Origin: Marsupella aquatica
Taxonomy: Eukaryota; Plantae; Marchantiophyta
Direction of reading: 5' to 3'
NCBI GenBank assembly: GCA_973895155.1
Contig: OZ316892.1
Span: forward strand, 11,112,420 to 11,176,419
Length of the DNA: 64,000 bases
Below, in pieces: positions 1 through 64,000 of this stretch; the stretch's first letter is position 1; each line of letters begins with the position of its first letter. The notes beneath the pieces are model-generated. The model saw only the letters and a list, made by a program, of their open reading frames with translations. It did not search any database and was not told the origin of the DNA. Position numbers and translations under genes: made by a program.

Positions 1-46
1 TGCATTATGTTCTTTGATTGAGAACAGGAATCAAACAATCTTTCAG

Positions 47-3000
47 ACTACAAAGGCAAATTACTTTTGTGGCTTCCCGCACAAGCAACCCGTGGTTCAC
101 ATCAGCGTTAGGCCGTTGGGTTGTAAGTTTCCAATTGAACATCATACAAGCTGGCTATTGGTTCTCTGATCAGTATGAACCACTAAATTGAATCTGAGAA
201 TTTAGAAAAGTACAGAAAATTTGGAAATTTTGGAATTTCAAATCTGGAAGGTTTTACAAGTCATGAGTCTTTTATACTACACCTCGTTATACACATTATT
301 ATGACTAAAACTTTATGGGTCGCCATTCAATGTGACACAGGCAAGTTTCTTTCGTCAATTTGGAAATGCAGTCACAAAATCTGACTATTTATCCCTTCGC
401 ATGGGGTTTATCAAGGTACGGTTGTAAATCGTTTGACGTTTTCAACTTGTACTGTGAATATGGCTAAAGGACCATTTTGACACGACCATGATTTGGATCT
501 CTAGAGGGAAATTTCTCGTTTGAATTAAGCACAGAGTACTGTAGGAGAATGTTGAGAATCAAGGTGTCATGAGCAACGGGACGAGTAAAATAATGGAGCT
601 GGATTGGAGAATAATCTGTACTAAGCTTGGGTGTATGCCGATGGTAGACCCACAATGCCTCCAAGAAATTCAATTTCCATGTATATATGATGCGGACTTT
701 GGAGGATGATTTCAAGCAAATTGTTGGCATAAGGTAAATCTTTCCATCCAGGCAAAAATACCAAAGTGAAAGCCATCCAACAAAATTATGTTCCTTAATG
801 AAAGGCAACCCAAAATATGGGGAACACACATGAAGTTTTATTTATTGATATAGAAATTTATCAGTTTGAATGTAGTTTATTTTCATTTATAACTTTAGTC
901 ATAATTCTCTGCAGTCACTAAAAGTTATAGCATTGAGAAAGAAGAGTATTGGATATCATTCGAATGTGCCTTAGATAAAAGGCTTTTGTGGAGGAGCTTT
1001 GAAATTTTGATTGGCTGTTTCTTTGCATGGTTAGTGGGTACCTGTGGATATTTGTAGTCGTCTTCATGGTTCTCAATGTTCACGGTGAGTACTTTTCTTA
1101 GACCCATGTCATTCCTATTTCCACTCTATATAAACCATATTATATAGCCACCATGGCATGGCGTTCGTCTATTCAATGTGTAGACTGAGATTCATTGTCT
1201 TTCTTAGAACACAGTTTTCAACATTGCCACTTTTTTCTTACCTATCAAAGTTCCTTGTGATTAACATTTTTGCAGGTTGGTATGCATATTTTTGGATATC
1301 TTTCATTCCAATTATGGTGAGCCATCCTCGTAAGAGATAAACTACAGTGGCACAAAAAAAGCACTAGACAATTAAAGCATTTCATTGGAGAATTTCAGAG
1401 TGATATTTCAAATTTTAAGAATAAGGAATCATATATCTCACAAGTTACTGATCTCTAACATGCAGATCAACATGATCATAGGGACCAAGCTACAACACAT
1501 CATAACACACTTAGCAGTGGAGACTGCTCAATCCCATATTAGTAAGAGAGTGCCAATCAAGCCTCGGGATGAACTTTTTTGGTTTAATAAGCCACAATTG
1601 CTTCTCTACATGATCCACTTTGTTTTATTTCAGGTAAGTAAACCAAATTTCTATACCTCCGTCATGAGCAGTTTTATGAAGCCTTGATGCTGCTAAATTG
1701 ATACGCATAAACGCATAAGCTAAGTGCAGTCTTCCATTGATAAAAGCAGAGTTAGAGGTAGAGTAAGCTAATAGGCTAGTGTGTGTCAAGTGTAATTACT
1801 AAGTTTGTATGTTAAATTGTCAGTAGTAGCATTGACTATCAATCTAGCTTGTGACGCGTTTTGTCACACACTTTAAGTCTCTTGTTGGAAAATTAATGGA
1901 AAATTACTTATGGCCAAACTTTGGTTGTTTTTACAGAATGCATTTGAGTTATCGTTTTGCCTATGGTTACTGGTGAGTTTATAAGTGTACTCTCGGTCCC
2001 GTGCACATACACCAAGTCACACACTCACACTGAAGACATACATGCTTAAGTTACACCAACTTGCTAGATCTTGCTCAAATATAGTGTGTGCCATGCATAC
2101 TACTCTTTCATGCTGTTTCCCTTTTGCAGCTTACTTTTGGTACACACTCCTGTTTGATCGACAAACATGGATTCATATTTATTCGGGTGGTTGCGGGGTA
2201 TGTTACATAGTCATCATCCATCATGCTTTATCTATCTATCTAGTGTGGACAATCCTTTAAGTAAGTTGATGCTCTTTCTTAGAGAAAAATAGGGTGAGCT
2301 TCAGCACTGTTTGCTAGGTTTTGTGTCTTCCATTAGCCAGTTTTCCCACTAAGTCATAGACCCATACCGGTTATCTTTAAGACTAGGAAGATCTAACCGT
2401 CCTAATTGTCTAGGAACATCAGATAAGGAATATTCTTAGCATGATTGTTCTCGTTCACACCAAGTAACATTACTCTCCCTCCTGTAAATCACCTTCTGGG
2501 TATTTTGCATTTTAATTAGTAGTATTATTACTTGGTGGATATCATCTCCAGACTGCCTTTACTTACAGTCACTCTTCATGGCAACAGTCCAAATCTACAC
2601 CTGACCTGTAATCTTTTACTACTTGCATTTGCAGGTTTCTTGCCCAAGTTCTGTGTAGCTACAGCACCCTACCCCTATATGCCCTTGTTACTCAGGTGGG
2701 ATATTTAGTTTTTAGTTTTACTATTCTGTTGTCCAAACTGGTTGAAATTACTAACCTACCCCCGAAATTAATTTAATTATCAGGTTGCCCCCATTTCTTA
2801 CATGGTTTGAGTTACCTCAACCATACTAACTCAAGATGGCATAAAATTGGTTCATGGACACAGTGTGGCTTGCCGTTGGCCTGTGTTAACCTGGCCAACT
2901 GTACCTCCAGGTTTCCCCATCTGACACTCACCAGAATGCTTTGTTGACTACTGTTGAGGACAACTAGCTATTGCATTTGCTCTGGCTTTAGTCCTCCACT

Positions 3001-3787
3001 TTTACAGTCAGAGGACTATGAGCCTCCACTAGGTGCCATCTGGGGTTAGTTTGGTTTGGTTTAGCCAACCCACATACAAACTAGCCAACCCATATACAAT
3101 CTTGGGGGCAACCTAACAATGAAATTAATTTTAGGGGACATGAAAATTAATTATTTTGCGTGTCTACTCAAGCAAAGGGAACCCCTTACCTGTAGGTTAG
3201 TACCAAATCCATCAAGGGCCTCACTGAAGTTTTCCTTTTTGCAGATGGGGTCCCAGTATAAGAAAGCCATATTTGATGAGCCTGTAAAAAATGCTATCCA
3301 TGGCTGGCATTCAAAGGCCAAACAGAGCAGCAAGATGCGCCAAAAGAAAAAATACAAGGAACTGATGGATAACAGCATCACAAGTTTACAGCCTAGAGAA
3401 TCCAACTTTGAGCTGGCAAATTTATTTGAGACTGAAAGCTCAGTGCAATCATCAAATGCGGAGGCAGAGGCCCCAACACCTGGTAATGACAATTGTGATC
3501 TTGAGGCTGGACAGGCTTCAAGAAAAACAAGTGTTTCATTAGGCCCACTGGAGATCGGAGAACATAAAAATTTCCCAGCTTTTGGCCTCAAAACAAACAC
3601 TGATGTTGGTACAGTATCATTTTCAGAAGAATCCACAAGAGGCAAGATGAAATTTCATGTCCTTGATCGATCAAGATCAAATGTGGAATTTTTTACACCA
3701 TTTCAATCGAATGTCTGGTATGATAATCTAATAGCCACTTTCAAGATCAAGAAACATCTCTCCTCTTCTGCCCAAGATAGGGAATAA
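47..3787 (+). CDS. MLO: MLO-family seven-transmembrane protein, 3' part (5' exons lie outside the window)
   Basis: GT-AG exons 47-122, 341-415, 648-733, 1035-1084, 1276-1316, 1466-1633, 1937-1972, 2130-2197, 2635-2695 and 3245-3787 join in frame. They give MLO motifs: FFRQF..VTKSDYLSLRMGFI, KFNFHVYMMRTLEDDFKQIVGIS, GTKLQHIITHLA, PRDELFWFNKP, FQNAFEL, LCSYSTLPLYALVTQMGSQYKKAIF, then the calmodulin-binding segment ending GWHSKAK. Confidence 0.96.
2758..3139. mobile_element. MITE/foldback element in the last MLO intron
   Basis: Imperfect terminal inverted repeats of about 50-85 bp: left CCCCCGAAATTAATTTAATTATCAGGTTGCCCCCA versus right reverse complement CCCCTAAAATTAATTTCATTGTTAGGTTGCCCCCA. No coding capacity; no clear TSD. 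Confidence 0.7.
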
Positions 3788-4572
3788 GCCTATTCCACTA
3801 GAAAACATTTTACCTGGTCGTTACTCCATTGAGGATTGGATGCCATTTGTAATGCATGACAATAAGCTAGCTCTTATGAAACTTCAATTTCTTTATTAAA
3901 CTTTATGGCCTTCGTTCAATCCTGGTTTCTGTGATTTGTGGTTTCCTTGCAGCCATCTACCTTGCATGAAAACTCAATCATCAGATGTGTTCAACCAGAG
4001 AAAGTGGATGTGCATGTATTGATTTTGACTTTGACTTTGACTCACTATGAATGGACCATTTTCTCCAAGTTATAAGCTCAGATGAAGGCTCCACCCTCCA
4101 CTTTTTTGATAAGGTAGGATTGGCAAGCTTGCATGGGCCCTATGAGAATGTGCATTTTAAGTAGGATGGCAAAAATTTCCGACATTGCTATATGGTGAAG
4201 CACAGTTACGTTTTTTTTCCATATTTTTTTTTTGGTATAAATTAGAGTTTTAATGTACTCTTACAATAAGACACTTATCAGAATAGTTACCCTATGGATG
4301 ATTTTCAAACCCCTTTTGCCAAAACAATAATCCTTGCTTTTGATTTAATTTTTTTACCCCTTTTAGGAAAATGTAAGGTTAGATATAACCCCAATCCCCA
4401 ACAATGTCGTGAATTTTTTCTGAGACAATTTCACACAGACCAGATCAGTGCAATGGTGGGAAATTTTTCCGAGACATAAGTATTGCAATTGCTTTTTCCG
4501 CAAAGCCTTCCAGCTGCAGTTGGCTCTTTTCTTAAGTTTGTTTTCAGTCTTTAAGACGCCCAAGCACTTAAC

Positions 4573-4635
4573 ACTCTGCCAGGGAATTGAACCCTGAATT
4601 GTCCAGTGAACACTGGACAGCCTTCCAAGCAGAGT
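4573..4635 (-). ncRNA. tRNA-like structure lacking a D-arm (tRNA-derived relic, SINE head or processing signal)
   Basis: Minus strand reads ACTCTGC-TTGGAAGGC-TGTCCAGTG-TT-CACTGGACA-ATT-CAGGG-TTCAATT-CCCTG-GCAGAGT. This gives a perfect 7-bp acceptor stem, a 9-bp hairpin and a canonical 5-bp/7-nt T-arm containing the B-box GGTTCAATTCC. Confidence 0.5.
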
Positions 4636-4980
4636 AACCCATCTAAACCCACCAGTCTCTCTCTACAAATTTATAAATCATTGGCCACAACACTTACGGA
4701 GGCTGAGCTCTATGCACCCTCTTGAAGACAAGGACAATACACAGCCAGGAGTAAAAAACTAGCACAACACACTGAGGTCCATGTGTAGAGCTAAGAGTTT
4801 AAAAATAAGCACAATACACTGAGACTGAGAGCACGATAGTTGTCCCTGAGAAGATCGAACAAGTTCAATTTCTTCAAAGTGTAGTCTCGATGCAGACCAC
4901 TAAAGCATCCGGACTCCGCTGCAACGATGAGCCGCACTCTCATTGATCTGATCATCCTGGAACATAAAAAGTTTCCTTCT

Positions 4981-5270
4981 TCTGGACATCGAGCTGCAAC
5001 ATCAAGACAGGCAGCATTCTGGACATCACCATCGCTCCATTCTCAGAAGTGCAGCATCGAGAGGGAGAGAGCATCGATCAGCCAGGGAGAGAGCATCGAT
5101 CAGCCAAGGAGACATGTATTGAGATCGAGTCCGCAACAGTGAGGCGCAGCAGCAACCGACATCGAGCTGCAGCATCAAGAGAATCGAGAGGGAGAGCATC
5201 AATTAGCCAGGGAGACATCGAGATTGAGTCCGCAGCAGTGAGGCGCAGCAGCAACCAACATTGAGCATCG
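4981..5270. repeat. Degenerate tandem repeat (about 100-bp units built of GCATCGA/CAGCCAGGGAGA submotifs)
   Basis: GAGAT(C/T)GAGTCCGCA(A/G)CAGTGAGGCGCAGCAGCAACC occurs at about 5121 and 5220; AGAGCATC(G/A)AT(C/T)AGCCA occurs three times. Confidence 0.75.
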
Positions 5271-6931
5271 GGCCTGGACCCAGCAACGACCAACGATAGC
5301 AGCAACTCAAGCATCCCAAACCCAGCTCGCAATACAGCATCAACGATACAGCAGAGACGGCAGCTCAATCCCAAGCCCAACTCACGATACAGCAACCACG
5401 ATACAGCAGCGACGGCAGCAGCAATCGAGAGCATTGAGAGGCAGCAGTGACATCGAAAGCAAGCTAGCCTGAGGCCGAAAGAGAGTAGAGGAGCAGCACC
5501 CCAAGCACAAGCAGAGAGCCACGAGGAGACCACACAAAACACAGATGCGCCACGAGAGAGAGCTCCGACAAAAGGAGAGTATGAGCCTGAGATTAGCACT
5601 TCGGCCAGGAACGAGCCTGATCAGCATTTTGGCCAAGACTCTTTAGCCCTAAACTCCACACCCGACTCCACAGCCTGATTAGTCGTCGTCGTTTCAGCAC
5701 TTGCCGCCCTAAACTCTCTGCATTCATCTCACAGCCCTAATCTTTTATATTTCCTTTAAACTCGTATACGCCCTAAACGTGTACACTCGTATACAATGTT
5801 TCCGCTACAAGACAAAACACAAACGAGTTCCAGGATGAGCCCGCTATATAGGATGGCATGGATTCAAAGTGGAAAAACTTAGTTGTTCATATAGAGAGCA
5901 TTTTGATAGACGGTACCGTATTGGGTACCGCATCTCAGTGCAAAGGTTTGAATGAAATCCAATCTGAGATTATGGCATGATTGAATAAAATTAGTTCAAT
6001 GGGACCCGAAGTCTCTTCATTCAATTCCATCCATCTGCAGTTATTTACGCACTGTATCTTCTAAATCAGCCAGTATGGCAAATTTTATGTCAAGGAGGAG
6101 ATGCTGAGTATATTCCTTACAGGCTAGAGATGTACTAGATTTATTTATTTTTACTCCCGTTTATACTAGATAATCTTAAGGAGATGTTTCAGATTGTCGA
6201 CCATGGACCCGATGGCATGATGGGAAATTGTCTACCAAATGAGGCCAAGCATATGTGGTGAAAGATTACTGAATTTGGTTAATGTTTGCCACTAAAAAAT
6301 ACTGGCTAAGACTCCTTTCCCAGCATAGGGAAAAAAGGGTTGAGTTGGATCCAAAGTCTAGTTATTCTATTCCAATCATCCAATTTAAGTATGAATCATT
6401 ATATATGGCAAATTCTAAGCATATTCTTTTCACAATTCCTTAAATAAATTTGTTTGAACTATTTTTGACACTAAGATCTCGCTAGATTTTAAGGAGAGCC
6501 ATCAGATTGTGGACCATGGACCCTATGGCAAGGTGGCAACCTAACTATCAGGGATTTATTAGACTGCCACTCCTTTTTGGCATAAATAATATATATGGAC
6601 CTTGCCGCTAATGGGGCCACAATTTATTGTTTCTATTTATCATAATGTCATTGTCTTCATGGGTTAGGGGTCCTCACTTCTTTTGTTTTTACTGATCACT
6701 CGCAAATAAGTATGTGGTTTTTTATTGGGTTTAGTAAAATTCTTTTAAATTTTTGTGAAAGAACATTAGGGGCATTTTAATCAAATTTTTAGAATTCTAA
6801 TAATCATAGGGTCATTTAAATCAAATATGAATATATTCCAAGAATATTCTAAAAAGTTAGGGGTAAAAAAACCTTTGCAAAAATTATTTTTAGAGCAACC
6901 CCTAAGGTTGCCCGAATCTATTCCGCGTATT

Positions 6932-7140
6932 TATTCCTCCAAAAACTTTGTGTGTGATATAGGATCCCCCATAGAGTGAGGCCCTCGAGTAGCTCCCTCA
7001 CATCCACATTTGGCACTCCTTCACGTCCATGGCTCTATTCCTCCAAAAACTTTGTGTGTGATATAGGATCCCCCATAGAGTGAGGCCCTCGAGTAGCTCC
7101 CTCACATCCACATTTGGCACTCCTTCACGTCCATGGCTCT
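6932..7140. repeat. Perfect 104-bp tandem duplication
   Basis: TATTCCTCCAAAAACTTTG...CACGTCCATGGCTC starts at 6932 and again at 7036. Confidence 0.95.
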
Positions 7141-7918
7141 CATTGCACCCACTTTTCCACAATTCGATGGCTCTGGTACATCTCCCTCAAGGTGACTTTG
7201 ACAACCCTGAGCAGGACAGATACAAAGGCTGTGCGGAAGGAAGGTTGGCCTTGGACAAAGGCTGGGCGCAGGATGGGAGGATGGGACCACCCCACCCACC
7301 CCTTGGTCAACTGATCTAAGGGTGGTCAAAGTCATCTTGAGGTAGACCTGGGTAGTCTGATAAAGAATCTAGGTAAGAGATAGCCATTGGATGTGAAAGA
7401 GCTAACCTTGAGTTAATCATCTTAACACATAAATAGAAAAAAATCACTGGCAATGTATATATTGTCAAGAAAGAGGACAATCCAGCGAAAGCCAAATTCA
7501 CAATTGAGACCCAAGATGCGATGAATTTTAGCCAAGAATGACGAAAGATTACGGAGATTTGCTAATTTTAGCCACTTAAAAAAATTCCCCTTTCCCAATA
7601 TGAGGGGAAAATGGTCGAGTGGGGCCCAAAGTATCGCGAGTCAATTCCATCCATCTAATTTACGCAACGCTGTATCGTTCTATCCATCCATCTAATCTAC
7701 AGTCCCCTCTCGTCACTCGACTACCACTGCCCGCTCGCCATTAATCCGTGCTCCAGGAATCGCAGCATCAGCACAGAAAATAGAGCAGGGCTGAACAAAG
7801 AGAAGCAGCAGAGAAAATAGAGCAGAGCTGAGAAAACAGAGCACAGCAAAGCAAAGCAAAGCAAAGCAGGAGTTGCGAATCTGTTCTCATTTCGTTGAAG
7901 CTGTTCCTGTTGTTGGCG

Positions 7919-10819
7919 ATGGCCGCGGTTTCAGCTACAATCGTCGGTGCTACTCTCGGATCCGTTGCTACGCGGCGCACGGCTGCAACCCAGTTGTGGA
8001 TCTCGATCGGAGGCCATAGCCAGTGCCCTTTGACAGATTCGAGGACTGTCCGGTGCCGTTCCACCATTTTTGCCAGTTCAGGTGGACTTCCGGTGTTTGT
8101 ATGTAGTGTAGTGGAAATGGGCATTCAAGACAAGAAAAGCTTTTCTGTGGTCTGCATGACAGTAATGCTTGCTATAGAATGTGTGGCGTTGTCATCTGTT
8201 TGGAGTCTTGGGTTTTTTCCAACGTAAATGATATCTTTCTCGCTGCCTGCAATCTGTATCATACAAATTGGATTTCCTAGTAATTTTTGTAAGCCTGGGA
8301 ACACTGTCCTCGATTTAGAAACACTGACACGCCTTGGCAGCTTCGGAGGAAGAACTCGGGTCCTGTGTGTTTCTTTCGAAATTATGGTGGAGGTGTCCAC
8401 GTAGGATCAGGACTGCTTCACTTGAGCGTTGAGAATCTAAAAGCCAATTAGTACCTAGAATACTAGCTTCTTCCCATGGTTTCCGTCCCAAGAAGTGAGT
8501 GCAACTTATCTGGTGTGGGTTGCTTTAGACATAGTATGGCGTGTGGGTCGCTAGAATTCCTGTTGGTCGGAGTTCATGGGCTCTACTTCTGGAGTATGTC
8601 ATAGCAAATATGTAGGAGCCGAGGGGTCCTTTTACTTTCCATTGTCGTTTAATTCGTCAGCATTGATTGACTGTCTGAGAAGTTGCATACTTTGCTTTCT
8701 TTGGTTGTACAATTTATCACATGTGTTATGTAGACCTAAGCTTGTAACCCCTTTTGGGCCTCACATCGATACATTATGCCTTATCACATATGCTATATCA
8801 GTCCCCGGCACAATAAGCATGGCGCCCTCTGTTTCCCTGGGTCACGCGGTATTTGTCCTTGTGGACAGACAGACGGAAGGAAGGAAGGATTTATTGTTCC
8901 TCTAGAGCCCTCACAAGCTCGGCAATTAATGTCATCGAAAGCACTGCGGACGCCAAGGTAACTATGGCCACATTTAAAACGTGTGTGTTGTGAAAATGAT
9001 TGTGAAGATGGTTGACAAGATTTCGGGCAAGATTTGCACTTAAATTTTTAAGAATTTGGACCTCTTTATATTGCCCCGCAACACGATGCTGCCCAGACAT
9101 TCGACTCTTGGTCAATTGCCAATTTGTAGATGATTGTGATGTTGCTGGGGACAGTGTTGGTACAGGAAGTAGAGTTTACTTGGAAGGGACAAGGTTCGGA
9201 GGTCCTGATCACAGGGGACTTTCTAAATTGGGAGACAAAGCTTCCTTTGGAAAAGAGAAGTACCGGTGATTTCTCCCTCAAGCAGGTCAGCTCTCGATAC
9301 TTCGCTGTCTTGTGTCCAACATTATCAGATTTGTGATGGATCTGAACTTGATTGCGTGCAGCTTATTCTCAGTAAAGAGCCTTCACATTGACTGATTTTA
9401 TCATTGTCTTCATTGTTGTTTTACGGTTGTGATTATTCACAGTTTCTGGTTTTTTTCCTCACCAACAGCGACCCGCTTCTCTTCTTTGCAGTGAACGATT
9501 ATTACAACAACTGATAAGCCACTGTGATAGGTGATTTTGCATAGTTATGTCACCTTGACCGAGTTTTAGAATGTTGGACAGAAATACTTTCGTTCTTCAG
9601 GCAGTAAATTGATATGAATTCCCAATGTTTGCAGAAGCTTGCATTAGGAAGATATTCGTACAAGTTTGTCGTGGATGGTGAATGGAAGCATTCTCCAGAC
9701 TGCCCGACGGTGCCAGATGGAACTGGAGGCTTCAACAATGAAGTCATTGTAGCAGGTCATGGTCGTAGCTCCTTAATGTTTTATCCTTGTCCGGCACATC
9801 ATAAAGAAAGAAGGAAATGGGTGATTTATTTGGGATGACGCAGTAAACTTCAACTGCAGGAAAAGCTAGCTTATTGACCAGGTTGTATCATCTGTACCAG
9901 CAGACCCAACTACAATGAACGGTGTGACGGACTTCGAAAACGCAACCAAGGCTCAGGTTCCACCGCCTACCAACAGCGTGAAGGACTTAGAAAACGCAAC
10001 CAAGGCTCAAGTTCCTCAGCCTACCAACAGCGTGAAGGACTTCGAAAATGCAACCAAGTCTCAGGAGATTCCTCAGCCTACCAACAGCGTTAAGGCAGTA
10101 GCTACGGCAAAGCCCGCCAAGGAAAGTAAAAGTGATGTGGCAGTAGGGAATCCGAAGGCATCTACCGAGCCACGCCCCAAAGCTGCTCCAAAGAAGGTGG
10201 TGCCGCAGTCTCTGAAAGAAATTATGTCAGATAACGTTATCCCTCTGTTAAGGAGTGCCTTGTCGAAAGAAGCGGGCATATCAGATCTTGATGTCACTTT
10301 CGAAGATAATCAGGTGTGGCAATGGTTTCGTCTGTTCTCATGTAAATAGCGTACTGTTTCTGAAGTTAGATTCAAAAGTACCACTTGAATTTCGTGTCAA
10401 ATAGTTGACCCAGAATGGGCTTAGGATTTTCTTTTTTGTTTACCATGCTTTTCCCAGATTTTAATTCTAACAGTCCTTGTTTACAGTTAAAGACTAGTTT
10501 TACGAAAGGAGATATTCCTTACTGCCATTGGGTCTTCTTCCCAGATGGCATCCTTGAAGGTGTGTTCCGGCGGGGTCTATTTTTATTCGTTTCCATGAGA
10601 CCTGATGCTTTTTGGCGTACTGAATTGCGATCTGGTATAGTGTTTTAATTCCACACTCCCTGTTTCGCAGGCTCTCGGGGATCCTCTATTACATCTCATG
10701 GGGCGCCTCCCAGCACAATCGAACCATTCCTTGTTGATGAGAAGAAGATAAGTCCAGAATTACTTGTGTTCTGGATAAAGAAGAGACTGTTTGCACAAAA
10801 GATACTGTCCATGAATTGA
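7919..10819 (+). CDS. NdhV: Plastid-targeted CBM48 (AMPK-beta-type glucan-binding)-NdhV/DUF2996 fusion protein, about 349 aa
   Basis: Exons 7919-8081, 9155-9285, 9635-9755, 9901-10313, 10487-10559 and 10671-10819 total 1050 nt, all GT-AG and phase-consistent. N-terminal S/T/A/R-rich transit peptide (MAAVSATIVG...VRCRS). CBM48: EVEFTWKGQGSEVLITGDFLNW...GRYSYKFVVDGEWKH...GGFNNEVIV. NdhV-like C-terminus: LKEIMSDNVIPLLRSAL...DLDVTFEDNQL...PYCHWVFFPDG...STIEPFLVDEKKI..ELLVFWIKKRL. The exon 1-2 junction is inferred from phase only. Confidence 0.88.
9924..10091 (+). repeat. Coding tandem repeat, 3 x 54-57 bp (18-19 aa)
   Basis: VTDFENATKAQVPPPTNS / VKDLENATKAQVPQPTNS / VKDFENATKSQEIPQPTNS in exon 4 of the CBM48-NdhV gene. 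Confidence 0.95.
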
Positions 10820-13202
10820 CTTGTAAATAAAGGAAGATCAACAATAATGTTATGTATTTTTGCTCTAATCTGAGAGTTCTGTTGTCATCCTCTCGAACCT
10901 CTTCTCCGTGCAGCATTGAAACATGGGTTACTGGACAGGCTATTATAAGGTAGCAGTTTCTCAATCAAGAAATGTAGGTTAACATCAGTCACAAGGAATT
11001 CTTATTTATTTTCTAAGTTATGTGATAAATGGTTTTGCCGAGGAGACTTAGTTGCTAGAAGTCATGAATCCCTCTTCTACAACGGGAGATCTATGAGAGA
11101 TCTGAAGAAAAAAATGGAGGTGCAAAGACATCAAAATCTGATCTCGATTTGTTCTGACTAATGGTCAAACAACTTCAATCACGATCTTCATCTACGAGCT
11201 GGACATCTTTGATACCTTTAGAAATTGGAATTTATTTGCTATTCGGGGAACGATCCGGTTTGTTATGGAGCGAGGGACTGCAGCAAGGTTCTGGTGATGA
11301 GGATTTGGTTCTCTGAAACACAGTTGATGCGAATTTAAAGACGTCATCAGATCGGAAGGTTACACTAACAGGTTGTGGATGAAAGTGTTCACCAGTTTCT
11401 TTCAGGGTCAGTGACTGGAGGTCTGAAGCTGCAGCATGGACCCGTTCTGTTGTCAAGAAGATCTTCGACTCGTGTGTCCTTTATTAGTGCAGGGTTTTTA
11501 GCCGAACATCTGAGACTTCTCACTACTGTGGTACCTGTTCGCACTGTTGCAATTGTGTGTGGGATCTGTTCAGAGAAGAAAAATAAATCGGGGGACAGGC
11601 ATTGCTGTGTTCAATATCTTGAAGCACTGTTCCTGGGTTAATATTTGCGCTTTTTGCTGTCAGGGAAAGTGTAGGTATCTGTCTTGCTTAGCGTGGCCTT
11701 GCACTGACCTAGTTTCAAGTCCTTCGTAAGTCTTGAGGTGGGGTGTCCAAGACGAAGATGGGTATTTTCATAAGTTATGATTCGCATGACTTCAATGGAT
11801 CGTCGAACTTCTCCATAGATGGTTCTATCGACCGTAGTCCCAGCTATGCTCTGCCTTGGGCCTGGGCGTCTCATTCCATCAATATGGTGTAATTGAAGTT
11901 GCAGCAGATGATACCTCATAGATTCTAGTCAGTTGTAAGAACTCATAGACGACGACGAAATATTCTAGACAATAGTTCTGTTTCGGGGGAAGCTTTACCC
12001 ACCTCGATCACCACTTTCTGATATTCTAGACAACGGATTAGGTGTGGTACTTCACACAATGGGTGCAATGGTGCTACTATTATGTCTTCCAAAGTCTGAG
12101 TGACAATATTACTGAGAAGGCTAGTACGTACGTGAAACGACAAACTCACAGTAATCAGATCTAACACTACGCTCTTGTGCCTGGATCTGCACATAAGGGG
12201 CGATTGTATTTTCCATTGGAACAAACTGCAAAAGATTTTCCACCCCATGTTGTACCATACCCATGAGCCACATCATTTCACATACATACAATCATGTGTA
12301 CAAAATTACATTTAGTGTTTTTGTGAATATCAGTGTAGTCTCATGAATTCACCTCGGGGGGCGATTTACAAATCTAAACGAAAGATCTTGGTGAAATCTC
12401 CATTCCACACAAAAATGCATCTAGAAATGGCTTACAATTTTTAACAAATCATCAAAATATATTTTACGGTACAAGGTCCTAAGATGGGAAGTGAGTAGGA
12501 GATGCAGGGTAGGTCTCGGGTATGTCTATTGTTCACTGAGGCAAATGGACAGTGGCCAATGAGGCACCTAGGCAAAGGGTAGGTCTATTGTTGACCTAGC
12601 CAAATGAAAAATTGCAAGCTAGGGACAGGGCCCCCTTTCTGTCGTTGTGGTTCTAAAATAATCTTCCAAAAAGTTCTAGTGCTTTCAGAGTGACAAGTGG
12701 TATTCTTGACCACGGCTTTCATGCCACATCAAATGTGGTGCAATGAAATTGCTCTACTATCATATTCGATTTTTCAATGATTCTTTAAAAAAGAATGAGG
12801 ATACACGCCTCCTCCAAGACGTGGTTGGTCAGTCAATAATGTACAAATTTGTTCATGTCGAATTTACAAATTTGTTATCAAACAGAATAACAGTGCGACG
12901 CCTTGTTCTCGTGAGATCTTGATAGATTGCAGAAAAATTGCATTTGATGTTAATTTGCGGATCGCCTCAGGATGCGCTCACCACTTACATTTTTCAAACT
13001 TAAAATCTTTGGGCGCCTCCAATCTCACGAGCGTCTAGACTACGGTTCATGCATCTGATATAATTTCCCCATTAAGATCCCCTGAGAGGCAACGAGGGAC
13101 AGGGGGAGGGGTGAACTTGACACCTGTGCGAAGCACCCATTTAGTTGCTGAAAACTTTTCTATATTAAGGGAAATTCAAACTAAATCTCAATTTACTCAA
13201 AT

Positions 13203-16200
13203 TTACAACATTGGAACAGATCGCCGCCGTAACCTTGGACCATTATTCAATCCCGCTCGCAAGGTTCTGTCCTCTCCTTCCTGATCTGTTGTAGGCGTTG
13301 GAGCCAATTGTTGATGCACGTCCCGAAAGTCACGAAATATAGGAAGGAAAGAAACGAGTGTTGCAGGGCCACTTCCTAATATCCATGGCAACACTGAACC
13401 CAGTGACGTGAAGGGTCCTGAGTGGGTGGGCTCAACGACAGGCACCTGCGAGTCTGCTCCAGATTCTCTAAAACTCCTCCCTACAGAACTCCTCAGCCCA
13501 TTTTGCCCACTAACACCCTCGCCACCGTGTATTCCTACAGTCCTACTGCGATCTTCCGACTCACCAGAAAAAACATCTGAATGGTTTGGAATAAGACTAC
13601 TCAGACCACTACCTTGGTTTCTGCTGCTGTCAAACATTCGAGTACCAGAGTCCGCAGAAAAAGAACCTAAATTTCTGATGGATAAAGGATAAATTGTAGT
13701 TGGTTGAGAACCTCTACTATTCCTGTCACCATTTCTCTCCACCGCAATATTTGTCTGAGAGCGATCAACCTGCTGACTATCATTTCCGTTCCTGGATGCG
13801 TTGAGGGGAATTCCAGCTCTTTGACCAGTAGTATCTACTGAACTGGTGCGAGTATCTCCAAGAATTGAGCTGTTCGTCAGTCGGGCAACTTGAAGAATGG
13901 CTGAGGAGATGTGAAGACCCTGCTGTTGAAAGAGAGCCCTCCGCCGCAGGAAACTTTGAAGTGCAGGCACCTGTCAGAAATATTGACACTGAATGTCATC
14001 CACGACGCTTAGCACAAGAAATTTGTAAGAAGAAGAGTCACCAGGACCAAGAAATAGTACCTCAAATTGATTCCAAAAGTAAAGAACCAGGTGCTGCATG
14101 AAAGCGCCAGTAGCGGAAAATGCCAGGTATGAAAATCCTGCGACAACATAAACAATAGGACACAGGCAAGTAGAAAGATTGAAATTTGTAAGAGCCGCGC
14201 AAATGGAAGTAAAAAAAACATGTAGCGAGGTTCCACATTTGCTTAGACAAGATTATAAATTCAACTACGACACTACCCTGTTTTCTATATGAAATATGCC
14301 TTCCTGTCCAAAAACATTCTAACCTTCAGAGATTGAACAGAATCCTCACCGTATGTGTACGAAAAGAAATAGATATGAAACACCATAAAATACAAGAAGA
14401 AGAAGCGTGGGAAATACTGCATCGATAAAGGAGTCCTCACACTGCAACCCAAACAATGGCATCGTTAGCTTAACAATGAAAGGTGAAGCTCTCTAGTTCG
14501 TTCATCTAATAGGCTTCATCTCGTGAATGTTATAAATCCTTTGAATGAATCTAATAGCATCATAAAACCAATGCAGCAATGCTCAAAGATTCCATCCGAA
14601 GCCAAGTGGCAAGTACCTTATCATTGTATAAAGCTCACACAGCCAGACAAGTGTGAGAACCATAAAGGCTAGAAGCTGGTCGTCAAAGAACTCAAACAAG
14701 AAGAAGAGAATCCCGATCATTATCTGCACCCATGTAAAAGTCTGAATACGAGCTCTTGCACCTAACGGGTGCCTAGCAGGAAGGTTACTTGATTCTAAGT
14801 ACAAAGATTACTAAACGTGCTTATCGGGAATTTTACTGCCGATGCCAGGAATTGAATAATTTGAGGGATCCGAAAGCAAAAACTCCAATTTGTTATGAAG
14901 ATTGCATAAAAATTCGTTTCAATTCTATATAAATAGGAAGCTATGTCAGTTTTAGTAAACATGAATTTATCAAGAAAATAAGCATATGGATAGTGTTGAT
15001 TTCAGTGCAGTAGTTCACATTGATCATTTAGCCTCACAGAAAACATTTAACAATGACAAAACAACAACACAACCACATTCAATCCGGATATACAGACAAT
15101 ATTGACCAGCCAGGAAAAACACATGGGAGGTGGATTCATCCTTACAGGTACAAATACAAGGGACTCGATCACATGCACAAATATGAGACGGTATGTTGGA
15201 AGTCGATGGCGAGCATGATGTTGCAGTTGCACTGTAAGAGCAAGTAACCTTAGAGCTTGTTTTGACATGAATAGGATTTTGTGGTAAACTTGTGTCAATA
15301 GAAGGATATTCAAGCCAGTCAATTATATTCTCTGAAACACTATGCAAAATGCTGATGATCTCAGACTATCCAGACTCCAAGATGTGTTGGCAAACATTGA
15401 GCTACAGTAATAGCCCCCAATACCAAACCCAACGGTAAAATTTTCTTGTGGCACCTTACCTGTGAATTTGAGCATACGAGATTGTGTCTCTCGCAAGGTG
15501 AATGAGACAGACATTGTAGTAGTAAAGAAAACAAAAAGAGATGTGATGAGTACTCCACATTTGAACACGATATAACCTGCATGACCATTTTTACGCAGTT
15601 AATAACGAGAAACTGGGGACACTACGGAGGGAAGCGTCTTACACAGCAACATATCCCAATTTACAGAATTCACCCTTACATTGCTACTGCAATTCAAGAT
15701 AATGTCCAATATTTCTGAGAACAGAAAAACAATGAGAACAGGAGACGTGCCTTCAAATCCATGTGGAACGCCACTAAAATCTTGAAAGTAGTTCAAGTTA
15801 TAGAGTTCTTTCGTTTGAAAATTGTACAAATAACCTGCAGCATGCACCGATGGAGGCGTCGCCTATCAATCTCATCGATCGTTAACTCACCACAGTAATG
15901 GCGATTGTTAATCACTCTTGAGCTGACTTGACTGGGAGAGATTATTGAATGTATTCTCTTACCTTTTCCACGAGCGTGAAGTAAGCTGTTCATAAGAATA
16001 GTGTCATATCCTACAAAATTGTCGATTAAAAGTTGTTGCCATCTACAAGTCAAAGAACCACCGTACATCAGACTCTTTTCACTTCATATCCTCCAACAAT
16101 TTCGAATAATGGGTGAAAGGGTTCAAACTAATAAATGAATGGTTTCTACAAATCCAGAAGTACAAATTAGTGGATGGACAATATGATCGAACATGGAAGC

Positions 16201-19200
16201 TAACCACGGAGAAAAGCATCGACTTAATTACTGTATATCCAACACGAGAGATGTGTGATGGAGAATCTGGTCAGAAATTGAAATTGATGTCAACACAGAA
16301 CAACAGGTTCCAGCTAAGTAAGCTACTCATTATCCAACAGTACAATTCGTAGACGACAAATCTTAGCACACTGGGTAGAGTTTGCTTCCTCAAATGTGGT
16401 TCGCACCTGTTGCCAAAACAGACATTCTGGGCGGAAATTGTTACATTTACAGTCCGTATGATGTGCTGCAATTTGGCAGCTTCAGACAGCATCAAGTAGC
16501 CCTAGGTACATAAACAACTTTGTCAACAATAGAGAATCTCTCTTGCGCTACCAACGTAAAGGGACCAAGTAAGTTTTGGGGCGAAAAAACCTCACTATTC
16601 CCTCACTGACCAGTGAATGTCATGCATCAAATTCATTTCATGCTCAAAACATTCCGCCATTCTCGACATATTTGGAGAACTGACAACATTGATTCTAGGA
16701 AAACCTGTTAAAAGTGAGAAGAAGTTTTGTAGAAACACATCAAACCTTACCTTTTCTACACTGTAAAGATAGGTGGGGTCCAAAATCCGTCTTCGCTTAT
16801 CTGAGAAGTCGACTGCAGTTCAAACAGATAATCTCCATCAATCGGACCAAGACTTGAAGCTGCTAAAAATACATAAGTTGTTATGCTCACTGAGTAACGA
16901 AACTATCGGCATACACAAACCTCAATTGGACATACCACAACTTGAAAAGCACATAGCAAACCGTTCTAGAACCTCTTACACGCTGCCTGCAAACAAAGTT
17001 GCAGGACTAACCACGCCGGTACAACTGCTCTTACCGGATTGAATAGCAGAGTACTTCAATGCCTAAACTGTTGCAAAAGAGTAGTACAATTTTGGAGAGT
17101 TTATAACGAAGATGCAAACCTAGAACTGAATCAAGTTTGTTCCATGCTACACTGCGGCGATCTCCCTTTGGGGATGCTGCAAATGGCTCCCAAGCTGTGA
17201 TTCTCTGATGACCACATTAATCAACCAACAATTATCAAGACCACAAAGCAAAGCTTTTGCAATAGTGATCATAAAGAAGAAAAGAGCAATTAGAAGCAAG
17301 TCCCAAGCCTGCCTGGACTTTGGACGTTTCGACCGGCATACAACGACTATGATTTATACCACAGAATGGCCAGCCTATGCATCACTTCCTTCAGTTTTGG
17401 AACAGAGGAGCCAGCATATGACTTACTCCTGCGGCTTTGGCTCTTTCTCTCAGAAAAAGTCGTATGAAGCTTTTTAGAGTGAACGCTCAAGTGGAGAAAA
17501 ACAAATCGTGGAAATTTTGAAACTTGGCTTGCATGGCTAACTCACCCAGACTTGCCAAAAGCTCCTCAAAGATTGCTCCCCTCTTTTCAAACATACAGCG
17601 GTGTAGCTGTTCCATCTAGCCAAATAGTGCAACAGGGCTGTTCCAATTGGCCCCCTTCCAGGCCCAGCAAGAGCTCTTGGACTAACCTCTTGGGCAAATA
17701 TTTCTTGAGGGGTCTCTTCCTGGCTCCTTGCCTTTTGAGTGGTGTCTTCCACCCCATTGGCATAACCCGTAGAGTCAGGCTCCCTTTCAGTCCTCCAGCT
17801 CCATTTCCCAGCCTGGCTCCTTCGTGCATTGGTGCTGATAAGGTTCAACCAAAACTTGGCTCCCCATACATTCCAACCTTCATTCCTTACACCTGCAACC
17901 TGATGATCGAGCAGAGGCTCGGCCTTTTCTTGGATTGAATTATCCTCTGTGGCGGAGTCTTTCACTGAACTATCAAAACTTACATGGCTGAGAGCGTCCT
18001 CTGAGATCCGATTCCAACTTCCAGTAATCTGTGAGGCATATCAAAGACTTTTTAGAAAGTGTGCTTGACTGTGGACCTAGTACTGGGCACTATGCTGTTT
18101 CAAAGCCAAGGGATGTTTTAGACTGCATCCAGTATAACTGTTCCAGACGATCTCGAGCAAACCACTGTTCAGAAATGTAGTCTGTGAACAATCCAATGAC
18201 ACAGGAAACCAGAATTTCCATGTGGAGAAGTTGAGACATAATAGTTTTTCCGTCTCCATGGCCACCCTTTCTCCGTCCATACGGGTCGCATTGCGTGTTG
18301 CCACTCTGGGCTTGTGTGTTTTAAAAAAGTAAATTCCGCAAGTACATAGCACGACCAAATTCAACTACCTTCAAGAAAGACGAGGCTCTTCTACCGTCTA
18401 TAATATAGGAGAGGCCCTAATGACAAACTTTTAAGGGCAACCCCCTCATGACCTGCATACTCACATTAGTCATTGTAGCTTGCACCCCCTCATGACCTGC
18501 ATACTCATATTATTCATTGTAGCTTACTTCGGAATTGATGATCATTGTGCTGAAATATAAACTAGCTGCCCTGCTGTCAACTTATAGTCAAACTCCCATC
18601 GGACAGAGCAACCCAGTTCATGTTGACGAGAAAACGAGTGGGCTACGAAGACGGTGCAATACAGGAAAGGGTTTTCAATGACATAGGCAAAACCACCGTG
18701 CGTTCGCAGTTACAGAATGGTTTTACAACTCCATACCTTTATTTGGACCAGCTGGGCATCTGATACGTCTGCTCCTGAAAACTCCATAGAACATGCTGGC
18801 TGTTCACCACAAGTGGGCACCAGATTATTCACTTTCTTAGCAATGCTTCAGTGCTTAAATTTGAGGTGATATGATTGACGCTACTTGAAATACAATGATG
18901 GAGATATTTTAATCAGGACGAAGGCTATAACTGCTGGATGGAAACCAACGAGGAAAAAGCAATATTAATCAAAAGAGAGTTCTTTCGGAGAATTTTGCGA
19001 ATTTAAAACTTCTCACATGAGTTCTCGCCTATGGAAATACACTCGGCAGAGAGTACACAAAAGTATGCAATAGAAATATAAACATATGGACTCGCGGCAG
19101 TAAAACACACTGAATCGTCATCGTTCGAGAAATCAACCTAGAGCTGAGAGAGCCAACCTGGGCTACAAAGTTGACGTGCATCACCACAAGCAGGGCTAGC

Positions 19201-19322
19201 AGCATGAGTGCGTTGAACAGGCAAAGGTACTCCAGTACTGCACGGAACTTTGGGGTCAATAGCCTCGCCAACACACCAGATAACCTCGCATGGACCCTCA
19301 GAAATGTCTGCTCTGGATCCAT
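13203..19322 (-). CDS. TMEM259: Membralin-like ER membrane protein
   Basis: 14 phase-consistent exons: 19158-19322, 18737-18799, 17546-18028, 17120-17204, 16751-16812, 16407-16501, 15963-16042, 15751-15834, 15460-15576, 15146-15231, 14617-14723, 14350-14441, 14061-14137, 13203-13970. Motifs: MDPEQTFLRVHARLSG, DPTYLYSVEKGY, CFGNRWQQLLIDNFVGYDTILMNSL, SLFVFFTTTMSVSFTLRETQ, IMIGILFFLFEFFDDQLLAFMVL, QHLVLYFWNQFEVPAL. Confidence 0.95.
18440..18525. repeat. 44-bp tandem duplication in a membralin intron
   Basis: ACCCCCTCATGACCTGCATACTCA(C/T)ATTA(G/T)TCATTGTAGCTT at 18440 and 18484. Confidence 0.9.
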
Positions 19323-21279
19323 TTGTGCTAAGACTGAATGTACTACGTCAACTCCTTAATAAGTCCGAAGCCGTCAATTCGTCTCTCCACCACAGCTACG
19401 TCCTTTGCAAAATTCCAACCCTCGCTCAACCTTTACCATCCTTCTGCTCTCTACACCACAATTTTAATGGCTTTCCTTTTCCCCGCATACTAACGCCCCT
19501 CCGTAGCATATCTTCTCCGGCTTTCTCACACTTCAAAAGAAGCCCTCGTCTGTTGCTTTAGACACCACCGTAATATACTGGACCTCAACCGCCTTCCTGC
19601 AACAGCTAATCATTGCAGCGCCCCGCTGCCATCATTTCTTTCCACCCGAACGTTGACAACCTCCTGCTCGGATTCTCGCGATCTTACACCAATTGGCGAA
19701 GCCGTATCCCTGTGATGATATCGTCTCTTTCAGAACTCCTCCAAAACCAAATAGTTTAATTCCAGTTCTTACCCGCACCCTTACGGTACATCCTCCTCTG
19801 ATCGACTTCCTCGGGCCACCAACCTAATCGCTTGCAGAGTTATTACTCACGACGAAGCAATTGTTACGTCTCCAACACGTATATCAAAACCACGAATCCA
19901 TTCCTTCTCTTAAGCGCTCCTCTGAGGCAACATTGCTCTGCTCCACTTTCTCCAAAGCAGGCATACTACTGATTAAAAGAAGTCTCGCCAGCAGAAAGAG
20001 CTACACAGACGAACAAATCTGCCCAACCTACAGAGCAATTCTTGCATTCCCTTTCACGAAGAACGCAGCAACCATCGACTTAAAATCCAACGCCAAAGCC
20101 AGCCCCAGCCATGAGAGAAGGACGGAAGAAGCAACCTAGTACCTCACATGAGTGCTTTTCAGTTCCAAAGTATTCCAAGAGTTACCGTCGAAGAAAACGA
20201 AGAAGATCGCGAGCGACAAGGGGTATGGAACGATGCACGCAATCACCGCAAGGACAACGCATCGAGCAGGTACTCTCTATGCCACCACCACGACATTGAA
20301 GGCTCTTTTGGGGAGCAATTTCGATCGAGGATCAGTGAGAAATGGAAAATGTGCGCTACAGCAGAGAAATAATTCGTCTACGCAGACCAGATCACGCCAG
20401 AAATGAAGGTCACTTTCACAGAACGAGAAACGAAGGAGATACAGTGTGACGGAAGAGACGGGAGGAGGGGGGCAGGGTGCCACAGCGGACGGACAAGAGC
20501 GACAAGAAAAAAAACCTACAGTACAGAAGTACCTCACCAAAGAGAAAAGCAACAAGAGCGACAAGACACCAACAGTATTTTCAGGATGAAAACAAACGAA
20601 AACACCGATGAAACGGTAGGTCAGAGGAAATCATGTCCTGGAAGACCGGAAGAAAGCGTACACGTATGAAAGGTGTCGATTGTTGGACCTTTCCTCGTGG
20701 CAATTTGGGAACTCTGAGGGGATTGACGTTATCCCCTGCAGATTGTTGTCAAGAATGAATGGTGTACCGAAAGAGTGTGTATATGGGCAATGTGGCCAAT
20801 TGAGTCAATGTGGTCAAGGTCAACGGCTCCAATCGTTTCAAATCCATTGCTACAGTAAAAGTAGAGAATTGCCTGATTTCATGGTTTTCGATGATATAGG
20901 GCTAATAAATTTGTGTAAAGTTGGGTGACTGTATTTAGTTTATTTTATCTTGGTTTTGTAATGAAAGATAAAGATAATGGCGCACCCAATGTATTTATTC
21001 TAAAGCTCAATGTATCCAAATTCCTGTTGGGGCAAAGCCCAGTAGAGATAAAAACAAACCCCAAGGGCTAGACAAGCCAACAGAATGTATCCATAGGCCC
21101 GTTGCGGCAAAGACAATCATGGCACAAACAAAAACTAAACCCCAGGGGCCAAAGCACAAGCCAATCTAACATGCAATGCTGAAAGCCTCCCAAGGGAGAC
21201 CTCCAAGTCACCAATTAAAGGCCTTGGGCCACAAATGGATTTAGGTGGATCACCTATGAAGAGAAATCTCATTGGTACA

Positions 21280-21620
21280 TTGTTGAGCATTGACAACATT
21301 CATAACGGCATGCCCATAACCATCAAATGATCAAGTAATTGACACAAAGTGATACATGTTTCACCTCCACATGAGATTACGTCCACGAGAACACACAAGA
21401 GTTTTATTGCACTCTAAACTGACCGACCATACCAAGCATCCATAACATAAGCTCTTCCTATCTCTCAATTGGCTCTGTAACAATGAGCTTGAGTTCGCAC
21501 TCTCCAAGCAAACACTGTTTGGGTATAGTATGTGTGAAACATGACTAACCTAACCTAGTCTGCGACTAAGGTTAGCCCGAACTGCAATACATTCGTAACT
21601 CTAGACCTAAGGGATTTCCA
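21280..21620. mobile_element. Degenerate LTR-like relic related to 23911-24300
   Basis: Starts TGTTG. Shares GACAC.AAG.GATA..TG.TTCAC.TCCAC...G.TTAC.TCCA.G.GAACACACAAGAG and a later CAATGAGC.TGAGT with the 23911 segment, resembling Copia-type LTR segments. Ends are uncertain. Confidence 0.4.
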
Positions 21621-21651
21621 GAGCTAGTGATGCTAGTATTAATATAGAGGA

Positions 21652-22140
21652 CTAGCCCTAGTATGGCTGTGTGTTGCACAAAAGATGTTGAGGTGAGGAA
21701 AGGATGTCGAAGTGAAAAAAGATGTTAATGAAAGCAAAAGATGTCAAGGTGAAGAAAAGAAATCAAGGTGAGAAATAGATGTCAAAGAGAGAAAAGAGCC
21801 TATGCATTACACAAAAGATGTTGAGCTGAGAAAAGATGTCGAGATGAGGAAAAGACGTCGCGTTGAAAAAAGATGTCAATGAGAGAGAAAGATGTGAAGG
21901 TGAGGAAAGTTGTCAAGGAGAGAGAAAAATGGCAAGGGTGAGGGAAAAATGTTGTGATGTGATGAAGTTATCAAGGTGAGAAAAGGATGTCGAGATGAAA
22001 AAAGATTTCGACTATGAGAAAAAGATGGTGTGATGTGATAAAGATGTCAAGGTGAGAAAAGACCTCGAGGAAATAAAAAGATGTTGAGTAGATAAAAGAT
22101 GTCGAGGTGAGATAAAGATGGCAATGTGAGAAAGAGATTT
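21652..22140 (-). mobile_element. Diverged non-autonomous Helitron relic with an internal AAAAGATGTC repeat array
   Basis: CTAG...CTGTGTGTTGCACAAAAGATG at 21652-21686 matches the reverse-complemented Helitron 3' end seen at 60043. It is followed by about 20 copies of an about 19-bp AAAAGATGTCGAGGTGAG unit. Confidence 0.55.
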
Positions 22141-23910
22141 GCTTCCAAGTAAAGCCTTGGGACTATATATGGAAAATTTTGTAAGATAATCATGATTAAA
22201 AACCATAGAGAATTCTGTCACATTGGGTGTGAAAATCTCATCATTTTGACATAATATATTTATAAATATTTATGTATATTTTTTAAATGTTTGGAGGCTT
22301 AAAAACAGAAAATTTCCTTTTTCTCCCTTTATCCTCTTTTCCCACATTCTAATATTTTTTGTCATCTTAACTTTTATTTTTTCTTTGGTTTTTCCTTTAT
22401 CTTCCCCCTCCCCCTTTTCTTGTTCAACCCGTTTCTCTCTACTCTCCCCATCAATTGCATAACATTATATTTTTATGGGAGCATAATAATTGGTTGTACA
22501 CTCTAGTACAAACCAGATTCATGGTACTTTCAAGTACATTAGTCTTATGTGCATGTACTGTGGGCATGTGTAAGGTGCCTTTTGTCCTATGTGCATGTAC
22601 TTTGGACAGGCTACCTTGAACCTGCTACCAGGCCTATTAGTGTTACTACCCCTATGTGAGACAGAAGAGATAATGATATGGTTTTGTGTGCATTTGATGG
22701 TGGCAAATAAATAATCAATTCAATGGACGATCAAGATTGTTTCCCGCCATTTCTGATTTTCATAAAGGGACTAAGGACTAAATTAGGCAGGATGGAGTAT
22801 TGTAGTTGTAGATACCTTCTTCTCTTGCATGAGATGGCTGAGGTTATCCTTACTAGATACCTCGACAATGTCATTTCGATTATCTGTATGCTTCCTCATT
22901 GTAGGGCGCAAGGCAACCCAGGGCCCTCCTTTGCTCCTATGAAGCACATTGCCCCATAATCTTGCCTATAAAAAAATTCAATTGGTTCTAGCTATATTCA
23001 AGATATTGAACTAAATAGATGTAAAGTCATAACTTTTGTATGTATTGATGCTTGTTTTTTAAACATTGTACAAAAGTTAACTTTAGTGCAATATTTTTCA
23101 ACATCGAAGCAAGTTGTCATGCACATGATGCAAATGAGCAAATCTTTTCTTTTGTGTTGCTTTCTTCATCTTGTGCAACTTTTTGTCAAAAGATAGCCAC
23201 TGGTCATGTCTGGCTGAGCAAGCTTCCAGACAGGTTATTTTTTGAAAACTTTGTTAGTGCAAAACTTGCACAAAATCAGTCACAACCTTAGCAGATAGCC
23301 ACATCTATCAGTCTGACTTATTGTAGGTCCTGATAATGATGGCCTCAAATGTACTTCATGAATATGTCAATTGTCGTTGCTTGCTATCCTTCTAGCTATT
23401 TTGGACCACATTATCAAATTAAACAAGGTGGACAAGGACCAGGACAAGGACAAGGACAAAATTACCTCAAAAGAAGGCTTCAAGAGTTCTTCCATTTATA
23501 GGGTCCCGACATTAGAGAGCCTTGTCATTCTAGACTACCTGTGCTATAAGCGCACTTGTGTATTAGCTATATTAGCTGATTATAAAAGTTTGAATGGATT
23601 CTCTCAACCCCCTCTCATATGGATTCTCATGTGGATAACATCTAGCATGCTCTTGCGGCAATTATTGCAAGGTATCTTGTTGATACATTCCCCATAGTCA
23701 TGACTTAGTCATGAAATGACAAATACTGAGTATTGAATGATTCATTTTCTCTGCAAAAGAATTTTAAACTCTTCCTTGGACTAATCACAATACTTTGAAT
23801 AGAAAAAGATGAAAACCTTAGAAAAAGATCTCTAACAAGAAGATGAAGTAAAGGCATTTATTTACCTCCACTAGAGAAACCAAACACAAAATGGGGAGAG
23901 TGATGCCAAA

Positions 23911-24300
23911 CTGTTGGGAAAATTGACATGACACATCCATGAGCACAACCAGCAAGCATGTACAAACCGACACCAAGAGATATGTGATTCACTCCACTAA
24001 GGTTACATCCATGGGAACACACAAGAGCTTACTAAGCTTTGGCCACCATGGCCACACAAAGCCTCCTTGTACAAGCTCTCCTCCTAACACCTAGCTAGCC
24101 CCCTCAACAATGAGCATGAGTCTCCAAGAAGAGCTCTCCCTAGCCCCTCTACATGCTAGATGCAAAAGTTGTGGCTAATCACCATCAACACCCTAATGGT
24201 GGTCTAGCCTACAGTAACTAGAAGTTAACCCAAGACTAGACTTAATCCTAACACAAATATAACTTCCACATGTCAAAGCCTACAGAATTTTATAAGGCTA
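23911..24300. mobile_element. Degenerate LTR-like relic related to 21280-21620
   Basis: Starts TGTTGG and shares motif blocks with the 21280 segment; no coding region between or within. Confidence 0.4.
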
Positions 24301-25434
24301 TGGCAACCTACATGGGATGCAAGATGGAGAAGACAAAGAACACATGAGAGCAATAGAAAAGAAATACAAATAGCAACAAGAGATATTTTGATGAAAATAT
24401 ATCATGTCTCATGACGTGAGAATATTTTTCTCCAAGTAGGGCCCTTAGAGAGTAGGAAAACCAAGCTAGGACATATGTCATATCTTTACCCACTGGTCCA
24501 ACCCAATAATGTCTCCCCTTGTGCATTGCTTCCATCCAACTTCAGGCAACAAGTTGTGGTCTTAATGTCAACTTCAAATTTTGTCATCTAAGGGTGGCTT
24601 TATGAGACATCAGGGCCCCTTCCATTAAGGACAAAGGTAAAGATCAAGGCTAATCAATGCGGATTAACATTGATTAGCTGTACATAACTGCTCGCACCGA
24701 CACTAATATGAAGGTAAGTAATAGGCACAAATGGCTGTGGTGATCAGCAGTCCCTAGGCAGACAGGTAGAGTGGTGAATGGGGTGAGGTGCTTTGACATT
24801 GCTCCCACCCAAAAGTGTTCTTCATATATTCATACTCTAGATAGCTAAAAGAATCTGAGAAATCAAGGTAGCAAGTGCGCCAGGTTTATAACCTTACAAA
24901 TGGTGCGTGTTCACTAGTTGTTGACAACACTAACTCATGCTCACTAGTTGTTGAGTTCTTGACAATATGACTATTGTGTATGCTTATTATGATGTTTGGT
25001 TTCTGTTGGGATCAAATGGATGTTGTGACAACTTTTATTTTTGACACTGTGGCACAAGTGATCTTCATGAGACGACCATTTGGTTTTTGTATTTTTTGTA
25101 TCTTTCATGAGATCGATCATTTGGTTTTGCGAAGAAAGATCAAGAATGTTTGGTTTGCAAACACCTAAGATTCTTGTGTGGATTACTATAATCACCCACA
25201 CACTCACTGTTTAGAGGCTTCATTGTAGGCACATAAGACTCTTGAATGGATTATAATAATCACCCACACACTCACGGTTTTGAAGCTTCACTTTAGGCCT
25301 CTAAGACTAGCTTACAATTCTGATTATATTCTTAAATAAACTCTATTGCTCCTTCATTTCACTCCATTCCTTAGAGTACAACTTAGTTCTTCTACTCTAT
25401 GGATAATTGCCAAGAACAACTTTTGACCCCTCTG

Positions 25435-25965
25435 TCCCCAAACTAGCGGAATTTACAAAGGTGTCCCCCAAACTATTTTATTTACTAACTTGACCCCCAT
25501 TTTGTGTATGGGCTAGTATTGCCTCACTATACATAACTCAACTCGTCCTCATTGGCATTGGGCCTTCTGCGGTCATGTGGCAAGGCACCATTGGCTGGAG
25601 ATTTACTTGTTGATCTCCCCCTCCCTATGCTCTATTTCAAGGTGAATTTTTTTTTAAAAATTGTTGTTTTCCCAAGTGAAAATTATGTTTGGCTGCACTT
25701 TTCAGCCCGGAAGTTTTGGCTCGCAACATGAGGAAGAGGGAGATATTGGGTTAAGTCCACAGCCAATGGCGCCTCACACCATAGTAGCTGGAGACCCTAC
25801 ATAAATGGCGCCTCGCACCATGGTAGCTGGAGACCCTACACCAATGAGAACAAAACCTGAGTTACATTTATCATGGCAATGCTAATCCACATACGAAATG
25901 GGGTCAGGTTAGTAAATAAATTAGTTTGGGAGACGCCTTAGCCAATTCCGTTAGTTTTGGAGGTT
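25435..25965. mobile_element. Long-TIR foldback (Mutator-like MITE) upstream of TRS120
   Basis: About 160-bp imperfect inverted arms: left CCAAACTAGCGGAATTTACAAAGGTGTCCCCCAAACTATTTTATTTACTAACTTGACCCCCATT versus right reverse complement CAAAACTAACGGAATTGGCTAAGGCGTCTCCCAAACTAATTTATTTACTAACCTGACCCCATT. The right arm has an internal 39-bp duplication. No TSD resolved. Confidence 0.75.
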
Positions 25966-26478
25966 AATGAAAAAGCTGTTGCATTACAGTAGAGGGAATT
26001 ACAGTAGAGGTCCAAATCTCGAAACATCCAGTTGTTGCATTCGCCATTAAAAAAACACAAAGCAATTATGAGAAATGGGTCTCAACCTACGGTAGGTCCT
26101 TCATTTCGAGCTCGTGGAGTGGACTCAGAGTAAAGTTGAACTTGCTGCGGTAAACTAGAATTGTTGGCCCGAGCTCCTTTCCATTTCAAGCGACAATCAA
26201 TGATCTACTGGGATTCTGAGCTCGGGTAGCGGATCGGGAGGATTAATTTTGATCACAGTGCCGCTCTCGATTATGTGCAGAACACCGTGGGGCCGAAGCC
26301 TTGATCGACGCTCATGATGAGTAGCAGAAAGCAAGTGCCAGCGGACACAGAATGAATGGGACTTAGCCAGATCACGAGAGTGCTGGATCCCCGCATCGTA
26401 GTAGTAAGTAGCGCCTCCACAACTTCAAGCGTTTTCCGATCCCGTTGAATATTTTGTGTGGAGTGTGGGCAGCACAGA

Positions 26479-29400
26479 ATGGAGCCGGACGTGAGTATCG
26501 ATGGAGCGAAGATGATCAGAGTGGCTGTTGTGGCGGTAGGCAACATCCCGACTGCACAATTGCGGGATTATGTGTCTTTGGTGGTGCGTCACAAGCGAGT
26601 GGAGCTCAGGACTGTGAGCTCTTTCTACAAAGAGCACCAGAAGAGTCCGTTCATGCGGGAGCCTTGGGACAGTGGTAGCCTGTGGTTTAAATTCTTGGTT
26701 GGAGGGGCGCCTAAGAGTCCGTGGGAGGATTTTCAAGCGAATCGGAAGTGCTTGGGTGTGATCGGACTCTTACATTGTCCCTCATCGGCAGATCTCGGGG
26801 CAGCGTATGATCACTTTATGGCTATCTGTAGAGCTTATCCTTCGGCTCAAGAGAAACGATGTTTCGCCTTTTATCCCCGAGACGATCAGGTACTTGGTCA
26901 TTCCAGTGAACTTAGTTCTGACGTCTTGCGAGCTTTCATTTTCGCCTGGGGTGTTTTGTCTATCAATGGTCCCTGCGATCGGACTCCTGCATTGCCTCTC
27001 ATCGTCAGATCTTGGGGCCACGCATGAGCGCTCTGGTACAACTTGTAGAGCACGTCCTTTTCCCACTAGAGAAGTGCTGCCCAGCTTTCAGCTGAGGTGT
27101 AGTTTTCCTGCTCGTGGTCAGGACTTGGCTTTTTTCTCCCACACTTCTGAGCTTCTTAGATGTCGCGCAAGCGTCTTTCTCACTGCTTAACATATACCTC
27201 TTATTTTATTCCACAATGTTATGGAAATGCTCTACCCTGAAGTTATTTGGGGATTGACTAACGACTTTCTTCTTTGGCCTCTGCACTATTGCAGAAATTC
27301 TGATAGTATCAATGTTGATGAATGACAGGTGGAGTTTGATGAGAAGAAGAGACAGCATTTAGTACTGTTCCCACCGAATCGACAGATGTTGGAATATCAC
27401 ATGCAAACACTGATGCAAGACTTTGGCGCATCTTTGCTCATGGCTTTTGAGTCTTGGGTCCTTCATGCCGAACCCGTGGGAGCCATTTTGCGAACCCCTT
27501 TGGATTCTCAGGCTTCGCTCAATTCTGAAGAGGTTGTTCAAAGCTTTCCACTCCTTTTTCCTTGCACTTGGATTCAATAATCGTCCTGTTGGATTGAATG
27601 AATTGCTCTCCCATAAATGAATTGAGAAATTTGTGCAGGTTAGCAAAGCGAAGAAGAGAAGGTTGGGGCGAATCCAGAAGACCATCGGAGACTACTGCCT
27701 TCTGGCAGGGTCGCCTGCTGATGCCGCCGATCATTATACTACTGCTGTTGACCTTGCAAGGCTCACCGGAGATGTTTTCTGGCACGCTGGAGCTATCGAA
27801 GGCATTGTCTGTGCGCTCCTGGTATGTTTCTATTACCTAATCTTGAATATGTGGGTGTCGTAGCTCCGCGGAGCTCACAGCTGTTACGCCATGTCCGTAA
27901 TCTCAGTATATAATTTGAAGCTATTGGTATTGATTTTTCTGTGAGCTGTGTTCAGGTGGATCGTGCTGGGCAGAAAGATCAGCAGCTGGAGGATGACGTG
28001 AAGTATCGTTACTACGAGGTCATCCAACTCTATCATCGGTGTGCACTCTACTCGAATGAACTTCTGGAATGGCTGAGGTTTCCCTGGAGTTGCAATTAGC
28101 CACCCCTTTCGTAGTATAAGAAAACAGTAAGGGAAGGGCAGTCTAAGTGGCGAGAAATGTGGCAGTGCATATTGTCAACTTGTCCTAATCACGTGTCAAA
28201 CCATCCCTTTTCATGTAAACATTTAGCACTTTGTACCAGGGGAATTGATTTCCTGTTACATTAGACAATTATGATGGCTTATTGCCTTAAACGCACAGTG
28301 AGGCCACTCACCCCCTTAGCTAGGTGCACTTCTTCTGGCTCATAGTACTTATTGGATTTGGAGGAGAGTCACATACGGCTATGAAGGCTTTAAGCATTAG
28401 CCATTATCCAACAAGGAAGATTGTTCCATTTTAATTGTGTGCAGGGAAAGAGCTCTGTCATTTGAGTTGGAGGCAACCTTGAAGCTGGCTCGCTTCCTCT
28501 GCAGGTGTGCATTCAGCCTTGCAAGATTGAGATCATTATCTAGTCCATGAAAGAGTATGAGGCTTGGAGACTTTTGGTACCTTTGGTCCATTCCAGGTTA
28601 AGGATTGCACAGGTAGGGCTTACTGCACTTTCTGAGACAATTGCTTGGTTGAAGCTGAGAGTAAAAGATGTGGAAGCATTCATTCCTTAAACGAACCCGG
28701 CTAGAACCACGGAAGTCTACCTTGGCTGTTTCTAGTCAGAAGCATGTTGAGCTCAATTTGCAAATGGCTCTTATTCCATCCAAGTCACTGGTCTGGTCTG
28801 ACTGTCGTTCACATCTTTGACAACATCGTCTGGATCGGCTTTCTTAAAGAGCTAGTACAGGCATTGTGTCCATCTGTTGTATTGAATGGTCACAACTGTA
28901 TTTGTTTGCCCAGAATGATGAATAGTCCTACAAGTCTCTTTCAATGGATAACTCTGGGGGCCAAATAATATCCTGTACAAATATTGTCAGTTTCGTAATT
29001 CTCTTTTTCTTGATTCCTGTGTCAGGAAAGAGCTTTCAAGGGAGGTTGTCGATCTGTTAATGGGAGCTATAGACGGTTCTCGGGGCTTGATGGATGCAAG
29101 TGACCGTCTTGTACTGAATGTTGAAGTGGCTCGCATATTTGGGGTTCTTGGATATGAAAGAAAAGCTGCTTTCTACCTACGGCAAGTGGCACAACTCTAT
29201 CAGCACCAAGATAGCTGTTGGGCTGCGACGAGTGCTCTTCAAGTTCTTACACTAACTGCAAGGACTTACCGAATTCAAAGCAAGGCAGTCAATAGTGCAA
29301 AAGGGAACACTTTGCTGGATGTAAGTACACAAGAGAGAGACGGTAGGTAGTTGTTTGGTAATACTGGAGTGTTGGTGTTCATTGTCAGCTTATGGGACAA

Positions 29401-32400
29401 ACTGCCCTCTTCACTGCTGTTAGCGTTGCCAAGTAACGAAGCAACGGAAAGGGCAGAATTTTTTTCTGAAGCAGTCAAACCTGCCTACCTACCCTGACAA
29501 GATTTCTAACTAGCAGTCAACTTTAGATCAGCGATTATCTTTAATTTTGTTCCACATAGGGGTCTCAAGTGCTATAACAGGAAGATCATCTTCATGACAT
29601 GGATTGTCCCTTGTTTATCCCTATTCCCTGGAGCAACTTTCTGTATGTTCTCCATGATCATCACTGCATCTGCTTAGGAATATCTTCTCAAATTTTGCGA
29701 TTTAGCCCTTGGTCAATATACTTTAGTCAATCTTGCGATCTATGCCGTCGTGTAAGGCACTTTAGTTTGGTTTGGTTCACGGATATTACAATTGTGTTCT
29801 TCTTCTTAGTTAGTATAATTCATATAGCATACAGATTACTTGAGAGGACTGCTGATATTATTGAACAATGTTGTGCAGCTTTTTCGAGAGTCCGGTGCAC
29901 AGCCAGTGATCAAAGAAAACAAGACGCTCCCTAGACCTTTGGCAGTTGCAGATGGACAATGGAGCACTTTGCAAATGGACATCCTTAGTGACATGCTGGC
30001 TGCTGCAGTGCGAGCTGGAGATCCATTATCTGCCTGGAGTGCAGCTGCACGTTTGGTACGGAGTCACTATCCCCTGATCACGCCTCATGGTCAAGTTGGC
30101 CTGGCAATGGCCCTAACAACTGCTGCAGAGTGTCTTCCTCCGGGTACTCGCTGCTCCGATCCTGCTCTTCCTTTTGTAAGGTTTGTTTCTGCACACACTG
30201 TTTCTTTCCCTTGAGTCAACTACTTGTTAACCTAGTCTTAGTGACGGTGGAGAGCGATTTGTTGGCACGGAGGAGTTCTTTCCTTCTCTTCCAATTGCGG
30301 GCTCTTAATCTGAGTGTCTGTACATATTCTATATGGGCCATTTCAGGTGACAGATTTTAAGGGTTGTTGCTTTCGCTATGGAAATTAGAGGGTTCTCTGC
30401 TTCAGTAAATGATGTCTCTGCAAAGTTTAGAGGCAGTGAGGGTACTAAGACGTAGTCGGGCTTCCAGGGTTCCTTCCTCCAGGATATCCTCAGCCGCTCT
30501 CAGTTTGTTGGTAATTGGAAATTTGGTTGCCAGGAGCTCAATCTTTCTACTTGGGCTTTCTTACTGGTACTTTTAGCAATGATGGGTGCTATTGGGTAAT
30601 TCGCACAAAGATTGCTCTGCCCTTCAGTGCTACTGTGAATTCAGCGTTGATCTTGCTGATAGTAATAGTTGAGGGAACTTCTTGATCTGTTGTCTTGCAG
30701 ACTACATTCGTTCACATGTCTTCCCCGTGAGATGGAAATAGTGAAGAGAGTATCAGAAAAGAAGGACTGGTGGATTGAAGTTTCCTCATCTGGGCCATTT
30801 ATATACACACCGTTTTCATCCAAAGCGATAGCTGCAGACCTTGAATCTGAAGTCATGTGGGTAGTTGGTCAGCCTGTCCAGGTTTTAGTGGCCTTATCCA
30901 ACCCATCTACTTTTGATGTGATTGTGGAGAGCATATGCCTCTCCATAGATTCTGGACATTTTGAGAGTTATCCTGTGACGGTGGTTTTACCTCCAAACTC
31001 ATCACAGGTGCTCACATTATCGGGTATTCCATTATCAGTTGGCCGGTTAGTTGTTCGTGGATGTCTTGTGCAGTGTTTTGGGGTGGTGACGGAGCATTTA
31101 TTCCAAGATGCCGAAGACCTCGTGTCCGCTGTGGTATTAGCCGATCCTTTTAGGAGTGTGGGTGGACATAAAGCTAGCCAGGCTCGACTTGTAGATATTG
31201 TTGTAATTTCTCCATTGCCATTATTAGTAGCTCAGGTTGTTGGGGGAGAGGGTGCAGTTGTCCTTTACGAGGGAGAGGTTCGAGAGATGCAAATAAAGCT
31301 TGCCAATGCTGGAGTCGTTCCCATGGTAGAAGCTACGATAACCTTGGCCGGCAAACAGAAAGAGCATATCTTGTCGTTAGGGCATGAAGTTTTAACGGCG
31401 GCGTTGCCCCTCCTTCCCGGGGCCTCAGTTGTAATTCCTGTGAGATTAAAAGCAGGCCAACCTACCACGGAAGTTAAGACTCTGGGTGCAAAGGGTGATG
31501 GAGCAGTCATTCCCAACAAGGACCCTGCTTCTCCAATGCTGGTCATTTATTATGCAGGTATCACGATATGTCCTGTGCTTTTTATGTTGAAACTGCACGT
31601 TGCAGTTAATTTCCTGAGTTTCAACCATAACACTTGTACCATGGCAGCTGGATTTTGCGATCCATTGCTGAGTTTTATGGAAGCTTCTTTTCTTTCGTTC
31701 TAGGTTTCTTTCTCTGCTTTGAATCCTTTGCGTGAGTAAGATCTGGCTATCTGGGTTTTGTCACAGGCAATATTTAATGATGAGAACTCAAATTGCTGAT
31801 GCTACCGGTATGAATTGCAGGACCGTCCTTGCAAACCAGGGATTACCAGGATCACAACGTCATCTCTACAGAATTGCCTCATGGACGACGACTAACACTT
31901 CCTTTGAAGCTCCATGTGCTACGTGGGTTAAATCTGGTACAAGCACGCTTGCTGTCCATGGAAGTGCCTGCACATATTAGTAGGTCTCTCCCAGATCCAA
32001 TCATCTGTGACCGTTCAGCAAATGATTCATCAAGTAAGCTAGTTAAAATTGATCCCTACAGAGGAAGCTGGGGATTACTACTCCTCGAGCTGGAACTATG
32101 GAATGCTACAGACGTCCTCTTTGAGGTTACTGTGAATGTGAAGAAAGAAGAATTTACAGAGACCACTGAGGCTGCTGATGATTTGCTGGTGAATGATTCT
32201 TTGCTACCAAGTACCAGAATTGATCAGGACCACTCAGCGCGCATTCTTGTGCCTTTAGAAAGGTTCAAGCTTCCAGGCATTGACAAAGCTTTCTTGGCTA
32301 GATCGCTAGCAAGAAATGGTGGGCTGTCGAGACAAGATTCAGATCCTAATGAAAGTTCTGACAGGCGAGCAAAGGCAGAATTGACGGCCACCATTGAAGA

Positions 32401-33326
32401 GTTAAGTTCAAGAATTAGTGTTAAGTGGCACTCAGGTCGAAACAGTGCTGGAGAGCTTCCAATGAAGGAGGCAATTAGAGAAGCATTGCAAGAGTCAGCC
32501 ATTGAAATTCTTCTCCCCGATCCTTTGACTTTTTGGTTCAGATTGGCACGAGATAGCCAACTCTCTTCTGGCAACAGCTCAAAGGTATCAAGAAATGCGG
32601 AAGCAAACCTCGAGAAACAGGATGGAAATGCGGACTGTATTGTAGCTCATGACTTAACTGCAATGGAAATTTTGATACGAAATAACACTAGGGATTCGGT
32701 ATCTATGTCTTTAAGTGTCACTTGTCGAGATGTAACCGGTGCGAGCTGCCTCGGGTCGAGTGGAACTAAGGCAACCGTTCTTTGGGCTGGTATGATCTAA
32801 TTCCCCTTGCTTCTCTGCGTTTCACTTGTAGTGCAGTTGGTGTTTGGGTGTTGTTAAAAACCTGGTGCAAATTGAAGGTTTAAAAAAGGGAAAACTCGCT
32901 TTCCTCTACACTAGCATATCGTTGATAAAGATATTGCAGCCATTGGATATGAGCAATGAGTATGGTTTGCAGTTGTTTTGCTGAAGGTAGCTCGGTGCGG
33001 AGCTGTGTAGAGTTAGTCATATAGAGGTTTGAGTTGTTCAATGAATGCATCTCGTTCTGCCATGTGACTTTTTTGTTTTTTGCGTTATTCTTTCAGGGGC
33101 TTTGAATGGAGTGGATGTGGAGGTCCCAGCTCTGGGTGAAGTAGTTCATGCGTTTGCACTATGCTTCATGGTGCCAGGACAATACACATTATTGGGGGCT
33201 GCCATGATCAATAACCCCAATAGAAGTGTTGCTGCTGAATCGAAGTTACTACTCGTGGAGTCTGGACAAGAGCCACTGTGTTACAGTGGCCCACCCTTCA
33301 CTGTTGATGTTATTGGGACCAGTTGA
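26479..33326 (+). CDS. TRS120: TRAPPII-specific subunit TRS120 / TRAPPC9
   Basis: 10 exons: 26479-26889, 27329-27532, 27639-27821, 27956-28038, 28445-28504, 29026-29320, 29879-30180, 30701-31557, 31821-32789, 33097-33326. Motifs: MEPDVSI..MIRVAV, SSFYKEHQKSPF..PWDSGSL, SPWEDFQANRK, KAKKRRLGRIQKTIGDYCLLAGSPADA, FELEATLKLARFLC, GPFIYTPFS, LVKIDPYRGSWGL..LELELWN, WHSGRNSAGEL. Confidence 0.97.
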
Positions 33327-35609
33327 GTCCCTGGGGTCTTCCAGTAGGAAATTGACTTGTCAACTTGTAATTATGCAAAGTAAATCAAAATTGGGGCCAC
33401 CCAGTCAGCTAGAAAGCCAGTATCTAGGCTGTTATTCTTTTTCTCAAATTGCCCACACTTATGCGTCACAAAGTAGTCACCAACGGTCATTATACGAGCA
33501 GGAAACAGCTACGAGAGGCTGAAAATGGGAAGCCTAAAACTGGGGAACGGACCTTTGATTTCGCAGCAGGAGAATCTGAAGTCCTTCACTTCTGTTAACG
33601 TGTTGCAGCATATTCTGGATGTTTTTGTCGGTTTTGTGCTGTGCCGTTTACTGATAGGGGAGTGCCATGACAAAAGGGCCAGGGTGATACACAAGGGGCT
33701 CCCTTACGAGTTTCTAATCAAATGCCATATACAAGTACAGTTGGAGCTGTTCTGATCAGACTTCATGGCCATATACAGAGGGAAGCACTCATCCTGTTTC
33801 ATAATTCATCGTATGCATTGCTCAACAAAATCAAATCAAGCTCTGTGAAGAGTAGAAACGTAATTGGTTCGAATGAGGGCCTTTTTAGATACAGCAGGTT
33901 CACTATTTGGGAACCATAGAAGAGGTCATATACGTTGGTGAAAAGATGAAAGCCACTTTTCTTATGCTGTGGAAGCCATTTCTAACATCTCCGTCTATCA
34001 ACTGTCTATTTCTTGAAGGTGATCTTCTTAATGTGATTAGATGTTACAATGATTGTACTCCAATCCATCTCAACAATTTCCTTTCCGAATTGTGAAACTA
34101 AGGAAAGTTAGTGACGTGTCAAAGAACTATTGCACACCTTCGGACCAGCTTTGTGTTGTGGCACCTAGCTGTAGTACTGTTTTCACCATGTCACTACAAT
34201 TCCAAAAACTAGCCATTGTGTCAATAACATAGTCAGTCTTCAATTGAAACTCAAAACTGAGTTTTCCACTCACCACTTGGCAGAAATTGAAACTCAACTT
34301 TCACACCTGGACAACTAAGCTTTGGGTAGGTCTCTAGAAGCATATGCCAACCTTAGCAACTAAGTTTTGGGTAAGTCTCTAGAAGCATATATGAGTGAAA
34401 AAGTCTCTAGAAGCATATATGAGTGAAAGTTCAAATAACCCCTTGTCCACCAAACTTACAAATGAACAAAGTGCCTAGTAACAAACTAGCAAAGGACTTT
34501 TCAATGAAAGATGGCACACTCTAGCATGAGTAAAGAAAAATTAAGGACACGTTGAGTGGCTTCTTACTTAAAGTTCAGCCCAAGTGAAATTGGCCATGGC
34601 AAACCAAGGTCCAGCCCAAGTGAATTTGGTCACGGCAAACCAAGACTGTTGACAAGGTCATTTGAGCTGCAGAGTTACTTTGCACTTGCATGACCATGTC
34701 TTGTGATCCAAAGGTGATCTCAATGGAGGTACTAGTACTACTGCAAAGCTAGAGACAAGGTCCCCTAGTCTGGAGTGTGTGTCTAGAGACAAGGTTAATT
34801 ATGCTAAGAAAGACCAGGGCAATGATTCAATAGACCTAAAGGTTTCCTGATTTAATTGGAATTACTTTTGCAACAGGATGGGCCATGTCTGAATGTTGAA
34901 ACCCATCTGAATTCCTTGGTGCAGGGAATGGATTGATTATGGTTATGACACTCTCAAAATCATAAATAAAACACCTCATAATAAGAAGTCATCTATTTCT
35001 CAGTGTTGCCTCCAATGAATTTTCCTGGATTTTTACCTTTAATTTCCAATTTTTCTGATGTTTGACAAAATACTCAATGGGGCTCTGAAACCCTGCTTCC
35101 ATTCTATAACATTTGTTTTCCTCAAATAACAGAGAAGGAAAGGGACAAATTTACCAAAAGGGCCAAAACAATATACAAGTAAAAGCAAAAAAAGTTCCAG
35201 ACACCCAATGAACTCAAAAGAAAAGGGCAAATTAATGCAAACCCAGCAAATCTAGAAGGAGGAAAAACAAGAGATAAAAAATTACCATTGCAACAGTGTG
35301 ATGAGCTAATGCTCCGCATGTAGTGTTACTGTAAGATAACTATTGGTACAGATCTGCCATTGCAATAGTGTAATGAGCTTAGGGTCCCAGTAATTTGCAC
35401 ACAAAAAGCAGCAGCCAGATTTGTAGAAGGAAATGCACTCAAAGATATAACACAACAATCTGGTCTTTCATAGTGTGTAAAAGCTACAAGCTAAGTACAG
35501 TAGATGTTTACCACCAGTGCACTTATAAAAGGTACCCATAGCTCTCATTACCAAGTTTAAGAGTTTCAGGAACGGGCTTGAACTCCACAAAAGAAGGTGG
35601 TGAGTACAT

Positions 35610-35775
35610 AAACTTTTATTGGCAAGTGCTCCACCTTTCATGGTTAGACACTGCCAGGAATGAGGAGTAGTGAGAGAGGGAATGAGGCTTTTTATTTGCA
35701 AGTGCTCCTCCTTTTATGGTGAGACTCTGAAAGAAATGAGTAGTGAGAGAGTGAGTGACGCTTTTATATGGGCAG
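35610..35775. repeat. About 75-bp degenerate tandem repeat upstream of the apyrase gene
   Basis: TTTATT(G/T)GCAAGTGCTCC(A/T)CCTTT(C/T)ATGGT...GAGTAGTGAGAGAG occurs twice, plus a partial third start. Confidence 0.75.
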
Positions 35776-35907
35776 GTGTGGTTTAAGGAGAGGGAAATCA
35801 TAAAACCAGCAGCGTGGGCGCTGTAGCGGACGTGTCCAAAGGTACAGAGAAATACACACCACAACGTGGACGAAGCAACAAAGAGCAGTAGCGGACTAGC
35901 GGTCTAC

Positions 35908-35976
35908 AGTCTGGTCTGGTCTGGTCTGGTCGAAGAGCTAGACGAACGAGACGAAACGAGACGAGACGAGACGAGA

Positions 35977-36010
<34 letters not shown>
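35908..36010. repeat. Compound microsatellite (GTCTG)n-(GACGA)n-(GA)n
   Basis: Directly visible; further (GAAGG)n at about 36250-36290 and (AGAGC)n at about 36360-36390. Confidence 0.95.
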
Positions 36011-36012
<2 letters not shown>

Positions 36013-36882
36013 CGCAATCAATAATTACCATCATCATCATCAGCGTTCTGTCGCAAGATCTGTCGCGAAAAATCGAAAGATTCGTCGCCAAAAGTCGGAA
36101 AAAAGTTCAGATCATCGCGCTCTCATGAAGCCCGGCCCCAAACGCTCGTGAATCTTCTGCAAGATCTGTCGCTCAGAATAGGAGAAGAGCTCGGATCCTC
36201 GCTTCCGTCGAGCTACCTACCAGGAGCACTGGACGTCGGCGTGGTGGCGGAAGGGAAGGGAAGGGAAGGGGGAAGGGAAGGGAAGGGAACGAAGGATGGG
36301 CTGCCACCACCGAACTGCTTCCCTTGTCTTGTGAGACGGACATTCTTCTTCTGTTTAGGAAGCAGAGCAGAGCAGAGCAGAGCAGCGTAGAGCAGAGGAG
36401 AGGAGAGGAGATTATGAGTACTGCGGCGTTGTTGACAGGTTTGACAATGAAGGTATTGATTGTGATGTGAAAGGGGTCGGCAGCAGCTTACAAGGGCAGA
36501 GGAGAGCAGGAGCAGGAGTGGCACATGGAGAGAGGCGAGAAATTGTCGGCAGCCTGGGAAGCAATTGGTCAATTGATCGCGGAGATCCGGCCTGATATTG
36601 GTGAGAGAATATCCATGATCCAGTGCTCTGCCCCAAGGAGGGTGCGTGGGATGCAAGAAGAATCCAAAGCTGTCGTGTAGAGCCGGAGGAGAGTGCTCTT
36701 TGCAAGGCAGGGCTGGCTGGTGGTCTGGTGTTCAATAAAGTAAAGCAGAGTAGGAACGATATTGTTTTGCATGCGGAAGAGTGCGCAGTGGAGGGGAGGG
36801 GAGTGGTGGTACTATCTGGTGAGTGGTATCTGTGAATGTGGCCTAGCAGCGGAGGGCACAGCGAGGGCGAGAATGTGAGAGA

Positions 36883-39800
36883 ATGAGCGGTAATGGATTG
36901 GGTGTAGGAGGTTCCATGCGCCGTTCAAGTTTACAGTCTCAGAAAATGGAAATGCCCAAGCTGCAAGCGCGCATGAGCTCTCCATTCCCGCCTCCTCATA
37001 AAACACAGCTTCCCCCTCGCTATCAGGTGAACCCTGGTAACCCCTGGCGTTCCTCCTGCCGAAGGAATGTGTGGATAGTCTTGGGCATTCTCCTGCTTCT
37101 GACCTTTTGCTTATACCTCGTTTCAATCGTCACCAAGGGCATGCTGATGTCATCTAGCCATATGCGGACGGGCAGTCATAAAGGGTATGTTGTAATCATA
37201 GATGCGGGGAGCACAGGATCTCGTCTCCATGTTTTTCAGTACATCCCAGTGCAAGGTCAGGATCACCACGTCTCCTTGCCTCTGATCAACACTAAGGAGT
37301 CTCCCTCTCTCAAGGTTCGCCCTGGGCTCTCGTCCTTCGCTTCCGACCCAGCGAAAGCAGGCACATCTTTGAAACCGCTTCTGGAGTTTGCTCGAGAACG
37401 TGTACCGGAAAGTGACAGAGATGTCACTCGACTTTACTTAATGGCAACTGCTGGCTTGCGCCTGCTAACGATAGATTCTCAAGAGGGCATCCTGGACTCC
37501 TGCAGAACGCTACTTCGAAGCTCAGGTTTCTCTTTCAGAGACGACTGGGCCTCTGTCATCACAGGTGAGTAGAGCTTAGCTGTTTACAAGCTTTAGTTTG
37601 ATCTTCTCTTAACGATGTTATTACTTGGATTGTTGCCGATACTTCTCGAGATTGATATGATGCATTTTGGGAGATTTTTTGTCTCTAGATCTGTCTGACC
37701 AAAGTCCTTATAATATGGCACATTGTTATAGCATCCCCTTCCGTGACCCAGCGCTGATCAGCACAGGGTATCAAATTGGGCACTAGTTTGCGCAAAGCTC
37801 TTCAGACAGCACGGCTTGGCTTCACAAGATTTCGGAACAGGCACCGAAAATTCAAAACAATCTCGAGCATTTAGAGTAAGAGAGAGAAATAGGAGTTTTC
37901 TGTAAGGAAGCCAAAACTAAGTAGCTCGTAATTGACAAAGACGTATAAATGAAATTCGATTTTGCCACTCTACTAGGCGGTAGGTCTGATCTCAAAGAAC
38001 AAACTTAGCATTTCCCTTCTTACATTGTGATTTTAGAATGTCAACGGAGACGATAAGCTGAAGCCAGTCAAGGCAGGTGATGGCGCGAAATTCGGTGAAT
38101 CTAAATTTTCAAGACCAAATCCAGCAATTCCATAAGAGGGGGCCTTACTCGCTGTGTACTCAAAAGAGATGGGCGAGTTAGCATGAGCTAATTTCCCAGT
38201 AACACTCTTCTGTTAGGGATACATACCTTCCAGTCGAAATTTACAAGCTTCCTTACCGAATTTTTAATCTCTGAGCCGGTGAAAACTTGAGTTCGAGACG
38301 AGTACTGATATAAGACAAGTCAGGCAACCAGGAGTAATTCTTCGTCAAGATCGTGTTGCCAGAATGAGCGGAAAGCCCTACATTCAGTCCCCTTTCAAAC
38401 ATATTACCAGTCCAGTTAGCGAAGACAGAAAAATATATGATGCAGTTTTTTTGACAGGGATGCTCACAGCACAACCTCTTCTGGTTTGCGATGGCAGGCA
38501 CAGAGGAAGGTATCTACGCCTGGATTGCTGCGAACTATGCACTAGGAACTCTCGGAAGGAACCCTCATGAAACCACTGGAATTGTAGAACTTGGTGGAGC
38601 TTCTGCTCAGGCATGCAGTCTCATATCACATCTTGATGTCTATTGTTTGTTGTGTGAGTCGATTTGTGTGGGGCGCACTTGTCCACCTGAATGCAGCTTC
38701 AGTTAGCTTGATTAAAGAAGCCCAGAAATTGTGGCGACTAATGGCTATTAGGCAGGCGATAAATATAGGCAATTGATTGTTCGAAGCATCAAATGACATT
38801 GTGACTCTTTTGTATTTCATGGTCGTTAGCAGCTGGCTTTCCGGGTTGTATTTAGCTGCATCAAGTTGAAATGTAAGCACATAGACCAAAGGAAGAGATC
38901 TGTGAAAGCAGGTGCAGCTTTAAAGTCAGGCGCCTAACTCTGATGGACAAATGGTCAGCGTGCATTGTAAGTTTTCGAGGGATATGTTTTTATAGTACAT
39001 AGCCATGACATGCACTTCATTGGATCAATTCAGGTTACTTTTGTTCCGAAGGATGTCCCACCACCTGCCTTCAGACATGATCTGTCACTTCTGGGTGTCA
39101 CTTATTCATTGTATACATACAGCTTTCTGCAATTTGGTCAGGTAAGAATGGGTGATCTTAGTTGAGATTTATCAATTGGGTAATCAGCAATTGGGAACTT
39201 GTGGTCATCTTCGAATTGTAATAGCAGCTTCAAAATATTTGGGGTAGGTGCAATAGCACGTCTGCTTCCACTGCAGTACGGGGTATGCATGCTCAGTGGA
39301 CAAAAAGTGCTATCATTTTGGTTCTTATATTGTGTCTCAAGATATCCCGTCTTTTGTTCCTGGCAGGAGGCTGCCTGGGAAATTTTGCTAGAGTCAATTC
39401 TCAACGGAGAACTGGAACCTTGTAAGACCAATCATCATTCTGAACCTTTGGATTTCAGATTGTAGGGGTAATAGTTGTTACGAAGTTCCTGTCTTTCTCA
39501 GTTGCGATATTTCAGCTATTCTTTTGTCGGAATAAAGTGAATCTATCGCTAGTTCTGTTATAATTTCAGTCATCGACATCCGTTAAATTTTTGGAAATTG
39601 TATGCACAGTATTGCCTGCTCTGGAGAAAGGTGTGGTCTTGGATCCATGTACTCCTCGAGGCTATGTTCAGGAAAAAACCTTGCTACTTGCCGACGAAGA
39701 CAACAGTGGAATTGCCAGGGAGGCTATTGTATCAGTCCATGCTGCTGGCAACTTTACAGCATGTCGAATTGCTGCCCTTAGGCTTCTTCAGAAAGGCAGC

Positions 39801-41186
39801 GGTACGTGTCAGATGAATTTTCAATTGATTGGGTTTGATTAGTCAGATCGTCCAGGTACCTTTTCTCCGAAGACTCATGTACATCAGTGTGCGCCTGGCA
39901 CTACCGGTACTGCAATAATCCAGTTCTAGAAATATTTGTGCCTTGTCTTCTGAGCATGCTTCGTTGCCAGTCCAGCTGTCTTGGCTTGTCGGGTTAAGGT
40001 CTTTAAGGTTTCTGCTCTTACTAACATTCATCTTTGTTGGGTAATGGTTATATTCCTATAGAGAGCTGTTTGTACAAGAAGTGTGCTATTGGAAAAGCAT
40101 TCGTCCCTGAATTACGCGGAAGCTTTTTTGCAACCGAAAATTTCTTCTACACTTCTGAGGTTCGAACCCTGCATCTGTATCTGACAATGAAAGTTGAAGA
40201 TCTAGGTGAAACTAGAAAATAATCTTTCAGATAGTTTGGTTTGAGTTGTAGGCTAAATTGAAGTCTTAGGTTGAGCTAGTGAGCTCGTTGTTATAGTTTC
40301 AGCTGTAGTTCATCTGAAGAAGGTACAAATTAAAATTGTTTCTCCAGTTCTTTCTATGGTTGTGAACTGTTGAAAGATGTGACTGGAGAAAGTCGCGGGT
40401 ACCTTTCGCATTGTCCTTATTCTGCTTCGTATGCTTTGATTATCTTAAACTCTTGCCGGTGACTAATGAATGGCAAATGATGCAATGCTTTGGGTGACGT
40501 ACAGTTTTTTGGGTTGCCATCATCAACATCACTAGAAGCGGTGGAAGCTGCGGGGCGACATTATTGTGGTGAAGATTGGAAGGTGCTGCAGGAAAAACAC
40601 AAGGGAATGGAGTCAGATGACTTGCTTAAGTATTGCTTCTCAACTGCATATATTGTGGCCCTACTTCATGACACCCTCGGGGTCGATATGAATGATGACA
40701 GGTTCTCCATACTTACTATCAGTCTCTTGATCGTTGAAGTTTGCGAATGTTTCCCTGCTTTCAGTACTTCACAGGTTCGATTAAAAGTTTGCCCAAGTCC
40801 GTGTAGTCACCTTGACGGTGCCCTACTTTGGATGGACATCTGTCCTTGATACCTCCTGCGCAGCATATAATCTTGCTCTATGGCCCTATTCTCATCCTTG
40901 CCACCCGTCTTGCAGGATACGATTTACAAACCAAGTAGGAGACGTGCCTCTTGATTGGGCCTTAGGAGCCCTCATTTTTCACATGGAGAGAGAACATTTT
41001 GGCGAGGTGCCACCTGCATGGCCATTGGGAGACGAGGCATTCAGGATTTTTTCGATATTGGGGTGCATCATTTTAGTAGGTTTAGCAGTATGGTTAGTCA
41101 GAAGATATCGCAGGCCACACCTGAAAACTATATATGACCTAGAAAAAGGGCGTTATATCACCACGGCAGCTCGAAGTCATCGATAG
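36883..41186 (+). CDS. APY6: GDA1/CD39 nucleoside phosphatase (apyrase), APY6-like, with N- and C-terminal transmembrane segments
   Basis: Exons 36883-37564, 38498-38610, 39034-39141, 39367-39421, 39610-39801, 40062-40159, 40505-40701 and 40916-41186. Apyrase conserved regions: IIDAGSTGSRLHVF, LMATAGLRLL, ITGTEEGIYAWIAANY, VELGGASAQ, DWALGA. C-terminal KTIYDLEKGRYI is as in APY6. Confidence 0.95.
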
Positions 41187-43372
41187 TAATTTTTTGGAGA
41201 ATATTTCTCTCTGGGATTGCGCACCCAAATTGTTTGCTGAATGCCCTATCTAGAATCGATATTCAATTGGTAAGTCCAATTGCATTTATGCAACAGCCAT
41301 TTTTCTAGGTGCGCCCTAACTTCATTTGAAACCGAGTTACCGCTTACAGGTGTACACTAAATCCTAATTTAAGTACTGCCCGTTTGTGAGGGACGTATAA
41401 TCATTTGTACCCCACCTTAGTCTGAAACGATTAAATTTAAGATTAATTTCTCTTCTGAATTACATGCCCTGGCTAGGGATACCGTGTTTGTACAGGCCTG
41501 TGCAGTTCAGAATATTGTAAACACGCCTGACCCGATCATGCAGATTCCACTTCAAAAATTAAACGTCGGCCACTCGTGCCCGTGGACCTGCACTGGCGGG
41601 TAGGGAGAATAGTGTTATGTTCAAGATCTGTCCATTGCTGGCCTACAGGTGTAAAGCTGAATTCTGTCTTCCTGTGCATCCAGAGTCGGTCCCTTTAAAA
41701 GCCAACCTCGTTTGAACACCGGCAATTACTGGAGGGCGTGTTTTCTGTGAATTTTTTCTGGGATTCACAGGTTGAATTCCGGCAGCTTTGTTGTTTAGGG
41801 TTTAGTGTATTGTGAGCCAGCTACAGTCCAAATTTAAAATAAAATCTATTTTATTTTTTATGGTTCTTATAGACTTGCTTTTGGACTCAATTGAGCTCTC
41901 ACTCGCAGACTGTCTGCAAGACATTTCTCCCACTCTCTTTTCTGACCAGCCACCAAGCTGGGTGTTTAGAGCCCACCCACGTGAGCTTCACGAGAGCTAA
42001 TCTGGCTTGCTGACGAATCAAATGATATCAAATCAAGCTCTCTGGAACAGACGTAACAGCTCACGGACTCTCAATTCGCAATCTAGCGGATGGTCAGAAG
42101 GAAGTATGAGGGGGCCTCTACGTAAATCTAGCTGTGCGTTTTAATTGTAATTTGCATGCAACATGGGTGTCAAGATTTTGGTGGAATCTTGGCTTCAGAC
42201 AAGCGGCCACCAGAAAATGCCTTGGAGATGTCATGGTTTAGTGGAAAGAATTTAATATCTCGTTCTCAGGTATTCCAGAAAACTAATTGAGAGACCTCTC
42301 TCTATATGTACTGTCTATTTATGGTTTTCTCAGCTCTTTGAATATTGGTCTACTATCTACTGTGTCCCGGTAGAGTTTAAAAGAGATGGTAGCTTTTTGG
42401 ACCGGACTCTAAGTGCCCCTAAAGATATGTCTCTGAGAAGACGACGAAGAAATCTGAATCAGAATACTAATTCTGTCAAAGTTAATTTAACACATTTTGG
42501 ACAGAGATCAGTTTTCGCCTTGATCGAAATTCACTTTAACACTGCCTTTCCGACAAGCTGCTCGCTTTACATGATATGATAATCCCCCGCTTACAGGCTT
42601 TCTAAGTACTGTGATAAACGACAAGCAGACAAAACAAAGGGGTAACGACACAACGGAGAGACAGCAGGGTGCCTACCATCGCGTTCTTTGCACACGCCAT
42701 ACAAAACCATGATTCTCGAACTATTTGTGCAGAGAGAGGATTGCTAACTACTGAGTACTGCTAAGTGCTGACCATGCCGTCAAATTCCTAGTTACAAGAA
42801 ATTTGCCTGCTTCGGATTTAGCTATCCTCCTGTGTGCAGTAATGCTATGGATAGCCGTCCGTCGTACTTAGCCTACCTAACTAAAAACATTCCTGGTGAT
42901 GCGTCATTTGAAGTTATTCAGGGGAAGGAAATCCTTTAAAATGTTCAGACTTTTTATGAAGCCAATAGTGAGTACGGTAGCGATTGCTTCTCCTCCCCCA
43001 AGGCTTAGTTATGGATTCTCATACATTTTGTTGGCCTCGTTTACACACGAAAGCGGACTTTCAAGCCTCAGTAATTTCAGATTACTTTTGTGATGTGCAC
43101 ATGTCATGATAGTCATTCTTACCTTGTACCATCTGCCCTTGAAGGGCTACGAGAAAATCTCCCTCTAACCAGAGTTTCTTTCAGACCACACTTTCCAAAT
43201 GAAACAATCTTAATGGCAGAGCCCTAACGACTGTAAGATTGCTTGTGCAAACGACAGATTATCAGTCCTGAGAATACACGTGAACATCCGGCAAAAGGCT
43301 TTCAGTGCAACATATGGGATGCTCAATTCCACATCCTGAAGGAAAGCACTAAAACCCACCAGGGAGGGGAAG

Positions 43373-43416
43373 AGGGTGGGGGGTGGGGGCGGGGCGGGGG
43401 GGGGGGGGGGCGGGGT
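43373..43416 (+). repeat. G-rich tract (G-quadruplex-compatible)
   Basis: GGGTGGGGGGTGGGGGCGGGGC followed by a long G homopolymer and CGGGG, about 100 bp downstream of the DLDG1 stop. Confidence 0.85.
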
Positions 43417-43516
43417 GGCTGGTCACTAGGTATCTTTTGAGCCATCTTCATATCACTACTGCTTTCCCCGTCGTATCCAAACTGTATGCATTTTCAGTCT
43501 GCAGTCTGTGTTGCAG

Positions 43517-46500
43517 CTAATGTCGCTTCATCTCTCTGAAAGTAGCTGCTGCTGAAGGGGACAGCCTCGTGAGATATCGAAATACCTGCCACCAGTATTC
43601 CATGTTAGCCATAAAACCACGTAAATATCATTGCTGGGAGCGGTAAACGACAAGGAAATCTTAGGACCAAAGGATCATTACTATTATAAGTATGAGAACT
43701 AACGTCCTCTTCATCTGCTAGCAAATTTGAAAATTTGCGCCACTGTACATAGCCGTTAACAGACTTTCTCCACAGAAAAATCTCCCAGCTAATAACCTAC
43801 CCTTTCAATGCTCCTATGAGACTATTTGCAAGTCAACAGGAAAGATATCCATACCCAAAGCTTGAAGCATGCATCAATCGTGACAGGAACAATAGCCACA
43901 AAAATGTAAATCGAGCCTTGAGACACCTCCAGTCCATAATGATCGAGTAAAATTTCTATTACCGTCTCCCAACCTGATTCTGAATGATATCTGTGGATCA
44001 ATACAATGTATTAGAAGATTACATCTCTGCAGAGCATCAGCAGAAAAAAACTTAGCAAAGGCTTGGACTGTCAAACAAGAGGACACTGGTCACGAGCTCA
44101 CCCAAGAAAAATATCTGTGCAAAGAATAATAATGAAAGCTTTTCCGGTATCCGATATATTGGTGAACAGCCGATCCCCCGTCATGCGCATTATTGCGACC
44201 TGAAAATATGAGAGTAGAACACAAGACTATTAAATGAACAGCACCTGCAAGTTCTTCTGTAGTCCAAGGAGACCCTTCAAGAAAAAGGTCGAACTACGAG
44301 CTCAATATATACAAACGATGTCCTGTGCATAAATATACTTGGATTTCAACAATTAGAATCAAGTAAATGAATAATATTGTACCTGTTGAGGATTGAAGAC
44401 TAGAAGCAACAAACCCGTAAAGCCAGCCACGGCATCTGACCAGAGGTTGGCAAACGCTGACCTATTCTCCTCTCTCAAGTCCTCCCTTAACTCAAGTCTG
44501 CAAAACCGAAACATTTTTCAATTTGAGACCAAAGAGCACGTTTTCAGCCACAAGAAGACCTCTGCATCTCTTGCTAGAACGCTACTAAGGCTCTTACAAG
44601 GCAGAGATGGACTTCTAAATCATACTCAAACGAGCCTGGTCTCAAAGGTTCAAAACAATTCATGATAAGACTTAGTGTTCCATTAACAAAGCAAGCTTTC
44701 TGCTCCTGTCCAGGTCCAGGCCTGGCCTCTATCATTCACAGTAAGACACCCAATTTCAGAGTGAAATTGCTTTTGGGAAGACGAGTACTCCTGGACAAAA
44801 GAAAATCTGATTCAAATGTTTAAAATTGAGATAGGTCTTCTCAGTACAACTGCATTGTTCTGTCCGTGCAGGGCCCTGGATCTATGGCCGCCAGGCTACA
44901 GCTGGCGACTAACAATGAACGAATAAGGATGCCTAAGTTTTTTTTGCAAAGCGGAGCCTTCCTGTGTTATCTACTGTAGAAACGGGAAGGGGCTTTGTCC
45001 ATTGTCACTTGGAAGGGCCTCGAAAATTTTTGTTCTCGAGTTTCTATCCTAGATTCGAATATTGTTGTTAGTAGACACACAAGTGGCATATATATTTTTG
45101 AAATAGACTTTCAAAAGGTTTGGCCATGCTTAATAAAGTCAAAATTCCAAACAGCAATTACGGCCACCCAACTTGTCCAACACAACTTGCAAAACGTGAC
45201 ATATATCAATCAGGACATGATAGCTTTGGCTGGCAGACACAATTTGGAAGCAAAGAACATACGCTTCTTCCCGTATGTGCTCAGTGAGTTCTTCATCTGA
45301 TAGCGGAGGTGCTTTTCCAATTTCTGCCTCAAATCGCACTCGTTGCCTTTCCAATTTCAGTCTGTCAATCATGTGCAACTTTTGCGACTCCTTCACATCC
45401 AACACCTTTGCTGCTAAGGGCACCTCCTCTACCCACCTACGCAAAGCATCCAAGTAACACAATTTTGCCAACTATTAGTTCCACATCACAATTTATATAC
45501 CCAGGAAATCCACATGTTGAGGCTGTCATTGAGTCAATCATAAATATTCATAAACCCATTTTGTAGTTGACTCATAGGAAAACGTCCTCTAACCTTCTTA
45601 GAAAGGGAAGCAGCACATAGTCGTGCACAAGAAAATCTACTGCCCACGGCACCAGTATTAAAATGGTAACGAACTTGGCCTGCAAAGGATAAGAGAACTA
45701 GGTCATTTCACATAGCCAAACTCATGATCTGCATACGCTCCAAATAAAAAACTACTTTAAGGCAGCACCATAAGTTAATGTCAAGTGCAGATTCCCTATC
45801 GTAGATAAAAGTCAGGATTGTGGATGGTAGAAGCTCAAAAACTTATCGCCTATTCTCCACTAGTGCTTCAAGGAATACATATAAGATTTCCAATGGCAGT
45901 GAACATGTTTATCTCCACAACCAGATTGGCTTGAGCTGCCCATACACATTTAGCAACAGAGTTGGAACGCTTGGCATTTCAGGTTTGGTAAAACGATAAA
46001 ACTTCCCGACACAAGGCACGATGTCATGGATGGGAGGCTGACACAGACGAAAACTGTAGAGAAACTTGCAAAGGAAGACCCACGTGATTACGTGTCTCTT
46101 ATATTCGTTCGCAAAGATCTCACCTTTACAGGGGTCAAGCTTGGATCAGTGAGCTCCTCATTAATGTCATTTTTGACAGGGGTGATCATCCTTGTCTCAC
46201 TAAATTTTCATCAATCAAGCTATACTGATAGTCAAACGACCCGATGTTGAATCCTCTCTCCTACAGGAATTGTTAGAAGATATTGTACAAGCATGTTTAT
46301 TTGGCCAGCAGATGACTTCTAAAGCCTTTCGCACAACCAAAAGATTATATGAAATGTTTCTTAACCTTCAACAGTGATCAGGGGTTCTTCGTGCTTGGTG
46401 AATTTTGCGTTTGCTTTCTTGAATATTTCACTCGTCTGCTTCAAGTAAATTTACCGGAAGCTCATTGCTGGGAAACATCAGCATAGATTTAGAAATGAAT

Positions 46501-47971
46501 TATGTGCCACGGCGGAATTGAATTGAATTGAATTAATGTAAGACCCCTGGTGATGCCGACGTCTATTTCGTCGAGGTGGGGAAGGAGGTGGAGGAGGTGG
46601 GTGAGTGTGTCTGTGTTTGGTGGGAGTGATGGTCTGGAAAGAACAAGAAGAAGAATGGAATGCGTTACGTGCCTTAAGTGCCACAAGAATGTAGGGCAAC
46701 ACGGAATGCGAGGTAGCAGATTCCTAGGAAACGAAGAATGGACTTACAGTGGATTGGGAAGTGAAACGGAAAACCCTCTCTTCAAAATTGAGGTCGTCTT
46801 CAACTTCCTCCTGAGGCTCAAAAATTCGAACTAGTAACTCTTTAATTGTCCTATTCATTCCACGTTCAGGTTTCTTTGGAGCTTCTCGGGGCATGCCTCC
46901 TTTTTCCCACTCTGGCTGCTCAGCATACCAGTCACCGTCTTGGCTGCCCACATATTGGTTGTACCCACCCCAACTGTCATCGAGCCAGTCCTCCCAATCT
47001 CGATTATCTGGATCCCGGCCAGTTTCCTGATATTCTCGTAGCTCATCAATTGCTTTTCTCTTCTGCTGCCATGAATTAAACTTCCGGTCATCTTCGAGCA
47101 TACTGTCAACGTCATCCTCCTCAAAATCCTTCTCAAATCCGAATTTGACATCATCTGCAAATTCGGGGTCCTCCTCCATATCGCTGTCTCCATTTTCTGA
47201 ACCGTCCTCGGAATCAAAGCCATAGTCTTCCTCGTTTAGTTGTTGAAATAAGAATTGTTTCCACCAAGGTCTGGGCTGGGATGAGTACACTATCACCCTC
47301 CCCTTCCGAACGCGAGAACCAGAAATATCTAGCAATGTTTTTCTCCCTAACATTCCAGCTGGTCCCGCAAATGACAGCTTGACTAATGGCTGGGTAGGTG
47401 GTCCGACAGAAAAACCCGCAAGAAACTTACTCTTATTGAAAGTACCATAAATCGGAGAATTAGCAGAATAGCGAGGAAACCTGGCACCCCTACTGCTCTC
47501 CGGAGTAGCAAAATCTCTGACAGCTGAGGCAATCCTGACCTTCTTCTGCTTTGCAATCCACATTGACCACGGTCCGCCTGAGAGTTCGCGACCGTCCATC
47601 CATACCTCGTGGACATTGCAACCGAGCGCACCACTGAGCGAAGCCACAACGACTCCCTCCCTCGCTGATTTGCCAGGAATCTCACTCAAGACAGGCACGC
47701 CAATGCGAGGGTTTTGAATATCTCCCTCTTGAATCCACCAGTGGCCCTTCCGAAGATCACCGCCAGCACTTTGAGAGCGTCTTACCAAATTCCGCAGATT
47801 GCAGGAGGACACCACTCTCTTCCCGACAGAAGTTGCTCTGCTGCAATTGACGGTGTTGCGAACGATACCATGAAGAGGCCGTGGGCGAGGGCAAGAGACT
47901 CGACTGAAGCTGAGGCTGCAAGAGGGCATGGACGAGGGAACAGCCCCGCTGCCGCAGAGAAGCTCTCCCAT
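43517..47971 (-). CDS. DLDG1: Nuclear-encoded CemA/Ycf10-family chloroplast envelope protein (DLDG1-like), about 633 aa
   Basis: Exons 46748-47971, 45594-45679, 45263-45436, 44383-44497, 44102-44199, 43855-43990 and 43517-43585. Motifs: WEDWL, [118 protein letters not shown]. Confidence 0.95.
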
Positions 47972-48361
47972 GGACCGGAATTAAACAGCGATACATAGCT
48001 GCATTGAGGCGCAGACATAGACATTCTCCAGAAGGTGTTTCCGTTCGCGCTAACGAACCAAGGGTTTGACGATCTTCATAGCTCGCTTTGCATCTGCAGC
48101 AACCAAATTTCACCACAAGCACCGAAGATGGGCTCGAAAATTGCCTCGCTTCGGTCTCCTCCTCTCTCCCATAGTCACAGCCCATCCGCTCTGCACCCAG
48201 CCCAAGCAAACAATGTCGGCGAGCGCCATGAATCTCCTCTTTCCTCCATCAGGAGACGTGTCTTCGCGCACTGTGTTTGGGGCCCAAAGAAGGATCAGAA
48301 GATTTTCCATCGACTAAACAGTAGACCAAAAGCGTCCCCTATACAAAGAGACAAGAGGCCA

Positions 48362-48590
48362 ATTTCGCATCTCTAGTTGCATCGGAGGCGTCCGATGACA
48401 ATCTGCACCTATTTGGCATCTCTGGTCGCAGCAGAGGCGTCGGATGTGAATCTGCACATGCTGGGCATCTCTGGTCCCTGCAGAGGCGTTGGATGAAAAT
48501 CTGCATCTATTTCGCATCTTTGGTTGCGTCGATGAGAACCTGCACTTATCCTGTTCTCAACCTTGCAAGCTGGTTAATGAGGTTGGGTGT
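48362..48590. repeat. 49-bp tandem repeat x4 in the DLDG1 upstream region
   Basis: ATTT(C/G)GCATCTCT(A/G)GT(T/C)GCA..(G/A)GAGGCGT..GATG..AATCTGCAC units at 48362, 48411, 48460 and 48509; related copies at about 50780 and 51388. Confidence 0.85.
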
Positions 48591-48653
48591 TTAACCAAAT
48601 TCGTTAGAATATCGGTTAAGGTTGGGAGCTAAGTATCCCCTTATAAAGTATCA

Positions 48654-48769
48654 TAGTCTACCATATATGGGCGTCCCATGTATGCGGGACAACCATATAT
48701 AGTCTACCCATGTATGCGGAACATATAGGGTAGACCCACTGATGCAGGGAGACCAAGTATGGGAGACTA
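48654..48769. mobile_element. Small inverted-repeat (MITE-like) element adjacent to the Helitron 5' end
   Basis: Left TAGTCTACCATATATGG versus right reverse complement TAGTCTCCCATACTTGG; internal CCCATGTATGCGG repeats. Confidence 0.45.
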
Positions 48770-48771
48770 AT

Positions 48772-50353
48772 TCTAAACTATAATACACAGTTAGGCCACT
48801 TTTTAGAGTGTTAGTCATTCAAATTTACAGGGCACAAAAATTAAAAAATCTGGTCAAAGGTAAGTAACAAAGCCAAAGTGTGAACTTAGTGTGACACAAA
48901 AAGTTGCACCATTGTCCAAGACAAGCCAAATAATCACACAATACACCAAAAAAAATGAAAGACTTTAATGAACACAATGCACTAGAATCAATGCAAGAGG
49001 ATCAAGGAGTATACTCCCTCCATGATCCATGCAAGTAAGTATTGTACATATTCTCATCCAAATAAGTATTCTACATATTCAATATTGTGTGCAACATAGT
49101 TTTGTATAATAGTGGTAAGCAGAGTTTAATTGTTAATAATATTTTAGTCACTTTTGTGTTGATTTTCAGAGTCATTTGCACTGTCATTTTTTATGCCAAA
49201 AAAAAGTAATAAGGCCCAAAGACATAGTGAAACACATGGCACGGGCATTGATGGCAAGGTGTTGGGCGAGGGGCACACTTGCAATGTAGGGTTGCCCCTC
49301 AAAGGGCTCCAGTCACGCATGGGTGGGGAAGGGGGGGGGTGAGCGAGTGGAGTGATGGTGAAATGGGGAAAAGGGGGAGGTTAAGGTTTAAAAGGAATAA
49401 GAGAGAAAAGGTTAAAAGGGGTGAAAAAAACATCTCTCATTTTGTTATACTTTTGTGGTTGTCATAGCTAGTGTTTTGTGCAACGACATTCTTTATTCAA
49501 GAATTTTTTTGTGTAAGGAGAAAAAAGAAAAAAAGAAAAGGGAACTTTTGTGGCTGCCGTAGCCAGTATTTTGAACAATGATATCTTTCACTCAACAAAA
49601 GGTTTTGTGCAATGATATATTTTAACAAATTTATTTTTTTATTCAACGATATCTTTTGCACCATGATCTATTTCTCAACATCTTTAACCAAACAACATCT
49701 TTTACGCAACGCATGGGGATTGAAAGGATAGCGACAGAATGGTCATCTTTGCTAAACCCTAAAACCCTAAACCCTGAAACTGATAATATAACCTTGTGCC
49801 AATGTATAGAGTGGTTGCCATTCAAATGCAAGGGCATTTTGGGTAAAAAATAAAACAAAGAAAAATACTCGCTCTTTCTCTCATTGACTTTTACTTCATA
49901 ACATCTTTCACGTAACGACAACTTGGGTGAAACAACACCTTTTTTCTTATAACATATTTTACGTCACAATATCTTTGGCAAAATGACACCTTTTTCTTAT
50001 CAACATCTTTTACGTCACAATCTCTTTGGCAAAATGACTTATTTTTTTCTTAACGACATGTTTTTACTTCATGACATCTTTCACATAACAACATCTTGGG
50101 CAACACGACTTTTTTTCTTAACGACATCATTTGTGCAACGCACGGGTAATTTCCCTCAATGATGTCTTGGCCAATGCAACATCTTTTTTTTCAACGACAT
50201 CTTGGCCAACATGACAATTTTTTTCTTGACGACATCTTGGCCGACATGACATCTTTTTTCTCAACGATTTCTTGGCCGACACGACATCTTTTTTTCTCAA
50301 CGACATCTTGGCCGACATGACTTCTTTTGTGCAACGCACGGGTATTGAGCTAG
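48772..50353 (+). mobile_element. Non-autonomous Helitron, copy A
   Basis: 5' TCTAAACTATAATACACAG. 3' hairpin GTGCAACGCAC followed by GGGTATTGAG-CTAG|T. Internal about 36-bp CGACATCTTGGCCGACATGACATCTTTTTTCTCAA array. Homologous in reverse complement to 60043-61230. Confidence 0.85.
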
Positions 50354-53300
50354 TATCCCATAAAGGGAACCTTAGCACTCCATTAAGGTTGGCAAATACT
50401 GATAAAACATACTTTTCTGTGTGTTCTGACAGCATCATGTATAACCAGCTCATGTTCTACCAAAAACAATAGGCTGGCAGACTGTATATAGCAAGGTTTG
50501 TTTTTAATGCGATGTAATCCTCGAATAATGTGCTTATGTGTCAACTTGTAAATGATTGAACAAGTGAAAGATGAACCAGACTACCTTAACAATTTTTTAG
50601 TGTCAAGTTTAGCATTTCAGTTTAATTATCAAAACCTCTTCTCCCAAAGGATGCGGTTGCACTCCAGTAAACCCGTTATGGGGTTTGGTTAACACCTGAC
50701 CTTTGAAACCAAACCCATTAACCTTTGGACAGGCTCACTGCACCAATATTCTTGCTTATGGAAGATAAGAATTTGCACCTTTGGGCATCTCTGGTCGCAG
50801 ATAGTTGTCTGACGGGAATCTGCACTTATCTGATCCATGCAAGCTGGTCAATGAGGTATATTGCAGCAAGTTGAGCATTTCAATCCGGCAAAACACACTT
50901 CCTTAAAGATCTGTTTGCGTCAAGTTTGGCGTTTCATTTTGGCAAAACCCTTCTCCCGAAGGATCCAGTTGCACTCCAGTGAGCCTGTTGGGCCTGACCA
51001 AAATGTATAGTATTAAGGGCTTATGTTGACCTGTGTATGCGGGGAGAAATATGGGAGATTGTATGCTCATAAAGGAATACATACCTTCTTGATTGTACTT
51101 TCAGGTTATGTGTTTAGTTACAATTGGCTCACATTGACCCTATCAGTATTTTCAAAGTGTTTCCAATGCTCAACTTTGTACAGCCACAAAAGATCTTGTA
51201 ATGAGGCATTGGAAGTTACAGGTGGAGTCATATCAATGGACAAGGACCATAATTACTAAACTAATGACCTCAAAGGTTTTGCTTACTGAGTTTGGTGAAC
51301 ACCCGATCCTGGAAACCAAACCCAGTAGCCTTTGGAGAGGCTCTAACCACACCACTTTTCTTACTTGTGAAATAAGAATTTGCACTTATTTGGCATCTCT
51401 GGTTGCATCAGAGGAGTCTGATGAGAATTTGCACTTATCCAGTTCTGAACCCTGCAAGCTGGTGAATGCGGATATCAGGCAGCAAGTCATGTCACATACA
51501 TGGTCCTGCCTCCCACATGTTCTGAGCCAAAAGCATTTCCTAAGGAGCCCTAGATAAACCGAACCTGAGTTTTTGTGAGTGAAAAGCTCGTAGGGATGTC
51601 CTACGGTTACTCCTTTCTGGAACTCACTTTTCTGCGATTCACCCTCTACAGTACATTTACAAAATAATTGTAATAACAACATGAAAGTTTGTGGAAAAAG
51701 TTATTGGTGCAGAAATTGAGTTTCCATTTAATACTTGAATGGTGCAAAACACTACTGTGAAGAAGTCAGCGTTTTTTCAAGACACCAATAAGTGACAAAG
51801 ATTATATCTATTGCACTTACTAGTATTTGCAGTTAGTGTTACTATTAGAGTCGTGTCGTTTGAAACATTGCAATTTGTCGATAAGTGCAATGCAGTAATC
51901 ACATTTGAGGTGTTCTGAAGTAAAACCTAACGGAGACTTTGCACTATCACAGTCCAGACAGATGTTCTTCCATACACTTGCACTTAGGAGTACACTACAA
52001 CCTCAATAAGTGCAAAACATACATGGACAATTCAAATGGTGATAAGCGATTTTGATACACTCGCACTTGTGAGTAACTCAAACCGTGCAATTCAATTCAA
52101 CTGCAGTGTTCGACACAAACAAGAAACTTTCACTACGTTTTACTTCCGAACCCCTAGTTGCACTTATTGCACTTATCGATCAATTGCAGTATTCGGTGAA
52201 TACAAGAAGATTGCTTGCTATAACCGATCGCCTGTACCTTGCCTAGGTCATGTATTCATTTTGTACTGTTCCTGCTAGGGTTTACAAAAAAAATTAAATG
52301 CTATCCAGGCACCATTCTCACCTTTGGGCTTGAAGTTCGTTCTTGGCAACCACCATTCCAGTGAAGACACGCCCTATATGTGATCTTCCATGGAATAGTT
52401 GTGTCTCCCAGTTGACTATGGCAATTCAACACCTTGAATTGACAATGCAAGGAGGATTTTAAAATATGACAAGTGGCCCTCTACATACCGAAGATTGTTG
52501 TGTATATAGTAATTATTGCCGAATCAAATACTGTACTGAACTTCTAGTTCAAACTGCTTTCTGTGAAGCAACAACTCTAACTGAGATATTTTAAGAGTCA
52601 TTTTTCGCATTGTTAATGATGGTTGCATGTGGAAGAGCTTCAAATATGTGCACAAACTTCCGTGGATGGCAATTGTGCTAGTACCAAGTTCAACCTATGA
52701 AGCACGTTGATTGAGCTTAAGAGGCAGCGTCAAGTCTTCAGTCATGAGGCAATTCCGCAGAGATGACGGTGTGACACTGGTAATCCCTGGTTTGCGAAGA
52801 CGGTCCTGCAAATGATACCACCGGAATCAGAAATCAAGTTGACATCCCTAAATGCTGCATGTGAAATGAATCGAATGACAATACATCTAACGTAAGTGAC
52901 TGTTTCCATCTAACTCACCCCAAGGATCCGAAGCAAGGAACTCAATACTCAGCTAGAAATCGAAAATGTAGCTGCTAGGTCACAACTCCTCTGGTTACAA
53001 CTCTCTGGCAAAATGTTTTGCCTTGAAAGATCATTTGGAATTCCATTCACAAAGACAGCACTCTCTGGCAAGAATTGCACACGTATCTTTTATAGAAAAT
53101 AGCTTTGACAATTTGTAGTAACCTGCAAAGTTAGGAAGCAACATCGGAAAAGAAGGGTCCTTGTTGGGAATGACTGCTCCATCACTCTTCGCACCCAAGT
53201 GAATTAACCGCCGTGGTAGGAATGGTGACTCTTTGCTCCGTGTGAGCCCTAGTCCTCCCTAACCCCAATGACTACTTGGATTCGAAACAGAAGTATTGGG

Positions 53301-53481
53301 GCGCCCTTGCTTGTTACTTGCGAACACCCTAAGCGAACGACGTCTTTGCATTTGACCAACTGAGTTATTTCAGGGCCCACGATAACAACCCATCTAACCT
53401 TCTTCTCGACTCTCCCAGTGCTTCTCAAGTCTCTGTGTCTTATCCAGCAAAAGATTACCTAAGGAGTCGAGCCTGTCAGCG

Positions 53482-53761
53482 GATTCCGGTCTTACATTGT
53501 ATCTCAGGTGGGTGGGACACCAACGATAGTGCCTGCTTGATTGACTCCGTGTACGTCCAGTGCTCATGAACGGCCAGTAGCAGTTGGAGAAATACAATTG
53601 AAGATGCGGCTCCCGCTCCGAGATTCCGGTCTTACATTGTATCTCAGGTGGGTGGGACACCAACGATAGTGCCTGCTTGATTGACTCCGTGTACGTCCAG
53701 TGCTCATGAACGGCCAGTAGCAGTTGGAGAAATACAATTGAAGATGCGGCTCCCGCTCCGA
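53482..53761. repeat. Perfect 140-bp tandem duplication downstream of SNAPC1
   Basis: GATTCCGGTCTTACATTG...GGCTCCCGCTCCGA starts at 53482 and 53622. Confidence 0.95.
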
Positions 53762-54036
53762 GGATAAAAAAATCTGCTGGACTTCAGCTGGGAGTGAAGC
53801 CGTGAGTTCGAGCAGGAAAGGGGTTACCAGATTGTAGTGTCACTTGATACTTCGTGTGGGTAGACAGGTAGGTTATTGATGTGATTCTTACTTCCTCGGC
53901 ATGACGATGACATCAGGGTGTCGTTCTATGAGCCCATGTAAACCACAAACCTCCTGAACATCAGCCTCTCGTGATGTGCCAATATTTCAAAGGGCTATTT
54001 TCTTCAGCTTCAGCGTACTCTTGCTCGGCATAGTAA

Positions 54037-54978
54037 TCACTCCAGGTCGTCAAGAGCCAGATTCAGCTGTGCTACTAGTTCTCTTTCAAACTCGCTCATC
54101 TTGCTTCGTTCCCTCAGCTCTCTTTCATACTCTGTGATGGTCTTCTTCCGTGGGTCACTTGAGGACTTTCTTTTCCGACGCCCTAACCCCACACCAGTGC
54201 CGTCCCTAGGCAAAGGGGTCTGGTTGGATCGCGGCTGAGAGGGAGTCAAAAGTTCAACTTTGTGGACATTCCAACTGTTGGTATCTTTCAGGAGCTCAGC
54301 TCCGAGTGTTGGCTGGGCCCCTTCCTCGGCAATTTCTCCTCCCTCATCACCATCGTCACACAATGCACGTCTTTTGGCTGCTGCATACTCCTCGGTCAAC
54401 TGAGCCAGCTCGTCCAGCCTCAGTTCTTGTCCCAGTTGTCCGCTGAGATGCTGCTGCATGGGAACATTGGTTAAGAGACGAAACCGAGCTTGGTGGACTC
54501 TTGCATTGGCCTGCTTGACAAGCCTTGCAACTGTAGTAGCAATCCGCTTCTGGTTGGCTGACACTGACCCAAATAGAAACATGTTCTCGGCAAACATCTT
54601 CCGAAGGACCACCAGAGCTGTGGTCATACCATTCTTCTTCAATTCCTTCACTAGCGAGTGGAGGCCCTCAAGCTCTTCAAGGGATAGATAAATTCTGCAG
54701 CAGGACTCTTGCAGCTGTGTGCCATGGAGTGTATACAGTGCATAGAGAGCTCCCAGCTTCCAATTCAGGGACTCATCTCCCACTACATGGATGAGAGCGG
54801 AAGAGAAAAGGCCCTGCGCGTAGAAGGAAGCACTCACGTCTTTGGGTCTAGCCTCGTGGATGAAGGAAAAGTTCCGGGCTCTCCAGAGCTCCTTCATCTG
54901 TGCCAATTCGGTGCCTTCCATCTCCGCAAAGCCTGCTACTAGCTCCTCTATATCTCGCGCTTGTGCTGTCAAGTCCAT
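54037..54978 (-). CDS. SNAPC1: snRNA-activating protein complex subunit 1 (SNAP43), 313 aa, CDS without introns
   Basis: Single ORF MDLTAQARDIEELV..F......LAQMKELWRARNFSFIHEARP..FYAQGLF...KLGALYALYTLHGTQ....RIYLSLEEL..L..LV....K...ENMFLFGSV, matching the plant SNAP43 N-terminal domain. Probable 5'UTR intron at 55083-55200. Confidence 0.9.
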   Translation of the reverse strand: MDLTAQARDIEELVAGFAEMEGTELAQMKELWRARNFSFIHEARPKDVSASFYAQGLFSSALIHVVGDESLNWKLGALYALYTLHGTQLQESCCRIYLSLEELEGLHSLVKELKKNGMTTALVVLRKMFAENMFLFGSVSANQKRIATTVARLVKQANARVHQARFRLLTNVPMQQHLSGQLGQELRLDELAQLTEEYAAAKRRALCDDGDEGGEIAEEGAQPTLGAELLKDTNSWNVHKVELLTPSQPRSNQTPLPRDGTGVGLGRRKRKSSSDPRKKTITEYERELRERSKMSEFERELVAQLNLALDDLE

Positions 54979-56512
54979 AATCTAAAGCCTTTCTCTCTCA
55001 AACGATTTTACATAATCAATGAACGGCATTCTGCATCTTCACCAGCAAAACAATCTCGTCTGCTGTCTGATCTTTGATTCCTCTGTGACAACAAGATGAA
55101 CAATTCGGTTTCTTGTCAGCCCTAATTAACGCAGAACAAATGTAGAGCAAATGTTCACAAATGTAGAGCAACTAAGGAAAAATCAGACGGAAGAAATAAC
55201 CTGCGCTTGAAAGTGGACATCATAACAAAGGGACTTGCACGGGTTGTATACTTTGTGGCCCCTGGTTGTACACTTTGTGTCCCTGCCTTAATACTCTTTA
55301 ATCCCCTCTCCCTAGTGGTGTGAGATCCACTGGGGGCCTTTTCCCCTCCTTTCTCTCCCCTTCATTGGGCTGTTTTGCCTGTGGGGATCTTGTCTCCCTG
55401 TAGGTAAGGTACACTTCCAGCAAAGTAACAGTGACTTTCAGGCCATTTTGGTTGACTTTTTCATCACTAAATGTGGAGGCAAATGTTCCATTAGATTAAT
55501 TTTCATTGTGTAATATGAAATATTTGGGTTGTAATTATTTTAGGGCTCCTCCTCTAGTTGTGTTACTGGTGTAAAACTCGAGTGTATTTTAGGACTCATA
55601 ATCATCAAGTTATGGCCCCAAACTCCGATGGACCACCAAAATGTGGTTCCATGGGAGCTTGGTGTCCAACATGGTGGTCCATCCTGGCCTCATTTTCTAT
55701 GAAGAAAGGAAAATCCAAAACCCATTAAAACAGGGAGTAACCAAAACATGATTCGTCAAGAGGGCAAAGGCAGCATTTCCAAATACACTCCACTAGTGCT
55801 CATGAGGAATAGTAAGATCAGTCCTCCTCTTGTGTTCTCACTCTACTACAGTAGCTAGCCTGTGCCCGTTCTTTGAACTCTCTCTAAGTGCAAAATACAT
55901 TGATGCTAAACCTGGATAAGTGCAAGGTATCATGTTCTTCCTTTTCTTCCTTTTCATTGTATACCACAAGTATGTTAATTAAATGACAACTCTATAGCTG
56001 CAAAGCCCTTGATAAGTGTACATATGCACTTACTGGCAAGCGCACAGCCCCATCAAAATGCATTTACTGATGAGCGCATGCCCTTTTTTAGCAGAGTTAA
56101 AAATGCACTTATGAAGTAGGACACTGAATTAATTTAGGGCAGGGACATATATAGCACACTTAACAAAGGGACGTAAATTATGCACACTTATTGATAGGTG
56201 CAAATTTTTGCAGGGATGAATTGGACAGCAAGGCGGCATATAGAACATGATTGTGTACAACATACAATCAATACCTACATAGAGATTCATCCCGCCTAGG
56301 CTACATCCATGTCCAAGAAAAGAAATCCAGTATCCACTAACACCGTACATTCGGCATAGCCTGAAAATAAAAAACTGCTCTATGACACCATCCTCTAACT
56401 TCTCTCTTCAATCTCCAACTCCTAAAGACTGAACTCTAAGTATGAGCGCACAATTAATGAAGATCTCCTCCAAGTGTAAACTCAGAGTGCACCTTGCATG
56501 TCTCTGAACTCA

Positions 56513-56830
56513 CCTTCAAGCCACTACAATGGGATAACTATCCCTCCAAACATAAAGAAACCTTAAAGTGCTCAAATAGCACACATATAAAAGCTCTGAA
56601 CGCAGATAACATGAAAAACTCTAATATCACTCATAATGGTGTGGCATGGCACACCTATGTTTGAAGGCTCAACATTGAAAGATGAGGCCTTCAAGCCACC
56701 ACAAAGGGATAATTATCCCTGCAAACATAGGAAAAACCCTAAAGTGCTCAAATAGCACACATAAAATCTCTAAACTCAGACAACACAATATACTCTAATA
56801 TTACTCATAATGGTGGGACATGGCACAATC
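56513..56830. repeat. About 175-bp degenerate tandem duplication
   Basis: CCTTCAAGCCAC.ACAA.GGGATAA.TATCCCT...AAAGTGCTCAAATAGCACACATA...ACTCATAATGGTG at 56513 and 56688. Confidence 0.85.
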
Positions 56831-57544
56831 TGGAGAGTGAAATGTGCAAGAAAATAGGATAGGATATTTAAATATTCATACATCTGTCAATCCATAATGA
56901 AAATGTAGAATTCTTCAAAATTTTAAAAATACAGCCAATTCAGTTGCATACCAAGCGTTTGGCTTAAGGACTTTTTAATGAAGTAATGCCATGTTTATGA
57001 TTGCCCATAATTCCCTATTCACGTTGAGTTAATACACTTTAATTCCTGAAACACCTTGTACTACTACATTGTTCACGGTAGGTAGTGTTAAATGCAAAAA
57101 TTAATGTTAGTATAAAATGAGTGTTGCCAACAATAATTTTGGTAAAAGTGATTTTCAGTCTAAGGTAACACTCCTTTTTTTTGTTGGTTTTTCAGAATAG
57201 ATTTTTCCACTTTGGTCTAAATTTCTAGTAAATAATGGATGATCTTGAGTCCAAAGTAATACTAATTCTTGTGGAATTTTTAAAATAGTTGTTTTTCCCA
57301 GGTTTTCCATTCTTGAGACCACTGTATGCACCTTGTTAAGACACATTAAAGTAAAAATATATGACAAAAATTTATAGTTAGAAAAGCCATTGAAAAGTGG
57401 ATTGGTCATGTACCAATGTCAAAGGGACTCACTGGCTAGGATTGACTCTAACTCCTTCACTTTCCGTTTGTGTAATCTTACACCTGCAGTCCCATGTGCC
57501 CATGCGTGCTATTTGGCACCTGAACCTTACATTAACCAACCAAG

Positions 57545-57795
57545 TTCAAGGGCAGAGCTACATACCACTTGTAGTGTACCTGGTGAAATCAATGTGCTTG
57601 AGAAGCAGATGCAATTTCAAAGTTTTTGTGTAAAAACGTCAAGGGCAGAGCTATATACTGCTTGCAACTTACCTGGTGAGTGTGCTGGAAAATCAGTTAC
57701 AAGTTCAAAAGTTTTGTGTAACAACTTCAAGGGTAGAGCTACCACTAATAGCGTACTTAGTGAATGTGCTCCACAATCAGTTGCAAGTTCAAAAG
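57545..57795. repeat. About 90-bp degenerate tandem repeat x3
   Basis: TCAAGGG(C/T)AGAGCTA...GTGA.TGTGCT...CAG.T.CAA.TTCAAA units; a related fragment sits at about 61635-61685. Confidence 0.8.
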
Positions 57796-58633
57796 CAAAG
57801 CATAAAACCTCTACTAAATTAAACTTGCATCCATCTCTACAAACAGTCTCACTTAGTTGAAGGTTTCAGATAAAAATTTAAAATCCAAGCCCGCTTGTTA
57901 ATTCTAAAAAATCTAGTTTCAACATTGTATATATGCTCAAACACAATCACCTTTTGATTGTTAGTTTCCTCAAGAAACATCTTATTGCTAAGTGAACGTC
58001 TTAGGCACATAAATTAGTGATAGAGCCCTTGAATCTGAGTGACTGACTTGTGGGCATCATTGCAATCTAAAATAGACAATTTTTGTAGTCTTTTGTTTAA
58101 AATTTTATAAAATATTAAAAATATAAAATAAAATCTTTATAATCAACAAAATAATAATAAGTTGGTATTTATGAATCAAATGATTATATAAAACTTGGAT
58201 TTTATGGTTTCTTTACACCTTAAAAATTTTATGTGTAAATATGGTTGGACCCTTCATATATATCAAGGCGTGCCATTGGCTAGCATAATACATTGGCTAG
58301 CATGTGTGTTGCAAGTAAGAAGATCGCGTCTTTGATACCTGGTCTAACAATAAATCACTAATTTTGCCCTTCCATTGGACCTTCAATATAAGACAATACA
58401 AACTCTGCAATTGCTCTTTTTTCCAGAAATCATTATGTACTGTGGATCATTAACATGATCACTTATATCAGAAAGTTGACAAGAGCAGGAGGCCGTGCCT
58501 CTTTTACCTCTTTGATCTTGTCTTTTGCTTCTTTAACCTTATTGTTACCGAATAATTTGGCTATGTAGTGTAAAAGTTCTATGAGAGAATTTGGGCCTTT
58601 TAATTCTTCCCGGACTAGACATTTATGTTCTTT

Positions 58634-58780
58634 TCAGCCTCCCTCCCCATGATCTGAACCTTCAGGCCTTTTATTGATCTTCATGGGAATTGTATCAAGG
58701 ATCTTCAGAGGTCTAGCTGCTTGGACGATTGTAGACCCTATGATTGTTGATGCAATTATTGCATCCCAATGAAATGCCAT
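58634..58780 (-). other. Candidate small secreted-peptide ORF (48 aa) or pseudogene of a 105-codon gene
   Basis: MAFHWDAIIASTIIGSTIVQA-ARPL...KRPEGSDHGEGG*. The frame stays open for 56 more codons past the TGA, to a TAA at 58463-58465. Confidence 0.3.
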
Positions 58781-60042
58781 AGTAAAGTTGTACACATAAA
58801 TACAGAGAGTTAGTATAGTCAATCACCACACGTAGCAAATACAAGCAATGAGTGCACGCAGCTTAAACAACACTGAAAAAGTAGTCCGTTGGAGCATTTA
58901 TGAGCACTAGTACACTAGGACTACAAGGAAAAGAGCCAGACCAAGCTAGAAAAATAAAATAAATAGGCTGGATTTAAAACACTCAGCCTACAAAAAGCGC
59001 TAAAACGTGAAGTGCTTATTTTAGACAGACCAAAGAGCCACAGTATTGTGTATAGAGACATCGCCTCTCAACCATTGATATTTTTGTATTTACAGCCGTG
59101 CTTGTGCTGGGCCAATCTAAGGCTCAAATATAAGACTCACAAAATAGAAGGCAAAACAAACATTGACAATGTGTACCAACCAATAAGGCCTTTAAAACAA
59201 CTCAAACAAATTTGTGCATATTTCACTATTAAAGGTCAAATAGGCATAAAAATTCTAACAATTAGGCAAAATAAATAAATTAATACTGATATCTCATATA
59301 TTGTGGCTAGTTTCATCTACCTGATTTCAAACAACATATGTTTTAATTAGAGTATCCCATACAATCAAAATCAACACAAAGATAGACCATGAAGTAACTA
59401 TAGGCAAATACAACATTTTTAGGACAATGAAAATAGTCTAGACTTTTTGTTCTTGACTCTCAATGGTTTGACCTAGAGTTTCAATCTCTGCTCCGCTTAT
59501 ACTGTCTCTCATAACTTTAGTTTGCTTGCTTTGTTGTAATTTACAATATACAGCCAAAAAATGAGTTAATTTAAAAACATCTTTAACCCTGTATATAAGA
59601 AAGAAGCTACCAAACTTTTGTTTAAATTGCTAGCCCTGCATGCAAGGTGTTATATGATGTGTTTTAGTTACCAATATGGTTTGTCGATCATACCCACATC
59701 AATGGAATGAAAGAATTATATGTGAAGGACATGACAACCCAACATATGATAACCACCAAATCTTATAGAAATTATATATTTATGACTGAGAAATTTATTC
59801 ATATTAAACTGGAGTGCTTATTATACTCTTAATATGATAGATAATTACATTATCTTGTAAAGGCAAATTGTAGAATCATTTTAAGCATTTTAATGTAAAC
59901 CATTGATTTATCTTATATACATTGTTTTTTAAGAAAAATATAAATTTGGATAAATTATCTATGGGACTGCACCATAAAAAAATAGTAACTTTTTGGCAGG
60001 GCTTTATGATACAATCAAGCTTTTATTGTTTTATACAAACTA

Positions 60043-61230
60043 CTAGCTCAATACCTGTGCATTGCACAAAAGAAGTCGTGTCGGTCAAGATGTCGTTGAG
60101 AAAAAATGATGTCATGTCAGCCAAGAGGTCATGGAGAGAAAAGATGTTGTGTCGGCCAAGAGGTCTTGGAGACAAAAATGTTGTGTCGCCGAAGAGGTCG
60201 TTGAGAGAAAAGATGCTGTGTTGGCCAAGAGGTTGTTGAGAGAAAAGAAGTCATGTTGGCCAAGATGTCGTTGAGAAAAAAAGATGTGTCGGCCAAGAGG
60301 TCGTGGAGAGAAATTATGTCAAGTCGCCCTAAAGTTCTTTCATTGAGAGAAAAGAAATCGTTGAGAAAAAAAATATTTCGTGTCAGCCAAGAGGTTGTTG
60401 AGAAAAAAGATGTCGTCTTGGCCAAGAAGTCATTGAGAAAAAAGATGTCGTGTCGGCAAAGACATCGTTGAGGGAAAAGATGTCGTGTCGGCCAAGACAT
60501 CGTTCTGGAAAATACCTGTGCGTTGCACAAAAGATGTTTAGAAAAAAGATTGTTCCTTTCAAACCTTAACCTCCCCCTTTTTCCCTTTTCCTATTTTTGG
60601 TCTTCTCTTTTTCACCTTCACCATCACTCCACTCGTTCACCGCCCCCCTTCCCCACCCATGTGAGATCGAGGGGCTACCCTACATTGCAAGTGTGCCCCT
60701 CGCCTGAGACCTTGCCATCAACACCCATGCCATGCGCTTCACTATGTCTTTGGGCCTTATTACTTTTGTTTTTTTGGCATTGAAAATGACTCTGCAAATG
60801 AATGTAAAAATCACCACAAATATTGGGAGAATAGTTTTTTATTGATCTAGTGACTAAAATGTTATTAGCAATTAAATTACTTTTAGGGACTCTTACCAGT
60901 ATTATACAAACTTATGATGCACACAATATTGAAATATGTACAATGAATATGTACAATACAAATTTACATGTGAATATGTACAATATTTATTGCAAGGATG
61001 TATACTCCTTGTGCATTGTGTTAAAGTCTTTCCCTTCTTTTTTTGTGTGCCTCGTGTGATTATTCTTGCTTGTATTGGGCACCGGTACAACTTTTTGTGA
61101 CTCACACTAAACTCAATTCACACTTTGGCTTTATTGCTTACCTTTGACCAGATTTTTTAATTTTTGTGCCCTGCAAATTTGAATGACGACCACTCTAAAA
61201 AGTGGCGCAACTGTGTATTATAGTTCTTGA
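60043..61230 (-). mobile_element. Non-autonomous Helitron, copy B (inverted relative to copy A)
   Basis: On the minus strand it reads A|TCAAGAACTATAATACACAG ... GTGCAATGCACAGGTATTGAG-CTAG|T, a canonical A/T target with TC...CTAG ends. It has the same internal repeat array as copy A and lacks A's about 49450-50130 segment. Confidence 0.85.
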
Positions 61231-61705
61231 TTCTATGTATCTCTGTTTGCTATGCTTGCAAAATAATATAAGGATGTTCATATCACCATAAGTCAATAAT
61301 CTTTTGACATGAGTTGTTTGGCGCTAGCTTGAACTTATAATAAGGCTGACAATCCAAAAAAAATTTCAACCAGTCTATATTAGATGATAATATTTTAGCT
61401 TCCCTTTTCTTGTTGCTATCAAAGTTCTTGAGACAGTTGATGTAAAACATTGGGGTGCGCCATTTGCATTATGTGGGCAAATCTACCAAAAAGAGGTTTC
61501 ATCAAAGTAACTTTGATATAATAGCATGTTCATAGGCAAACTTACAAGTATGCTTTTAATAAACTTGCTAAGCAATCAACTTGAAGGTTGACCACAAAAA
61601 ATTACAAGAAGGAGGTGTGATCCAAATTATGTATCCTGGTGAATGTGCTGGAGAATCAGTTGCAAGTTCAAAGGTTTTGTGTAAACACATTTTTGCAGCA
61701 TAATT

Positions 61706-62052
61706 TTAGACCACCTCCTTGGGGGTCTCACCTCAAGAAGGGTCTCATGTCATGCATAACATTGTTGAGTAATGAACACCCTAAAAACTAAGAAAAACAA
61801 GGTAATCCAATATATTTTCACTCCTATCTTTTTGGGAATTTCCAAAGAATATTTCCAAAGCTGGGTTTAAAAGCCCTATCTTTACTTGAAATCTTCATGA
61901 TTGGATTAAAGAACCCTAATGTACATTCTTCCATTAAGATTTATAACTCTTCAGTAAGCCCTATATAAAAACTCTATACTTATTGCATCAGGTGATGGGT
62001 CGAAAGCAGATTACAAGTGAGGACCCCAGGACCACCACAAGAGGTAGTCTAA
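61706..62052. mobile_element. Degenerate MITE candidate
   Basis: Left TTAGACCACCTCCTTG versus right reverse complement TTAGACTACCTCTTG, with GGGGTC(C)TCAC inside both arms. Confidence 0.4.
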
Positions 62053-62554
62053 ACTTCTGTATGCTTGATCTATTGCAATCAACGCATTGTTTGCATTTCC
62101 TGCACAGGCCTCTCCGTTTGTCCTAGGCCTGAAAGCTAGATTTTAGGCTCAAGGTCTACTCAATTTGGTCTGAAAAAGTAGTAGTTGTCTATTGGCTTGT
62201 TCTTGTAAAGTCCCCCTAATTCACAACTTTATAGTGTTTTGACAACCTACCCCTTTCATCATTAGATAATATCACATCCCATGGCTTGTTTCAAGAACTA
62301 AATAAATGAGTGAGTTCATTTTTTTTGCAAACCAAATAAAGTCCTGTAAAATCTTATATAATACAGCCATAGATTATATTCTTTATTAACAACAGTCCAG
62401 ATCCCCACCCATATCAACCCATGGCATCAAAACAAACTCACCTCATCAGTTAAGTGACTTGCATCTTACTAGCTAATAAAGTAAGTACATGTTGTCCAAA
62501 CAAACCATGTTCAAAATAGCCAAAATTAATATCAATTCACAACATTTGCAAGAG

Positions 62555-62780
62555 CAGCAGGTCAATGCTCAGCTAATTTTAGCAGTGACCCCATGCTCAG
62601 CCAATTTAGCAGCAAACCCATGCCTGGCTAATTTGCAATGGACCCATGCTTGACTAATATTTGCAATCAACCCATGTTTAATTGGTAACCTTAGTGGCCA
62701 ACCACAATTGCCTAATTTAGAATCTATCTATTAGCCCATGCACTGCTAATTTTAGGCAGACCAGTGCTTGGCATAAAAGC
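62555..62780. repeat. About 27-bp degenerate tandem repeats
   Basis: CCCATGCT(C/T)(A/G)GC(C/T)AATTT-like units repeated about 6 times. Confidence 0.65.
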
Positions 62781-62972
62781 AATGATAATGCCCCCATTTG
62801 CCAAAGGCACGTGTGCATCATAACCCCATGTTGTAAGCATGGGTTACAGATATTTTTTATAATAAATTAAAATTCCAAAGTGCAGCAAATCTATTCTAGA
62901 GGCTATGGGTGTCTGTATCATCAAAAAATGATAAAATGGTGATTGTAAGATCAAACCTCCCCTTGAATCTCA

Positions 62973-63333
62973 GGGCCACTTTACAAGATGGGCGCGCAAT
63001 TTAGTCCCTCTTTTTTCAGGATCGAATCAATCATGACGTTGTTTCAGCCTGCCCGGGCGCTCCTTGCTTTAGAAGACTGGCGCAGCAAGTTGTGCTGCGG
63101 GAACGACCAAACCTGCATTCTGGTATGGATCACCTTGGGCCAGCTGGCTCGGGACTCTCATCCGAGCGCTAGACTATTGGACAGCCAGAGGTGCAAAAAT
63201 GGGCAGGCTGCTTTCTCCTACGATTTTCCTGCCTTGGTCTGGTCTAGAGTCCTACCGTACACAAAAAGTCGGGCCCTGTTACAGCCCTGGTAGAAAGCAC
63301 TTAAATTGCCGCACCCGTCTTGTAAAGTGGCCC
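62973..63333. mobile_element. PIF/Harbinger (Tourist-like) MITE, 361 bp
   Basis: About 30-bp TIRs GGGCCACTTTACAAGA(T/C)GGG(C/T)GCG...CAATTTA, with a 3-bp TSD TCA at 62970-62972 and 63334-63336. Confidence 0.9.
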
Positions 63334-64000
63334 TCACTTCAACCATTAGATGTTTTCCTCTCCAAGCGTCGCAACTGTTAGGCACACCTTGCTCAACTCT
63401 AAAGCATATCTTGTTCTACTCTAGCACTATCAAGCTATATATTTATATTCTATGTGTGTTACATGAATTCCATCGGATTTATAGTTTCACCATAATTTGC
63501 TAGGTTGAATGGATCATAGAGTAGATATCAAACACTACTGATGAGACTAATTAAAGCCGGATCCAAAAGTAGGATGACCTTGCCAACAATATATTGAAAT
63601 TCTTCTTCTCAAACATTGTGTTTTGACTGTCATTCCACTGAGGGGCATTGTTTCATTGATCTGCCAAAAGAGTCCTTGGGTTTGGCTAAGGCTGCACATC
63701 ATTATTTGCATCTAGGAACAATGAAAGGAGGATTTTTGGACAAGCTTAAGAGACCATTTAAAACCGAGGCTCAGGATGATGATAAGATTGCCAATTACCT
63801 GGTATATTAATATCCCTCACAAAGTTGCTTGTCCTCACTTGTTGGTGGACCTTGCCTACAAAATATCGTGTTGTAACTGAGATGGCGTGGATAGTTTTTG
63901 TTTCTTATTGGATAGTCTCAGTAGTCATTTTTCATTGAAGTATGGTGTGGCAATCCAAGTACATGTCCTACCCGTTCTTGAACTGGGAGAATAGACTACC

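What the first reader, a model, noticed from the sequence alone, without database searches (positions are those of the whole stretch)
7919..10819. Starch-binding CBM48 domain fused to an NdhV-like NDH-complex subunit
Seen: six phase-consistent exons encode transit peptide + CBM48 + repeat linker + DUF2996-type domain. The CBM48 keeps the glucan-contact residues of the AMPK-beta domain (W in GDFLNW, K in YKF, W in DGEW, N in FNN). Established: the C-terminal signature (IP.L...L....I.D....FEDN.L...PY..W.FFP.G...ST.EPFLVDEKK....VFW..KRL) is that of NdhV, a peripheral subunit of the cyanobacterial and chloroplast NDH complex in ferredoxin-dependent cyclic electron flow. The NdhV proteins I know carry no CBM. 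Plastid CBM48 proteins such as PTST, SEX4 and LSF1 use the domain to bind starch. Inference: this protein could tether NDH-bearing thylakoids to starch granules, or let starch status regulate cyclic electron flow by sequestering NdhV. If the host has a starch-associated pyrenoid (e.g. a hornwort), it is a candidate CCM-organising factor. I cannot confirm from here that the architecture is undescribed.
Basis: partly seen in the sequence, partly recalled or inferred. Interest (0 to 1): 0.9.

Follow-up and report, generated by a model that had tools for sequence, protein, structure and literature searches.

The report
Starch-binding module fused to NdhV
This liverwort-like gene joins a predicted starch-binding module to NdhV, a helper subunit of the chloroplast NDH complex; the same fusion occurs from early streptophyte algae to ferns but not in the seed-plant proteins found, and it likely links starch to cyclic electron flow, which is untested.

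Summary
Six GT-AG exons give a 349-aa frame with an AMPK-beta-type CBM48, a flexible linker and a DUF2996/NdhV domain. The fusion is not a gene-model artefact. 26 of 40 hits to the closest relative (Calypogeia) carry both domains. Intronless Sphagnum-like contigs encode both in one frame, with all five introns at the same places and phases as here. The fusion runs from Chlorokybus and Klebsormidium through Zygnematophyceae, liverworts, Sphagnum, lycophytes and ferns. Prasinophyte, Ginkgo and angiosperm NdhV lack the CBM. The CBM is a two-exon phase-1/1 cassette: one Diphasiastrum gene model skips it exactly, and an angiosperm-type gene keeps a phase-1 intron where it sat. The glucan-binding tryptophans and NdhV's basic pair are kept. 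The host groups with Calypogeia, so the hornwort-pyrenoid idea does not apply here. Most likely, glucan binding controls where and how much of this loosely bound NDH activator is available; that is untested. No paper describing the fusion turned up in my searches. This scan reported the same fusion before in a peat-moss genome (e1-7303933).

The parts
7919..8081 (+). Exon 1: ATG and predicted chloroplast transit peptide (aa 1-54); least certain exon
   Evidence: S/T/A make up 24 of 54 residues, with 5 R and 1 acidic. No tblastn match to the two relatives printed. No targeting predictor was available.
9155..9285 (+). Exon 2: first half of CBM48 (W80 = AMPK beta1 W100); phase-1 intron on its 5' side
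   Evidence: PF16561 E 4e-9; same 131-nt size as in L015; offset to 4zhx_B
9635..9755 (+). Exon 3: second half of CBM48 (K108, W115, N132); phase-1 intron on its 3' side. Exons 2+3 total 252 nt, a cassette that can be skipped in frame
   Evidence: PF16561 E 6e-12; offsets; skipping exons 2-3 keeps the frame open
9901..10313 (+). Exon 4: A/P/K/T-rich linker (about 100 aa) and the start of the NdhV domain
   Evidence: linker has low pLDDT in the orthologue model
9924..10095 (+). 54-nt (18-aa) tandem repeat, 3.1 copies, inside the linker; lineage-specific expansion
   Evidence: a single unit in Calypogeia P0001
10487..10559 (+). Exon 5: middle of the NdhV domain
   Evidence: Same 73-nt size and phases as in L015; NdhV profile hit
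10671..10819 (+). Exon 6: C-terminal part of NdhV with the basic pair K325/K326 (= T. elongatus R122/K123) and stop
   Evidence: PF11210 E 4e-10; 6khi_V E 3e-7; residue roles from PMC7021789

Best explanation
The gene encodes the seed-free streptophyte form of NdhV, carrying an N-terminal CBM48 on a long linker; it is predicted to be plastid-imported, and its CBM likely binds starch or maltooligosaccharides so that glucan would control where and how much of this loosely bound NDH activator reaches the complex. Shown here: one reading frame, both domains, conservation of both across the lineages sampled, and the key residues. From the literature on homologues: NdhV sits on NdhS/NdhI, is loosely bound, and raises ferredoxin-dependent plastoquinone reduction in a dose-dependent way; PTST's CBM48 binds starch weakly through the two tryptophans kept here. 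Inferred: import into the plastid, glucan binding, NDH binding, and the coupling. In the coupling step the CBM parks NdhV on the granule surface, where it activates NDH in thylakoids within reach of the linker and is withheld from NDH elsewhere. NDH activity would then follow starch position and amount. A CBM-less splice form, as annotated in Diphasiastrum, would be the uncoupled version.
For: Both domains are present with Pfam scores above cut-off. 26 of 40 homologues carry both domains; named carriers run from Chlorokybus to ferns. Intronless contigs L001 and L002 hold both domains in one frame, and all five junctions of genomic L015 occur in both with 0-1 mismatches in 20 nt. The CBM is about as conserved as the NdhV domain: 74/84 vs 97/109 to Calypogeia, 55/83 vs 64/109 to Sphagnum, 43/79 vs 55/103 to Klebsormidium; pN is 0.20 vs 0.21 at saturated pS. 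The W, K, W equivalents are invariant in 26 of 26 aligned proteins and the N150 equivalent is kept in 25 of 26. The orthologue model has two independent folded domains and a disordered linker, pTM 0.39. Its CBM matches 1z0m at rmsd 0.9 A over 81 residues, and its NdhV domain matches 6l7o_V at Z 13.0, rmsd 2.2 A, 103 residues. NdhV is transient and limiting in vitro (PMC7021789; PMC6992706). The two tryptophans are needed for starch binding in PTST (PMC4339375).
Against: There are no binding, localisation or mutant data for any fused NdhV. Seed-plant and prasinophyte NdhV work without a CBM, and one unnamed Closterium-like protein (P0054) also lacks it, so the module is dispensable. The AMPK beta1 hairpin residues L146 and T148 (roles recalled) are replaced by T128 and G130, so affinity or specificity may differ. 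The moss PSI-NDH proteome did not identify NdhV, for lack of a database record (PMC11629750), and its one readable supplement has no CBM or DUF2996 entry; association of a fused form with NDH is therefore not on record. No transcript evidence for this organism was seen. The direction of the effect (activation near starch or sequestration) cannot be told from sequence.
Confidence: 0.5

Rival explanations
1. The purpose runs the other way: NdhV is the thylakoid anchor and the CBM serves starch, catching glucan primers at the membrane to help position granule initiation or to hold thylakoids against granules or a pyrenoid starch sheath.
For: Two binding modules on a 31-161-aa flexible linker is the anatomy of a tether. 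PTST shows that a non-catalytic CBM48 protein can act in starch targeting. The fusion is present in streptophyte algae, which have starch-sheathed pyrenoids (recalled).
Against: NdhV is loosely bound and lost on purification, and PTST's CBM binding is weak or transient. The fusion is kept in liverworts, Sphagnum, lycophytes and ferns, which have no pyrenoid (recalled). The host groups with Calypogeia. No hornwort sequence was recovered to test the idea.
Confidence: 0.2
2. The CBM48 no longer serves glucan binding. It is a protein-interaction or stabilising module, for NDH subunits or for NdhV's own domain, and standard NdhV function is unaffected by starch.
For: L146 and T148 equivalents are not kept. 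AMPK beta CBMs also pack against the kinase (recalled). The domain is dispensable in seed plants.
Against: The surface aromatic and polar glucan-site residues are invariant or nearly so in 26 proteins, which a purely structural role would not need. LSF1's CBM has a similar hairpin without the leucine (alignment). The full-length model has low pTM, giving no sign of a fixed interdomain contact.
Confidence: 0.2
3. The CBM binds glucan but is a near-neutral passenger, or most transcripts skip exons 2-3 and the working protein is plain NdhV.
For: The cassette is symmetric (phase 1/1) and skips in frame. Diphasiastrum has CBM-less models under the same locus tags that lack exactly 84 aa. Seed plants lost it.
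Against: The CBM has been kept from Chlorokybus to ferns with the same constraint as the NdhV domain. Transcript-derived records carry it (L001, L002; Trinity-named proteins).
Confidence: 0.08
4. Two neighbouring genes were joined by the gene model.
For: No reads for this organism were seen. Exon 1 is not confirmed by homology.
Against: Only 145 nt separate the CBM and NdhV exons, with no AATAAA there and no room for a promoter and transit peptide. Intron positions are identical in a Sphagnum-like gene whose spliced form exists as intronless contigs. 26 fused homologues were found.
Confidence: 0.02

Closest known systems
NdhV (T. elongatus Tlr0472, PDB 6khi_V / 6l7o_V; Synechocystis Sll0272; angiosperm NdhV of Fan et al. 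2015)
   Same: DUF2996 domain, same fold (Z 13.0, rmsd 2.2 A), basic pair at R122/K123, and the last two introns plus a phase-1 intron after the leader shared with an angiosperm-type gene.
   Different: Carries an 84-aa CBM48 between the leader and the linker. The prasinophyte, Ginkgo and angiosperm proteins found here have none, and the 146-aa cyanobacterial chain matches only the C-terminal domain.
AMPK beta-subunit glycogen-binding domain (PF16561; PDB 1z0m, 4yef)
   Same: About 40% identity, rmsd 0.9 A over 81 residues; W100, K126, W133 and N150 positions kept.
   Different: No kinase-scaffold C-terminus; L146 and T148 positions are T and G; predicted plastid location.
PTST1 (At5g39790) and related non-catalytic plastid CBM48 proteins
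   Same: Non-catalytic, with a CBM48 bearing the two tryptophans that PTST needs for starch binding.
   Different: The CBM is N-terminal, the partner domain is an NDH subunit rather than coiled coils, and the modelled linker has no helix.
LSF1 and SEX4 CBM48 (PDB 8j5d, 3nme)
   Same: LSF1 is the best PDB sequence match for exon 3 (E 8e-7); SEX4 is at Z 14.2.
   Different: No phosphatase domain here. The donor of the CBM was not established.

Membership tests
NdhV | DUF2996 domain | tested here: met
   Exon 6: 40.7 bits against a cut-off of 27; orthologue P0001: 53.2 bits
NdhV | Fold of the solved NdhV subunit | tested here: met
   Model of the Calypogeia orthologue (89% identical in this domain): Z 13.0, rmsd 2.2 A, 103 of 103 residues to 6l7o_V
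NdhV | Basic pair R122/K123, assigned to the ferredoxin interface by Zhang et al. 2020 (Pan et al. 2020 see no direct NdhV-ferredoxin contact) | tested here: met
   K325/K326. First position basic in 22 of 26 aligned proteins, second in 25 of 26
NdhV | Orthology with seed-plant NdhV | tested here: met
   52/106 and 61/105 identities to the Bauhinia and Ginkgo domains; three shared intron positions and phases with L003/L075. The tree backbone is unresolved.
NdhV | Chloroplast transit peptide and stromal location | tested here: inconclusive
   Composition fits; no predictor available; exon 1 not confirmed by homology
NdhV | Binds NdhS/NdhI and stimulates ferredoxin-dependent plastoquinone reduction | not testable with these tools
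   Needs biochemistry
CBM48, AMPK-beta type | PF16561 match and beta-sandwich fold | tested here: met
CBM48, AMPK-beta type | Glucan-stacking W100 and W133 (PMC4339375), plus K126 and N150 (recalled) | tested here: met
   W80, W115, K108, N132; 26, 26, 26 and 25 of 26
CBM48, AMPK-beta type | Hairpin residues L146 and T148 (recalled) | tested here: not met
   T128 and G130; LSF1 also lacks the leucine in the alignment
CBM48, AMPK-beta type | Measured alpha-glucan binding | not testable with these tools
   Needs pull-down or calorimetry
PTST family | N-terminal coiled coils with a C-terminal CBM48 | tested here: not met
   CBM is N-terminal; no helix in the modelled linker
Pyrenoid / CCM organising factor | Host with a pyrenoid; Rubisco-binding motifs; pyrenoid location | tested here: inconclusive
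   Host groups with Calypogeia at 100/99 support; motifs and location were not tested; no hornwort homologue was recovered

The most novel reading that the evidence does not exclude
From the first streptophyte algae until the rise of seed plants, the chloroplast NDH complex has had a starch-sensing activator. NdhV's CBM48 lets the starch granule gate cyclic electron flow or night-time chlororespiration directly, alternative splicing of the two-exon cassette switches the coupling off, and seed plants fixed the uncoupled form.
Probability: 0.3. Interest if true: 0.85.

Novelty: new variant of a known kind. Interest (0 to 1): 0.62.

Why it matters
How the carbon store feeds back on photosynthetic electron flow is an open question, and I know of no thylakoid electron-transport subunit with a starch-binding domain (own knowledge). 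Here one is conserved across seed-free streptophytes and apparently overlooked. A moss NDH proteome listed NdhV as having no database record (PMC11629750), a fern survey with angiosperm-seeded queries did not detect it (PMC9328107), and UniRef labels three of the fused proteins after the AMPK domain. A two-tryptophan knock-in in Marchantia makes the starch-NDH link directly testable. The loss in seed plants adds a step to the evolution of chloroplast NDH.

Tried and rejected
No whole genome is held, so a second, CBM-less NdhV in this organism could not be sought; the 64-kb window has only this one NdhV and this one CBM match. No sequencing reads for this organism could be obtained. Alternative 5' models: acceptor 9167 is not preceded by AG in my test, the three models with an extra exon at 8906-8957 break the CBM frame, and donor 8098 with acceptor 9130 is open but does not match the homologous exon size. 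A scan for symmetric micro-exons in intron 1 gave no candidate like the relatives' motif. My first coordinates for exons 3, 5 and 6 and for the last exon of L015 were off by one or two bases and were corrected. The profile search with alignment A2 returned only 6 proteins and added no hornwort, Physcomitrium, Chara, Coleochaete or Mesostigma record; the searches are word-limited and show cluster representatives only, so this is no evidence of absence. The CBM tree (33 fused and the 40 best-scoring of 123 unfused CBMs, mostly unnamed) groups 32 of 33 fused CBMs at SH-aLRT 83; an AU test does not reject one origin (p 0.725) but does not show it, and no donor can be named. Complex prediction of the CBM against the NdhV domain was not available. 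The supplement of PMC9326235 could not be read. The pyrenoid reading was set aside for this host because of its lineage.

Full report
Observation. The region holds a six-exon gene on the + strand: 7919-8081, 9155-9285, 9635-9755, 9901-10313, 10487-10559, 10671-10819. All five introns are GT-AG, with phases 1,0,1,0,1, and the joined frame is 349 aa. Pfam finds AMPK1_CBM (PF16561) on exons 2 and 3 and DUF2996 (PF11210) on exon 6, all above cut-off. Exon 6 matches T. elongatus NdhV, chain 6khi_V, at E 3e-7. The linker holds a 54-nt repeat of 3.1 copies.

Host. The nearest protein is P0001 of Calypogeia fissa, 346 aa, with both Pfam domains. Identity is 74/84 in the CBM and 97/109 in the NdhV domain, and the two are sisters in an NdhV-domain tree at 100/99 support, inside a liverwort group. 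The host is therefore most likely a leafy liverwort. That liverworts lack pyrenoids is recalled. No whole genome is held.

One transcript. I saw no reads for this organism, so the test rests on homologues. A scan of metagenome contigs gave 180 confirmed relatives, of which the best 80 were kept. Two intronless contigs, L001 and L002 (about 90% identical to Sphagnum compactum P0014), encode CBM and NdhV in one frame. A matching genomic locus, L015, has six exons with the same phases and the same inner sizes as here (131, 121, 73, 149 nt). All five of its junctions occur in both contigs with 0 or 1 mismatch in 20 nt. Only 145 nt separate the CBM and NdhV exons in the window. Exon 1 is the weak point: it gave no tblastn match to the two queries printed, and the leader is shorter than Calypogeia's.

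Distribution. With P0001 as query, 26 of 40 hits carry both domains, 5 carry DUF2996 only and 9 carry CBM-type families only. A full HMMER search of 50%-identity representatives added more. Among the 185 proteins then held, 57 matched an NdhV profile: 33 with a CBM and 24 without (both profiles were built from 26 of the fused proteins). Named carriers are Chlorokybus atmophyticus, Klebsormidium subtile, Spirogloea muscicola (partial CBM), a Mesen1 record (Mesotaenium by recall; partial CBM), Netrium digitus, Closterium spp., Calypogeia, Riccia, Marchantia paleacea, Sphagnum compactum, Selaginella, Diphasiastrum, Psilotum, Pteridium, Adiantum and Ceratopteris. Named proteins without a CBM come from Pyramimonas, Nephroselmis, Ginkgo, Asparagus, Bauhinia, Rosa and Fragaria, plus partial Taxus, Ananas and Lolium records that cannot show absence. 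Two exceptions lie inside the fused range: the Diphasiastrum short models and the unnamed P0054, which groups with Closterium-like rows. The simplest history is a gain in the streptophyte ancestor and a loss in seed plants. That is inference: only one complete gymnosperm protein was seen, and no hornwort, Physcomitrium, Chara, Coleochaete or Mesostigma record was identified. In a CBM tree 32 of 33 fused CBMs group at SH-aLRT 83, and one origin is not rejected (p-AU 0.725), though not shown.

A removable cassette. Exons 2 and 3 total 252 nt between two phase-1 introns, and skipping them keeps the frame open. Diphasiastrum P0188 carries the same locus tags as the fused P0015 and lacks exactly 84 residues at those borders; these are database gene models, not reads. 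An angiosperm-type pair, intronless L003 and genomic L075, has a phase-1 intron right after the leader, where the cassette sits here, and shares the last two introns in place and phase. So the seed-plant gene looks like this gene minus two exons.

Are both modules intact? In the 26-protein alignment A1, the positions matching AMPK beta1 W100, K126 and W133 are invariant and N150 is kept in 25. In the window these are W80, K108, W115 and N132. PTST needs the two tryptophans for starch binding, and its binding is weak or transient (PMC4339375, passages). L146 and T148 (roles recalled) are replaced by T and G. The NdhV basic pair R122/K123 is K325/K326 here. Zhang et al. place that pair at the ferredoxin interface (PMC7021789, passages), while Pan et al. 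see NdhV bracing the NdhI hairpin without direct ferredoxin contact (PMC6992706, passages). An AlphaFold model of P0001 has two confident domains and a disordered linker, pTM 0.39. The CBM matches 1z0m at rmsd 0.9 A over 81 residues, and the NdhV domain matches 6l7o_V at Z 13.0. Against L015, the CBM exons and the NdhV exons show the same constraint, pN 0.20 and 0.21 with pS saturated. Linker length varies from 31 to 161 aa in 32 proteins, and Calypogeia has one repeat unit, so the repeat itself is not conserved.

Mechanism. In cyanobacteria NdhV is loosely bound and raises NDH activity in proportion to dose, and it is missing from the purified spinach supercomplex (PMC12170339, passages). A glucan-binding module on such a subunit most plausibly governs its availability. 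Bound to the granule surface, it would serve NDH in thylakoids within reach of the linker (up to roughly 35 nm for 100 residues, my estimate) and be withheld elsewhere. I put this at 0.5. The rivals are a starch-side tether (0.2), a non-glucan protein module (0.2), a passenger or mostly skipped cassette (0.08) and a model artefact (0.02). Import, glucan binding, NDH binding and the coupling are all inferred.

Literature. Full-text searches of the open library gave 0 papers for NdhV with CBM48, with AMPK and with starch-binding. NdhV with starch gave 8, NdhV with Marchantia 9, DUF2996 2 and NdhV since 2022 28. By listing, none concerns a fused form. Two broad searches (20 of 185 and 30 of 428 listed) showed no NDH or NdhV occurrence in the listed rows. 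A search for NdhV with carbohydrate-binding module timed out. I read passages of PMC11629750 (moss NdhV not identified, no database record; one supplement searched), PMC12038448 (no CBM or fusion), PMC9326235 (supplement unreadable), PMC8211685, PMC8102782 and PMC9328107 (ndhV not detected in Schizaeales transcriptomes or in Azolla and Salvinia with angiosperm-seeded queries and a 60% identity filter). Fan et al. 2015, Gao et al. 2016, Chen et al. 2016 and Ueda et al. 2012 were not seen and might mention the extension. The two-domain architecture is visible in automatic Pfam annotation.

Earlier findings. A sequence look-up in this scan's notes found nothing. A word look-up found e1-7303933, the same fusion in a peat-moss genome with the same range. 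I had the range, the junction test and the tree before reading it; it agrees and is not independent support.

Verdict. A real, ancient and apparently undescribed variant of NdhV, not a one-genome oddity and not a pyrenoid factor in this host. Interest 0.62; 0.85 if starch is shown to gate NDH.

Noticed in passing
window 3065-3787 (+): Frame matching the C-terminal part of the Mlo family (PF03094, E 4e-8).
   Followed up: partly
window 26449-32800 (+): Exons of a TRAPPC9/Trs120 gene (PF08626 on two frames).
   Followed up: partly
window 36847-41186 (+): GDA1/CD39 apyrase gene (PF01150, E 9e-34 on the first frame).
   Followed up: partly
window 54037-54981 (-): SNAPC1 match (PF09808, E 5e-36) within one 314-aa frame.
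   Followed up: partly
window 46724-47980 (-) and 13203-13973 (-): Long frames (418 and 256 aa) with no Pfam match at E 0.001. The first has a transit-peptide-like start and an acidic, tryptophan-rich end.
   Followed up: no
window about 6920-7140 and 7775-7868: A short direct duplication upstream of the gene (seen) and AG-rich short repeats in the presumed 5' UTR.
   Followed up: no
window 59907-60590: Low-complexity repeated frames on the - strand, probably a tandem DNA repeat.
   Followed up: no
P0054: Unnamed 203-aa NdhV with a full leader and no CBM that groups with Closterium-like rows: a possible independent loss or skipped form in Zygnematophyceae.
   Followed up: partly
P0043: A 670-aa Closterium model has a retrotransposon-like N-terminal half (by eye) in front of CBM48-NdhV; probably a gene-model artefact.
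   Followed up: no
PMC9328107 and PMC11629750: Published statements that ndhV was undetected in several ferns and had no moss database record contrast with the fused NdhV proteins found here in other ferns and in Sphagnum.
   Followed up: partly
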